From: an uncultured Nitrososphaerota archaeon
GTDB lineage: Archaea > Thermoproteota > Nitrososphaeria > Nitrososphaerales > Nitrosopumilaceae
Assembly (NCBI GenBank): GCA_963701075.1
Contig: OY969559.1
Location: forward strand, 576,001 to 640,000
Length of the DNA: 64,000 bases
Direction: 5' to 3'
Shown here piece by piece: positions 1-64,000 of this stretch (positions are counted from its first letter, which is position 1; every line of letters begins with the position of its first letter). The position numbers and the translations under genes were made by a program. Under the pieces are notes generated by a model. That model worked only from the letters and a program-made list of their open reading frames with translations. It searched no databases and had not been told where the DNA came from.

Positions 1-1
1 T

Positions 2-505
2 ATATGTCACATTGAAGGAGGAGAAGAGGATTCACCTCGATATAATCCTAGTTTGGGTCCAGCAGAATTAGATGATTACGAAAATTTAATCTTAATGTGT
101 AAGGTTCATCATAAAATAATCGATACTGATACCATGACCTTCACCGTATCTTATTTAAAAAAATTAAAGATTGAACATGAGAAAAATCAAAATGGACAAG
201 TATATTCAATTTCAGATGAAGTGGCAAAAAGGATCATTGCAGAACAAATGACTCAAGTAAATGTGAATGCGGGTTCTGGAATTCAAAATATTACTCAAAA
301 AGGTGATATTATTCATTATGATAATCCTCCTTCTTCAGATGGTCCTTTGATGATATTTTATCAGATACCTAGGAATTGCATATTATGCGGGAGTATGAAT
401 ATTCGACATATGGAGGGATTTCAAATGAATGGTCGTGAACGCAGAAATAGAACATGTAGAGATTGTGGTGCTATTATGATTTTAGCGGACGGAATAGGAG
501 GATAA
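2..505 (+). CDS. HNH endonuclease-domain protein with C-terminal CxxC..CxxC zinc ribbon (5' truncated by window edge)
   Basis: Frame is open from base 2: ICHIEGGEEDSPRYNP...YENLILMCKVHHKIID (HNH signature); C-terminal CILCG...CRDCG. Confidence 0.75.
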   Translation: MCHIEGGEEDSPRYNPSLGPAELDDYENLILMCKVHHKIIDTDTMTFTVSYLKKLKIEHEKNQNGQVYSISDEVAKRIIAEQMTQVNVNAGSGIQNITQKGDIIHYDNPPSSDGPLMIFYQIPRNCILCGSMNIRHMEGFQMNGRERRNRTCRDCGAIMILADGIGG

Positions 506-622
506 ACTCCAACTGCCATCTTTCAATCATGCCAAAATTAGTTAGACGAATTATTGTTATAGATAGACGGTAAATACGAACTAAGAATTAATTTAAGTAG
601 TAAATCCATTACCTAGAACTGC

Positions 623-1098
623 TTGAGCTGGAAGTCGTTTAGAGATGATTATCTTACTAATCTTTTCATCATTTGGCACATAATATTAACTGGAATCAAT
701 CTTCTGAGTCATGCTTCACCATTAATCAATAGTTTTAGAACCTTGCTATGGGCCAATGATGGATGGCTTGTAATAATAATGCCAATTGCGATAACGGAAA
801 TTTACTACCAAGTTATGATGATACGAAACAATCCAGAATTTTTTGAAAAAGTCAGACATGGAATAGAAAATATGCTCTTGCCCCGTTTATTTGGGCACGA
901 GTTTTTACAGATATCATTCTTGCCTTAGTAGGAGTTTCCCTTATCATAGGCGACCAATTTCCTGGTTCCATCATAGACATAAACAAGTATAATTTTTGGG
1001 ACGTGTTCTCATATGTGGCTATTTTACTTTCTTTAACTTACGTTTTGCAAGGTTTAAACATCGCTTTAATAATGTATTTGCCCAAAGTCACTTTGTGA
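623..1098 (+). CDS. Hypothetical multi-pass membrane protein, split by a probable 1-nt deletion after ~846
   Basis: ORF 623-928 continues in the -1 frame (847-1098) with two more hydrophobic helices; its TGA overlaps the ade GTG start (GTGA). Confidence 0.55.
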
Positions 1099-2868
1099 AG
1101 GCCAGCTCTCTTGCATCTATGATTGGTTCACTAAACAAAGTTGCGATGGGCGAAAAAAAAGCAGACATTGTATTGAAAAACTGCAAACTTGTCAATGTAT
1201 ACTCGAGAGAAATAATACCGCAAACACAGATTGCCATTTTTAAAGACAGAATTGCATATGTTGGAAAGGACGCGTCGCATACTGTTGGTGAAAAAACTGC
1301 AGTCATTGACTTGGAAGAAAAATTTGTCACTCCGGGATTTGCAGATTCACACATACACATGGACCAGTACATCATGCCTTCTGAACTTGCAAAACATTCT
1401 CTTCTATGTGGAACTACTACATTATTTTCAGATCCAATTGATATTGTAAGTGTTTGTGGATACCGGGGCTTTAGGGAATTTGTCAAGATGACAGAGAATC
1501 TACCAATAAGGGTATTTCACATGATACCAGGCGGTCTTCCAGTTGACAGAAAGTTTAGTCATGCAAGAACAATATCACAGACAGAACAGAAGAGGGCCTT
1601 TGAATTAGAAAATGTTCTTGGCATGGGGGAAGTATTTTCCTGGACCAAGGTCACAACGCGGGATCCAAATACAATTCAAAGTCTAAATTACATTCTTGAA
1701 AATGATGGAATCATAAACGGTCACACTGCAGGTGCAAGCGACAAGAAGCTGAAATGCCTACATTGCATCTGGAATATTATCATGTCATGAGCCAATAGAC
1801 TATGATCAAGTGATGGAGAGACTAAGGCTTGGAATGTGGGTTATGATGAGGGAAGGATCGATACGAAGAGACCTTGATAAGATAATACCAAACGTGCTAT
1901 CTCAGAAGACCTATTTTGATAGGCTGATGTTTTGCACTGATGGAGTAACTCCAAAGGATCTCTTAGACTTTGGCATGATTGATCATTGCATCAGAAAATC
2001 AACATCTATGGGAATGGAATTGATAGATGCGATAACCATCGCATCTCGAAACTGCTTTGAATATTATAAGATGGATAAAGACTTGGGGGGAATTGCTCCG
2101 GGAAAGCTTGCCGACATTCTAGTTTTCGGTGATCTAAACAAGGTAAAACCGGACAAGGTCTTCGTGGGAGGAAGATTAGTGGTGGCTCACGGTAAACCTG
2201 TATTCAAAAATGCAAAACTAGCAATCTCAAAATGGATGACAGAAACGGTAAAAGTACGACGTAAATTTACCGAGAAGGATTTTGTGGTCAAGAGCAAGGA
2301 AAATTCTACTCAAGCCCTTGTAATCCGACTAGATACTGAAATTATAACAAGAAAGGATCATGAAGAGCTTTGCGTAAAGGACGGAAATGTAATTGCTTCT
2401 CAAGAGAAAGATGTCTGGAAGGTGGCAGCAATAGACAGAACATATGGTACTGGACAGCAATGTGTTGGATTCTTGAAGAACTTTGGTGGTGAGATTGGAG
2501 CCTTTGGATGTACGCAGAGCTTTCATGAAAATGACCTGATCGTAATTGGCTCCAATGAAAAGGACATGGCCTTTGTGACAAACGATCTAGTAAAAACGCA
2601 GGGTGGAATGGTTGCTGCAAGAGATGGAAAAATAATCTGCAAATTTGAAATGCCTGTTGCAGGCCTAGCCTCCAAATTACCCCTTGAGGAGGCAGTAACC
2701 AAGTACAAGGAGGTTGACGAAAAGCTAGTTGAGGCAGGATGCAGATTTAAACAACCTCATCTAATTCCGCTCTTTCTCCCATTTCTTGCATTACCGGAGA
2801 TTAGAATCTTGTATAGCGGTATAGTAGATGTTAAAAACAGAACTTATCTTAAAATTTTGGATGGATAA
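1095..2868 (+). CDS. ade: Adenine deaminase (split by +1 indel at ~1752)
   Basis: PGFADSHIHMD, GHTAG, FCTDG, GIAPGKLAD motifs; removing one A after AGCTG restores KLNAYIASGILSCHEP. Confidence 0.88.
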
Positions 2869-2912
2869 GGTATTAAAAGGGGAAACTAAATCACGATAGC
2901 GAGAGGATAATT

Positions 2913-4541
2913 TTGGCTTCAATTCAACAAACACCACAAGGTCCTGTTCTTGTGCTAAAGGAGAGCGCCTTACAGCAAAAGGGACGAGATGCTCAGAAAA
3001 ACAATATTGCAGCAGCAAAACTTGTTGCTGAACTAGTACGAACAAGCCTTGGCCCAAGAGGAATGGACAAGATGCTTGTAGATGGATTAGGCGATGTTAC
3101 AATTACAAACGATGGTGCAACTATTCTAAAGGAAATTGACGTTCAACATCCGGCAGCAAAGATGATGGTAGAGATCTCAAAGACAGTAGACACTGAAGTA
3201 GGAGATGGAACAACATCCTCTGTTGTCTTTGGCGGAGCCCTTTTGGCAAAGGCTGAAGAGCTATTAGAAAAAGATGTTCACGCTACTGTGATCATTGAGG
3301 GATTCCAGGCGGCTTCTGAGAAGGCACTTTCTCTTCTCCAAGAGCTTGCCAAGCCTGTGAGCCCAAATGAAAAGGACATTCTTTTGAAGGTTGCAAAAAC
3401 AAGCATGGAATCAAAACTAATCTCAGAGGATAGTGGCATGCTCTCAAAACTTGTTGTGGATGCAATCCTGCAAGTAGTTGAAAAAGAGGAAGGAGGCAAT
3501 AAAGTTGATCTAGATAATATCAAAGTAGAAAAGAAAGCTGGTGGCTCGATTAGAAATACACAACTCATCAAAGGCATTGTACTTGATAAAGAAATAGTTC
3601 ATAGTGGCATGCCCACAAAAACAGAAAAGGCAAAAATTGCTCTGCTAAATTCCGCTCTTGAAATTGAAAAGACCGAGATGAGCGCAGAGATCAGAATTAC
3701 CGATCCTTCTCAAATGCAAATGTTCCTTGAGGAAGAAAATAGGATGCTAAAATCCATGGTAGACAAGATTCATGAAATTGGTGCTAATGTACTGATATGT
3801 CAAAAGGGCATAGATGACATTGCACAACATTACCTTGCAAAACAAGGAATCCTTTCAGTAAGAAGAGTAAAGGAAAGCGATATGACAAAACTTGCAAAAG
3901 CAACTGGTGGAAGAATCAGCAGCAATATCGATGACATGACTGCAAAGGATCTAGGATCTGCTGAACTAGTAGAACAAAGAAAGGTAGAGACAGAAAAGTG
4001 GACATTTATTGAAGGATGCAAGAATCCAAAGGCAATTACAGTGCTGATTAGAGGTGGCTCACAAAGAGTTGTAGATGAAGTAGACAGATCACTTCATGAT
4101 TCATTAATGGTGGTAAAAGACGTAATTGAAAAGCCAGCAGTTGTAGCTGGCGGCGGCGCTCCAGAAGAATTTCTTGCATCACATCTAAAAGACTGGGCAG
4201 ACAGATTCGAGGGAAGAGAGCAGCTTGCAATCAAAAAATATGCAGAAGCTCTTGAAATAATTCCATTGACAATAGCCGAGAACGCTGGTATGGATCCAAT
4301 CAATACCATGGTTACTCTGCGTGCAAAGCACAGTCAGGGCAAGAAATGGACTGGAATTGATGCACGAAATACAAGGGTGGCTGACATGTACTCTCTTGAT
4401 ATCATAGAGCCGGTGGCAGTAAAGGAGCAGATAATAAAATCTGCAACAGAAGCTGCATGCATGATTCTAAGAATAGATGATGTAATCGCATCATCTGGTA
4501 AAGGAGGACGAGGCGGACCTCCAATGCCTCCAATGGGCTAA
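2913..4541 (+). CDS. Thermosome (group II chaperonin) subunit
   Basis: [24 protein letters not shown] motifs; GGPPMPPMG tail. Confidence 0.97.
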
Positions 4542-4549
4542 ACCATTTC

Positions 4550-5563
4550 ATGCTAGAAAAACTAGAAAACATTAACCTAGTAGATTCAGTTGTTGTTCTA
4601 AACGATTTTTTTCTTGATAGGATAATTTCTATACCTGATCTTGGCAAGGTCTACAGCCAGATTCTTGAGAAAAGCAAGCTTGGCGGAAGCATCCGCGGTG
4701 TTCCACAAAAGGACCTCAAAGGTGGCAATGCTACAAATGTTGCATATGCTCTTGCAAAGCTTGGGTGTCCTGTCTCTCTTATTACGGTGGCAGACAAGGC
4801 AGGCTCTGCTCTTCTAACTGAGGTATTTTCAGAGTTTGAAAATGCATCGCTTTTTGTAATTGACGGAAAACCAGGCAGAACTACCGCACTTGAATTTCGA
4901 GATGGCAGAAACATTACAAACGTGATGCTCTCTGATCTTGGTGACAATGAAAATTTTGGACCTGAAAAGCTTGGAGCAAAGGAACAACAAGCACTAAAAA
5001 ACTCCAAAGCCGTTATTGTGGCAAATTGGGCAAGCAACAAGAAAGGAACGGAACTATCAAAGTTTGCATTTGAAAAATCTAGCTCTGCGCTTCATTTCCT
5101 AGATCCTGCTGACACACAAACAAGACCTAAAGAATTCAAGGAAGCCCTAAATGAACTCCACTCTAGCTTGAATTCTCTATGTATCAATGAGAATGAATGT
5201 AACATATTGCTCAAACAGTATGGCCTTGGCACAATCTCTGATGCTAAAGGCACAAAAAAACTAGTTCAAGAACTGGCAAAGAAGATATCTGTAGCAATAG
5301 ATCTTCATACTGCTTCTGGCTCCTACTGGTCAAATGGAAGCGAGGTTGAATTTGTCAAGTCATTTCAAGTCGAACCTGTTATTGTTACTGGCGCAGGAGA
5401 TGTGTGGGATGCAGCAAATATCGTGGGGTATCTTGCAAACCTCAGTACACAGGAACGACTCGTCTTTGCAAATGGTACCTCTGCACTTTACATAAAAAAC
5501 ACGCAAGGAGATCCCCCCACATTACATGAAGTATTGTCTTTTGCAACAAAAAATTGGGCCTAG
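4550..5563 (+). CDS. PfkB/ribokinase-family carbohydrate kinase
   Basis: GGNATNVAYALAKLG and TGAGD motifs. Confidence 0.88.
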   Translation: MLEKLENINLVDSVVVLNDFFLDRIISIPDLGKVYSQILEKSKLGGSIRGVPQKDLKGGNATNVAYALAKLGCPVSLITVADKAGSALLTEVFSEFENASLFVIDGKPGRTTALEFRDGRNITNVMLSDLGDNENFGPEKLGAKEQQALKNSKAVIVANWASNKKGTELSKFAFEKSSSALHFLDPADTQTRPKEFKEALNELHSSLNSLCINENECNILLKQYGLGTISDAKGTKKLVQELAKKISVAIDLHTASGSYWSNGSEVEFVKSFQVEPVIVTGAGDVWDAANIVGYLANLSTQERLVFANGTSALYIKNTQGDPPTLHEVLSFATKNWA

Positions 5564-5586
5564 CTCAAAAATGGACTAGAATCATC

Positions 5587-5817
5587 TTACAACAAGTCAC
5601 TGTACTTTTTATAAGATAATTCCATTTTTTTGTCACAGTGTGTTTTGTGCTTTGGAAGCTTTTCAAGGCATATCTCACAATAAACTTGAGTAGTTGGCTT
5701 GTGGCAGCGCTTGCAAACAAGAGTTTTACATTTAGTACAATGAACGGTATCGTTATGCCCGCAGACTATACACTTGATCGCTGGGCCTGCCTTGGCATTC
5801 CCATGTATTTTGTGCAT
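5587..5817 (-). CDS. Small Cys-rich zinc-finger protein (4x CxxC)
   Basis: CIVC, CTKC, CKRC, CEIC; TTTAAAA box about 25-30 nt upstream of ATG. Confidence 0.65.
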   Translation of the reverse strand: MHKIHGNAKAGPAIKCIVCGHNDTVHCTKCKTLVCKRCHKPTTQVYCEICLEKLPKHKTHCDKKMELSYKKYSDLL

Positions 5818-6033
5818 ATCATCTGGTTTGAATTGATACCAATTTTAAATTTGGCATGACTATTGGCCATTATTAGGCATATATCATGGCTGTCTCATTT
5901 TGCCGCGGCTCAAAACTAGAATTTTGCCTTTTTACGATGAAAAACACGTCAACACTTCATGATGTTATAAGTATGATTGGTCGGAGTTGGATATTATATT
6001 GAAAAACAAAAAGAGTTTAGAATCTAATTTTTT

Positions 6034-6135
6034 TTACTTTTTTGATTCTTCAGATTTTTTTACGGTATTCATGTCATCAGATGATTTCTTGTTACAAGAG
6101 CAAGATTTCAATTTTGCAATTATTTCTTTTAACAT
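6034..6135 (-). CDS. 33-aa micro-protein (not in ORF track)
   Basis: MLKEIIAKLKSCSCNKKSSDDMNTVKKSEESKK*; TTTATATAA box at 6156-6164, 21-29 nt upstream of ATG. Confidence 0.4.
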   Translation of the reverse strand: MLKEIIAKLKSCSCNKKSSDDMNTVKKSEESKK

Positions 6136-6222
6136 GTTTAGTACGACTTTCACGGTTATATAAAGGCAGGAATATTAGGATAAAGACTTCAGAGGATCAA
6201 CTCTTGCCAGATTTATGTCAGA

Positions 6223-6384
6223 CTATAACTTGATGGAGATAACTTTGTTGCAGTCCATGCACTTGATGGTATTCTGCTCACGCTGAATGTTGTCAGAACC
6301 GCATCTTATGCAAATGAGTATGTATTTTCTCAAGCTTTTTACTCCAAAGAAATTCAAAAGTTCAAGCTTGTTACTTGATGCCAT
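6223..6384 (-). CDS. 53-aa zinc-ribbon micro-protein (not in ORF track)
   Basis: MASSNKLELLNFFGVKSLRKYILICIRCGSDNIQREQNTIKCMDCNKVISIKL*; CxxCG..CxxC. Confidence 0.65.
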   Translation of the reverse strand: MASSNKLELLNFFGVKSLRKYILICIRCGSDNIQREQNTIKCMDCNKVISIKL

Positions 6385-6538
6385 CTCTAACCACAATCAA
6401 CTTCGTTTTGTGTAATTTAATCAGTAGGTATGCACTAGAGTGCATTGCAAACATCATAGCCATCAATTCTAGAAATAAAGAATCAATTTTCATTCTTATT
6501 GTAAAGGTTTAGGTTAGAGGCACAGGCTAGCACATCAA

Positions 6539-6808
6539 ATGGTGGAATTCAAGAAATGTAGAAAGTGCCAAGCAAACAGGGTTGGCTTTGAATGGATTCA
6601 AAATAATGTCAATGACGTGATGGTATCTAACAAGTATCCTGGAACCGCCACTGATAGTCAGAATATATTGAATCGTCTAATAGAACACGTAAAACTAGAA
6701 ATCAATAAAGATGGAAAACCACCTTGTTCTTTGTGCTTATCTGAATACGGGCAAATGATCAATGATGCGGTATATTCATTCAAGAAGAAAAACTACACTC
6801 AAAGGTAA
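6539..6808 (+). CDS. Hypothetical protein with two CxxC motifs
   Basis: CRKC near the N-terminus and CSLC near the C-terminus; 89 aa. Confidence 0.6.
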   Translation: MVEFKKCRKCQANRVGFEWIQNNVNDVMVSNKYPGTATDSQNILNRLIEHVKLEINKDGKPPCSLCLSEYGQMINDAVYSFKKKNYTQR

Positions 6809-6946
6809 AAGAACAACTGCGTCAATTCCTTGCCTAATCTAATAGATTAGAATTTGGTTGAGGGGATCAAACTAGTTTATACCTTTGATTAGGAAATAAT
6901 TATCCAATGGCGATATTTTACGCACTATAATAAATGGAGATTTGGA

Positions 6947-7888
6947 TTGGCGACAATGTTAATGGCGTTATGTTTCCTAGGTTCAACTGGTATTCCTAAT
7001 GTATTTGCTCAAAGTATTACAAATGTCGCAACGTTATTGATTTACACCGATGTACCTTGGCAAGGGAACATAGGAACCTCGTCCAATTCTACATCAATAA
7101 ATGGTAATACTTATGCACAATATTCTTTTGTCTGCAATTACAATGATACTTATTCCATAACATTGCAAAGTGCAGAAAGTACGGGAAGAGGAATAGGGAT
7201 ATGGACAGTTGCAAATCTAATTCAGGATGATAAAATGATTGATATGGCAGTAAACAGAGTGGCTAACGGAATAATCAATCTATCTGGCCAATGTCATGTG
7301 GCTAAATTTTCTATGGCAAATAATGGAATGGTTTCATTCTCAACTGATAAGACAACATATCAATACGGTGAACCAATTCGAATTTCCGGAGAAACGCTGC
7401 CAGATTTTCAAAGAAACTATGTTCTGAGCATTACAATATTAAATTCTGACGGTCTTATCATGAAAAGAGATAGTACACTTGTAAGGGATAATATTTTTCA
7501 GGATTATGTAACTGCGCATGGAGGATTGTGGAAACCAGGAAAATACAAAATCCAAGTTCAGATAGCAAATTCCATGGCAGAGACTGATATTACAATCAAT
7601 TCCGTTCAACAAGGGCAATCTACAACAACATCTGAAAACCATATACCAAGTTGGATTAAAAATACCGCAAAATGGTGGTCAGATGGAAGTATAAGTAACA
7701 GTGAATTTATTCAAACAATACAATATTTGATTCAACAGGGAACTCTAAAAATTCCAAATTATTATTCAAATAGTATTACAACTCAATCGTTACTTCCTTG
7801 GATCAAAAACAACGCGGCCTTGTGGGCAAATGGACAAATATCTGATGATGACTTTGTTAAAGTATTGCAGTATCTAAATATCCAGTAA
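6947..7888 (+). CDS. Secreted thaumarchaeal protein with two C-terminal IPxWIKNxAxWW repeats
   Basis: Signal-peptide-like N-terminus ending VFAQ; IPSWIKNTAKWWSDG and LPWIKNNAALWANG. True start may be ATG 6907 if the T4 run has one extra T. Confidence 0.8.
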   Translation: MATMLMALCFLGSTGIPNVFAQSITNVATLLIYTDVPWQGNIGTSSNSTSINGNTYAQYSFVCNYNDTYSITLQSAESTGRGIGIWTVANLIQDDKMIDMAVNRVANGIINLSGQCHVAKFSMANNGMVSFSTDKTTYQYGEPIRISGETLPDFQRNYVLSITILNSDGLIMKRDSTLVRDNIFQDYVTAHGGLWKPGKYKIQVQIANSMAETDITINSVQQGQSTTTSENHIPSWIKNTAKWWSDGSISNSEFIQTIQYLIQQGTLKIPNYYSNSITTQSLLPWIKNNAALWANGQISDDDFVKVLQYLNIQ

Positions 7889-7999
7889 TCTTCAACAAAA
7901 AGGATCTATTCCTTGTGAAAAGACTAGCCTTGAATTTTGTACTTTGATTGAGAGGCCGTAGCCATGTAGGAATAGTGATTTAATTGGCTCTTCTTGCCT

Positions 8000-8581
8000 C
8001 TATGTATCAAGATTTTGATCCCTCAAAGAAGAGAATCGAAGGTCATATTCTTTTTGAATATCTAATTTTCTTCCATTTTCTGTATCATGCTCATATTGCA
8101 TTTGCTCATCTTGCCATTCTTTTTTGACTTCATTCATAATTCTAGACACTTTCTCATCAGCAAATTCTTCGGCATTCTTTTTGATTTCCGTTTCATTTTT
8201 ACCCTTAATGGAATAACTCTTATTCAGTAATTCTGCATTTAGTCTTTCTTGAAGTATTCTTGCATATTTTTCACAAATATCAAAATGACCCTGTTCATGT
8301 TTCAAAATTATACTATGATCGCTTTCTAGGATCCTGTCATTTTTTACCCATGATTTTGATGGAACAAAACAGGCTTCCACTACAAATTTTTTGAATTTAA
8401 ATTTTCTTTTGTAGCTAGTTTGTATATACTCTAATTCATGGTTCTCATCCATTCCAACTCCTGATTCAGCTGTTGCTTGTTCTTTACTTGGATCAGGTAT
8501 CCCTTTGAAGTCACCCCATCGTAGGAGTCGATCTTTTTTCCAAATTATCTTATCATCGTACAATACACTCGTATTGATCAA
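8000..8581 (-). CDS. DUF922-like putative Zn-dependent peptidase
   Basis: LRWGDFKG and ILKHEQGHFDI (HExxH). Confidence 0.7.
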   Translation of the reverse strand: MINTSVLYDDKIIWKKDRLLRWGDFKGIPDPSKEQATAESGVGMDENHELEYIQTSYKRKFKFKKFVVEACFVPSKSWVKNDRILESDHSIILKHEQGHFDICEKYARILQERLNAELLNKSYSIKGKNETEIKKNAEEFADEKVSRIMNEVKKEWQDEQMQYEHDTENGRKLDIQKEYDLRFSSLRDQNLDT

Positions 8582-8645
8582 TACTTGACCATATTCTTTA
8601 CGAGACGTGTCAGATTTTCACGAGTAAATGAGGGGTGTTCTATTT

Positions 8646-10169
8646 TTATTGAGGCTCAATGGTTGCAGGGGGTTTGCTTGATACAACATAACTCACCCAC
8701 GCAACATCCTCAACCTCGTTTGTGATTCTATTGCTTATCTTCTCAAGTATCTCTGAAGGCAACCTAGTCCAGTCTGCAGTCATTGCGTCAATCGAGTCCA
8801 CTACACGAATAAGAACAACATGTCCATATTTTCGCTCATCGCCTACCACGCCAACAGCCCTGTCGTCTCCTACTGCTGCAAAAGCTTGCCATACCTTGTC
8901 ATACCAACCTGCAACCAAAAGCTCATCTTCAACAATCTTGCTTGCCTGTTTGCATACCCGTAACTTCTCTGGTGTTACCTCATTCATTATTCGAACAGCA
9001 AGACCTGGGCCTGGGAAGGGATGACGGTTCAAAAGCTTGTCTGGAACACCAAGGATCTTTCCTACCTTTCTTACCTCGTCTTTGTACAGAAATCTCAATG
9101 GCTCAAGTATCTGCAGGTCAAGCCAAGAAGGAAGTCCGCCAACATTGTGGTGGGTCTTGATCACAGCAGCAGGTCCCTTTGATACTCCACTTTCAATCAC
9201 GTCAGGATAAAGTGTCCCCTGAGCTAACCACTTGAACGGGCCACTCTTTTCTGCAAACTCGGTGAATATCTTGACAAATTCTTCCCCAACTATCTTTCGT
9301 TTCTGTTCGGGATCTGCTATCCCCTTTAGTCTAGAAAGAAATCTTTCTTTTGCATTAATTGCAGTAAAATTCATTCCAAAATTATTCTTGAACATCTCCT
9401 CGACTTCTTTTTCTTCACTTAATCGAAGAAGACCATTGTCTACAAAGACACACTTTAACCTGGTTCCTATTGCCTTTTGAATCAAGAGTGCAGCTACTGT
9501 AGAATCTACTCCTCCACTAATACCACACAATACATTGCCATCAATCTTTGAAATCTCTGAAACGGTACTGTCAATAAAGTTCTCAAGAGTCCAGTCTTGT
9601 TTTGCCTTGCATATATTTAGAACAAAATTTCTGAGAACCTGGACACCCTTTTCAGTGTGAACCACTTCAGGGTGGAATTGTATTCCGTAGATAAGCTTCT
9701 GCCTGTTGGCAATTGCTGCTGCAAAAGAGCTCTCGGTATGTCCTATGACCTCAAACCCATTTGGCAGGCTTTCTGCTGCATCACCATGACTCATCCATGC
9801 TCTTGTAGATGAGCCAATTCCAGACAGTAGATCTGAGCTGTTATCTATTTTCAGAGTCGATGAACCATATTCTTTGTTTGCTTGTCTTACCTTGCCTCCA
9901 AAATTATTTACAATCAATTGATGACCATAACAAATTCCAAGAACAGGGAGGCCAATCTCAAATATTCCCGATGAAGGCTGGGGTGAATCTTTGCTGTACA
10001 CACTTGCAGGCCCCCCACTAAAGACAATCCCCTTTGGATTCATCTTCTTTAGTTCTTCAAGTGAGATATTGTATGGTACCAGCTCAGCATATACTGAAAA
10101 TTCGCGAATTCGTCTGCAGATTAGATGACTGTACTGTGAACCAAAATCTAGTACAATTATCTTGTCCAT
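8646..10169 (-). CDS. guaA: GMP synthase (glutamine-hydrolysing)
   Basis: LDFGSQY, GICYGHQ, QFHPE, SGGVDS, KPPATIE. Confidence 0.98.
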   Translation of the reverse strand: MDKIIVLDFGSQYSHLICRRIREFSVYAELVPYNISLEELKKMNPKGIVFSGGPASVYSKDSPQPSSGIFEIGLPVLGICYGHQLIVNNFGGKVRQANKEYGSSTLKIDNSSDLLSGIGSSTRAWMSHGDAAESLPNGFEVIGHTESSFAAAIANRQKLIYGIQFHPEVVHTEKGVQVLRNFVLNICKAKQDWTLENFIDSTVSEISKIDGNVLCGISGGVDSTVAALLIQKAIGTRLKCVFVDNGLLRLSEEKEVEEMFKNNFGMNFTAINAKERFLSRLKGIADPEQKRKIVGEEFVKIFTEFAEKSGPFKWLAQGTLYPDVIESGVSKGPAAVIKTHHNVGGLPSWLDLQILEPLRFLYKDEVRKVGKILGVPDKLLNRHPFPGPGLAVRIMNEVTPEKLRVCKQASKIVEDELLVAGWYDKVWQAFAAVGDDRAVGVVGDERKYGHVVLIRVVDSIDAMTADWTRLPSEILEKISNRITNEVEDVAWVSYVVSSKPPATIEPQ

Positions 10170-10173
10170 AGAT

Positions 10174-10746
10174 TCACTTTCTTGAATTTTCCATCATTCG
10201 TGAGAATGACCATGTTGCAGTATTGATAATCTCATTTGCTCTCTCCTTTTGTCGATAATTTTTAATTAGAATCTCTCTGATCTTACTTCCATCCTTGTTT
10301 ACCATGCAGCTTATGACAGAACCCTGTGAAATCTTGCCATTTTTAACATCAGCGCTATCTTGACTCTCCATGTTACCAATTATTCTCCCCAAGAAAAATG
10401 ACTTGAATGGTTGTGTCTCAATGTCAAGTGATACCTCCTCTGATGGTATGATTACAATCTCATCTGGGGTGACATGTGCATTTGCTATTATTTGATTATC
10501 AGGGGCTTTCATTTGAATTACATCAGCTGTCTCTTGTATTGACTGCTGATTTGACGTTCTAGCTGGAGGTGGTGATGATGCCAGATAAGATGCCTTGCTA
10601 AAACTTGACTGTTTTACCAGAGAATCTAAAATTCGAAGATTTTGTGTTAATCGCTCCATCTCTTTTTTGCGTTTGTCTATCTCGTCTGAGATCCATTCTC
10701 GTAACTCTAAGATGTCACGAACCTCTTCCTCCGAATGATAATCCAT
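10174..10746 (-). CDS. Hypothetical protein (N-terminal coiled coil)
   Basis: 190-aa ORF in tight tandem with guaA and mptE. Confidence 0.7.
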   Translation of the reverse strand: MDYHSEEEVRDILELREWISDEIDKRKKEMERLTQNLRILDSLVKQSSFSKASYLASSPPPARTSNQQSIQETADVIQMKAPDNQIIANAHVTPDEIVIIPSEEVSLDIETQPFKSFFLGRIIGNMESQDSADVKNGKISQGSVISCMVNKDGSKIREILIKNYRQKERANEIINTATWSFSRMMENSRK

Positions 10747-10789
10747 ATCTTGTCTATTGATGAACGGATAATAAATATTAAAACAAACT

Positions 10790-11530
10790 CTATTCCCTGA
10801 CTAACTCTTGAAGATCTCCAAATGAAATCTCTTGGAATCCCTTTATCGGCTCTGAGGTGGTATAGAGTTGACGTCTGTCCTTTGACGCAAGCCACTCCAA
10901 AAGAGATCTTGCTTTTCTAAGTTTTTGCAGTTTTACCGCCCTATTGTATTTCCCTTCCTTGGAGTACATCCCTATCTTGTACCCAAAATCCATGCCAAAC
11001 AAGATTATTCTTTTTGCTCCAAAATATCTAGCAAGAAAGACACATCTATCGCCATCTGTGAATCCGCCAAAGTTTCTTATCTTGTCAAATGGCCTTCCTT
11101 CTGTTGTACCTATACAGTTTCTAAACAGTGAAGCAATGGGAAGTATCCCGATATTATCTCCATGAGAATGTACTACCATTATAGCATTCATTTTAGAAGC
11201 TTTTTTGAGATATTCTAAATTCCCATCAAGGTCAGTTACTACTATGTCAGGTCTAATTCCATTTTCAATTAAAGCTCTTGTAGCGCCATCTGCAACAATC
11301 TTTGTTGCCTTTTTGAACTTCTTAATGGATGGAATCGATGAAGAAAGTGATGGTCCGGCCCCAATAACGAACACTACCTTGTTTTTTATCTCACGTTCTA
11401 ACTTATTCAAAGGAACCCTAGTTCTAACAAGTAAGTTTAGGAGATTGGCTGCAAATGTGTCATCTTTTTTGTCAAAATTGAATTCACGCAAAATCTCTCT
11501 ATACTTTTGTTCCCATCCGCATAACTTCAT
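10790..11530 (-). CDS. mptE: 6-hydroxymethyl-7,8-dihydropterin pyrophosphokinase (DUF115/MptE)
   Basis: GAGPSL, ADGA, VTDLDG, HSHGDN, GGFTDGDR, GMDF; divergent from folP. Confidence 0.88.
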   Translation of the reverse strand: MKLCGWEQKYREILREFNFDKKDDTFAANLLNLLVRTRVPLNKLEREIKNKVVFVIGAGPSLSSSIPSIKKFKKATKIVADGATRALIENGIRPDIVVTDLDGNLEYLKKASKMNAIMVVHSHGDNIGILPIASLFRNCIGTTEGRPFDKIRNFGGFTDGDRCVFLARYFGAKRIILFGMDFGYKIGMYSKEGKYNRAVKLQKLRKARSLLEWLASKDRRQLYTTSEPIKGFQEISFGDLQELVRE

Positions 11531-11566
11531 GTAAGTCTAAATGTACATGAGCTAATCATAAACCAT

Positions 11567-12442
11567 ATGAACAAACTTGGTTCTGTACCTGTAGGGAATT
11601 CAAACCCCCCAAGAATAATGGGCATAATTAATGTAAGTCCAGAATCGTTTTACAAAAAATCAGTATACACAGAACCAAAAGAGATTGCTAAAATTGCAAA
11701 GCAGATAGAAGAAGATGGTGCAGATTTCATTGACATAGGGGGCATGTCTACCGCTCCATACCTGAAGACTCGGGTGACAGAAAAGACCGAGATTGATAGG
11801 ATCACAAAGGCAATTTCTGCTGTCCAAAAGATCTCCAAACTACCAATCTCGGTAGATACTTGCAGAGCAAATGTTGCCAAGAAAGCCTTTGAACTAGGCG
11901 TTGAAATTCTAAATGATGTTACAGGATTACAGTATGATCAGAACATGACAGTTATACTGGAAGAATACTGTCCATCAGTCATAGTTTGCGCTTTTAGTAA
12001 ACAGACAATAACAGGAAATCAAGTAACGCAGACAAGAAATCTACTTGCAAAAAGCATATCGATCGCAGAAAAATCTGGAATATCAAAAAGCAAGATTGTA
12101 GTAGACCCAGCAATAGGATTTTTTAGAAAAAATGCCAAGGGAATACTGTTCACTAAAATAAATTCAGATTGGCTCAAAAGAGACATTGACATTATTCAAA
12201 ATCTTTCATCGATCAAACTTGGATGTCCTCTTCTTGTTTCCGTTTCAAGAAAGTCCTTCATAGGATCTTTGTTAAATGAGAAAGATCCTGACAAGAGACT
12301 TTATGGATCTCTTGCAGCAGAAACCATTGCAGTTCTAAACGGAGCAAACATTGTCAGAACTCATAATGTTAAAGCAACTTGTGATGCAATAGAAATTGCA
12401 AAAAATCTGTCTGACCCAAGAAAGGCTTATAACAGATTGTAA
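11567..12442 (+). CDS. folP: Dihydropteroate synthase
   Basis: MGIINVSPESF, DIGGMST, ISVDT, SRKSF, RTHNV. Confidence 0.94.
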   Translation: MNKLGSVPVGNSNPPRIMGIINVSPESFYKKSVYTEPKEIAKIAKQIEEDGADFIDIGGMSTAPYLKTRVTEKTEIDRITKAISAVQKISKLPISVDTCRANVAKKAFELGVEILNDVTGLQYDQNMTVILEEYCPSVIVCAFSKQTITGNQVTQTRNLLAKSISIAEKSGISKSKIVVDPAIGFFRKNAKGILFTKINSDWLKRDIDIIQNLSSIKLGCPLLVSVSRKSFIGSLLNEKDPDKRLYGSLAAETIAVLNGANIVRTHNVKATCDAIEIAKNLSDPRKAYNRL

Positions 12443-12462
12443 ATCTAATCAAGAAGGTTTCA

Positions 12463-13902
12463 TTGGATATAAGGGAAGGATTGACTTTCGACGATGTACT
12501 CCTTGTCCCCAAACACTCCAATGTGGCTACTAGATCACAAACTAATTTACAAACAAAACTCTCACGAAATATTTCACTCAATATTCCTATCATCAGCGCT
12601 AACATGGACACAGTAACCGAGTCTCCAATGGCAGTAGCAATGGCAAGAGAGGGTGGTATAGGAATAATACACAGATTTCTTACAATATCTGAACAAGTCA
12701 CCGAAGTACTCAAGGTCAAGCGTTCCGGCAGCATCTTGATTGAAAACCCATACACCATAGGGCCCAACCAAACTGTTCGGGAAGCAATTGAATACATGCG
12801 AGAAAAAGGCGTCTCCGGTCTACTTGTAACAGATCCTCAAGGCAAGCTGGTAGGGATATTGACAAGAAGAGATATTGTAATGCTGGAATCGGCAGACGAA
12901 ACAAAACAAGTAAAGGAAGTGATGACAAGCGATGTAATCACTGCTAGGTCAGGAGTAGGTGTACCGGAAGCCAAAGACCTCCTAAGGAAAAACTGCATAG
13001 AAAAATTACCGCTTCTAGATGAGCGAGGAAATGTGAAGGGACTGATAACAAGTAAAGACATCATAAATGCTGGAAATTATCCACATGCCTCTAAGGACAA
13101 GAAGGGAAGGCCCTTGGTAGGGGCAGCAGTAGGAGTAAAGGGCGATTTTATGGAAAGAACTGAAGCATTGCTTGATGCTGGCACAGACGTAATTGTAGTT
13201 GACATCGCTCATGGTCATAGTGATAATGCACTCAATACAGTACGATTAATCAAGAAAGCATTTCCAAACTGTGAGCTTATTGCAGGAAACGTTGCAACGG
13301 CTCGCGGAGCTGAAGACCTTATAAAAGCAGGTGTTGATGCAATAAAAGTCGGAGTAGGTTCTGGTTCAATCTGTATTACAAGAGTAATTACTGGTTCTGG
13401 TGTGCCACAACTCACAGCTGTTGTAGACTGTGCCCAAATCGGCAAAAAATATGATATTCCAATAATTTCCGATGGTGGAGTTAGAAATTCAGGTGACGCA
13501 ACAAAGGCACTAGCAGCAGGAGCATCAACTGTAATGGTAGGAAGTTTGCTTGGAGGAACCGATGAAAGCCCGGGCTCGTATGTCATGAAAAATGGCAAGC
13601 GATACAAGATCTACCGAGGAATGGCTTCCTTTTATGCGGCACTTGGTAGAAAGGCAAAAGAAACAGGTACAGCAGCCATGAGTGAAGACCTTAATGATTA
13701 CGTAGCTGAGGGTGTTGAAGCAATGGTTCCATACAAAGGCACTGTTGTGGATATAATAAAACAACTTACTGGTGGCATACGATCAGGCCTGAGCTACTGT
13801 GGAGCAAACACAATACCACAAATGCAACAAAACGCGGAATTTATAAAAATGTCAACTGCCGGCTATGCAGAAAGCCAGCCTCATGACGTAGAATTGATGT
13901 AA
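12463..13902 (+). CDS. guaB: IMP dehydrogenase with CBS pair
   Basis: LTFDDVLLVP, SANMDTVT, GVGSGSICIT, YRGMAS. Confidence 0.98.
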   Translation: MDIREGLTFDDVLLVPKHSNVATRSQTNLQTKLSRNISLNIPIISANMDTVTESPMAVAMAREGGIGIIHRFLTISEQVTEVLKVKRSGSILIENPYTIGPNQTVREAIEYMREKGVSGLLVTDPQGKLVGILTRRDIVMLESADETKQVKEVMTSDVITARSGVGVPEAKDLLRKNCIEKLPLLDERGNVKGLITSKDIINAGNYPHASKDKKGRPLVGAAVGVKGDFMERTEALLDAGTDVIVVDIAHGHSDNALNTVRLIKKAFPNCELIAGNVATARGAEDLIKAGVDAIKVGVGSGSICITRVITGSGVPQLTAVVDCAQIGKKYDIPIISDGGVRNSGDATKALAAGASTVMVGSLLGGTDESPGSYVMKNGKRYKIYRGMASFYAALGRKAKETGTAAMSEDLNDYVAEGVEAMVPYKGTVVDIIKQLTGGIRSGLSYCGANTIPQMQQNAEFIKMSTAGYAESQPHDVELM

Positions 13903-13940
13903 TTCACTTTTAAATATGGTATGAGATTTAGTTTTGGTCA

Positions 13941-14405
13941 GTGCTAACAAAAAGAACCGCAATAGGAATTGGTATAGGGGCGCTTGGAATTGTATTGGGA
14001 TCTTTCTTCTTGATAGAATCAATCATATCAAATGTTAATCCAGTAAACGACACTGTTGATATTGCTAAAAGTGATGTGTTTCAATTTAACGCACAGAAAC
14101 ATTTTCATGAATTACTTAATGTTACAGGAAGTTCTTTTCATGTAACCCTGCAGACGCCATCCAACGGATTGCAAATAGACAAAGATTTTCAAAACGAGGT
14201 AAGCTTTGATTGGTTTAGTCTTCAGGATGGGATACATTTTATCAACATAACAAATACGGGCAATTCTACCTTACATGTTACTGGACAGTTACAGGCTCTT
14301 CAGAATCCATTGATCTTCATGTCGCACCTAATTGTAATATCGTCAGGAATTCTAATAGTTGGAATCAGTGCTGCCTTTTCAGTTCGAAAGCCTCGAGGCT
14401 TTTAG
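13941..14405 (+). CDS. Hypothetical membrane-anchored protein
   Basis: Hydrophobic helices at both termini. Confidence 0.7.
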   Translation: MLTKRTAIGIGIGALGIVLGSFFLIESIISNVNPVNDTVDIAKSDVFQFNAQKHFHELLNVTGSSFHVTLQTPSNGLQIDKDFQNEVSFDWFSLQDGIHFINITNTGNSTLHVTGQLQALQNPLIFMSHLIVISSGILIVGISAAFSVRKPRGF

Positions 14406-15217
14406 TCAAGCTCAGCCCTTGGATAAGAGCCAAGAATCTTTAGAAAGACCGTATTTGGTTTGATTTTTTCAAGAGCATCCTGGATATTTTTATCATTTTG
14501 ATTCCCCTCAAAATCAACATAAAAGTTGTATTCCCACGGTGTGGCTTTTGTGGGACGAGATTCAATTTTTGTAAGATTTATCTTGTTTATGTGGAATTTT
14601 TCAAGTACGCTATAAAGTGCACCTGGAACATGTTTTATTGAAAAAATTATGGACGTCTTATCCTTTGACGTTCTTTCTTGTTTTCTATTTGAGAGAACCA
14701 AGAATCTGGTATAATTGTTAATGTTGTCTTCTATTCCTTCCATTATGATAGGGGCTTTGTAGATTTCAGCTGCTCTTCTACTTGCTATGCATGATATGTT
14801 CTCCTTTTTTAGCTCTAGGAGAATCTTGACACTTCCTGCTGTGTCATAAGTGGGTATGGCTTTGAGATGATGATCCTGAATGAATTTTCTGCACTGACCT
14901 AGTGCCTGTGGATGCGAATAAACAGTATCAATTTTTCCAAGGTCTTGAAAACCAATGAGGCAATGCTTTATTCTGTGATAAATCTCTCCTGTTACATTAA
15001 GATTGGTTGTCAATAACAAGTCATTACTTTCTCCTACTATACCTTCAAGAGAGTTTTCAACAGGCAGTACCGCATAGTCTGATTTGCCACTCTCTGTAGA
15101 TTCTAAAACTTCATGAAACGTGGAATATGGAATAGTTTCAATCAAATCTTTGAAAAAGGCCATGGCAGCAGCTTCACTATAAGCACCATGTTCTCCTTGA
15201 AATGCCACTTTGAGCAT
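14402..15217 (-). CDS. pheA: Prephenate dehydratase
   Basis: QGEHGAYSE, PVENS, SHPQALGQC, TRF, ESRP. Confidence 0.96.
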   Translation of the reverse strand: MLKVAFQGEHGAYSEAAAMAFFKDLIETIPYSTFHEVLESTESGKSDYAVLPVENSLEGIVGESNDLLLTTNLNVTGEIYHRIKHCLIGFQDLGKIDTVYSHPQALGQCRKFIQDHHLKAIPTYDTAGSVKILLELKKENISCIASRRAAEIYKAPIIMEGIEDNINNYTRFLVLSNRKQERTSKDKTSIIFSIKHVPGALYSVLEKFHINKINLTKIESRPTKATPWEYNFYVDFEGNQNDKNIQDALEKIKPNTVFLKILGSYPRAELD

Positions 15218-15221
15218 ATTC

Positions 15222-15776
15222 TTAGTTGGAATCGAATTTTATAAAATCGCTGTTTCCGAATTTAGTTGATAGTTTTCTCTCTTCTATATAACCACAATCA
15301 ACACATTTTACATTGCTGCCAAGCGGCACTATGTTGCCAGCACATTTGTTGCATATTGAGAACAAGACTCCAAGTTCCGGTTCTCCAATTGTGGCATGAA
15401 TTACGCCATTTAGCAAATTGATTACCTTAGCCATTACGATGTCGCTTACTCTTACAAGAATTCTCTTCTTTGCACCTCTTGCTTGGCAAATAACTTCAAG
15501 ACCCGAGTGGGTAGGCTTGCCATTTATGTACAATATGTTTATTGCAAACATGTTATTCATCAACGCCGATATGTTCCCTACTATGACATCACCTTTCTTT
15601 GGAACTGCAGGTGTTTTGATCTCATTAATTTTGGCTATGCGATTTGTTTTATCAAATTCTGGCATACCTACTACTGACGACCTTATCGAATGTCCATCAT
15701 CAAATGTATTCTGACCGGTCTCAAATTCCTCGATTATTGCAATTTTGTCTCCTGGAAGAGCTTGTTTACTAGACAA
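15222..15776 (-). CDS. csl4: Exosome RNA-binding subunit Csl4
   Basis: PGD start, S1 domain, LGV..CxxC..CxxCG..ERK zinc ribbon. Confidence 0.88.
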   Translation of the reverse strand: MSSKQALPGDKIAIIEEFETGQNTFDDGHSIRSSVVGMPEFDKTNRIAKINEIKTPAVPKKGDVIVGNISALMNNMFAINILYINGKPTHSGLEVICQARGAKKRILVRVSDIVMAKVINLLNGVIHATIGEPELGVLFSICNKCAGNIVPLGSNVKCVDCGYIEERKLSTKFGNSDFIKFDSN

Positions 15777-15851
15777 TAGTGTGAATTGAGGTTCCGATGA
15801 TTATAATTGTTTATGCCTGGAGATCTAAAATCTTTCACATGTAAATTGCAT

Positions 15852-16847
15852 CTAAAGCCAATGAGGAACCTGAAGAAAACTATCCATGTTTTCCTTTTTC
15901 AGTATCTTGATTAATGCATTAGCCTGAGGAGTAGACAAGACGGGCTTATGAAAATGATTGTCAGTTGAAATTCTCGGACAAGCTACTTGTATGAAGGAAT
16001 CTATTCCTTTCAAATTACGAAGCTTATCATCTGTTACCTCAGTCAGAGCAAAGAGCTGAACCTTTTTTCCTAGATTTTCTAGTTCTTTTTTGAATTTGAG
16101 AGCAGTAGTCTTTGAGAACTGACCTTCCTTTAGACCTACAATAATTCCAAATGATTCCGACTCGGCTGCCTTGTATACAGAAAGTATGGCCTTTTTCTGA
16201 AGTTTTTGAGCAAACTCTGTGACCTCCCTTATCTCGTTAAAATATGGATCAAGAACATATGTTGGTATATTTGTCGATAATGCAATTCCAGCTGCATGAA
16301 AATTACTTTGGCCCAAGAATACATTGGCATCTACATTGTATCTTGTCTCCATTACAGGATAAAACTCACATCCAAAGACCTGTCCGTCATTTAGTTGGCC
16401 TTTTCCCTTTCCTATCATAACTTTAACTCCGCCTTCCTCGAGTATGCCCTTCACTTTTTCTACCTCATGGAGGTGTTGGCTATCTGTAACTAGCGATACT
16501 GTTTTTCCTTTAAACTCTTCAGCACATTTTTTTGCTATATTTTCAAATGAGATATTGTCAAATGCGTCTACTAGAACTATGCTATCTCCAAAAGTAGTAG
16601 AATTTATGGTGTGGCCTATGTGGAAGAGAATCTCTGCACCTAGGACCTTTGCTCCATTTGTATTCATATCACACGTTCCAAAACAACTGTCTGCAAGAAC
16701 ATAAGCTGGAATGCCATAGATTTGCATTATCTTGGATGCGGTCTCTTGTATTTTTGGCAAAATTCCATCCGGTCCATTCAAAGCTACTGACACAGGTTTT
16801 CTTCTCTGAATTTCATCGAAGATCCTCTTTTCATCTATTACTATCAA
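15852..16847 (-). CDS. dph2: Diphthamide biosynthesis Fe-S enzyme
   Basis: CFGTCD, HIGH, GQVFGCEF, ACPR. Confidence 0.92.
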   Translation of the reverse strand: MIVIDEKRIFDEIQRRKPVSVALNGPDGILPKIQETASKIMQIYGIPAYVLADSCFGTCDMNTNGAKVLGAEILFHIGHTINSTTFGDSIVLVDAFDNISFENIAKKCAEEFKGKTVSLVTDSQHLHEVEKVKGILEEGGVKVMIGKGKGQLNDGQVFGCEFYPVMETRYNVDANVFLGQSNFHAAGIALSTNIPTYVLDPYFNEIREVTEFAQKLQKKAILSVYKAAESESFGIIVGLKEGQFSKTTALKFKKELENLGKKVQLFALTEVTDDKLRNLKGIDSFIQVACPRISTDNHFHKPVLSTPQANALIKILKKENMDSFLQVPHWL

Positions 16848-16930
16848 TCGTTATCTAGGATTATTTTTTTAATTTAAATCAAACGAATACACGCACAATA
16901 TTTAATATCGTAGATCTTCAAGAGCAACTG

Positions 16931-17161
16931 ATGTCTATCGCATTTGTATTGCTCAATGCAGAATTAGGAGCCGAAAATGAATTGCTCAACCAAGTCAAGT
17001 CTATTGAACATGTCAAGTACGTGTATGTTCTTTATGGTGCCTATGACCTAGTAGTTAAGATAGAAGCTCCTGATAGTGAGACGCTAAAAAAGACCATCTC
17101 AGGCCAGATAAGGCAACTCAAAAATGTGCGTTCAACTCTTACTATGACAGTTATAGAATGA
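16931..17161 (+). CDS. Lrp/AsnC ligand-binding-domain protein
   Basis: AFVLLN...GAYDLVVK...STLT pattern, no HTH. Confidence 0.85.
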   Translation: MSIAFVLLNAELGAENELLNQVKSIEHVKYVYVLYGAYDLVVKIEAPDSETLKKTISGQIRQLKNVRSTLTMTVIE

Positions 17162-18480
17162 AACAAAGCATACTTCATGTGGGTTTTGACGACACGGATT
17201 CCAGAAATGGAATGTGCACAACATTTCTTGCCTATAAAATTGTAGAGTATCTTAGAAAGGAAAAAGTCAAGTTTCTAGATTACCCATATTTGATTAGATT
17301 CAATCCAAATATTCCATGGAAGACTCGAGGTAATGGTGCAGTAGCGCTCAAAATTCAAACCAAGACCCCCAATTTAGTCAAGAAAGACATAATCAATTTT
17401 GTAAAAAGATATTCCGCTATACGAGACGGAGCAAATCCTGGGCTTGTTTTTTACGAAAATAATGATATTCCAAAAGAATTTTCTGATTTTGGCAAGATGG
17501 CACTATGTACTCTTGTAAACAGAAACAAGGCAAAGGAATTTGCAATACAAAATAACATTGAGACATTCTATCTGGGAAATGGCCAGGGATTAGTAGGTGC
17601 AATAGGTGCCATAGGTTACAATTTTCGTGATCATACCTTTGAATTGATTTCATATAGGCATAAATCAAATTTTGGAAAGAAGAGACTGATCTACAAAGAC
17701 AGTGTAAAGAAAATGCAAGAAACAACTTTTCCAAAAACATTCAACAGCTATGATGATTCTAAAAATCGTACTCTCATAGCTCCTCACGGTCCTGATCCGG
17801 TCTTTTTCGGAGTACGTGGAGAAGATGTACAAACTGTTGTTAGAGGCGCATCTCTTGTAAAATCGCCGGAAAAGTTCTCTGGATACATGGTTTTTCGTTC
17901 AAATCAGGGAACAGGTGATCATTTACAAAACGAACTAGATGTTAACAATCTTAGGCCATTTTCTTCAGGTTATATGGTTGGTCATGTAATTGAAACGCCT
18001 AAAATTAAGATGGGCGGTCACGTAATGTTTGCAATCTCAAAATCTGGTAAAAAGGCAAATTGTGCCGTCTATAAACCAACAGGCCTTACAGGTATTGCAT
18101 CAAGTTTAATCAAAGGAGATCTGATAAGGATTGGCGGGGGTATAAGAAAAGCCTCAAAGACCCACGGCAGAGTGCTTAATGTAGAGTTCATAGATGTTAT
18201 CAAACTTGCAAAAAATTCTGTACTGGTGAATCCTTTCTGTACTGGATGCATGAAACATATGAAATCAAGAGGAAAAGGCCAAGGCTACAAATGTGAAAAA
18301 TGTGGCCGAGCATCACAAAATAAAATACCCAAGAAAATTCCACGCAAGATAAAAGACCGACTTTATCTGCCTGTCCCATCAGCTCATAGACATCTGACAA
18401 GGCCACTGCAAAGAATTTCTAGATTCAACACAAAAATTGAATTTGATGGTTCAGAGAAATGGTTTTGTAATTCTATCTAA
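17158..18480 (+). CDS. tiaS: tRNA(Ile2) agmatidine synthetase
   Basis: GFDDTDS..GMCTT, NPNIPWKTRGN, PHGPDPV, SNQGTGDH, OB fold, zinc ribbon, RHLTRP. Confidence 0.95.
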   Translation: MKQSILHVGFDDTDSRNGMCTTFLAYKIVEYLRKEKVKFLDYPYLIRFNPNIPWKTRGNGAVALKIQTKTPNLVKKDIINFVKRYSAIRDGANPGLVFYENNDIPKEFSDFGKMALCTLVNRNKAKEFAIQNNIETFYLGNGQGLVGAIGAIGYNFRDHTFELISYRHKSNFGKKRLIYKDSVKKMQETTFPKTFNSYDDSKNRTLIAPHGPDPVFFGVRGEDVQTVVRGASLVKSPEKFSGYMVFRSNQGTGDHLQNELDVNNLRPFSSGYMVGHVIETPKIKMGGHVMFAISKSGKKANCAVYKPTGLTGIASSLIKGDLIRIGGGIRKASKTHGRVLNVEFIDVIKLAKNSVLVNPFCTGCMKHMKSRGKGQGYKCEKCGRASQNKIPKKIPRKIKDRLYLPVPSAHRHLTRPLQRISRFNTKIEFDGSEKWFCNSI

Positions 18481-18493
18481 TTTTTTTGAAGGA

Positions 18494-18598
18494 TAGCGGG
18501 GAGTAGATTTGAACTACTGACTTGCGGGTTTCTCATCCGGATTGATTATGAGCCCGCCGGGATGACTTAGCCCCAAGGTCTGGCTTCCCCACCCCGCT
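18494..18598 (-). tRNA. Initiator tRNA-Met (CAT) with two BHB introns (D-loop 18567-18579; canonical 37/38 at 18530-18546)
   Basis: A1:U72 acceptor AGCGGGG/CCCCGCT, anticodon stem GCGGG/CCCGC, T-loop TTCAAAT; both introns form bulge-helix-bulge motifs. Confidence 0.92.
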
Positions 18599-18680
18599 AA
18601 GTGAAAAGAGGTTTCAGGGTGATATATACGCTTTATCTGATTTTAGAAATAATTAATAGGATTTCAAAAGTGCCAGATCC

Positions 18681-19775
18681 GTGGACAAAAGAACTAGAAT
18701 TATAGGAATAGCTGCCGCAGTCGCTTTTTCAATTATTATTCTTACATCTCCTTCTAACTCGATTGTAATTCCATCACCAACTACAAGTCCTACTGGAACA
18801 GATGCAGTACAATTTGTTGCAACAAACTTGCAAAAACCATGGGACATGAGTTTTGGTGATAATAAAATATTCTTTACAGAAAAAATAGGAAAAATAAGAG
18901 TAATTGATAATGATACACTTGTAAATGAATCAGTAGCCGATCTTCAAGTTGCAGATGTTACAGATGCAGGTCTACTTGGAATAACATTAGACCCAGATTT
19001 TGAGAAGAATCATTTCATCTATGTGTATTATACATACCAAGAAGGCAATAATCTATGGAATAAGGTACTAAGAATTACCGAGTCCAACGATAAAATGGTA
19101 GATGAAAAGGTGATTTTGGATAAAATACCTGGGGCAGAATTCGATGATGGCGGAGTAATAAAATTTGGCCCTGACGAAAAATTATACATTGGTACAGGGG
19201 ATGCTACAAATCAAAACTCTGCCCAAGATTTGAAATCTCTTGCAGGTAAGATCCTAAGACTAAACGATGATGGTTCAATTCCGCAGGACAATCCCTTTCC
19301 AAATTCGCCGGTTTATTCTTATGGACACAGGAATCCTCAAGGGCTTGCTTGGGATGATAAGGGAAATTTGTATGAGACAGAGGAAGGACCAACAAGAAAT
19401 GATGAAATAAACCTAATAAAACCAGGACAAAATTATGGTTGGCCTAGCCAAGAATGTTCTGGCTCACAGCAGTATCAAGCGGCATTAGTTTGCTATAACC
19501 CAAGTATTGGCCCTGCTGGGATTACTTATTATTCCTCAGGCAAACTTGATATTAAAAACAGTCTTATCTTATCTACACTGCTTGGACAAAGTCTTTACGA
19601 ACTACCTGTTCAGAATGGTACCATACTTGAACAAAAAATCATATTGGACGGAGTAGGAAGAATTAGGGATGTCAGCGAAGGTCCAGATGGTTATCTATAC
19701 ATTCTCACATCAAACACAGATGGCATGGGTTTTCCCGACAAAAATGACGACAAACTTTTGAGGATTGTAAAATAA
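18681..19775 (+). CDS. PQQ-dependent glucose/sorbosone dehydrogenase-family protein
   Basis: N-terminal TM; LQKPW, GLLGITLDPDF, FGPD.KLY, GHRNPQG, DEIN, GRIRDV. Confidence 0.88.
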   Translation: MDKRTRIIGIAAAVAFSIIILTSPSNSIVIPSPTTSPTGTDAVQFVATNLQKPWDMSFGDNKIFFTEKIGKIRVIDNDTLVNESVADLQVADVTDAGLLGITLDPDFEKNHFIYVYYTYQEGNNLWNKVLRITESNDKMVDEKVILDKIPGAEFDDGGVIKFGPDEKLYIGTGDATNQNSAQDLKSLAGKILRLNDDGSIPQDNPFPNSPVYSYGHRNPQGLAWDDKGNLYETEEGPTRNDEINLIKPGQNYGWPSQECSGSQQYQAALVCYNPSIGPAGITYYSSGKLDIKNSLILSTLLGQSLYELPVQNGTILEQKIILDGVGRIRDVSEGPDGYLYILTSNTDGMGFPDKNDDKLLRIVK

Positions 19776-21029
19776 TTGACTGATTCATCCATCAAGAAAT
19801 TTCATGAAAAGAGCAGGGAGGAGAGAATCAAGGCAGTGAAATCCTTTGCCAGTCTTTCTAAAGAGGACATTGAAATCCTCAAAAGCAATGGCGGAATCTC
19901 ATTTGATGAAGCAAATCATATGGTGGAAAACGTAATCAGCACCTTGTCATTTCCACTTGGCATTGCAACTAATTTCAAGATAAATGGAAAAGACTACCTT
20001 GTTCCAATGGTGATTGAAGAGTCATCAGTTATTGCTGCTGCGTCCAAGGCAGCAAAGATAGCAAGAAAATATGGTGGTTTTACCATGGAGTCAGACGAAT
20101 CATACAGCATAGGGCAAGTTCAGATAGTAGATGTGGATGTGAAGTCGGCAATTCCCAAGGTGATGTGTGCTTCAGATAGGATACTTGAGCTTGCCAACTC
20201 AAAAAGTAAAACCTTATCCAAGATGGGTAAGGGTGCAAAGGAGATAACATGCAAGGAACTGAAAACAAAATCTGAAACCATGTTAATAGTTGAGATACTC
20301 ATTGATGCAGGAGATGCAATGGGAGCAAATGTAACCAATACAATGTGTGAAGGAATTGCTCCGTTAATAGAAAAACTTACAGGTGGAAGGGCACTTCTTA
20401 GAATTTTATCAAACTATTCCACAAGGAGACTTGTCAGAGGTAAAGCTATTTTTGATAAAGAAGAGATAGGTGGAGAACAAGTTGTTGATAATGTTATACT
20501 TGCATATGAATTTGCAGCAAATGATCCGTATAGAGCAGTCACTCATAATAAAGGAGTAATGAATGGAATTATTGCAGTTGCAAACTCTACAGGACAGGAT
20601 ACTAGAGCAATTGAAGCTGCATCGCATGCATACGCATCAAAAAATGGCAAGTATACTTCTTTGACAAGGTGGAAAAAAAACAAACAAGGTAATCTGGTAG
20701 GTGAGATTGAAATACCAATGCCTGTTGGAATTGTAGGCGGAATAGTAAATGTACATCCTATGATTAAGGTATGCATAAAGATTCTCGGTGTAAAATCAGC
20801 AAAGGAATTGGGATGTGTCATTGGGGCGGTTGGCCTTGCTCAAAACTTTAGTGCAATAAGAGCACTTGCCTCAGAGGGAATACAGAAAGGCCACATGAAA
20901 CTTCATGCAAAAAACATAGCAATAAGCGTCGGTGTACCAAAAAGCAAGATGAATGAGGTAGTAGCAAGTATGGTAAAAGAGGGTAACGTATCAGTTACTC
21001 GAGCCAAAGAAATCCTCAAGGAACTATAG
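19776..21029 (+). CDS. hmgA: HMG-CoA reductase, class II type
   Basis: ENVI, PMVIEESSV, DAMGAN, THNKG, GIQKGHM. Confidence 0.95.
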   Translation: MTDSSIKKFHEKSREERIKAVKSFASLSKEDIEILKSNGGISFDEANHMVENVISTLSFPLGIATNFKINGKDYLVPMVIEESSVIAAASKAAKIARKYGGFTMESDESYSIGQVQIVDVDVKSAIPKVMCASDRILELANSKSKTLSKMGKGAKEITCKELKTKSETMLIVEILIDAGDAMGANVTNTMCEGIAPLIEKLTGGRALLRILSNYSTRRLVRGKAIFDKEEIGGEQVVDNVILAYEFAANDPYRAVTHNKGVMNGIIAVANSTGQDTRAIEAASHAYASKNGKYTSLTRWKKNKQGNLVGEIEIPMPVGIVGGIVNVHPMIKVCIKILGVKSAKELGCVIGAVGLAQNFSAIRALASEGIQKGHMKLHAKNIAISVGVPKSKMNEVVASMVKEGNVSVTRAKEILKEL

Positions 21030-21067
21030 CGACTAGATATATATCCAAAAGGATTGGTAGGACTACG

Positions 21068-22045
21068 TTGGCCAAGGTAAAATTTGCAGTACCAAAAGGT
21101 AGCATTGAAGAATCTACATTTAAGATATTAGAGAAATCCTGGACTAGGGTAGTTCGGAGAGACAGAACCTATCGAATAATGTTGGACGACCCAGAGATTT
21201 CAGTTAAGATGTTACGTCCGCAAGAGATTCCAAACTTGGTAAACGATGGACTGTATGATGTTGGAATAACCGGCAGAGACTGGGTTAACGAAACAAAATC
21301 TGACGTGAAGATTCTTCTTGATTTGGAATATGGAAGAATAAAACTTGTAATTGCAATCCCAGATTCTTACAATTTCAAATCTCTTGATGAAATGATACTT
21401 GCCTATGCAAAGAAGAAGAAAATTCTCAGAATTTCTTCAGAATATCTCACAACTGCCGCTAAATTTATCACACAATGTAAAAACTACAAGAAACTTTACG
21501 GCTCAAAGCAACCTCTGATTGTTACACCTTGGCTAAGATTGGGTTCTAACAAGAATGTGCAGATATTTCTTTCCTTTGGAGCAACAGAGGCAAAACCGCC
21601 AGAGGATGTAGATGCTATAATGGATGTAACCGAGACAGGCACTACACTTACACAGAATCAACTGAAAATAGTAGATACAGTGATGGAATCAACTGCTGTC
21701 TTGATCGCAAACAAGGCATCACTTAAGGACAAGGTTAAGCGAGAAAAGATCTATGACATTGTAACCATGTTACATGGTGCAGTTGAGGGTAAGAAGCACT
21801 TACACCTATTCCTAAACGTAAAGGAAGAAAATATGCAAAAATTACTTGATGAACTACCATCTCTTAAACGTCCTACCATAAGTCCACTAAGCGAGAAGGG
21901 CTGGTATGGCATAAACACGGTGATTCCAAAATCGGAATTTCACAAACTAATCCCAAAATTAAGGAAGATAGCCCAAGGCTTAGTTGTACACGAACCAAAG
22001 CAGATTCTTGCACTTGAGGAGATAAAACGTGACGAGGAAAATTGA
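21068..22045 (+). CDS. hisG: ATP phosphoribosyltransferase (long form)
   Basis: PKGS, RPQEIP, DVGITGRD, GATE, ETGTTL. Confidence 0.95.
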   Translation: MAKVKFAVPKGSIEESTFKILEKSWTRVVRRDRTYRIMLDDPEISVKMLRPQEIPNLVNDGLYDVGITGRDWVNETKSDVKILLDLEYGRIKLVIAIPDSYNFKSLDEMILAYAKKKKILRISSEYLTTAAKFITQCKNYKKLYGSKQPLIVTPWLRLGSNKNVQIFLSFGATEAKPPEDVDAIMDVTETGTTLTQNQLKIVDTVMESTAVLIANKASLKDKVKREKIYDIVTMLHGAVEGKKHLHLFLNVKEENMQKLLDELPSLKRPTISPLSEKGWYGINTVIPKSEFHKLIPKLRKIAQGLVVHEPKQILALEEIKRDEEN

Positions 22046-23313
22046 TGAGAATCATAACTATTCAAAACATAGATCCTATCCTAGAATCTCTGAGGCCTCA
22101 GCCTAATAGAGAGCTAAAGAAGAAAGTAATCTCTATCATTTCAGATGTACAAAGACGAAAGGATACGGCGTTACGAGACTATGAGAGAAAATTTAACAAG
22201 GTAAACCTGAAATCATTTCGAGTAACTCAAACTGAGATAAAAACTGCTTACAAACAGGTCTCAAGAGATCAAATTGAAGCAATAAAACTCGCAAAGAAGA
22301 GACTTGAAAGATCTGAGTCTGTAATAAAGAAACAACTGCAAAATGTCTCAATCTTAGCTGACGGAATAAAGATAAACAAAATTTTTTCTCCTTTGGATAG
22401 CATAGCATGCTATATTCCAGGTGGCAAGGCGCGCTACCCGAGCACTGTGATCATGTCCGTCATACCTGCCAAAGTAGCAGGAGTGAAAAAAATAATAGCA
22501 GTATCTCCAGCAGATCAAAAAGGCAAGATTGATCCTCTTACACTTGTAGCAGCTGATATCTGTGGTGTGAATGAGTTTTACAAAATAAGTGGCGCTCAGG
22601 CAATAGCAGCACTTGCATACGGTACACAATCAATCCCAAAAGTAGACAAGATAGTTGGTCCTGGAGGAATGTTTGTGACACTAGCAAAATCTCTTCTTAA
22701 TGATATTGTTTCAATAGATATGATTGCAGGCCCCACAGAACTCGCAATTATTGCTGATTTATCAGCAGATCCTAATTATGTTGCAGTTGACCTGATCTCA
22801 CAAGCAGAGCACAGTGTTGACACAATGTGTTGTCTGATAACAAACTCTAGATCGCTAAAGGATCAAGTAATAAAATCACTTAAACAAAGAATTAATTTCA
22901 TATCAAGATCTAGTATAGTCAAAGAGAGTCTTCAAAATAATGGATTTATTGCTATCTGTAAAACGGAGGCTCAAATGATAGACCTTGCAAACAAACTTGC
23001 TCCAGAACACTTGGAGATTATAACTCGGGACTCGCAGAAGATGGCTAAAAAAATAACTTCTGCAGGTCTTGTACTTGTGGGGTGCAACACTCCCTCTTCT
23101 GCAAGTGATTATCTCTTGGGTTCGAACCATATTCTGCCCACTAATGGGTTTGGAAAGACAAGAGGCTCTCTTGGAGTATTAGATTACTTGAAGCTACAGA
23201 CTAGAATTGAGTCGTCCAAGATATCGCTTGAGAAGATCTCAAAATATATGAAGGCCTTTACTGATGCAGAAGGACTTCCAAATCACTATGAGGCAGTAAG
23301 GAGTAGATTATGA
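22042..23313 (+). CDS. hisD: Histidinol dehydrogenase
   Basis: YIPGG, GAQAIAALAYGT, AGPTE, SQAEH, APEH, NHILPT. Confidence 0.97.
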   Translation: MMRIITIQNIDPILESLRPQPNRELKKKVISIISDVQRRKDTALRDYERKFNKVNLKSFRVTQTEIKTAYKQVSRDQIEAIKLAKKRLERSESVIKKQLQNVSILADGIKINKIFSPLDSIACYIPGGKARYPSTVIMSVIPAKVAGVKKIIAVSPADQKGKIDPLTLVAADICGVNEFYKISGAQAIAALAYGTQSIPKVDKIVGPGGMFVTLAKSLLNDIVSIDMIAGPTELAIIADLSADPNYVAVDLISQAEHSVDTMCCLITNSRSLKDQVIKSLKQRINFISRSSIVKESLQNNGFIAICKTEAQMIDLANKLAPEHLEIITRDSQKMAKKITSAGLVLVGCNTPSSASDYLLGSNHILPTNGFGKTRGSLGVLDYLKLQTRIESSKISLEKISKYMKAFTDAEGLPNHYEAVRSRL

Positions 23314-24380
23314 GAAAAAGTTGGTATGAAAAAAAGATAGAAAATCTATCCAAGCTTAGCGGATACAAAAAACCAATCAAATATTCAAATGCAATCAAGC
23401 TTGACTCTAATGAAAATTATGCAGTTGACTCTTCCTTCTTTCAAGATCTGATGAACCAAATCCGAGAAAAAATGGATGTACGAGAATACCCACTCGGAGG
23501 AACAGATAGGCTGATTGTAGCACTCTCAAACTACATAAAAATGCCAAAGGAAATGATAGGTGTTGGCAACGGTTCAGACCAAATAATTGACCTAATTCTT
23601 GGAAATCTGGCCTCAAAGGAAACCAGGATTTTGACATCTGACCCAACTTTTGGCTTTTTTGAAGAAAGATGTAAACTGTATGCTATTCCAACAACTAAGA
23701 TTCAATTTAATGAAGAAATGAATCTGCGCCTTGAAGATTTTATTACCAACTCCAAAAAGGCTGATATTTTGTATCTAGACTCCCCAAATAACCCAACTGG
23801 ATTTCAGTTTCAAAGAAAACAACTTGAAAAATTGATCCAGTCATTTAACGGACTTGTAATCATAGACGAGGCATATGTCGAATTTGCAGGCTATTCTATT
23901 GCTAACATGACAAAAAAGATGAATAATCTAATTGTACTGAGAACACTCTCAAAATCATTTGGGCTTGCAGGACTACGAATTGGTTATTTTGTAGCTAACA
24001 AAAAAACTATAGATGCATTTTCTCGAGTTATTCAGTATCCATATCCGCTTAACACTATTGCAATAGAAGCAGGAATTCTGGCCTTGAAACACTCAAAATA
24101 TTTTGTAGATGTGGCAGATTTTGTGAAAAAGGAACGTACTCGCATAATTGAGAAGCTTCGAGAGATGAAGGTTTTCAAGGTATTTGACTCTGAGGCAAAT
24201 TTTGTTTTATTTGCAGCAGATGGCGCAAGCCAGCGGATTCACAAGGCACTCATAGAGCAAGGTATAGTGATAAAGAATTTGGGGAAAGTAGGCAAACATG
24301 ATGGATGCCTCAGAGTTACTGTTGGTACTCAAGAAATGAATTCAAGATTTCTTACCGCAATACGTGATTTGCTGAATTGA
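23310..24380 (+). CDS. hisC: Histidinol-phosphate aminotransferase
   Basis: LDSNEN, GNGSD, PNNPTG, DEAY, RTLSKSFGLAGLRIGY. Confidence 0.95.
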   Translation: MRKSWYEKKIENLSKLSGYKKPIKYSNAIKLDSNENYAVDSSFFQDLMNQIREKMDVREYPLGGTDRLIVALSNYIKMPKEMIGVGNGSDQIIDLILGNLASKETRILTSDPTFGFFEERCKLYAIPTTKIQFNEEMNLRLEDFITNSKKADILYLDSPNNPTGFQFQRKQLEKLIQSFNGLVIIDEAYVEFAGYSIANMTKKMNNLIVLRTLSKSFGLAGLRIGYFVANKKTIDAFSRVIQYPYPLNTIAIEAGILALKHSKYFVDVADFVKKERTRIIEKLREMKVFKVFDSEANFVLFAADGASQRIHKALIEQGIVIKNLGKVGKHDGCLRVTVGTQEMNSRFLTAIRDLLN

Positions 24381-25363
24381 CCCTAAAAAAAATAGATAAT
24401 GGCATCTATGTAGATGCGCAAAAAACAGACAAGATCAAAAATTTAGATGCGGTAATATTTGACTGTGATGGAGTACTAATTGACGTTTCAAATTCATATG
24501 ATCTTGCAATAAAAAAAACAGTAGATTTTGTAGCAAATAAAATTGCCTTAATAAATAAATCGTCGTTAGTTACAACAGAAATGATAGACAGTTTCAAAAA
24601 AACAGGCGGTTTTAATGACGAAGTTAATGTAACATACGTTATGATACTTGCAGCTGTGGCATCGGAGAAAACCGGTAAGAATTTCTCTGATCTTGTCTTT
24701 GAGGCTGCAAAAAATGCTGACCAAACAGGAATAAAATCAGTTGAGAGATATCTTGATTCAATAAAAATAGACTTGACTGATATCAAAACAAAACTTGTTT
24801 ATCCTGCAAAAAGATTTGAAAGTCCACTTTCATCTATTTTTGATGAAATCTTTTATGGAACAGATCTATACATTCAGCTTTACAAAAGATCTCCAAAGTT
24901 TTTCAATGGAAAGGGTCTAATTGAAAATGATATTGTACTTGTAACAAAGAATCTCTTAGATGAACTACGTCAAAGATTTGGCAAAAAAATTTCCATCATT
25001 ACAGGTAGAGGAGTGATCTCAGCAAGACATTCTCTTGAGAAACTGTTTGACGAATTTGACTTGAAGAATTCAAAATTCCTTGAGGATGAACCACGTGAGA
25101 TGGCAAAGCCCAACCCTCAATCTCTCATATCGTCAATTAAGGGAATGGGCGCTTCTTGTTCCATATTTGTTGGTGATTCTATGGAGGACTTTATCATGGC
25201 ACACAAGGCAACTGAGTCTGGAAATGCAACTTTATTTTGTGGTATATATGGTACCAGCAAAGACCACGAAGCCAAGAGGAACTTCTTTGAACAAAAAGGT
25301 GCAGATATGATACTGGAATCAATCCATCTGCTTCCGAAGGCATTAAATCTAGTTAGGGCATAA
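24377..25363 (+). CDS. HAD-family phosphatase (candidate histidinol-phosphate phosphatase)
   Basis: FDCDGVL, TGR, KPNP, VGDSMED; lies between hisC and hisB. Confidence 0.75.
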   Translation: MTLKKIDNGIYVDAQKTDKIKNLDAVIFDCDGVLIDVSNSYDLAIKKTVDFVANKIALINKSSLVTTEMIDSFKKTGGFNDEVNVTYVMILAAVASEKTGKNFSDLVFEAAKNADQTGIKSVERYLDSIKIDLTDIKTKLVYPAKRFESPLSSIFDEIFYGTDLYIQLYKRSPKFFNGKGLIENDIVLVTKNLLDELRQRFGKKISIITGRGVISARHSLEKLFDEFDLKNSKFLEDEPREMAKPNPQSLISSIKGMGASCSIFVGDSMEDFIMAHKATESGNATLFCGIYGTSKDHEAKRNFFEQKGADMILESIHLLPKALNLVRA

Positions 25364-25387
25364 GCCACTTCTCTACAGGGGGATTTC

Positions 25388-25975
25388 ATGAAATCTAGGA
25401 TAAACAATATTGTTAGAAAGACCAAGGAGACCGAGGTATCAATATCAATTAACTTGGATGGTACTGGTAAGATTTCTGTAAAGACAGGTTTGCCATTTCT
25501 TGATCATCTAGTCATCTCATTTGCAAAACATGCTACATTTGATCTCAAACTCAATGCAGTTTCAAAAGATGGAATAGACCACCACCTAGTTGAAGATACT
25601 GCAATTGCTCTAGGTAATGTTATAGACGAATCACTTGGAAATAGGTCAGGAATCACGCGATTCGGACATGCATCAATACCCATGGATGAAGCTCTTGCAG
25701 AGGCTTCACTTGATCTTGTGAAAAGACAGTATCATAAAATTGAATTATCTATAATTCGAAATCAAATTGAGGGAATTTCAAAAGAAGACCTTGAACACTT
25801 TTTCAGATCTCTAGCCCAGAGCTTGAACATATGCATGCATGTATCAGTTAAATATGGTGAAAATGATCACCACAAAATTGAGGCCGCTATCAAAGCACTA
25901 GCGGTAGCATTGAGAAACGCAGCAAGTCAAGACAAAAAGCAAAAGGGAATACCTAGCACAAAAGGTGCCATGTAA
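25388..25975 (+). CDS. hisB: Imidazoleglycerol-phosphate dehydratase
   Basis: [29 protein letters not shown]. Confidence 0.97.
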
Positions 25976-26580
25976 TGGTAAAAGTAGCAATCTTTGATTA
26001 TGGTGCAGGTAATATATTCAGCCTAAAATTGTCTCTTGAAAAAAATGATGCTCAAGTGGATGTCATAACAAATCTGGATAAAATTAATGGATATTCTGGT
26101 CTTTTGTTACCAGGTGTGGGAAACTTTGATCCTGCAATCAAAAGCCTTAACACATCCAAAGTTGCCTTTCAGGATCTTACCAAGAACAAAATTCCAGTTC
26201 TTGGAATATGTCTTGGAATGGAAATGTTCTTTGAGAAGAGTGAGGAAGGTAAACTCCATGGATTAGGAGTTCTTGAAGGAGAGGTTGTCATACTTCCAAA
26301 CAAGTTCAAAATTCCTCATATGGGATGGAATGACTTGCAGGTAAAGAAACCAAGTATACTTTTAGAAGGAGTAAAGGAAGGTTCTTGGGTTTACTTTGTT
26401 CACTCATACAGAGTCAAACCAAAAAATGAAGATATCATAAAGGCTGATTCTGACTATGGAATCAATGTACCTGCAGTTATAGAGAGCGAGAATCTCTTTG
26501 GGACTCAGTTTCATCCAGAAAAATCTGGAAAAATCGGTGCTCAAATGATTAAAAACTTTTTGCGGACGTGCAAAAAGTGA
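25975..26580 (+). CDS. hisH: IGP synthase glutaminase subunit
   Basis: DYGAGN, LPGVG, GICLG, PHMGWN, FVHSY, QFHPEKS. Confidence 0.97.
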   Translation: MVKVAIFDYGAGNIFSLKLSLEKNDAQVDVITNLDKINGYSGLLLPGVGNFDPAIKSLNTSKVAFQDLTKNKIPVLGICLGMEMFFEKSEEGKLHGLGVLEGEVVILPNKFKIPHMGWNDLQVKKPSILLEGVKEGSWVYFVHSYRVKPKNEDIIKADSDYGINVPAVIESENLFGTQFHPEKSGKIGAQMIKNFLRTCKK

Positions 26581-27284
26581 AAGTCATACCAGCAATTGAC
26601 ATTATGGAAAATAAGGTAGTTCGCTTGGTAAAAGGCGATCCAAAAAATAAAACCGTCTATAACAACAATCCCATAGAAACTGCCAAGCTGTGGGAAGCCG
26701 CGGGAGCAGATATGCTGCACGTTGTAGATCTTGATGCAACTTTGGGACTTGGTTCTAATTTGAAAACAATAAAGAGAGTTGTAGGTGAAGTTTCAATACC
26801 TGTAGAAGTTGCAGGAGGCTTGCGCACGGAAGAGACAATAGAAAGTGTGTTAGATTTTGCGCCAAAAGTAGTGCTTGGAACAGTTGCATTCAAAAATAGA
26901 GATGTGTTACAGAGAATATCAAAAAAGTTTGGGAGAGATAGAATAGTGATATCAGCTGACCAATTAAATGGAAAAATAGTAGTAAGTGGCTGGAAGGAAA
27001 ACACTGGAGTAGATCTCATACCAGGAATTGAAGAATTTGTAAACCTAGGTTTTTCAGAATTTCTCATTACAAGCGTTGATAGAGATGGCACCCTCAAAGG
27101 TCCAGACCTTGATTCTCTAAGAAAGGCATGCAATATAGAAGGAACCCAAGTAATAGCAAGCGGAGGAATTTCCAATCTGAAAGATACCGTAGAAGTAAAG
27201 AAAGCTGGTGCTACAGGTGTTATACTTGGTAAGGCATTATATGATGAAAAAATCACGATTGAAGAGGTTAAAGCAATAGCATGA
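26568..27284 (+). CDS. hisA: ProFAR isomerase
   Basis: IPAID, HVVDLD, GGLR, DGTLKG, ASGG, GKALY. Confidence 0.96.
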   Translation: MQKVKVIPAIDIMENKVVRLVKGDPKNKTVYNNNPIETAKLWEAAGADMLHVVDLDATLGLGSNLKTIKRVVGEVSIPVEVAGGLRTEETIESVLDFAPKVVLGTVAFKNRDVLQRISKKFGRDRIVISADQLNGKIVVSGWKENTGVDLIPGIEEFVNLGFSEFLITSVDRDGTLKGPDLDSLRKACNIEGTQVIASGGISNLKDTVEVKKAGATGVILGKALYDEKITIEEVKAIA

Positions 27285-28096
27285 CTCTGACTAAGCGAGT
27301 CATACCTTGTTTGGATGTAGATAACGGTAGAGTTGTCAAGGGTATGCACTTTAAATCAATAAAGGATGCAGGAGATCCGGTTCTACTAGCAGAAAAGTAT
27401 AGCAACGAAGGAGCAGATGAGCTAGTGTTTCTTGATATCACCGCTTCAGAACAACAACGAGAAACCATCAAAAGTCTTGTTAAGAAGGTAGCACAGGTAA
27501 TAGATATCCCATTCACAGTGGGAGGCGGAGTAAAGACACTTCAAGATGCAAGGGATATTCTTCTTAGTGGTGCTGACAAGGTTGCAATTAACACAGGTGC
27601 TGTAAAGAATCCAGATATAATCACTAAACTAATGGAGATTTTTGGAAAACAATGTGTCGTTGTTGCAATGGATGTAAAACATAACTATGGTATCAAAGAG
27701 GGCAAGAACATCTTTACTTCAGATTCTAAAAAATTCTGGTTTGAAGTCTACATTTATGGAGGCAAAACTCCTACAGGTCTTGATGCAATAGAGTGGGCAA
27801 AAGAGGTGGAAAGGCGTGGTGCTGGAGAGATACTGTTGACCAGTATAGACATGGATGGCACAAAGGAAGGATATGATATTCAGCTCACCAAAGAGATAGT
27901 TAATGCAGTAAATATCCCTGTTATTGCTTCTGGCGGTGCAGGAAAACCAAAACACATGCTTGATGTGTTCCTACAAACTAACGTAGACGCTGCTCTTGCA
28001 GCTTCAATATTTCACTACAAAACACATTCTGTAGACAGGGTAAAAGAATACCTTAAAGAAAATGGTGTTCCTGTAAGAATAGGAGAAATGAGGTGA
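27281..28096 (+). CDS. hisF: IGP synthase cyclase subunit
   Basis: [35 protein letters not shown]. Confidence 0.97.
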
Positions 28097-28106
28097 GTAA
28101 ATAGCC

Positions 28107-28436
28107 ATGAAAATGAAAATCTCAAACATTGACTTTGCAAAAGGAGATGGACTCATTCCTGTTATAGTTCAAGACGTTAACACAAAAGAAGTTTTGACCT
28201 TGGCTTATACAAACAAAGAATCTCTTGAGTTAACTCAAAAGACTGGAAATTCTTGGTTTTGGAGCAGATCTAGAAATAAACTATGGATGAAAGGGGAAGA
28301 ATCTGGGAATGTACAAAAAGTAAAAGAAATTTTGGTTGATTGTGATTCTGATGCGATAATATATCTAGTCGAGCCATCAGGCCCCGCCTGCCATACGGGA
28401 GATAGAGTCTGTTTTCATAATCAATTAGAAAAATAA
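28107..28436 (+). CDS. hisI: Phosphoribosyl-AMP cyclohydrolase
   Basis: WSRSR, KGEESG, DCDSD, ACHTG..CF. Confidence 0.96.
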
Positions 28437-28437
28437 T

Positions 28438-28929
28438 CTAAGGACAAGGGGGTGGTATAGATTTTATTTCTGATTGTCCACTCGGTACCCACTCGTTTAT
28501 AATTTTGAAATGTATTGGATCATAAGAGGTTCCTGGGAAAGCTATCGTCCAATTTCCAACCAAATCTTGCGGTGTACATATTTTTGCTAGCCTTTCTGTA
28601 TTTGGCTTGAAAAAGTAATTAAAATCGGATTTCAGTGTACCATTAAATGGAGTCTTTGTATAAATTGCACCTTCAGGATCATATACCGTAATATTACCTG
28701 CATCAGTTGGCTTCAAACCAATAACTACCATGAAAACATTGTCATCAATTCTGTATGTTCCATTGGTAATTGCAAATGGTCCTGAAGTGATCCACTGTGC
28801 AGTATTGTCCTCCCCAGAAGTTTTTTGATGGTTGTAGAAATAGATGGCTGATGCTGAAATAGCTATTATTACTATTACTGCAATTATGGCACTAGACGCA
28901 CTCTTTTTTCTACTCTTAGGTTTTTTCAA
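28438..28929 (-). CDS. Hypothetical membrane-anchored/exported protein
   Basis: Basic N-terminus followed by one TM helix; 163 aa. Confidence 0.7.
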   Translation of the reverse strand: MKKPKSRKKSASSAIIAVIVIIAISASAIYFYNHQKTSGEDNTAQWITSGPFAITNGTYRIDDNVFMVVIGLKPTDAGNITVYDPEGAIYTKTPFNGTLKSDFNYFFKPNTERLAKICTPQDLVGNWTIAFPGTSYDPIHFKIINEWVPSGQSEIKSIPPPCP

Positions 28930-29163
28930 TTTTCGTTTAACATTTCTTTGATATAGTTAATATTTCTTCTAATTGTAAAAAATTCATAAAATATCTAATT
29001 TACAATAATTTTTAATATTCCAAATCAAGTTTAGACTCGCCTTTTTTATATTAAATCGTGAATTCATGTTAATTTTCACTGAATTCTACAGTCGTTAAAA
29101 TTAAGTATTGCTTAAATTAATATTAGGATTTTTTATGTACCATTTTATAAAGTCATAATTGTC

Positions 29164-30382
29164 TTGGCAAAGATAAAATCGCTGCAATGTAGAGAATGTA
29201 AGAAAGAGTATACTCCTACATTTAGGTACATCTGCGAAGAATGCTTTGGCCCTCTTGACGTGTGTTATGATTTTCCTAAAGTGAACAAGAATACATTTGC
29301 AAATCGTGAACATACTTACTGGCGCTACCATGAGTCTGTTGCCAATTGAATCAAAATCAAACATTGTAAGTATTGGTGCAGGACTCACTCCTCTCATTAA
29401 AGCAGACAAACTAGGTGAGCAGCTTGGTCTTAATAATTTGTATATAAAAAATGATTCTGTAAATCCTACTTTTTCATTCAAAGATAGACCAGCAGGTGTT
29501 GCAGTTTCAAAAGCAAAAGAATTTGGTCTTTCTGCAGTAGGGTGTGCATCAACTGGAAATCTCGCCTCAGCTACTGCAGCTCATGCTGCAAAGGGTGGTT
29601 TTCCATGTTATATTTTTGCACCAAGTGACATAGAGCATGCAAAAATCACACAAGCTCTTTCCTATGGGGCAAATTTCATTGCAGTTGATGGTACATACGA
29701 TGACGCAAATAGAATTGCAGCACAGATAGGAGATAGTAAGGGAATAGGAATAGTAAACATTAACATGCGCTCATACTATGTTGAAGGATCAAAAACTCTA
29801 GCCTTCGAAGTTGCAGAACAACTTGATTGGCAAGTGCCTGATCAACTCATAGTACCTGTGGGGAGTGGTGCCATGTTAAATGCCATCTGTAAGGGATTTG
29901 AGGAACTTGAAGGATTATCCCTCGTAAACAAAGTATCTAACATGCATATGATTGCAGCACAGCCGCACGGTTGTGCCCCAGTGGTAGATGCCTTTAAGAA
30001 AAATAAAACTGAGATTATACCAGTAGAGCATCCAGATACAATTGCAAAGAGCCTTGCCATTGGAGATCCAGGAGATGGCCAATATGTACTCAAACGATTA
30101 AAACAGTACAATGGATACGCTGAAGAATCATCAAACAGAGAGATTCTGGATGCTATTCTATTACTTGCAAGAACCGAAGGAATCTTTACAGAGCCTGCTG
30201 GAGGTGTGGCAGTTGCGGTTCTCAAAAAGATGATAGAAGCAGGAAAAATTGACAAGAATGACTCCGTTATATGCTATGTAACAGGAAATGGTTTGAAGAC
30301 TACTGAGGTAATGATGGAAGTACTTTCAAAGCCTCAAACCATGCAAGCTGACATATCTAAGATTGCTGCACTGGTGAGATAA
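29164..30382 (+). CDS. thrC: Threonine synthase-family PLP enzyme (split by +1 indel at 29335)
   Basis: N-terminal zinc ribbon, NPTFSFKDR, ASTGN, EGSKT, VTGNGLK; removing T from AGTCT restores YWRYHELLP. Confidence 0.85.
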
Positions 30383-30383
30383 T

Positions 30384-31701
30384 GTGGCCAGTATAAAATT
30401 CACCATACCATCAGTACTAAACAAAGGTGGAGGGGAAAAAAAAGTCGATATCTTGGCTGCTACACTAAATGAGGCATTCGCCAAGGTCTCAGAACAGTTT
30501 GGAGATGAATTCAAACGAAGGGTTCTAAATCCTGATGGCACTCCTCGTTCTCTAATCAACATATACGTAAATGGCAAAAATATGAGGTTTTCAGGAGGGA
30601 TGGAAACTACGCTAAAGGATGGTGACGAGATCTACATACTTCCAGCAGTAGCTGGTGGTTCTGAACTATCTAGTAAGGAACTTGAACGATATTCTAGACA
30701 AGTTATGCTTGAAGAGATAGGCTATGAGGGACAACTAAAGATTAGGAATGCAAAAGCATGTGTTGTAGGAGTAGGTGGTCTTGGTAATCCCATAGTGAGT
30801 AGGCTGGTAGCCATGGGCATTGGTACGATAAGAATTGTAGATAGGGATGTTGTAGAGTCTATCAAATCTACACAGGCAGACCATGTTTGATGAATCAGAC
30901 ATAGGGCAAGTAAAAGTGGAAGCTGCAGCAAGGAAGTTAAAAAAAATGAATTCTGATGTAGTAATTGAATCTCTACCTGTATCTGTAAACGATTACACTG
31001 CTTTAGATGTTGTAGAAGGATGTGATGTAGTAATAGATGCCCTTGATAGTGTAAATGCAAGATATTCACTCAACAAGGCATGTGTGAAAAAAAATATCCC
31101 ATTTGTGACAGGAGCGGCTGTAGGTGTTTCAGGACAAGTATTTACAATTATACCAAATCAAACCGCTTGCTATCATTGTGTCTTTCCGTCACTTGATGAA
31201 AATTCCATGCCAACATGTAGTACTGAGGGAGTACATCCATCAATTCTTTCCATAGTAGGAGGAATTGAGGTTGCCGAAGCTGTTAAAATACTGATTGGGA
31301 AATCTCCAACTTTGGCAAATAAGCTCCTCTACATAGATTTAGACAATCTGGATTTCAGTACAGCGGAATTCAAGAAAGTTGATGAATGTTCTGTCTGTGG
31401 AAAAGGAGAAAAAGAAGAATTACCAAAACAAGAACTAATAATTGAGGAACTTTGTGGCCGCAGCAGAGGTAAGAGAACTTTTTCAATAACTCCCACGACA
31501 ATGTTCGAGATTGACGTATCAAAAATTACAAATGCAGCATCAACAAAAGGATTCAAGATACAAAATCAAGGAGAACTTGGTCTTTCAATATCCACAAATG
31601 ACATCTTTGTAAGCTTCCTAAAGCGAGGTTCTGCAGTTATTGTGGGAGAAAAAGATGAAGATTCAGCAATTGCATTGTATAAAACACTGGTAAACGCTTA
31701 G
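30384..31701 (+). CDS. MoaD/ThiS ubiquitin-like domain fused to MoeB/ThiF E1-like enzyme (split by +1 indel at 30858)
   Basis: Ubl ending PAVAGG at 30659, then RYSRQ, GVGGLG, restored VELSNLHRQ, CYHC, catalytic-region PTC, CSVCG. Confidence 0.88.
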
Positions 31702-31707
31702 AAATAT

Positions 31708-32733
31708 TTACAAAGTCTTAATCACAGATACTAATTTTGAAAAAGGATCTTCCATAGAATTCAATATCTTTCGTGCCTTCTCTTTGTTCTTTGGACCTTC
31801 GGTGAGCATTTTTCTGGCCACTTGAAGAATATTTCTGGGACTTGTTTCTCTTTTTACTAGCCCAATTTTTACCAGATATTTTTCAATATAATTAGGTACT
31901 GCATCGTAGGATATAGTTGGAATTCCCATTAACGCAGATTCGGCAGTCATTGTACCGCCAGATCCTATAAAAAGATCAGTAACAGAAAGAAGAGATTTTC
32001 CGTCAATAACCTTGTTCATGATTCTCACTTTGTTTCCAAATTCTTTTCTAAGATTATCTATTTGGGATTTGTATCTTGCCAAGACTATGACGTTGTATTT
32101 TTCTCTCTCTTGGCTAAATTTGCAAATTATGCTATTGCTAATACTGGTTTTCCCAATAACATATGCTGCAGAAGATTCTTCAAGTCTGATGACTATAGTT
32201 TTTTTATGACTATTGGCAACAATCGGTCTAACATCTGAGACATTTTTTACTATCACTGCAGCATCAATTGCTTTGTATTGAACTATGTTATTTTTTGAAA
32301 TTCCATATTTTACAAATTCTTTTTTTGGTATTATCCATGGAATAAGTAGCTTTTGTGCAAACGGAAGTGCAAGTTTCATTACTGCCTCTGCATGTGGAGA
32401 ATCAGAAAAAACTATGTGTTTGATGCCTAGACCAAATGCAACCCTTGAAGCTTCAGGAGAACAGAAGCTAATGGCCAAATCCGGGGATAATTTTGATATT
32501 ATATCAGTCAAATGCTCAACTCGTTTTGCACTAGCTTCGAGCTTATCTTTTCTTCCTGAGCCACCATGTTTTCCAACTATGAGCAGATTGACATGCTTTA
32601 GTTTTGCAAGATCGACAACCTGACTATAATTCCTCGAAGTGCACAGTATTTTGTGATTTTTACCTAATTTTTGTGCCATTGGACCAAAAAATAGCAGCTG
32701 TTTTGGCGTAAGGATATCAAACCAGATTTTCAA
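31708..32733 (-). CDS. DUF354-family protein (GT-B-like)
   Basis: KIWFDILTPKQ, GKHGG, GGTMTAESALMGIPTIS. Confidence 0.82.
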   Translation of the reverse strand: MKIWFDILTPKQLLFFGPMAQKLGKNHKILCTSRNYSQVVDLAKLKHVNLLIVGKHGGSGRKDKLEASAKRVEHLTDIISKLSPDLAISFCSPEASRVAFGLGIKHIVFSDSPHAEAVMKLALPFAQKLLIPWIIPKKEFVKYGISKNNIVQYKAIDAAVIVKNVSDVRPIVANSHKKTIVIRLEESSAAYVIGKTSISNSIICKFSQEREKYNVIVLARYKSQIDNLRKEFGNKVRIMNKVIDGKSLLSVTDLFIGSGGTMTAESALMGIPTISYDAVPNYIEKYLVKIGLVKRETSPRNILQVARKMLTEGPKNKEKARKILNSMEDPFSKLVSVIKTL

Positions 32734-32798
32734 ACATTTTTGATAGAATTTGAGGGTGGAAAAAGTTTTTCTTAGCCTATACTCCTAGTTCGGATGAA

Positions 32799-33932
32799 TT
32801 GGTAGCCACAAAGATCGTTGTTTACGGACTTAGCACTGAGGGATATTCAATCGCGTGCCAAATGGCAATAAAAGGAGCAGATGTCTTCATTGTGGACGAG
32901 TCAGCACATATGGCAATTTCCCTCAAGGCGGAAATAGTGAAGACTTATCCAAATGTCACATCGCTAAAAGAAGATGAACCTTTGCTTGGTGTAGAGCCAA
33001 TCGATGTAGCTATATCGCATGCTGAATATCTTTTCTTTGCACCAAGAATCAGAAAAACCGGACAAGAGGCGAAAATGGAGATTCATTCAAAATTCAAAGA
33101 TTCTACATCCCCTATGAAAAAAGGCGGATCAGTTATCTATAATCTTCCGACAGGAATAGGTGGCAATAATGAAACCATATCGCTTTTGGAACATATTACT
33201 GGACTTGAAATGGGAAAGGGAATATCATATTTTTATTATCCTCTTTCAAAAGGATATGTTCCAGAAATAATAGGCTCCTTTAATGGAAAGGTTGACGATA
33301 AACTAGGTAAATTACTAGAAGTAGAAAAAAAGACAAAAAAGTTTGTATCTATACCTTCGGCTGAAATTATTCACGCGATAAAGGTCTTGACACAATTTTC
33401 AAGCTTAGCAAGTATCCTTGAGGTCTGTAAATTTGCACAAGATTCATCTACAAGGAATGATCTCGTATTCACTGACTACAAGGATCTATTTTTGGATGAC
33501 ATTACTAATGGACTATATGATCTGAGATCACTTGGCACATCTGTTGAAGGTGCAGGTACTATGATGTATCTAGTAAATGGAAGTATAAAGGGAATTGAGG
33601 GGTATGTTAAAAGACTTATTGACGAGATCAGGTCTACTCTAAAGAAAAATGAGCTTAAAGCAAGCAGGACTAGAGTGGTTCTAGTCTGGACGCAAGATTC
33701 CTATGAGATGAGAGGAGACAAAGTAGATATGTTAAATTCCCTTGTTACCAAACTGCGTGACTATATAGGGGATGTAGAGGTGCAAGAGGGTCCTGGACTC
33801 GATCTCTTCCATAATGATAAGACTACCATTATAGTAGCATGCTCAAAATCTGATTATGATAAAGTTGTTAAGAATGGAAAAGACTCTGACGTGATAATAA
33901 TAAAAACCAACCCCTTATGTGAGATATTGTAA
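32799..33932 (+). CDS. Hypothetical protein resembling a degenerate nucleotide-sugar dehydrogenase
   Basis: KIVVYGLSTEGY resembles an altered Rossmann glycine motif; divergent from DUF354 gene. Confidence 0.5.
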   Translation: MVATKIVVYGLSTEGYSIACQMAIKGADVFIVDESAHMAISLKAEIVKTYPNVTSLKEDEPLLGVEPIDVAISHAEYLFFAPRIRKTGQEAKMEIHSKFKDSTSPMKKGGSVIYNLPTGIGGNNETISLLEHITGLEMGKGISYFYYPLSKGYVPEIIGSFNGKVDDKLGKLLEVEKKTKKFVSIPSAEIIHAIKVLTQFSSLASILEVCKFAQDSSTRNDLVFTDYKDLFLDDITNGLYDLRSLGTSVEGAGTMMYLVNGSIKGIEGYVKRLIDEIRSTLKKNELKASRTRVVLVWTQDSYEMRGDKVDMLNSLVTKLRDYIGDVEVQEGPGLDLFHNDKTTIIVACSKSDYDKVVKNGKDSDVIIIKTNPLCEIL

Positions 33933-33945
33933 TAAAGGTAATACT

Positions 33946-34527
33946 ATGCAAAATAATAGAATAGGCTTGACCAGTAATAATGATGAGATTGATGATCTAC
34001 TAAATGAAGTCACTCGAAATAGTGCAGAAGGAAAGGAGCAAGAAGCTGAAAATATCGATGAACTAAAAAACCAACTGGAAAAAGAAAAAGAGAAAGCAAC
34101 ATCACAAGAAAAAAAAATTCAATACTTGTTAGCAGATTTTGAAAATCTAAAGAAAAGGATCGAATCAGATGTTCAAAACAAGGTAAATTCGATAACTGAT
34201 GATCTAATTTTGAAATTTTTATCAATTTATGATGACTTTATTCGTGCGAGGGACGCCTTGTCTAAACAAAATGTAAATGTAGACGGTTTAGACGCTATTT
34301 TAAAGAATATGAATTCACTCCTGTCTGAATATGGAATAAGACCTATTGAGGTATTAGGCGAAGTTTTTGATCCAAGACTACATGAAGTTATATCTATAAG
34401 AGATGATTCATCTCTTGATGATAATACAATTACGGCAGAGCTGCGTAAGGGATATATTTTGAAGGACAGAGTTATTAGACCTAGTTTAGTAGAAATATCG
34501 AAAAAACATAAAGAGATGAAGAATTAA
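33946..34527 (+). CDS. grpE: Nucleotide exchange factor GrpE
   Basis: [28 protein letters not shown]; start uncertain. Confidence 0.93.
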
Positions 34528-34528
34528 A

Positions 34529-36356
34529 ATGGCTAAAATTATTGGTATTGATTTAGGAACTAGTAACTCTGCGGCGGCAGCTATGATGGGAGGAAAACCA
34601 ACTCTTATTCCTGCAGCTGAAGGTACTACTATTGGCGGCAAGGCCTTTCCATCTGTAGTAGCATTTGCAAAGGATGGGCAACTTATAGTGGGAGAGCCAG
34701 CAAGGAGGCAAGCGGTAACAAATCCAGAGGGTACTGTAGTGGCGGCAAAAAGAAAGATGGGAACTGATCATGTTTTTAAGATTAATGACAAAGAGTACAA
34801 GCCACAGCAAATCTCTGCTTTCATTTTACAGAAAATAAAAAAAGACGCAGAAGCATTCATTGGTGAAAAAATAGATAAAGCCGTGATAACAGTTCCTGCC
34901 TACTTTAACGATAATCAAAGACAGGCGACTAAGGATGCTGGACAAATAGCAGGGCTGGAGGTAGTTAGAATAATTAACGAGCCTACTGCTGCAGCACTCG
35001 CCTTTGGTCTTGATAAATCTAAGCAAGACATGAAAATAATGGTATTTGATCTAGGTGGTGGAACCCTAGATGTAACAATAATGGAAATGGGAGGAGGCGT
35101 CTTTGAGGTGATGAGCACCTCTGGAGACACGCAATTAGGTGGAACAGATATGGATAAAGTCTCTAATTGATTACATTGTTGACAATTTCAGAAAATCGTC
35201 CGGAATAGATCTTAACAAAGATAATACCGCAATGGTTAGAGTAAGAGAAGCAGCCGAAAAAGCAAAGATTGAACTCTCATCGGTATTTGAAACTGACGTC
35301 AACCTTCCTTTCATATCACATGATCCATCTTCTGGATCAAAAAATCTAGAACTGAAAATAACAAGAGCGAAATTTGAGGAGCTCATCAATCCCATAGTAG
35401 AAAGATGCAGGCCATCTATGACAAAGTCATTAGAAGATGCAAAACTATCGCCGTCAGATGTAAGCAAGATTATACTTGTTGGTGGTCCAACAAGAATGCC
35501 TCTCATCAGGAAATTCGTAGCAAGTGTAATGGGCAAGGATCCAGAATCTGGAGTAGATCCAATGGAAGCTGTAGCATTAGGTGCCGCTATACAAGCAGGT
35601 ATCATAGCAGGTGAAGTAACAAGTGATATTGTTCTTTTGGATGTCATACCACTAACACTTGGAGTAGAAGTGCTTGGAGGATTACGAGAACCTATTATAG
35701 AAAGAAACACCACTATCCCATCATCTAAAAGTAAAATTTTCACAACTGCAGCTGACAATCAAACTGCTGTAACTATTCATATTGTGCAGGGTGAAAGGCC
35801 TATGGCTTCAGATAATGTTTCGCTTGGAAGCTTCAACTTGTCTGGCATCCTTCCAGCTCCAAGAGGAGTACCGCAAATAGAAGTAAAATTTGATATTGAT
35901 GCAAACGGAATTCTCAATGTTACAGCAAAAGATCTTGCAACTCAAAAGGAAGCCAAAATTACAATCACCGCAAGCACCAAACTTTCAAAAGATGATATTG
36001 AGAAAATGAAAAAGGATGCTGAAATATTCTCTGAACAAGATAGAAAGAAGAAAGAAGAGGTAGAGGTAAAGAATGAAGCTCAACAGTATATCTATGCTAC
36101 TGAAAAGCTGATAACTCAAGATCTAAAAGATAAGATATCCCAAGACCAGGGAATAAAGGTAAGTGAAGCAATAAAGGAACTCAAAGATGTTCTTGACAAG
36201 GAGGTTACTGAAATAAAACCAAAACTTGATGCTTTGAAGAAATTAGTTAATGATATTAGTACTGAGCTTTACAAAAATGTAAATCCACCCCCAGAGGCAG
36301 GTGCGCAAGGAGCTGCAGACGCTTCGGGCCAAGCCACTGGAGAAACAAAAAATTGA
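34529..36356 (+). CDS. dnaK: DnaK/Hsp70 (split by +1 indel at 35160)
   Basis: [26 protein letters not shown]; removing T from AGTCT restores GGTDMDKALIDY. Confidence 0.96.
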
Positions 36357-36394
36357 TGTTTATACTGGAGAAAAAATAACGCTATTTTACAATC

Positions 36395-37499
36395 ATGAGT
36401 ACAAAACGCGATTATTATGAAGTCTTGGGTATTCAAAAAAATGCTTCTCAAGATGAGATAAAATCTCAGTATAGGAAACTGGCACTTAAATTTCATCCAG
36501 ACAGAAACAAATCACCTGATGCATCTGAACATTTCAAAGAGATATCAGAAGCTTATGCAGTATTATCAGATTCTGAGAAGCGTAAGATCTATGACACTCA
36601 TGGTCATGCCGGGGTTGATGGTAAATACAGCACCGAAGATATATTCCAAGGATCTAAAGTCAATTTTGAGGATGTTTTCGGTTCTGGTTTTGAATCAATT
36701 TTTGAAAACGTCTTTGGTAGGGGGGGTGGTTTTAGATTTGGCGGTTTTGATTTTGGATTCGGTAGGGAAAGAGGAGCAGATCTAGTATATGATACAGAAA
36801 TAAAGTTCGAAGATGTCCTTAGGGGAAAACGAGAAGAGATCGAGCTTCCACGAGACATTGAATGTAGTGACTGCAAGGGATCAGGCGCTACTCCTGGAAC
36901 ATCCATGAGAACTTGCTCTGTTTGTAACGGTCATGGTCAGGTAAGAACATCTCGTAGTGGTGGATTTTCTACATTTGTCACCGTTCAACCATGTAATACT
37001 TGTAGGGGTAAAGGCAAAATAATAGAGAGACCTTGTTCTAGATGCAAAGGAACTGGCAAACAAAAAGGAAAACACCACTTCTCATTTGAAATTCCTCCGG
37101 GTATTGAAAGTGGCGAATATAGAATTAAAGGAGAAGGTGAGTCAATGTCAAACGGAACAAGTGGCGACCTTATTGTTAGAATCAAAGTAAAGCCTCATGA
37201 CCAGTTCAAGCGAGATGGTGCAGACATATTTTGTGATGCAAACATATCTGTCACTGATGCAATACTGGGCAAGAAATTGACTGTGCCAACCTTGGAAGGA
37301 ACTGAAAAAATCGAAGTTGAAGCAGGAAGTCAGCCAAATACGATAATAAAGATAAAAGGAAAAGGTCTACCCCATCAAGGATTTAGAGGCAGAGGAGATC
37401 AATATGTCAGACTTGTTATCAATATTCCAAAGAAAATAGATAAACATCAACGTGAATTACTCGAAGAGCTGCAAGATAAGCTTCAATCGAGAGGAATAA
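36395..37499 (+). CDS. dnaJ: DnaJ (as written it reads through into the next gene; probable indel at AAGCTT 37478-83)
   Basis: DYYEVLG, HPD, G/F region, four CxxCxGxG repeats; a 1-nt removal gives NREE* at TAA 37497-99. Confidence 0.92.
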
Positions 37500-37504
37500 G
37501 AATT

Positions 37505-38068
37505 TTGAAGATTGCACTAGATGTAGATGGGGTTCTTGCAGATGTTATACATGCTTGGATATCATACAATAATCAAGTCAGAACAACCATCTTGAAATCA
37601 GACATATCAGAATGGGACTTTTGGAAAAGATACAACATCAGTAAATTTGATTTCTATGAAGAGCTCTCCATGTGCTGGAAATCTTGGAAAACTATTCCTC
37701 CAACTGAAAGTGACATTTCCTCTGCATCAAAGGAACTTTCAAAGATGGGGACTGTGGATATAGTGACTGCAAGAGAGGACTCTACCCACAATGATGTAAA
37801 AAATTGGCTCAAAATGCATAATGTGACCTTCAAAAACTATGTAGGAGTGATAGAAGGAACAGAAAAGGCAAAACTTGATTATGATATCTTCATTGATGAC
37901 TCGCCCATAAATGCGAAAAGCATGCTTGCTGCAGGAAAATCAATAATACTCTACAACCAGCCATGGAATCTTGATTTTCCTGATTCTAGAGCAAAAAGGA
38001 TCTATGAATTAAAGAACGCAGTTTCTGCCATCCATGAAATTAGTCGTAATTGTTCTTCCTTATCATAA
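37505..38068 (+). CDS. HAD-superfamily 5'(3')-nucleotidase-like protein
   Basis: TTG start, [25 protein letters not shown]. Confidence 0.8.
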
Positions 38069-38136
38069 AAACAAATCTTATTCTGTGATAAAACTTGGAA
38101 TAAAGACACTTATTCTGGAGTTTTAATTTTCACGTT

Positions 38137-38221
38137 GCGGGGGTCGCCTAGCCTGGTCAACGGCGTAAGGCTCAGAACCTTATCTCTTAGGAGTTCGTGG
38201 GTTCAAATCCCACCTCCCGCA
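38137..38221 (+). tRNA. tRNA-Leu (CAG)
   Basis: GCGGGGG/CTCCCGC acceptor, TAAGG-CTCAGAA-CCTTA anticodon arm, long variable arm, GTTCAAATC. Confidence 0.95.
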
Positions 38222-38281
38222 TTACAAAATTTTCGTGTACTAATGAAAAATTTATAATCCATTGGTCGATTGTTGGCTTTC

Positions 38282-38623
38282 ATGAAGAGGGTAGAGGCTG
38301 TAATATTGCATGATAAGCTTGATGCAGTAGTTGAGGCGTTAAAGAAGGTTGGCGTTGGTGGTATTACTATATTTGATGCTAAAGGATTGGGAAGATCAAG
38401 TAAACTCATACGTGATGCTAAGAAGACCCCAAGCTCGTACACAAAACTCAATGTAAAAAGTTATGTTCTTACAGTAGTGGATGATTCAATTGTTGACAAA
38501 GTAATCAGCGCCATTCTTGATGCTGCAAGTACTGACTCTGTAGGTGACGGAAAGATTTTTGTCGATAACATAGACACCGCAGTAGATATAGGAAGCCGTC
38601 AAAAGGGAGTTCATGCAATATGA
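38282..38623 (+). CDS. P-II family nitrogen regulator (divergent T-loop)
   Basis: MKRVEAVI, KGLGR, GDGKIFV. Confidence 0.85.
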   Translation: MKRVEAVILHDKLDAVVEALKKVGVGGITIFDAKGLGRSSKLIRDAKKTPSSYTKLNVKSYVLTVVDDSIVDKVISAILDAASTDSVGDGKIFVDNIDTAVDIGSRQKGVHAI

Positions 38624-38625
38624 TG

Positions 38626-40560
38626 CTACTTTCCTTTTGAGCTTGTGTCAATTCGTGACTTTATTTTTTCTTCTAACAACTGATTTATTTTCTGTCCGTC
38701 AACCTTTCCGCGAAGGTTTTTCATTGCAAGTCCCATCAATGGTCCAATAGATCTTAATCCTTGTTGCTCGATTATTTTAATATTAGATAATATCAATTCA
38801 TCTAATATGTTATTTAGGTCGATATCTTCTACTGCACTAATTGCATTTTTTTGAATTGCATCTTCTATAGAACTAGCTGTTTTATTCATCATACTCTCAA
38901 AGATGATCTCAAGTGATTCCTTTGCAATTTTTCCTTCTGTCAAAAACTCGAATGCTTTTGAAATGTCAGAATTCTTCAATAACTTCGAGTCTAGACCACG
39001 CCTCTCAAGATTAGTAATGGTTCCACTGAGAACCGATGATACAAAATTGGGAGAAATTCTTTTATCTTTACATATGGACTCAAATAAATCCAGATATTCA
39101 GAATCAAATATCTGTAAAGCAAGCTGAGGATTCAACTCATATTGTTTCTGAAGTTCTAATATGCTCTCTTCCCAAGATTTTGGTATCTTTTTTTTGGCCT
39201 CCTCTAATTCATTATTGGTTACTATGATTGGTGGTATGTCCGTCTCTGGATACATTCTAGAGGCTCCTGGTCTGGGTCTGAGATAGACTGTTTCACCCGT
39301 GACTGTGGCCACTCTTGTTTCTGCCGGTACGCCGATTTTTGCATCTTCTATTCTTTTGATTATAGACTCAATTACTATGTCTAGTTTTTTTGGTTCACCT
39401 GCAAGAATCAAGAAACCGTCATTTTGTTGGCTTTCTAGAATTTTTTTTACTTGCTGTATCTCGGCCTCTTCAATTCCATAGTCTGGAAGCTCGTCTGAAT
39501 GAAAAACTCCTCCCAAACCAAAGAATCTCACCAATTCTCCTAATTGCTTACCGAGTCTAATTCCAGAATATGGTTCAAAACCAAATATGCCTGAAAAATT
39601 CTTAACTCTGATTGCTTTTACAACCGCACCATTCACTAATGCTTTCTGAATAGTCTTTGATTTACAATCTCTAAAAGCATCTGTTACATCTTTTACATCT
39701 CTTTCCTTTGCGATACGTTCAGTATCTAACACTTTTAGTTTATCAGCTATTATCTTAAGGCCATGTTGTCTTTTGGCTTCATATTCAACTACTTTTTCAA
39801 GCTGATCCAGTTTTTGCACTCCTTTTACTTCCACAATTCCGCCCCCTTCTATGGAGACATTGACATCTTGTCTTATTGAGCCAAGTCCTCTCTGAACCCT
39901 CTTGGTTGCTCGCAACAAACGTCCAAGAGTTAATGCGATTTTTTTGATCTCTTCTGGTGTTCCACTTACCGGTTCAAGTGCTATCTCTACTAACGGTATT
40001 CCTAACCTGTCCAAAGTGTACTCTCTAAAGTCAACTGAATCATTCAGAAGTTTTGCAGCATCTTCCTCTAAACAGATACTCTGTACCCCGACATTTTTGC
40101 CATCTACTTCAAGGCTACCGCCAAGTCCAATTAGCATGGTTCTCTGAAAACCAGATGTGTTTGAACCATCTATGACCAGTTTTCTCATAACATAAATCTC
40201 ATTGAAGATGCTTGTTTTTAACGCAGAAGCCATTATCAAGGCAGTTTCTTTTGAGCCGAGGCTGAGATCATGGGGAGGTTCTTCATCCTGCTCAACAAGG
40301 CAACTGCTCTCAGGATTGGCATAGTATAGTATGGTTTTCTGTTTACTAGATTCAAATAACGCACTAGGATCCAATTCTCCAAGTTCGCTTCTTGCTATTC
40401 TTAACTTTCGAACAAATTTCAGTGGATAATCAGTTGACTCGATCGAAGAACAATTGCAGAATAATTTTGTGCCTGTTGCAAGCTGCTGATGTATTTCAAG
40501 GCCTACTCTCAGACCTATTTTGTCTATCTGAATATCAGACACTTCTGGTTTTATTGTCAT
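38626..40560 (-). CDS. gatE: Glu-tRNA(Gln) amidotransferase subunit E
   Basis: GLEIHQQL, DEEPP, DGSNTSGFQRT, RQDVN, HSDELP, RMYPETD. Confidence 0.97.
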   Translation of the reverse strand: MTIKPEVSDIQIDKIGLRVGLEIHQQLATGTKLFCNCSSIESTDYPLKFVRKLRIARSELGELDPSALFESSKQKTILYYANPESSCLVEQDEEPPHDLSLGSKETALIMASALKTSIFNEIYVMRKLVIDGSNTSGFQRTMLIGLGGSLEVDGKNVGVQSICLEEDAAKLLNDSVDFREYTLDRLGIPLVEIALEPVSGTPEEIKKIALTLGRLLRATKRVQRGLGSIRQDVNVSIEGGGIVEVKGVQKLDQLEKVVEYEAKRQHGLKIIADKLKVLDTERIAKERDVKDVTDAFRDCKSKTIQKALVNGAVVKAIRVKNFSGIFGFEPYSGIRLGKQLGELVRFFGLGGVFHSDELPDYGIEEAEIQQVKKILESQQNDGFLILAGEPKKLDIVIESIIKRIEDAKIGVPAETRVATVTGETVYLRPRPGASRMYPETDIPPIIVTNNELEEAKKKIPKSWEESILELQKQYELNPQLALQIFDSEYLDLFESICKDKRISPNFVSSVLSGTITNLERRGLDSKLLKNSDISKAFEFLTEGKIAKESLEIIFESMMNKTASSIEDAIQKNAISAVEDIDLNNILDELILSNIKIIEQQGLRSIGPLMGLAMKNLRGKVDGQKINQLLEEKIKSRIDTSSKGK

Positions 40561-40574
40561 ACTCGTTTTAAATC

Positions 40575-41859
40575 TTAGTCTGAAATTTCAAAGGCAATGT
40601 TTTCTTGCATGATCTTTTCCATTTCGTTGATGTCTTTAGTATTGCCCAATGCCCACATAGCTTTAACAAGAGCAGTCTCGGGAATCATATTTCCAAGTGG
40701 AACTACACCTAGGTTCATCAAGTCTCTACCACTATCATATACAGTCATACGAACAATTCCGTCTATACACTGTGATGTCATTCCAATGAATAATCCCTTT
40801 CTTTTTGCACGTACAATTGATTCATACATTATCTTACCCACATGGCCAAGACCAGTTCCTTCAAAAATAATTGCCTTGTAACCTGAATCAATTGCATAAT
40901 CTATCAACTTTGGATCAAGGCCTGGATAATATTTTACCAGCAAGACTTGATTATCAAAATTGATCTTAGGACTATATGTTTTCTTTAAAGGGTCAAACAA
41001 TGGATTCTTCTCAATAGAGTCTTTTTTTACAATGAAAACAGGAGATCCTCCTATTGTCTGAAATGCATTCCTCTTGCTAGTGTGATTCTTTCTTACTCTT
41101 GTCCCCCAATGGCATGCCACATCATCATCGCTTATTGAATTGTGCATCACAACAAAGATCCCATTAGTATCAGTTTCAACCAGAAATCTAGCTGCTGAAA
41201 TGAGATTTAGTGCAGCGTCTGAAGAAGGTCGGTCTGAAGATCTTTGTGAACCTACCAAAGCTACAGGTTTTGGGAACCCTGATAATGAAAATGAGAGTGC
41301 TGCTGCTGTATATTGCATAGTGTCTGTACCGTGAGCTGACTATGATGCCTTTGTATTCAGACCTAGAGTATGAATTCAGTTTTTCTGCAATTTTTATCCA
41401 ATGCTCTGGTAGGAGATTTTCAGAATATTCTGAGAACAAAACTTCTGTGTCAATGTTAGCTATCTCGGATAGTTCTGATACACTTGCATTGAGTTCTGCA
41501 GCTGTAAGAGCTGGATACACTCCTCCAGTCCTATAATCAATCTTGCTTGCAATGGTACCTCCAGTTGATATCAGTAAGATCTTGGGTAGTTTAGGATCTG
41601 TTTGCGGCTGTACCGTGTTCTCCTTCTTCACGGAAGGATGTAATTCTACTTCTATCTTGATAATTTTTTCAATTTGTAATCCTATATTGTAGCCATTTTT
41701 CAGTTTGAGAACAATGTGATCATCGTCACTGTGTTCGTATCTAGGCATCAAAATTCCTGAATAGGTCGAATCTGTCTGAACTTTCACTAGATCTCCTATC
41801 TCTATCTTATTTTTAGTTAGGAATTCAAGGCTCTTTCTACGGTATCCGCTATGTGACAT
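40575..41859 (-). CDS. gatD: Glu-tRNA(Gln) amidotransferase subunit D (split by +1 indel near 41338)
   Basis: TGGTIAS, restored GIIVAHGTDTM, GSQRSSDRPSSD. Confidence 0.94.
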
Positions 41860-41891
41860 TTGCTTGGATTAGAATTGTTATTTAATTAAAA

Positions 41892-44094
41892 TTACCTGTA
41901 GTAGGGCACTGCCACTTTTTCGCCTATCTTGAGTTCCTTCTGGGTTCTTACCTTTCTTACAGCTTCTTCAAAGTGTCTCATAGTTACTTTGGCGTCAGCT
42001 GCCTGTTTTTCTGCCTCTTTTTGGTCGGGATACTTGGCAAGAAACTCGTGTATGACAAGGGATACTGCTGTGTTGGCTATGGATGCTACATCTGCACCAC
42101 TCATTCCGTCGCTTGACTCTGCAATCTTGTCCAAATCTACATAGTCTGGATTCTTTGCGCCGTCTATCATTGGCTCTCTTACAACTGGAATGTCCTTTGC
42201 GTTGATTTCTAGTATCTTCTTTCTTCCTTCTTTGTCAGGTAGAGGCACCAAAATAATTTTGTCAAATCTGCCAGGTCTTAGCAGTGCCGTATCGATCATA
42301 TCTGCTCTGTTGGTAGCAGCCAATACGACTACGCCGCGCAGGCTCTCTATTCCATCAAGTTCGGTTAACAACTGGCTAACTACTCTTTCGGTTACAGTCT
42401 GTCTCTCCTCCAATTCCTCTGACAGGTGCTATCGAATCAATTTCATCAAAAAATATTACACAAGGCGATGCTTGTCTTGCTCTTCTGAATATCTCTCTTA
42501 TTCCACGTTCTGACTCTCCTACCCATTTTGATAATAGCTCTGGACCTCTTACTGATATGAAGTTGGCCTCACTTTCAGTAGCAACGGCCTTTGCAAGCAA
42601 AGTCTTTCCAGTTCCACTTGAGCCATGTAACAATATTCCTCTTGGCATTCTATGTCCTAGTTTTGAATACAACGTTGGGTATTTCATAGGCCATTCTACT
42701 GCTTCCTGTAATTCACGTTTGACAGTTTCTAGCCCTCCAACTTCATCCCAACTGACATCTGGATTTTCAATAAAGACTTCACGCATTCCAGAAGGTGTTA
42801 CCTCTTTGAGAGCATTCTGATAATCCTCGTCATTTACAATTAACTTGTCAAGAGTCTCAGGAGGAAGCTTCTCATCCTCTAAGTTGAGTTCAGGTAGCAA
42901 TCTTCGTAAGCATTTCATTGCTGCCTCTTTGCACAAGTATTCCAAGTCTGCGCCCACATACCCATGACTTATTGCGGCAATCTTATCCAAATTCACATCA
43001 TCACTAAGAGGCATGTTTCTTGTGTGAATCATGAGAATGTCTTTTCTGCCTTTCTTGTCTGGTACCTTTATCTCAATTTCTCTATCAAATCTGCCAGGTC
43101 TTCTAAGTGCAGGATCTATTGCATTAGGTCTGTTTGTGGCAGAAATTACTATAACTTTACCTCTTGCCTCAAGACCATCCATAAGCGATAACAATTGAGA
43201 TACAACTCTTCTTTCTACTTCTCCTGTTACTTCTTCTCTCTTTGGTGCTATCGAATCAATTTCATCAATGAATATTATTGACGGTGACTTTTCCTTGGCT
43301 TCTTTGAAAATTTCTCTAAGTCTAGCTTCGCTTTCACCATAGAACTTGCTCATGATCTCTGGACCTGAAATGCTGATAAAGTGAGCATTACTTTCATTTG
43401 CAACGGCCTTTGCAAGAAGTGTCTTTCCAGTTCCTGGGGGTCCATACAAAAGCACACCCTTTGGAGCTTCAATACCAAGTTTCTCAAATATCTCTGGATG
43501 TCTTAGTGGAAGCTCAATCATTTCACGAACTTTCTTAATTTCATCAGTTAGGCCACCAATATCTTCATAGGTCACCTGTGGAACGCCGCGCAAAGTTTCT
43601 CCTTTCTCTGCGATGTGAAATACAGTTTTTTGAGTTACAAGCACTGCATCTGCTGCTGGTGTGACACCTATTACTTGGAAAGTAAGTCTTCCACCAAAAT
43701 ATGGAACCATCACATTGTCTCCTTTTATTAGAGGAACACTTTCTAACGCATCTGCAAGATACCTCTCATCAATTGGAGGTATTGCTTCAAGTGGCGCAAC
43801 TACTACCTTTTCTGCAGCAACCGCCTTGATCTTGCGTACCGCAACAGTATCTCCTATTGCAATGCCTGCGTTATTTCTTACAAGTCCATCTACTCTGATT
43901 ATTCCTTTACCCTCATCAGATGGATAAAGGGGAAGACATTTGGCTACTGTTCTTCTCTTACCTTTTATCTCAATAACGTCTCCAGTGGATGCACCAAGTG
44001 AATCCATGGAATCATAATCAATACGAGCCACCCCTCTTCCCACATCACGCGTATATGCCTCAAGTACCTTAAGGGAGAGCATGTTCTGACTCAT
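41892..44094 (-). CDS. cdc48: CDC48/VAT AAA ATPase (split by +1 indel at 42398)
   Basis: Two AAA modules (GPPGTGKT; GSSGTGKT), RPGRFD twice; restored [11 protein letters not shown]. Confidence 0.95.
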
Positions 44095-44196
44095 AGTTTA
44101 AACAGCCTCAAACTAATTTTTATACCTTTGTTGTCTTTGATCCAGAACAAATAGACCAGAAGATTAAAATTTACAAGAAAGGGCACATTCGATGCT

Positions 44197-44928
44197 TTGG
44201 GTAAAAGACCACTAGTGAGAAGACGGGGTAGAGGCGGAAAACAATTTCGTGCAGCGTATACTGGCAAGTTATCTCCAGCAAAATACCCAAGATTTACCCT
44301 ATCTGAACAACATGAGGCTGAGGTAGTTGATATAGTTCATGAGACTGGCCGTGATGCGCCTCTTGCCAGAGTAAGATTTGAGAATGGAACTTGGTCCCTT
44401 GTTCCGTCCGTTTTAGGTACTAAGATAGGTTCAAAATTCCAATTTGGATTAAAATCAGGCATTTCTTCTGGAAACGTCATTAGTATACAAAACATTCCTG
44501 ACGGAACGCTTGTATGTAATGTGGAAAGACACTTTGGAGACGGAGGATCTCTAGTAAAATCTGCAGGTTCTTATGCTACTGTCTTTTCTCACGGTAATGA
44601 AGGTGTAACACTAAAACTACCGTCAGGCAAGTTTACCACCCTTCACCCACAGAACCGAGCTATGATTGGTGTCCTTGCAGGGGGTGGAGCAGGTGATAGA
44701 CCTTTCATGAGGGCAGGTGTGGCATGGCGTAAAATGCGCTCTAGGGGTAGAAAGTATCCTATAGTAAGAGGTGTTGCTCAGGCAGTGTATGTACACCCAC
44801 ATGGTGGTGGAAGACATCAACATGTTGGTAGAAGTTCAACCGTTTCAAGAAATGCTCCTCCGGGACGTAAAGTTGGTAGTATCGCAGCAAGAAAGACAGG
44901 AAGATCCAGAGTCAAAGAAAGAGCGTAA
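44197..44928 (+). CDS. rpl2: 50S ribosomal protein uL2
   Basis: RRRGRG, GRDAP, VRGVA..HPHGGG, PPGRKVG. Confidence 0.97.
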   Translation: MGKRPLVRRRGRGGKQFRAAYTGKLSPAKYPRFTLSEQHEAEVVDIVHETGRDAPLARVRFENGTWSLVPSVLGTKIGSKFQFGLKSGISSGNVISIQNIPDGTLVCNVERHFGDGGSLVKSAGSYATVFSHGNEGVTLKLPSGKFTTLHPQNRAMIGVLAGGGAGDRPFMRAGVAWRKMRSRGRKYPIVRGVAQAVYVHPHGGGRHQHVGRSSTVSRNAPPGRKVGSIAARKTGRSRVKERA

Positions 44929-44968
44929 TCTACTAAAGCTAATTAATAGTCAAGGTAAAACCGGATTT

Positions 44969-45247
44969 ATGACATCAAAAAGAGTTCATCTTTACGTTAA
45001 CGGAAAGGTTCAAGGAGTTTATTTTCGACAAGGAATGAAAGAAACTGCAGAAAAAAACAATGTGAAAGGTTGGGTTAGGAATCTTCTCGATAAAAGTGTT
45101 GAAGCAGTCTTGGAAGGTGAAGAATCTAATGTGGATGCTGTGATAGATTGGAGCAATTTCGGTCCTCCTGGAGCAATAGTGGATGAACTCAAAGTTATAA
45201 TCGAAGATAATGTTGAAGAACTCGCAGATTTTGAAATTCTTTTCTAG
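44969..45247 (+). CDS. acyP: Acylphosphatase
   Basis: GKVQGVYFR, GWVRN, GPPGA. Confidence 0.92.
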   Translation: MTSKRVHLYVNGKVQGVYFRQGMKETAEKNNVKGWVRNLLDKSVEAVLEGEESNVDAVIDWSNFGPPGAIVDELKVIIEDNVEELADFEILF

Positions 45248-45573
45248 TGTATGTTTGAATAAGCATCAGAGAGCAGATTCTTGACTTCATCAAGGTTTTG
45301 ATTCGCTCTTATCTCAATTTCTTTTACTGGTTCTTTTCTATCTCTTCTGATTTTTGCAATAACGGATTCTCTTTGTGGTTCAATATCAACAAAGTATCTA
45401 AAGGTCATAGATTTACAAAATACTATCCTATGCATTCGTACATCTTCTAATACGTTATTGCCTAATGAAAAGCAATAATTTCGTAGTTCTTCAAATAACG
45501 GTTTTATCTGAGGTGTTAACTGTTTCTTGAAATCATCATATGTTCTCGTATGCCCAGAAATTAGACCGTCCAT
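45244..45573 (-). CDS. Hypothetical protein (DUF5655/YdhG-like small domain)
   Basis: 109-aa ORF, LFEELRNY...LLSDAY; family call tentative. Confidence 0.55.
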   Translation of the reverse strand: MDGLISGHTRTYDDFKKQLTPQIKPLFEELRNYCFSLGNNVLEDVRMHRIVFCKSMTFRYFVDIEPQRESVIAKIRRDRKEPVKEIEIRANQNLDEVKNLLSDAYSNIH

Positions 45574-45602
45574 GCTTTTGTCATTTTATAATGGAATATT
45601 TA

Positions 45603-45919
45603 GGTAGTAGCTCTGCTAGTTCCAGTCTAGGCAGATGGCCTCATCTCAAGTCAAGCAAGATCCGCCACGTAGACGACGCAGCGTGAATGCTCTACCTTAG
45701 GATTGCTCCCTCCCGGACCTCATCCCTTTCGGCAGTTAGAACTTGAGAGCTATCCCTTCGGACAGTCTCAGTCCTGCATCCACCCGCTTCGGCGTGATTT
45801 CATCTCCGCAAGTCAAGCGAGTATCATCCATCTAGAGATTTACCCAGCAGTTGCTGACCTCTGCATATAGCCGGTTTCAGAGGCAGGGCACGGCTAGCGC
45901 CCCAGTCCTACCTACTACC
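45603..45919 (-). ncRNA. ffs: Archaeal SRP (7S) RNA
   Basis: About 317 nt, GC-rich; terminal helix GGTAGTAG/CTACTACC; helix 8 AGGTCCGGGAGGGAGCA; helix 6 with GAAG loop. Confidence 0.92.
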
Positions 45920-45951
45920 AAAATATCGTTATGATAAGATCTTTATGTGCA

Positions 45952-46873
45952 TTAGGGTTGATTTAGTCCTAGATTCAATAGTGTATTGCATACGGCACAC
46001 ACGTCTCCAGTGCACTCTGCTCCACATTTTGAGCAATTTTTCCATATCTTGCCAGGTTCGTCTCTGAGTATGGAGGAAACTTTCAAAATTGAGTTGTACA
46101 TGTTGTTCTTGATTCCAATGTGATTCTTTTCCAATGAATTGAGGAAATTGCGTATCTCTGTTCTTATACCCTCATTCATGTGAGGACATTCTTCTGATTG
46201 AAATGGAATGTCATTTGTAAAAGCATAGAAGACAATCTCATTTTCATAAATTTCACAAAATGGCTTTATCTTTCTTGTTTTGTTATTTGATAGTTCTGGA
46301 TCCATCCAACCTATCTTACTTGTATCCCCTGAAAGAAGATTGATGATAAAAGTCTGAATAAAATCATCCATGTTATGACCCGTTGCAACTGTGTCTACTC
46401 CCAAGTCTTTTGCACCAAAATCAATAGCACGCCTTCTTAATATGCCACATATGGAACAAGATGAGATCTTTTTCTTTTCTCTTCAGCTCAAGCGATTGTT
46501 CCAAGGTCGTACCAAAAAGCTCCTTGTATGAATAAACATCATGCTCAACCTGAATCTTGTCGCAAAAATTTCTTACCATCTCTAATGCCTCGTCCCTATA
46601 TCCGGGAATTCCCTCGTCAATTGTAATCGCCCTGAGCGTAAAGTCATGATTCAATGAAATTTGCTTCAATGCATGCAAGAGAGACAGTGAATCTTTTCCG
46701 CCAGAAACAGCAACACCAACCACATCTCCGCCATTGATCATCTTGTATTTTGAGATAGTTTTTGCAGTCTTTCGCACAATTGACTTTGAAAAGCAATCTG
46801 AACAAAGATTTTCTCCAGAATATTTCCTAGAATAAACCGTTGTATTTTCACACCAATCGCATTTCATGACCAA
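45952..46873 (-). CDS. ncsA: TtuA/NcsA-family tRNA 2-thiolation enzyme (split by +1 indel near 46483)
   Basis: Terminal zinc fingers, SGGKDS PP-loop, restored SSCSICGILRRR, TGHNMDD, CPH. Confidence 0.85.
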
Positions 46874-46916
46874 GTCTTCTCATTCCTTAATTTAACTATA
46901 TTTTGTTTCGAGTTTC

Positions 46917-48120
46917 TTAAATTGTAATAAAACCAGATTTGAGTGCTGATAATGCTATGTTTAGCGCAAATAAAATGAAAGTAAAGGTGTACAGAGACAA
47001 CATAGTTCCTTTCAATGCTTTTTCAGACATTCTCTTTTCAATTATGCTATGGACAAATTTACCGCCATCAAGTATAGGCAAAGGTAGCATGTTGAATATT
47101 CCAATGAAAAATGATAGCATCCACAACCACAATAAAAACATGAATACTTCTGGACTCCAGTGTATGTAATAAGGTACTACTGGCTGATAGGAAGGTAACG
47201 CAGTCTCTCATGATTCCAAGCATGCCCTTCTGAGGATCATCTTTTGACGGAGTAACTATCACAGGAATTTGAAGAGTTTGTCCTGATCTGGTAAGAGTCA
47301 CAGTCGCAGTATCTCCAGGCTTTAGCTGAACTTTTGCAAAGTCTTGTGGAAGAGCTATGTGAACTCCGTTAATTCCAGTTATAATGTCATCTTTTTGTAA
47401 TCCTGCCTTTTCAGCTCCTGATCCAGGTTCGACAGAAATTATTGGAACGCCTAAAGGTTCACTATAGAGTACATTTCGTATACCGTCTGGCATGATTAGG
47501 GCAAAGGATGGATTAAACAAAAGAAGACCGGCAATTACGAAAGAGAATATGATATTTGATGTTGCACCCGCACCTATTACTCTGAGCCGTGATATTTTTT
47601 TGGCCTTTGCAAATTCTTCCTCATCTGGCTCTACAAAGCCTGCAAATAGTGCAATGAATACCGCAAAACCTCCTGTCTTGATCTTTATCTTTTCAAGGGT
47701 TGCTACTATTCCATGTGCTCCTTCGTGCATTACTAGCACAATTGGAACGGCAAGAAGAAAATATGCTATATTGGCGCTTGATTGAATTGTAACTCCAGGT
47801 ATGAGTACCGTCATCTCAGCAAATGCTTCTGGCTTTACAAAGAAGTTGGAAAGATTAGAAATGAGATACCAAAAACCAGCTCCCATCATTATAAATCCCA
47901 ATACGACACTTGCGTTTGAGAAAATTCTTGTTGCACGTTCCGTTCTGCCCAAAAGCCTAGTCAAAAGTAACTGAACATTTTGATTTTTGTAGGTTATGCT
48001 GTATGGTTTTACCTCAAAGCCACGTTTATCCAGTTTTGAGACCTTTGCTATTGCAAATACGATACACCATGCAATCAGAACATAGATGATAGAATTCTGC
48101 TGCAAAAATCCAAATGCCAA
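46917..48120 (-). CDS. Site-2 (M50) membrane metalloprotease with PDZ domain (split by +1 indel at 47204)
   Basis: HEGAH, GFVEPD, PDZ, FNMLPLPILDGG. Confidence 0.9.
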
Positions 48121-48166
48121 ATTAATTGATACTCTTTTTAGTCAGGGCAAATTTATCAGTTGCTAT

Positions 48167-48514
48167 ATGGGAATTGTGATAGTTTCAACATATCCAAACA
48201 AAAAATCCATATCTAAAATCGCAAATATGATAGTAAACAAGGGATTAGCAGCATGTGTTAATTATACAAAAATAAACTCTGTATATACATGGAAAAAAAA
48301 GACAGAAAACACCGAGGAGTTTTTGGCACTTTTCAAGACTACAGCAAAAACAAAAGAATTACTCAAAAAGGAGATCGCAAAAACACATCCATACAAAGTT
48401 CCAGAAATTGTGGAGCTAAAAGTGGACTCGGTAAATACGTCCTATCAGATTTGGCTCATGAATTCAACTCGTAAGGCTAAACCTAAGAAGAGAGACAATG
48501 CCTCCAAGAGATGA
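48167..48514 (+). CDS. cutA: Divalent-cation tolerance protein CutA
   Basis: LAACVN, SVYTW, HPYKVPEI. Confidence 0.92.
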   Translation: MGIVIVSTYPNKKSISKIANMIVNKGLAACVNYTKINSVYTWKKKTENTEEFLALFKTTAKTKELLKKEIAKTHPYKVPEIVELKVDSVNTSYQIWLMNSTRKAKPKKRDNASKR

Positions 48515-49516
48515 GATCCTAAGGCCGACGTCTGTTGTTGAATCTACTGCATATACTTCTACTCCCTTTCCCTCGGCTTGATTTAGAAATGCAATAATCT
48601 TGTCTTCATCATGATTTTCAAAAATCTTGTCAGAGAAGACTAGTGATTGTACAGCTCCTGCTTCGTTTGCTCTTGATGTTTCGTCAAAACCCATTGTAAA
48701 CTTGTTAATTTTTTTATTTACCATTAGCATTATCTCATCTAAAATAGAAGATACCTTTGCAATCTTACTTTTGGTGAGCGCCTGTCTCATCGTTTCTGAC
48801 TTGATAAATGTGTAGATGCCGTCTTCTCCACTTGAATCAATGCCATCGATTACACGAATTGTGTGCCCCTTAATGGATGGTAATTCAAAAAGAAAATTTC
48901 CTAACCTTTTTTTTGTTTCTCCGGGGCCAAATATTATGATCTCATCTCTTTCTCTTATTGTAGATGATACTGCACCTTGAACCTCTTTGAAAAAATCTTC
49001 TATATTGAATTTAGATTTGTATCTCTTGCCACTTGCGCCAGAGTATAGGTTAGGTATAATCTTGAGATGAGTACCAGTTAACCTTCCTATGCCACAATCA
49101 GTAGTATCTACTGCAATAAGTAAGAAGCTACCTGTGTCTTTCTTTCCAAAAAGCAATTTATTTTCAATATCGCTCCAATTTTTCTTAATCAAAGTTATTG
49201 GTTCACCAATTCTCAGAGTTATGGAATGATGTGAACCCTTGCTAACAGATTCACTGTCTGATTCTGTTATGATTCCATGAACTTTTAATCTATCAACAAC
49301 ATCATCTATAGAGATTTTTTCTACATCTAGAGCAACACGAATTTTGATCCTTTCTCCTCTGTCAGGTCTTGCAAAGTCTTTGTCTTGTTTTACAACACGG
49401 GTAGTATCTCCTATTATTCTGTCTTGATTACGTATGACCCTTCGTAATGTAAAAAGATCATCAGACTCTTCAGGTATTAATGCAACTGAATTCTCATCGA
49501 TTTTCTTTGTAATCAA
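48464..49516 (-). CDS. pelA: Pelota/Dom34 ribosome rescue factor
   Basis: PEESDDLFTL, GSHH, GPGETK, SLGGIVSLLRF. Confidence 0.92.
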   Translation of the reverse strand: MITKKIDENSVALIPEESDDLFTLRRVIRNQDRIIGDTTRVVKQDKDFARPDRGERIKIRVALDVEKISIDDVVDRLKVHGIITESDSESVSKGSHHSITLRIGEPITLIKKNWSDIENKLLFGKKDTGSFLLIAVDTTDCGIGRLTGTHLKIIPNLYSGASGKRYKSKFNIEDFFKEVQGAVSSTIRERDEIIIFGPGETKKRLGNFLFELPSIKGHTIRVIDGIDSSGEDGIYTFIKSETMRQALTKSKIAKVSSILDEIMLMVNKKINKFTMGFDETSRANEAGAVQSLVFSDKIFENHDEDKIIAFLNQAEGKGVEVYAVDSTTDVGLRISSLGGIVSLLRFSLTS

Positions 49517-49558
49517 CTTTGTATCCTATAAGAATATGCAATAATAAAAAAGAGTGAT

Positions 49559-49981
49559 CTAATTCGTTAATTCATTGGGCTTGACCTGTTTCTCTTCCGC
49601 CTTTTTCCTCAGGTAGTTTTGAACCCATTCTTGTGTTATTACTCCGGCTTCAGTCAAGTTTACCAGTGTATTGGTAGATGCCTCGCCAGTTACCTTTCCT
49701 GTGGTGCGCCTGATTTGTCTCCACTTTAGATTTGTATTGCCACTTTTTGACGAATAAATTATGCCAAGAACCTCTTTTGCGTTGACAAAAATCATATCAC
49801 GAATCTTCTTGAGAGTTACCTTGTCTGCTGCCTCTACATAGATTAGACCAGGCGAAGTCTCGCGTTCAGGAAACACTTCGTAATCCTCCAAGTAGCTTTC
49901 TGGAACAAACGAATTACATGTACTTAGGACTACGAATTTCCTAAAACTTTCAAGCGAACAGGTAGCGTCGATTGTTACCAT
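49559..49981 (-). CDS. Hypothetical protein
   Basis: 140-aa ORF, YVEAADK..GIIYSSKSG..KWR. Confidence 0.7.
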   Translation of the reverse strand: MVTIDATCSLESFRKFVVLSTCNSFVPESYLEDYEVFPERETSPGLIYVEAADKVTLKKIRDMIFVNAKEVLGIIYSSKSGNTNLKWRQIRRTTGKVTGEASTNTLVNLTEAGVITQEWVQNYLRKKAEEKQVKPNELTN

Positions 49982-50054
49982 TTGTCTAGATTTCGTAACC
50001 GCCTTTTATCAAGCTTCTTGAAAGACTCAATTAGGAACGAGAAAAATTACTTGC

Positions 50055-50117
50055 TGCAGGCGTTGATGACCAAATCCCTTTGATTTGATGAGAAGGATCT
50101 TGAGTTCTGAGCCTGCA
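50055..50117 (+). ncRNA. Box C/D guide sRNA
   Basis: Stem TGCAGGC/GCCTGCA; C TTGATGA 50063-69, D' TTGA 50080-83, C' TTGATGA 50085-91, D CTGA 50107-10. Confidence 0.8.
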
Positions 50118-50152
50118 CTTGATTTTTATGAAATGAGAAATTCTACTATACC

Positions 50153-50572
50153 ATGAAATCACTCACTGAATATCTAATATTTAATGTTCAATCACGAATA
50201 GGATTTGTGAATATCACATCTGATGTACGAAAAATAATTCAGAAGAGTGGAATCAAAGAGGGCATCTGCCTAGTTAATGCGATGCATATTACATCTAGTG
50301 TATTTATCAACGATGATGAAAACGGTCTTCATCAAGACTATGAGCGATGGCTTGAAGACTTGGCACCTCATGAACCAATATCAAAATACGAGCACAATAA
50401 AACAGGAGAAGATAATGCAGACGCACATCTTAAGAGGCAAATCATGGGAAGAGAAGTTGTAGTTGCGATAACAAAAGGTCAACTTGATTTTGGACCGTGG
50501 GAACAGATATTCTATGGTGAGTTTGATGGGCGAAGATCAAAACGTGTGCTTGTAAAGATTATTGGCGAATAA
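50153..50572 (+). CDS. yjbQ: YjbQ/UPF0047 family protein
   Basis: [33 protein letters not shown]. Confidence 0.92.
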
Positions 50573-50728
50573 TTAACTCAAAGAACCGCGTTTCTGACTT
50601 CCTTCTGTAACCGGTGTATTCTTAAAACTCTCTTCGTGGTTCTGAGGGCCATGACTACATTTGACACAGCCAACTTTGAAGCCATTAGAATCCTTCACAT
50701 ATGTCTCGCAACCGCAGAAACAAGTCAT
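50573..50728 (-). CDS. 51-aa Cys/His-rich micro-protein (not in ORF track)
   Basis: MTCFCGCETYVKDSNGFKVGCVKCSHGPQNHEESFKNTPVTEGSQKRGSLS*; TTATAT box about 25 nt upstream. Confidence 0.7.
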   Translation of the reverse strand: MTCFCGCETYVKDSNGFKVGCVKCSHGPQNHEESFKNTPVTEGSQKRGSLS

Positions 50729-50770
50729 ACTTCTTTGAAAACCTAATCCGTGATATAACTTATTTCAAAA

Positions 50771-51223
50771 CTAAATCTTACAACAGTTTCCACGTGGGAT
50801 GTCATGTCCATGGGGGCACTTTCTTGGATGTTTTAACATTGTACATAGGGCGTCCGTGAACTGTTCATTCATGTGATGCTCTATTCCGCAAACCATCTCT
50901 TCATCAATGTCAACCTTTAGAGCACTATCCATCAAGACTTCAAGCAGTCTGCTATTTCGCATCATATTGGAGCCAATTTGTTCTCCATTCTTAGTTAGGG
51001 AAACTCCGCCTTTGTTGTAGTTTACAAGTTTAGTATCATCCAGCTTTTTTAACATCTGCACCACGCTTGGCTGTCTTACGTTTAGCATCTTTGCTATCGT
51101 GCTTATCTTTACTGGATCTCCACCTTCCTTTATGTGCCATATTGCCTTTAAGTACATCTCAACATGTTCAGCCTCTGCAGTCCCAACAAACAGAACTTCT
51201 TGGTCTTTCATAATATTTTGCAT
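50771..51223 (-). CDS. DtxR/MntR-family metal-dependent repressor
   Basis: EMYLKAI, HTH, RLLE, IEH, CPHGHDIP. Confidence 0.9.
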   Translation of the reverse strand: MQNIMKDQEVLFVGTAEAEHVEMYLKAIWHIKEGGDPVKISTIAKMLNVRQPSVVQMLKKLDDTKLVNYNKGGVSLTKNGEQIGSNMMRNSRLLEVLMDSALKVDIDEEMVCGIEHHMNEQFTDALCTMLKHPRKCPHGHDIPRGNCCKI

Positions 51224-51231
51224 ATCGTACC

Positions 51232-52002
51232 TTACTTTACGTCTTTTGATTCTCTCAATAAATATTCAAAGTATTCGCGCGCAAAACCGGCAAGACCGGA
51301 ATGATCAGCCCATATGGCAACAGCTTCTTTTGAACTCGAGGTACCAAGTTCTTCTCCAAGTAACAAAACTACATATCTCTTATCTGAGATGATACCACCT
51401 CCAAAGAGTCCTTTTTTTAATTTAACCTTGGATACTCGTGATAGTGACTTTAATGTGTCAGTATCAACATCTTCAGATACTAGAATAGTGATATCTACGC
51501 CTCTATCGTGCAGTAACCTAAGCTTTGGTAGCGCTTCCTTTGCCACGCCCTCGGCGACTTTGGGTATGGCAATCAGTACCTCATTTCTGCAAGAGTCAAC
51601 CATTTCAAGAATCTTGGTTGCTATATTTACGACTCCAGAAATGATCCAAATGTCAGGCCTCTCACTTGTTCCACTTTGTTCGTAAAGTGGCGTAAGTTCC
51701 TTCAGTATCACACTCTCGTTATTTCTGAAATCTGCCTCAGTTTGCTGTCTTGATGTCTGTACAGCTGTAGCCGGAGATTTTGCAAAATACTGCGTGGGAC
51801 GTGAATCATCAGAGCCTATCCATCCCTTATCTTCTAGGGTGCCTAGAACCTCGTATATCTTGGAATAGGGTACTCCGGACTTTTGACTCAGGTCAGAGGC
51901 TGTTATTGGACCAGTCTTAAGAAGTGAAGCATACGTCTTTATCTCATAACTTGTAAGCCCCATCTTCTCAAGGGCCTTCCTAGTCTTGTCAGAGAGACTC
52001 AT
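51232..52002 (-). CDS. TrmB-family transcriptional regulator
   Basis: LEKMGLTSYE, SGVPYSKIYEVLGTLEDKGW. Confidence 0.9.
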   Translation of the reverse strand: MSLSDKTRKALEKMGLTSYEIKTYASLLKTGPITASDLSQKSGVPYSKIYEVLGTLEDKGWIGSDDSRPTQYFAKSPATAVQTSRQQTEADFRNNESVILKELTPLYEQSGTSERPDIWIISGVVNIATKILEMVDSCRNEVLIAIPKVAEGVAKEALPKLRLLHDRGVDITILVSEDVDTDTLKSLSRVSKVKLKKGLFGGGIISDKRYVVLLLGEELGTSSSKEAVAIWADHSGLAGFAREYFEYLLRESKDVK

Positions 52003-52146
52003 GTGATATCAATCGAAGGATCCATGATATATATACCTAGAATTAGGAGCTTGATCGCAGGCCAGCAGGCGCGCGTTCTACCTATTCATCTGGTGTCTTG
52101 TTGGAAATGGGTTAAATACTCTTTTCTAAGATATGCCAATAACGGT

Positions 52147-53811
52147 ATGGAACTAATTCAGATATCTAATCTTAAGACTCCTACTATAGGGAAAAAGTCT
52201 ACCATCAGGTTTACTCAAAGCATATGCCCAGACTGCAACATGATACTTGATGCCGAGGTCTTTGAAAGAGACGGCAAGGTATTCATGACAAAAACATGCC
52301 CCACGCATGGTGAATGTGAGGAGCTTTACTTTGGTTCATACGAAATGTATAGGAAGTTTAGCACCTATTGGATGGATGGCAAGGGCGCTCATGCCCCTAA
52401 CGTGATGATTGACAAATGTTCTTGTCCAAACAACTGTGGATTGTGTTCTAACCATCTCTCACACAGTGGACTAGCAAACATGATAGTAACTAACAGATGC
52501 GATTTGACTTGCTGGTATTGCTTCTTCTATGTAAAGAAAGGTCTTGAAGGCGCATACATGTATGAACCTACACAAGATCAGGTAAGAGCAATGATGAAGA
52601 CCCTAAAGGCAGAGAGGCCAATTCCTGGTAACTCTATGCAAATTACTGGCGGTGAACCAATGTTACGAGAAGACATTGCTGATGTTATCAAAATAATGAA
52701 AGAAGAAGGCGTAGACCATATTCAGATGAACACAAACGGAATCAGGTTTGCTCTAGATCCGGAAGCACTGCGAGAAGTCAGACTTGCAGGTGTAAATAAT
52801 CTGTATCTTAGCTTTGACGGTGTAACTCCAAGAACAAATCCAAAGAATCATTGGGAGATTCCATATGCATTAGAAAGTGCAAGAAAGACAGGAACCACTG
52901 TTGTCTTTGTACCTACCGTTATCAAATCAATTAATGATCATGAACTAGGCGGCATTATCAGATATGCACAAAAGAATCTTGATGTTGTGCACGCAGTTAA
53001 CTTCCAGCCAGTCTCGCTGACAGGAAGAATGGGGAAGAAAGAACGTGAGAAATACAGAATCACAATTCCAGACTGCATACAAAGAATTGAAGAGCAAACC
53101 GGTGCTGAAGTAACAGTAGATGACTGGTTCCCAGTTCCAAGCTGTATGCCACTGACAAACGTTATTGAGGCATTTTCAAGTAAACCAAAATACGAATTAT
53201 CAATTCATTTTGCATGTGGTGCAGGAACATACATCTTTGAAGATCAGGACACTAAAAAATTCGTCCCATTGACGAAATTTGCAGATATTCAAGGAATGTT
53301 GGAGCTCTTCGAAGACAAGGCAGAAGAGATTCGTTCTGGTAAAAACAAGTATTTCACAATGCTAGAGGTTGTAAGAAAACTCTCAAGCTTTGTAGATAGA
53401 AAGAAGCAACCAGCAGGCCTTGACTTGGCAAAGATGTTTGGTAACATCTTGATGAAGAGATCATTTGATTCAGTTGGTTCATGGCATGTAAAGGGACTCT
53501 TCTTAGGCATGATGCACTTCCAAGACAAGTATAACGAAGACTTGGAAAGACTGCAAAGATGCGATATTCACTATGTGACACCAGACCTTAGAATAATTCC
53601 ATTCTGTGCATTCAACGTAATTCCAGAATGGTATAGAGACAGAATCCAAAAGAAATATTCTACAACAGTAGAAGAATGGGAGCAAAGAGTTGGAGCAAAG
53701 CTAGAAGATGGTCTCTACAGGGGTATAATGAGAAGAGGATCAGGTGACGAACTTGCGGCAGGATGTGCAAAAAGCCAGATGTTCCACGAAGCATCTCAAG
53801 CTTTAATGTAA
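52147..53811 (+). CDS. tes: Radical SAM tetraether lipid (GDGT) synthase
   Basis: N-terminal SICPDC..KTCPTHG, CPNNCGLCSNH, CDLTCWYC, TGGEP, FQPVS, C-terminal CDIHY..IPFC. Confidence 0.82.
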   Translation: MELIQISNLKTPTIGKKSTIRFTQSICPDCNMILDAEVFERDGKVFMTKTCPTHGECEELYFGSYEMYRKFSTYWMDGKGAHAPNVMIDKCSCPNNCGLCSNHLSHSGLANMIVTNRCDLTCWYCFFYVKKGLEGAYMYEPTQDQVRAMMKTLKAERPIPGNSMQITGGEPMLREDIADVIKIMKEEGVDHIQMNTNGIRFALDPEALREVRLAGVNNLYLSFDGVTPRTNPKNHWEIPYALESARKTGTTVVFVPTVIKSINDHELGGIIRYAQKNLDVVHAVNFQPVSLTGRMGKKEREKYRITIPDCIQRIEEQTGAEVTVDDWFPVPSCMPLTNVIEAFSSKPKYELSIHFACGAGTYIFEDQDTKKFVPLTKFADIQGMLELFEDKAEEIRSGKNKYFTMLEVVRKLSSFVDRKKQPAGLDLAKMFGNILMKRSFDSVGSWHVKGLFLGMMHFQDKYNEDLERLQRCDIHYVTPDLRIIPFCAFNVIPEWYRDRIQKKYSTTVEEWEQRVGAKLEDGLYRGIMRRGSGDELAAGCAKSQMFHEASQALM

Positions 53812-53883
53812 TTTTCTCAAATCTTTTCATTTTACGTTTTAAATTCTAAAGATTAATTGTAAGGTATTGTATCACAATTCTAA

Positions 53884-54966
53884 TTGAAAATAGGAATCAT
53901 TCATGGATTTGTGGGTGGTGGGGGAGGGACGGAAACAACTCTACTTACTCTAATTGATGCCTTGGTAGAACACAAACATACTGTGAACCTATACACAGTT
54001 TCAAAACCCACAGTTCAATTGCCAAAAATAAAAGTACAATCTGTCTTTCCTTTTCGCTTGCCAGCTTTTGGTTTGTATCAGAGATATCTTGAATCAAAAC
54101 TAACCGAAAAGGCACAAAACGATGATCTGATCATACAGGTATCTGGAGGTCTAGCAATACCAAATAGAAAAGGCCAAAAAATTATAATTTACTGTCACCA
54201 TGATTTCAGAAACGAAACCGAAAAAGATGTTACAAAATACAAGGGCATATGGTCGGCATATTACAAGCCATACTACGCTCTAAGCCAAAAATTTGTTAGC
54301 CAGATAGGAGATGAAAATATCATACTTGTAGCAAATTCAAAATTCATACAAGATTCTCTTAAGAGTAGATTTGGGAAAGATTCTATTGTAATTTATCCGC
54401 CAGTTGATGTTGATATGTTTAAGAATGACATGGATAAAGAACAACGAGTACTCACCATATCGCGATATTCTCAGGAAAAGAACTTGGAATTTGCAATAGA
54501 TGCATTAAATGAGATAGATACGCCGTATACCATTATTGGCAATACCAAAACTAGAATAAATGAGCTATATTATGAGAGTCTTGCCACAAAAATCAAGAAC
54601 GGAAAATCAACTGGAAAAATACTGCTAATAAAAAACATAGAACGCAGCAAAGTGATAGCGAACCTGAAGAGATCGAAAGTGTATTTTCACGCATCACCTG
54701 AAACCTTTGGAATTTCTGTTGTGGAAAGCATAGCAGCTGGCTGTATTCCAATAGTGCCCAACAACTCTGCTCATGTGGAAACGGTTCCATTTGATGTCCT
54801 ACGATATGAACCCAATGACAAAAGAGATGCCCAAGAAAAAATCAAGAAGGCACTCTCAGGGGAGTATGATGGTTTACTGAATCAACTTAGAAATTCCATT
54901 GATGTTTATGGAAAGGACACTTTTAAGAAATCTATGACAAACTTCATTGAAAATATAGGAAACTAA
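53884..54966 (+). CDS. GT4 glycosyltransferase (Alg11-like)
   Basis: GGGGTE, VIYPPVD, SRYSQEKN, ETFGISVVE. Confidence 0.88.
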   Translation: MKIGIIHGFVGGGGGTETTLLTLIDALVEHKHTVNLYTVSKPTVQLPKIKVQSVFPFRLPAFGLYQRYLESKLTEKAQNDDLIIQVSGGLAIPNRKGQKIIIYCHHDFRNETEKDVTKYKGIWSAYYKPYYALSQKFVSQIGDENIILVANSKFIQDSLKSRFGKDSIVIYPPVDVDMFKNDMDKEQRVLTISRYSQEKNLEFAIDALNEIDTPYTIIGNTKTRINELYYESLATKIKNGKSTGKILLIKNIERSKVIANLKRSKVYFHASPETFGISVVESIAAGCIPIVPNNSAHVETVPFDVLRYEPNDKRDAQEKIKKALSGEYDGLLNQLRNSIDVYGKDTFKKSMTNFIENIGN

Positions 54967-54973
54967 ATGATTA

Positions 54974-55697
54974 CTATGGGTCTGACATGTGATATTTTTT
55001 CCATCGTTCTGTATCAAGACTCATATCCATTGTCAATCTCGGGCCTGTGTAATCATTGATTGTCATAGGTTGAATTTCCGGAGTGGTTAATTTAGCCAAT
55101 TCAAACATTGAAATCTTTTTGTCTCCGACAATGTGCACATAACCGCACAAATTTTCTTTCTGAAGATCCATTATTCCCTGGGATACATCTTGTGCAAAAA
55201 GATACGTTCCAAATCTGTCTACAAACGCACGTGGGTAAGGCCATTTTTTCTTTGCCACAAAATTGGTTCTTATAATCAAATATTCAGCAAGTCTGTTTAC
55301 TTGATATTCTCCTATCAATTTTGTCAAAGCATAGAAATTCTCAGGATATGGAATGGAGACTTTCTTTATACATTCCAGTGTGTCCATCGAAAACACAAGC
55401 AGTACTGATATAGATGAATTTAGTGTCTCTTTTTTTGTCAAGAACTGCATCCACCAAGTTTTTGGTGCCTTCTACGTTTGTATTCCATGCAAGTGGTCTG
55501 TTCTCTTCACATGGTCTTATGTGAATCATTGCAGCAGTATGTATTATGGTATCAAAGTCATGATTTTTTATATAGTTGATGACATTTTTCTTGTTAATTA
55601 TGTCAAGTTCCTGGTGTGACGGTGTTAACGCACTTGGAAAAATCTTCTTTAATTCGGTGCCAAGAGCTCCATTTCCACCTGTGATTAAAACACTCAA
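54974..55697 (-). CDS. RmlD-like NDP-4-keto-6-deoxysugar reductase (split by +1 indel at 55359)
   Basis: ITGGNGALG, HTAA, NVEGT, ISTACVFDG, restored YKESSIPYPENFYALTK. Confidence 0.85.
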
Positions 55698-55747
55698 CTT
55701 TCTTCTTATGGTTCAAGTAAACTATGTTGTAAACCTTTCCCGAAAAT

Positions 55748-56845
55748 CTAGTACTGTAGCCTGTCTATTTTTCCACTCAATATGTTGGCAACTCTCAAGG
55801 CAGTCTTACCGTCCCCCAGTGATCTATTCCATTCTAGATCATTTTCATGTGAGGTAATCACCTTGACTGCGGTTTCTACATTTTTTGGATCTAATCCTGC
55901 AAGTATGTTATACCCTTCTTCTATGTATTCAGGTCTCTCAGTGCTCTCGCGTATTGTAACGCAAGGTTTCTTAAAGTACAGCGCCTCTTCTGGAACTGTA
56001 CCGGAATCTGTAATGAGGCAAAATGCATTCTTCTCTAATTTGGAAAAATCAAAAAAACCGAGAGGTTTTATCAATTCAAGATTGTTCGGTATCTTTCTTT
56101 TCTTGATCTTACTTAGCGTCCTTGGGTGTATTGGATAGATAACTCTCTTCTTGAATTTCTTACCTATTGCTTGCAGAGAAGAAAAGATTTTTTCCAAGGA
56201 CTCTGGAGAATCAACATTTTCACTACGATGAGCTGTAACCAAAAAGTAACTATCTGGTTCCAAATTCATTTTTTCCATGATGTTGCTAGATTCTATCTTG
56301 GGTGAAAAGTAGTCTATGACATCAATTATTGGATTTCCTACGACGTATATTTTGCCTGGATGAATGTTTTCTCGAATCAGGTTTTCTCTGGAGTATGTTG
56401 TATATGGCAACAAAAGAGAAGAGAGATGGTCAATTATGACTCTGTTTTTTTCTTCAGGCATACGAAAGTCATAGCTACGCATACCAGCCTCAAGATGAGC
56501 AATCTTTATTCTATGATGAGCAGCAGGAATTGCTGCAAGACCGCTATTTGTGTCGCCTAAAATTAGCAAAAGATCAGGTTTTTCCTTCAATAGTATATCT
56601 TCTGATTTTGTTATGACATCTGAAACCTCTGGCCCATACTTGCCTGTTCTTATTTTCAGGTCATAGTCAGGTTTGCGAATCTCAAGTTCATCAAAAAAGA
56701 CCAAATTTAACTCGTGTGTGTAATTCTGGCTGGTGTTGATCATCACATGATCAAAATTTGCATCTAGTAAGGAGAAAATCCTACTCAATCTGATTATCTC
56801 GGGCCTTGTCCCAAAAATGGACATTATTTTCATATGATATGGCAT
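55748..56845 (-). CDS. Non-hydrolysing UDP-HexNAc 2-epimerase (WecB/WbjD-like)
   Basis: GTRPEIIR, GDTNS, HLEAGMRS, PEEKNR, TAHRSEN, TDSG, TERPE. Confidence 0.92.
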   Translation of the reverse strand: MPYHMKIMSIFGTRPEIIRLSRIFSLLDANFDHVMINTSQNYTHELNLVFFDELEIRKPDYDLKIRTGKYGPEVSDVITKSEDILLKEKPDLLLILGDTNSGLAAIPAAHHRIKIAHLEAGMRSYDFRMPEEKNRVIIDHLSSLLLPYTTYSRENLIRENIHPGKIYVVGNPIIDVIDYFSPKIESSNIMEKMNLEPDSYFLVTAHRSENVDSPESLEKIFSSLQAIGKKFKKRVIYPIHPRTLSKIKKRKIPNNLELIKPLGFFDFSKLEKNAFCLITDSGTVPEEALYFKKPCVTIRESTERPEYIEEGYNILAGLDPKNVETAVKVITSHENDLEWNRSLGDGKTALRVANILSGKIDRLQY

Positions 56846-56945
56846 GATGTTATTGCCAAATTTAAAAGGTTTTCAGATGACTGCAAAATTCATTTCAGGG
56901 TTTGCACTATTGAGCAATTAAGACTTATTAACTCAGCGTCAATCA

Positions 56946-57962
56946 TTGCATTTGAGTTTGGATTATTCATCGGTCATAAATGACCAAAATATTCTGATAA
57001 CAGGCGGTACAGGAAGCTTTGGCCATCAAATGATAAAAGAATTAATGAGATACAAACCACGAATTATCCGAATCTTTAGCAGAGATGAAGATAAACAACA
57101 TCTCATGAGACAGGAGTTTGAAAATGACCCAATAATTAAGAGAATGCAGTTTGCCATAGGAGATGTTAGAGACTATGATAGGCTTTACACTGTAACAAAA
57201 GATATTGATATAATATTTCATGCTGCGGCACTGAAACAAGTCCCAACTGTAGAATCTCATCCTTTTGAGGCAGTAAAAACAAACATCATCGGGGCATACA
57301 ACATAGTCAAGGCATCTGTTGCCAGAAAAGTATCTCAAGTGGTTGCAATAAGCACTGACAAGGCAGTAAAACCAGTCAATGCCATGGGAATGACAAAAGC
57401 ATTGCAAGAAAAAATAATTCTCTCTGATGATTTGTCAAAAGACGATACGATATTTTCCTGTGTTAGGTATGGCAATGTTCTTGGAAGTAGGGGAAGCGTT
57501 ATGCCGTTATGGGATTTGAAGATAGCAAAAAAGGAACCGCTTCCTATAACTCATCCTGATATGACTAGATTCATGTTAACGTTGAGCCAAGCCATAGATC
57601 TCGTCTTTTATTCGATAAAAAATGGAAAGGGGGGAGAAATATTTGTCAAGAAAGCGCCTGCTGCCAAAATAGTTGATCTTGCAAAAGCATATGCCCAATT
57701 GAAGACAAATCACAAAGATTATCCTATAAAATACATAGGTATACGGGCAGGAGAAAAAATTGATGAGATTCTAGTATCGGAAGAAGAGATGCGGCGAGTT
57801 GAAGAAAGAAAGGATCATTTTGTGATAAAACATGAAGAAGAATTTGATATGCAATCGTTGAAAAGATCTGTCAAATTAAAGGAATATGGTTCTGCCACTG
57901 TAAAACACCTGAACAAAAATGAGCTAATGGAACTTATGAAGAAACTTAAATGGATTACTTGA
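56946..57962 (+). CDS. UDP-GlcNAc 4,6-dehydratase/epimerase (WbjB/FnlA/CapE-like)
   Basis: TGGTGSFG, SRDEDKQ, HAAALKQVP, STDKAV..NAMGMTK, RYGNVLGSRGS. Confidence 0.9.
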   Translation: MHLSLDYSSVINDQNILITGGTGSFGHQMIKELMRYKPRIIRIFSRDEDKQHLMRQEFENDPIIKRMQFAIGDVRDYDRLYTVTKDIDIIFHAAALKQVPTVESHPFEAVKTNIIGAYNIVKASVARKVSQVVAISTDKAVKPVNAMGMTKALQEKIILSDDLSKDDTIFSCVRYGNVLGSRGSVMPLWDLKIAKKEPLPITHPDMTRFMLTLSQAIDLVFYSIKNGKGGEIFVKKAPAAKIVDLAKAYAQLKTNHKDYPIKYIGIRAGEKIDEILVSEEEMRRVEERKDHFVIKHEEEFDMQSLKRSVKLKEYGSATVKHLNKNELMELMKKLKWIT

Positions 57963-57996
57963 TTTTATATATTTTGTAAACACGTAATTTTTCATA

Positions 57997-58886
57997 TTAG
58001 GTTTTTTCTTTCATGTTCATGTATGACTTTAGTATTGAACCTGAAACCGATTTTGGTAATACTTTGAACATCACATCTCTTAACATGTGACGACTTCTTG
58101 AGGTCAATGGCTTGCTCTTTTGATATTCTTTTATGGCTTTTTCGTATTTTGTTAGCTCGTCTGGGGAAGCTTATCTAGTATGAATTTTCGTATCTTGTTG
58201 GTTTGAGCTAAAGATATGGTTACTTTTTCCTTTGTAAGTTGTTTTTGATGTACTCTGTATTTTGCTAATGTTTTTGGTATTAGATGTAGTCTACAGTTGT
58301 GTAAAACACAATATCTTAACCAAAACTCATAGTCTTCCTTGTAACCAATTGTTTCATTGAAAGCACCATATCTCTGAATTGCTGATCTGTGGATCAAACT
58401 AGTCGTTCCATTTCCAAAATAATGGTCAAGTAAAATTACACCTTGTTGAAAAGTTTCTAGTTGGTTGTAGTTTGGTTCTGTGAATTTTTCAACCACGTCT
58501 CCATCTGAATTTATGATGTCATAATTTGAATAAAATATGGTATTTTCCTTGTTTTCTACCTTTGAAGACTCTAAGATCATCTCTTCTAAAGCATTGGGAT
58601 ATAGTATATCATCGGCACTCAACCACTTGAACCATTCACCGGACATGTTCTTTATTCCTAAATTTAATGCAGATGCGGTACCACCATTTTTCTTTGTAAT
58701 TGTCATTATTTTGTCTGAATATCTTTTTAGGATTTCTGGTGACTGATCTGTAGATCCGTCATCTACAGCGATAATTTCTATCTTGCTATATGTTTGGTTT
58801 AGAGCTGAATCAATACATTCTTCTAAGAATCCTTGTGCATTATACACAGGAATAACTATTGAAATTTTATCATTCTGTTGATTCAA
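57997..58886 (-). CDS. GT2 glycosyltransferase (C-terminus displaced by probable -1 indel near 58165)
   Basis: SIVIPVYN, DDGSTD, ADD, EDYEF; alternative frame continues ELTKYEK...KEKT* to 57997. Confidence 0.88.
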
Positions 58887-58921
58887 TAAATATCTTTTAT
58901 CTAGGGGTTATTTTTGGTTAA

Positions 58922-59455
58922 TTGTTAATTGATATACAGGTGAGAGATAGAAAAGTCATGGTCAGAAGAATTGCATTTCGAGCTTGGTTCTATTTTAGGC
59001 AGGGTTGGGCTCAATATTTTGCATTTCTATTTGCAGCCGTGAACACTATGACTGTAACATACTATCTGGCAATCAAGGACGTTCCAGTTCTGAAAGATAT
59101 ATTTTTTGCATTTTGGGTATACCTTGTTTTCGTATCAGGAGTTGGTATTCCAATATTAGTCGGCGTCGGATATTTTCACTATAAAAAAAGTCGAGCGTAT
59201 CATGCAGAAGCAGACATAACCACAGAATCCAATCCATATTATTACAAACTTCCTCCAGGTTATTGGAGAGAAGTAATTATGCCAACATATCTAATTGTCA
59301 CAACTCTTCTCATGAAGATAACAAAAAACGAAAAATTAACGGAAGAGGAATTAAAAAAAATACAGGACATGCAAGAAAAAATGGATGCTCTGATAAAAGG
59401 AGGACTCATAGGTACAGAGAGTAGTAAATTTTTGTCAGATAAGAAAGGTCAATAG
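58922..59455 (+). CDS. Hypothetical membrane protein
   Basis: RAWFYFRQGW followed by two TM helices. Confidence 0.7.
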   Translation: MLIDIQVRDRKVMVRRIAFRAWFYFRQGWAQYFAFLFAAVNTMTVTYYLAIKDVPVLKDIFFAFWVYLVFVSGVGIPILVGVGYFHYKKSRAYHAEADITTESNPYYYKLPPGYWREVIMPTYLIVTTLLMKITKNEKLTEEELKKIQDMQEKMDALIKGGLIGTESSKFLSDKKGQ

Positions 59456-59464
59456 CAACTCCGT

Positions 59465-60589
59465 CTATGACGCAATATTTCTTCCAATAGAGCTAAAATC
59501 TCTATGAGTTAAATTCTCAATAACTGATAACATCTTAAAAATGAATTTGTATTTCATCTTTGCATGATGGGTCTTTTTCTTAACTGATTCCTCAAAGACT
59601 TCTTTCCATTGCTGAACCGTTTTTTTGTTGTCAAATATTTTTTTTACCCACGTATTTTGTGTCATCGCTAGCTGTTCTCTAAATTCTTTATCTAAAACTA
59701 TTTTGTCTATGTATACAGCTATTTCTTTAGGATCATTACTTTCCTTGTAAAAAGGATCATTTTCAGAAAAATTTTCTGGCGAATAACAAAATATTGGTTT
59801 ATTACACAAGGCAGCCTCTCTTTCAGTAGATCCACAACTCGTCATTGATATCTGTCCAAGTAGAGCATCCATTGATACCAAGTATGACGGCATGTCTTTA
59901 CGCTTGATTTTTGGAATTATTTCTATCTTGGATGGTTTTGCTTTTAAAATCTTAGCGTAATAATCGCCTGATCCCCAATCAGTTTGTAAAACTACAAAAT
60001 CAGACTTGGTCAGTTCGACAGATTTCCATAAAATATGATGTCCCTTATCGGGATCAATTCTCTGAGGGCTCAAAAAGGTAAATTTACCCGGTTTTAATTC
60101 TCTTTTCTCTACATCTGGATTAAACATCTTGTTGTCAACAAGTGGGAATATGATCTTTGCATCCTGTCTATATTTTTGCAAGATTTTAGCATCATGTGAT
60201 ATTGCAGCCACAACTAATGATGCATTATCTAGTGCATCCTTATACAATTCATCGAGAAGATTTTTTTTGAATGATGATAGTTCCTTTCTTATCCTGTTTT
60301 GTGGATCTATGTAAGCATCCACAAAATATATCACATAGTTTACCTCAGCCAGATAACAAATTGAAGACGCAATCCAGCCAAAGCATAAAAACACATCATA
60401 TTCTTTTGATAATTGTTTTATCTGTTGTATCTGTGAGTAAAGACCTTTGCCCTTTACAAAAAATTTTGGATTTTTTACTTGTGATATGACAGCATGTTCC
60501 AAAAAGTAAATTGCGCTAACTTCATCAGGATAATAATTCTGCAAGATGTATGCAAAACTAGATGAATCATGAACAACTAAAATTTTCAT
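59465..60589 (-). CDS. GT-B/GT4-like glycosyltransferase
   Basis: PLVD, QRIDPDKG, EREAALCNKPI; glycan-locus context. Confidence 0.7.
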   Translation of the reverse strand: MKILVVHDSSSFAYILQNYYPDEVSAIYFLEHAVISQVKNPKFFVKGKGLYSQIQQIKQLSKEYDVFLCFGWIASSICYLAEVNYVIYFVDAYIDPQNRIRKELSSFKKNLLDELYKDALDNASLVVAAISHDAKILQKYRQDAKIIFPLVDNKMFNPDVEKRELKPGKFTFLSPQRIDPDKGHHILWKSVELTKSDFVVLQTDWGSGDYYAKILKAKPSKIEIIPKIKRKDMPSYLVSMDALLGQISMTSCGSTEREAALCNKPIFCYSPENFSENDPFYKESNDPKEIAVYIDKIVLDKEFREQLAMTQNTWVKKIFDNKKTVQQWKEVFEESVKKKTHHAKMKYKFIFKMLSVIENLTHRDFSSIGRNIAS

Positions 60590-60689
60590 ATCTTTGTATC
60601 TTATTATGCGCCTATTTTTAATTATTTGAGATCTATTATCATAAAATATATCTAAACTGTTATTTATTCATCTAGTTGAAGTCTGGTAG

Positions 60690-61901
60690 TTGAAACCAAA
60701 TACTGGCAAGACTTCTATTCGTAATTTTTTAACAATTAGATACAATCCACTAGAAAGAATTACTAATACACCTATTAAATGGAATAATTTTCGAAACAAT
60801 GCATCGGATTCTGATGGATATAAAACCGAAAAATTGCTAAAAAATGCGTTTTTGAAAATACCTCATGTAAAAAAAGGTAGGTTTGTTGTATCGCTTAGTA
60901 GTGGAATAGATTCCACATTGTGTCTTACATTACTACGTAAAACATTTCCTCAGGAAAAAATTATTGCAGTATGTGGTGTATTTGGAAAAGATCAAGATGA
61001 ATCTAAAAGAGCAAGAGAAATTGCCAACAAATTTGATGCAGACTTTAAGGTAATCTACATGGATTCAATCTTCACTAATATGCCAGAAATAATATCTATT
61101 TCGGGTAAACCAAGATGGAATACATATCAGCATGTAATAGCAAGAGAAGCAAAAAAACATGGCGATGTTCTCATTACGGGAGATGGTGCAGATGAGATTT
61201 TCGGAGGTTATACTTTTAGATACAATAAGTTCCTGAATTTGTTACAACCCAAAGACAACTGGAGAATTAAAACCATAAACTATCTGGAGTGTCACAATAG
61301 AGACTGGGTTCCAGATCAAGAGCATCTTTTTGGTTCTGCTATAAAGTTTAACTGGAATGAAATCTATGAGTATTTCAGACCTTATTTCTCAAATCGTTTA
61401 CATCCTCTTGAACAAGTAATGTTGGCAGATTATAATGGAAAATTATTGTATGATTTTTTACCTACATCCTTTTCTATTTTCAAACATTACGGAATTAATG
61501 GTTTTCAACCATTTCGTGACAAAGAAGTTGTTGATTTTGCGTTGCGTATTCCTGTTAGGCAAAAATATGATCCTGTTAACCAAAAGGGTAAGCTAGTTTT
61601 ACGCAAAATTGCTAAACGCTTGGGTGTGGAACATATTGATGAAAAAAAGGGTTTTTCGCCATCTTTGTGGTTTGATTGGAAGGATCATGGAAAGAAAATA
61701 TGCCAAACTTATCTTATGCAAAAAGATAGTCAAATCTTCAAGAGGAAACTAATCAATCACAATTGGATTTTGCGTTCATTCGAACGTGTTGAGAATGATG
61801 GAGATGTAAGATACTTGAATAGACTGATCTCAATATTTGCGTTAGAAATATGGTATAGAATATTTGTAACAAACGAGATGAAAAAAACTACACAGCTGTG
61901 A
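60690..61901 (+). CDS. Asparagine-synthetase-type ATP pyrophosphatase domain only (putative sugar amidation)
   Basis: SLSSGIDS, TGDGADEIFGGY, PF.D, KKGF; no N-terminal Ntn glutaminase domain. Confidence 0.8.
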   Translation: MKPNTGKTSIRNFLTIRYNPLERITNTPIKWNNFRNNASDSDGYKTEKLLKNAFLKIPHVKKGRFVVSLSSGIDSTLCLTLLRKTFPQEKIIAVCGVFGKDQDESKRAREIANKFDADFKVIYMDSIFTNMPEIISISGKPRWNTYQHVIAREAKKHGDVLITGDGADEIFGGYTFRYNKFLNLLQPKDNWRIKTINYLECHNRDWVPDQEHLFGSAIKFNWNEIYEYFRPYFSNRLHPLEQVMLADYNGKLLYDFLPTSFSIFKHYGINGFQPFRDKEVVDFALRIPVRQKYDPVNQKGKLVLRKIAKRLGVEHIDEKKGFSPSLWFDWKDHGKKICQTYLMQKDSQIFKRKLINHNWILRSFERVENDGDVRYLNRLISIFALEIWYRIFVTNEMKKTTQL

Positions 61902-61999
61902 GTTATTTTATGAAATAAAATCATATTGAACTTGTTCAATACAAGATTGTTAAAACAAAATCTGAACAATTCTTAGAGAACTTAAAATTATGATGTTAT

Positions 62000-62023
62000 G
62001 ATATCAAAGGATCCTTTGATATC
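62000..62023. repeat. Perfect 24-bp palindrome
   Basis: GATATCAAAGGATCCTTTGATATC equals its own reverse complement. Confidence 0.95.
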
Positions 62024-62087
62024 TGTAGTAAAAGATACAAAATTGTATGACTGTTAATTATCTGAACACTGGTAAACTGGTGATATA

Positions 62088-62136
62088 GTTTAGTGTTTTT
62101 TCTATTCGTAATACTACTGTAGATGACTCGAAGAAC
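62088..62136 (+). repeat. Left arm of perfect 49-bp inverted repeat
   Basis: GTTTAGTGTTTTTTCTATTCGTAATACTACTGTAGATGACTCGAAGAAC. Confidence 0.97.
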
Positions 62137-62741
62137 CTTCAGTGTCATTATCTGATTTTTTAAAATAATGGAATTTTACATCTCTTCCCTTAATCTTCAC
62201 TTCTCCTACTACCTTTGCAGGAATGCCAAATGCGATTGAATAGGCTGGAATATCCCTATTTACCAAACTATGTGCTCCAATAACAGAACATTTCCCTATT
62301 TTTACACCCATTGTTACTATTGAATACGGTCCAAGATAACAAAAATCTCCAATTGTGGTTTTATTTTTTTCATATGAAGCTTTTCCTCCCGTTAGAGCCC
62401 ATTTTACTGTCTGATGAGTATAAATTTGAACTCCACTACTTATACTGCAATAATCTCCAATCTCAAGTGTTCCTCCGCTTCCATCTAAGAGTGTATATGG
62501 TCCTATCCATGTTTTTTTACCTATTTTCACTTTTCCATATGTGTAATTATTGTGGTAGATGCTACTGCCTTTCTTCGCTTTCAAAAAATTTGCCTTTTCC
62601 CATCTGTCAAACAACAGACTCTTCAAATGGTAGAACCCTTTTCCAATCTTTGGCCATCTCTTTTCTTAATTGGTTATGAATTTGCAAAAGTTGAGCACGC
62701 AGGTTTACTTCGTTAATTGTCTTCTTATTTGATTTTGTCAA
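62114..62741 (-). CDS. Hexapeptide-repeat (LbH) acyltransferase (split by +1 indel at 62618)
   Basis: TTG 62741; restored LPFEELLFDRW; IG hexapeptide repeats, YTH, GIPAK; stop lies inside the left IR arm. Confidence 0.88.
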
Positions 62742-62824
62742 TTAGCCAAAACTACTTTCGTCCTAAACGATTTTAATATTCCTATTCAGCTCTTGTCTTA
62801 AGTATTATTATAACTGAATACTTA

Positions 62825-62873
62825 GTTCTTCGAGTCATCTACAGTAGTATTACGAATAGAAAAAACACTAAAC
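62825..62873 (-). repeat. Right arm of perfect 49-bp inverted repeat
   Basis: GTTCTTCGAGTCATCTACAGTAGTATTACGAATAGAAAAAACACTAAAC, exact reverse complement of 62088-62136. Confidence 0.97.
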
Positions 62874-62992
62874 CACTCATCAAAAAAACATTGAAGAAAT
62901 GAGAGAAATGCAAACTCTTCATGTATTTTATACTTTAATACATGCTTGTGATCGTATGATTATTTAAATTAGGACTACAATGTGAATATTTA

Positions 62993-63992
62993 ATGTATCA
63001 GCGAAATATCTCGTGGGTTGATCCCTATACAAATGAACCACTCATAGAAGAAAATGGTTTTCTAATTAGCACAACTGGAAAATATCCACTTTATGACGGA
63101 ATCCCAAATTTTGTTAGAAAATTAGATAATCCATTACAAGAACAAGTTCAACAATCATTTGGTAATAAATGGACTAAAAGTGACTTTGGTCAGGATGATC
63201 ATGATTTTGAAAAAATAAAAAACCCAATGCTTCAAATGATGGGTTTAAGTGAAAGTGATCTCTCTATATTTCAAAATAAAATTGTTCTAGATACAGGAAT
63301 AGGTAGTGGCTCATCGGCTAGGCTGTGGGCCCAAAAATCTAAAGAATTTCATGGAATAGATATCTCCAAAGCTGTTTATCGAGCCAAAAATGCATTAAAA
63401 TCATCTGGGAAAGAACCTGTTCTGTCACAGGCAGATCTTAATGCGCTTCCATACTTAGATGATAGTTTTGATGTGATAGTAAGCAATGGGGTTTTTCATC
63501 ATACTCCAGACACAAAAGTTGCTCTCAAAAATTGCATCAAGAAATTAAAAACAGGCGGATTGTGTCTATTCTATATTTACAAGAAAAAAGTCTCCGTTGC
63601 GAGAATTTGCTGACGATTACATTAGAGATAGAATAAGCGATCTCTCGTATGATTCTGCAATGAAGGCAATGGAACCAATTACGGATTTTGCTAAATCATT
63701 ACATGAACAATCGATAAAAATACAAATTCCCAATGACCTAGAAATACTTGGTATCAAAAAAGGAGAATATGATCTTCAGCGTTTCATCTATCAATTTTTC
63801 TTTAAATGCTTCTGGAATGAATCATGGGGTTTTGAATATTCTAACCTGACAAATTATGATTGGTATCATCCAAAATTTGCCTGGAGACACACTAAGACAG
63901 AAATCCAAGACTGGTGTAAGGAATTTAATTTACAGACAGAGTATATTAAAGAAACTGAATCAGGGTACACATGTTTAGTAAAAAAGACCTAG
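62993..63992 (+). CDS. Class I SAM methyltransferase with Trm112-like N-terminal segment (split by +1 indel at 63591)
   Basis: YPLYDGIPNF, VLDTGIGSG, GIDIS, LPYLDDSFD, GVFHHTPD; restored KKKAPLREF. Confidence 0.88.
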
Positions 63993-64000
63993 AAACTCTA

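Follow-up and report, generated by a model that had tools for sequence, protein, structure and literature searches.

A perfect 49-nt inverted repeat that encloses a sugar acetyltransferase gene in the last part of the 64-kb window (i.e., the whole stretch of 64,000 nucleotides that was analysed) is most likely a scar left by recent rearrangement within a hypervariable glycosylation island. We hold, with a little better than even confidence, that the repeat is real DNA left by a recent local rearrangement and not a dedicated switch; a programmed invertible switch, as put forward in an earlier sequence-only reading of this DNA, is possible but unsupported. The sole close relative compared was a contig of a Thaumarchaeota MAG, referred to as L001, which was found by an acetyltransferase protein scan of genome contigs.

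Structure of the inverted repeat

The repeat and the sequences on either side of it comprised the following features:

60690–61901, plus strand: AsnB-like protein with an asparagine-synthase C-terminal (ATP-pyrophosphatase) domain, 83% identical to its L001 counterpart
61902–62087, no strand: left flank, from the AsnB-like stop to the left arm, 186 nt, 25% G+C
62088–62136, no strand: left arm of the 49-nt perfect inverted repeat
62114–62741, minus strand: hexapeptide-repeat (LbH) sugar O/N-acetyltransferase of about 208 codons, assigned from Pfam Hexapep and homologues
62742–62824, minus strand: acetyltransferase upstream region, 83 nt, inside the unit, homologous to an L001 spacer
62825–62873, no strand: right arm, exact reverse complement of the left arm, non-coding here
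62874–62992, plus strand: right flank, methyltransferase promoter region, homologous to the L001 AsnB-methyltransferase spacer
62993–63992, plus strand: SAM-dependent methyltransferase, 81–85% identical to the intact 333-aa L001 gene

The two arms were 100% complementary over 49 nt and 688 nt apart, exactly as first described, and the whole repeat-bounded unit measured 786 nt with the arms included. At up to three mismatches, the 49-mer occurred in the window only as the two arms, and two matches to it were present in none of 100 dinucleotide shuffles of the window. Among inverted repeats of 28 nt or more in the window, the arm pair was also the only perfect one, the other five pairs listed being 74–77% complementary, and its edges were sharp on all four sides (a at 62087 versus c at 62874, and c at 62137 versus a at 62824). 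Within the left arm, positions 62114–62136 (23 nt, minus strand) comprised the last seven codons and stop of the acetyltransferase gene, encoding (G)SSSHLQ and a stop codon at 62114–62116, in keeping with the earlier claim that the gene ends inside this arm, and positions 62088–62113 comprised the 26 nt 3′ of the stop. A run of six T residues was present in this arm on the plus strand. The right arm was located between the promoter region of the acetyltransferase gene and that of the methyltransferase gene.

Two further sequence features of the arm were discarded. An internal imperfect dyad had been noted in each arm, but single-stranded DNA of the two strands folded with only -0.5 and -0.8 kcal/mol and 190/200 and 185/200 shuffles, respectively, folded at least as well, so that the dyad was not above chance and was ruled out as a recombinase core. 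A 13-nt word (TTCTATTCGTAAT) was common to the arm and the 5′ end of the AsnB-like gene, at 60713; by a rough reckoning, this sharing was taken to be at about chance level.

Perfect terminal inverted repeats around a discrete unit of 786 nt, found at another position than in L001, are what would be expected of a non-autonomous mobile element with 49-nt terminal inverted repeats and the acetyltransferase gene as passenger. Several results spoke against such an element and made it extremely unlikely. Thus, no direct repeat or target-site duplication flanked the arms (GATATA preceded the left arm and CACTCA followed the right arm), neither a further copy of the arm nor a shared 14-mer turned up in the window or across 28 fetched loci (430 kb), and one of the two supposed terminal repeats was the 3′ end of the gene itself. 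Moreover, no integrase, resolvase or transposase family was found in a Pfam scan of 73 ORFs of the window (12 + 52 + 9 proteins). The original observation that target-site duplication, transposase and recombinase were all lacking was therefore upheld for the arm flanks and these 73 ORFs.

The enclosed acetyltransferase gene

The minus-strand ORF between the arms matched Pfam Hexapep with 49.3 bits (cut-off 27; 3e-13) and, judged from its sequence, is a member of the hexapeptide-repeat (LbH) acyltransferase superfamily, which bears out the initial description of one acyltransferase gene enclosed together with its upstream region. A protein database search returned 1816 acetyltransferase homologues at E≤1e-10, nearly all of the 120 matches listed (of 1816) being 190–207 aa in length. 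The best of these, P0001 (204 aa), was 92% identical and another, P0002, 86% identical; both came from metagenomes. When both reading frames of the assembled gene were taken together, identity to 13 aligned homologues was 64–92% over the whole length.

The best NCBIfam similarities were to NeuD/PglB/VioB, WcaF and WbbJ-type sugar acetyltransferases (E 6e-14 to 7e-13). The enclosed protein has in common with these enzymes left-handed beta-helix repeats and a polysaccharide-gene setting, i.e., the proximity of glycosyltransferases and sugar-nucleotide enzymes. Unlike them, it fell far below every curated cut-off (e.g., 52 versus 161 bits for NeuD_NnaD), which indicates that it belongs to no named equivalog.

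In the assembly, an additional base at about 62618 (AGACT on the plus strand) broke the gene into two frames. The C-terminal part was a 170-aa ORF at 62626–62114, while the N-terminal 41 codons, at 62741–62619 with a TTG start, lay in another frame and aligned with the N-termini of homologues. The sequence-only reading was correct on the identity of the gene, and the split in the assembled sequence is a correction to it. The C-terminal tail (DNDTEGSSSHLQ) was similar to that of P0002 (DNDTDSSSGHR), and tails vary freely across the acetyltransferase family. We take the left arm to be the probable native 3′ end of the gene and the right arm to be the copy.

Frameshifts and sequence quality

Single-base indels split at least nine genes in the window, namely those for adenine deaminase, ThiF, DnaK, GatD, Cdc48, a TtuA-like protein, an RmlD-like protein, the acetyltransferase and the methyltransferase. 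In six of the nine, the frame was restored by dropping the middle base of AGTCT or AGACT to give AGCT. The positions concerned, including two breaks next to or at AGCT, were as follows:

30856–30860: AGTCT/AGACT frameshift site, ThiF
35158–35162: AGTCT/AGACT frameshift site, DnaK
42396–42400: AGTCT/AGACT frameshift site, Cdc48
55357–55361: AGTCT/AGACT frameshift site, RmlD-like
62616–62620: AGTCT/AGACT frameshift site, acetyltransferase
63589–63593: AGTCT/AGACT frameshift site, methyltransferase (AGTCT, with one extra base at about 63591)
1747–1754: break next to or at AGCT, adenine deaminase
41334–41337: break next to or at AGCT, GatD

The association of frameshifts with AGCT-type sites was argued from a site-by-site reading. 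An enrichment test based on deletions, in which dropping the middle base of AGTCT or AGACT rejoined frames at 5 of 134 sites compared with 16 of 670 random deletions, was set aside as a non-discriminating control, since any deletion near a frameshift restores the frame. Methylation of AGCT (m4C) was reported for several Thaumarchaeota in the available text of two studies (10.1101/2021.05.08.442635; PMC11033074). From the location of the frameshifts at AGCT-type sites and this published modification, we infer that the single-base frameshifts stem from long reads in which a modified motif was systematically miscalled and are not marks of pseudogenes. The frameshift in the acetyltransferase gene is therefore probably a sequencing error and, if the errors are of long-read origin, both this gene and the methyltransferase gene are probably intact in the cell.

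Two other ORFs were noted in the course of this survey. The TtuA-like PP-loop gene (45952–46873) was split into two 150-aa ORFs by a frame change upstream of 46460. A 557-aa ORF at 36395–38068 contained a complete DnaJ (J domain, zinc finger and C-terminal domain to residue 345) followed by an NT5C-type 5′-nucleotidase (residues 373–534), and could be either a true fusion or the result of a stop codon lost to sequence error.

An assembly with indels in at least nine genes, those for DnaK, Cdc48 and GatD included, is error-prone, and the repeat might on this account be an artefact of assembly or consensus, i.e., the real chromosome might lack one of the arms or carry the 688-nt segment the other way round. 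This was nevertheless considered very unlikely. The errors that were seen were point indels at AGCT-type sites and not structural; both junctions of the segment were consistent with one clean inversion, and the path from arm through gene to arm was unique sequence. A graph assembler would, by this reasoning, have needed chimeric reads to invent a second arm. In addition, single reads would have covered the 786-nt unit from end to end if the data were indeed long reads, which makes structural misassembly less likely.

The glycosylation island and gene order in other loci

The last 10 kb of the window formed a polysaccharide/glycosylation island that contained genes for GT1 and GT2 glycosyltransferases, UDP-GlcNAc 2-epimerase, Polysacc_synt_2, RmlD-like and AsnB-like proteins and the SAM methyltransferase, with a G+C content of 32–33% compared with approximately 38% in the rest of the window. 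The location of the acetyltransferase gene among glycosyltransferases and sugar-nucleotide enzymes agreed with the glycan-island setting recognized at the outset. The thaumarchaeal affiliation proposed at the same time was supported by a core flank in common with L001, window positions 50373–53815 corresponding to L001 1–3425 with 87–98% amino acid identity (tblastx segments).

Beyond this flank, the first 6.7 kb of the island (window 53884–60589), with genes for GT1, RmlD-like, 2-epimerase, Polysacc_synt_2, GT2, a membrane protein and a GT1-like protein, had no counterpart in L001 3425–7437, which held a flippase-like membrane protein and another glycosyltransferase-like gene instead. Since both flanks of this stretch were shared with L001, it appears to be a replaced cassette block of the kind typical of flexible islands. 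The AsnB-like gene adjoined the methyltransferase gene in both the window and L001 (7429–8664; 83% identity), and its product matched Pfam positions 20–354 of asparagine synthase without a glutaminase domain. On the basis of this conserved neighbourhood, the AsnB-like protein may amidate a sugar or glycan carboxylate.

L001 also carried homologues of all three genes at the repeat, i.e., AsnB-like (83% identical), methyltransferase (81–85%) and acetyltransferase (77% at the amino acid level), in that order and on one strand. No repeat bracketed its acetyltransferase gene: neither an inverted repeat of at least 16 nt nor an exact inverted 12-mer was found around the gene, and the 49-mer had no match in L001 at up to three mismatches. 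In a distant Chloroflexota contig (L002), a methyltransferase homologue (39% identical) was followed after 62 nt by an acetyltransferase homologue (54–59%) on the same strand, while in a third locus with a homologue of more than 50% identity (L003), no methyltransferase homologue was within reach. Both loci that held the two genes (2/2) thus had methyltransferase followed by acetyltransferase in the same direction, which makes the divergent arrangement of the window most simply a derived one, and from these sequences the window arrangement looks derived relative to L001 and L002. In these two loci, the acetyltransferase gene had the opposite relative orientation and no repeat, yet it also occupied another position, 3′ of the methyltransferase gene.

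Upstream and flanking sequences

The 83-nt region upstream of the acetyltransferase gene aligned with the gene-proximal 3′ part of the L001 methyltransferase-acetyltransferase spacer (20 of 2000 shuffles scored higher). A TATA-like element (TTAAAATC) was present at 62769–62776, 28–35 nt before the TTG start, and the same word was present 24–31 nt before the acetyltransferase start in L001. Conservation of this element inside the unit indicates that the acetyltransferase gene carries its own putative promoter within the unit, as the sequence-only reading had cautioned.

The right flank aligned with the whole L001 AsnB-methyltransferase spacer (z 7.4, 0/2000 shuffles), most of the signal coming from the gene-proximal 59 nt (z 6.6) and the distal 60 nt being marginal (z 1.7). 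For the left flank, no homologue could be detected in either L001 spacer, in the sequence 3′ of the acetyltransferase gene of L001, elsewhere in the window or among the 28 loci, its alignments to L001 regions giving z values of -1.2 to 1.0 and blastn only short words at chance level. Together, the alignments of flanks and upstream region to the L001 spacers indicate that 61902–62873 is an insertion relative to L001, located between the AsnB-like stop and the methyltransferase promoter, in which the acetyltransferase gene lies backwards.

Within the left flank, 65 nt from the left arm, was a perfect 24-nt palindrome (GATATCAAAGGATCCTTTGATATC, 62000–62023), the longest perfect palindrome in the window, where just one other reached 16 nt. 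The hairpin formed by its DNA had a z value of -3.3, with 2 of 200 shuffles folding as well. Judged from its sequence, it might act as terminator or operator, or it may be the footprint of a template switch. No Rfam family was found in 61700–63100 at E≤1.

A candidate origin of the right arm as the original copy, derived from the 3′ end of the L001 methyltransferase gene and the adjoining spacer (with which it shares GTTTAGT), was dropped when the alignment proved to be at chance level, 295 of 2000 shuffles and 22% of 4082 background windows scoring as well.

Origin of the repeat

The locus can be written as flank, B, inverted segment, B′, flank. Here, B stands for a unique sequence found at one segment end (the last 23 coding nt of the gene and 26 nt 3′ of it), and B′, its second copy, does not code for protein. 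A historic inversion with breakpoint duplication, which the sequence-only reading had offered as a fallback, fits the L001 and L002 data best, although one inversion alone is not sufficient. A single inversion does not produce the order in the window from that in L001, so that at least one relocation, and with it more than one step, or else a complex template switch, is required.

The following course of events is proposed, the mechanism of duplication and the order of steps being inferred. The ancestral order would have been that kept in the two other genomes, with the acetyltransferase gene 3′ of the methyltransferase gene on the same strand. A unit made up of the acetyltransferase gene, its promoter and the 26 nt that follow the gene would then have moved to the opposite strand, between the AsnB-like gene and the methyltransferase promoter, and an inverted second copy of the 49-nt 3′ end of the gene would have come to lie at the far edge of the unit. 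The duplication could have arisen either through inversion in which the break at one end was staggered and then filled in or through a replication template switch that copied 49 nt of the opposite strand at the junction. In either case, the relocation or inversion of the cassette would have taken place inside the hypervariable glycosylation island.

A precedent for the first of these routes appears in the available text of Ranz et al. 2007 (PMC1885836), where inversions with inverted duplications at their borders were described, including duplications that derive from a single breakpoint and have lengths down to 46 bp, and staggered breaks were proposed as the mechanism. The present locus resembles those described there in having an inverted segment flanked by an inverted duplication of non-repetitive end sequence. 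It differs in that the published cases, as that text presents them, were large Drosophila chromosomal inversions repaired by end joining, whereas here the unit is a single archaeal gene of 0.7 kb and a relocation is required on top of the inversion. Application of the staggered-break model, with its basis in Drosophila and end joining, makes the corresponding archaeal repair activities an assumption.

With regard to the second route, template-switch (quasipalindrome) mutation copies neighbouring sequence perfectly and in inverted form in a single event, the arms in the cases ascribed to it usually being tens of bases apart. A perfect inverted copy is likewise present here, along with the 24-nt palindrome 65 nt from the left arm, and this palindrome would fit a region prone to inversion or template-switch events, although the fit is only suggestive. 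Template-switch mutation by itself does not account for the difference in acetyltransferase position from L001.

Three further points qualify the interpretation of the repeat as a rearrangement scar. The ancestral order is based on two loci, one from a close and one from a distant relative; the 186-nt left flank matched no source in the sequences searched; and ongoing recombination between the arms would likewise keep them perfectly identical.

Possible inversion of the unit

Since the arms are identical, host homologous recombination could flip the unit occasionally, and rare homologous flipping of this kind is possible. Recurrent flipping, in which host homologous recombination at the 49-nt arms would maintain both orientations in the population without a dedicated recombinase, was regarded as unlikely. 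Exchange or gene conversion would then keep the arms identical, and 49 of 49 positions were indeed identical even though one arm is coding and the other is not. The gene would also stay intact in either orientation, and the tail shared with the 86% identical P0002 protein gives a hint that the sequence of the arm is not wholly new. Weakly against a consensus drawn from a balanced mixture of orientations was the cleanness of the acetyltransferase sequence, which showed 92% identity to P0001 and just one indel, of the AGCT type.

What such flipping could achieve is limited by the content of the unit. The whole gene and its putative promoter lie inside, with the 3′ end of the gene in both arms, so that a flip cannot switch the acetyltransferase gene off and no on/off effect on it is predicted. 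The sole predicted effect of a flip is on the direction of acetyltransferase transcription, which would converge on the AsnB-like gene in one orientation and run toward the methyltransferase gene in the other.

Bacterial invertons (e.g., the fim switch, Hin/hix and the polysaccharide promoters of Bacteroides) have short, often imperfect sites and a dedicated recombinase, and they move a promoter or a partial coding region relative to fixed genes. The present unit shares with them an inverted-repeat-bounded segment in a surface-glycan locus, the repeats here being 49 nt long, 100% complementary and 688 nt apart, and its inversion would be conservative. In contrast with bacterial invertons, its arms are 49 perfect bases, no recombinase was seen in the window, and gene and promoter move jointly; neither a promoter nor a part of the coding sequence is uncoupled from a fixed gene, as the TATA-like element travels with the gene that it precedes. 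Read-through may nevertheless affect the neighbours of the unit.

The original suggestion of a trans-acting recombinase switch has to be seen against this comparison. In the form considered here, a site-specific recombinase encoded elsewhere in the genome would flip the cassette and so phase-vary transcription across glycan-modification genes. The setting of the unit in a surface-glycan locus, reminiscent of bacterial phase variation, is in its favour, as are reports of putative invertons in other archaea, which in the available text of one survey numbered 12 in 42 genomes and belonged to just Euryarchaeota and Crenarchaeota (10.1101/2023.03.11.532203). The suggestion was not borne out by the present results and was judged highly unlikely: recombinase-type families were absent from the 73 ORFs, the arm lacked a core-type dyad above chance, the repeat was absent from the one close relative (1/1), recombination sites therefore not being conserved in L001, and classic promoter-flip logic does not apply to a unit that contains both promoter and complete gene. 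Recombinase sites of invertons are usually 10–35 nt in length, and an arm of 49 perfect bases exceeds that usual range.

A broader proposal is that the unit is a working inverton, flipped either by a recombinase or by efficient recombination between the arms, with changes in read-through or in antisense transcription across the genes for the AsnB-like protein and the methyltransferase, and hence cell-to-cell variation in surface glycan decoration, as consequences. This was considered quite unlikely; if true, it would provide surface-glycan variation, for instance in antiviral defence.

Biological significance

As it stands, the unit is a clean but ordinary structural variant. Were flipping to be demonstrated in living populations, the unit would become, as far as literature searches show, the first invertible element on record for ammonia-oxidising archaea; a search of the literature for invertible elements in Nitrosopumilus found nothing. 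In the genomes of ammonia-oxidising archaea, no part is as variable as the glycosylation islands, which are thought to shape virus-host interactions. Interpreted as a scar, the repeat marks a base-exact, datable rearrangement and shows one route by which gene order in such islands would be reshuffled, namely the movement and inversion of a cassette with duplication of its 3′ end.
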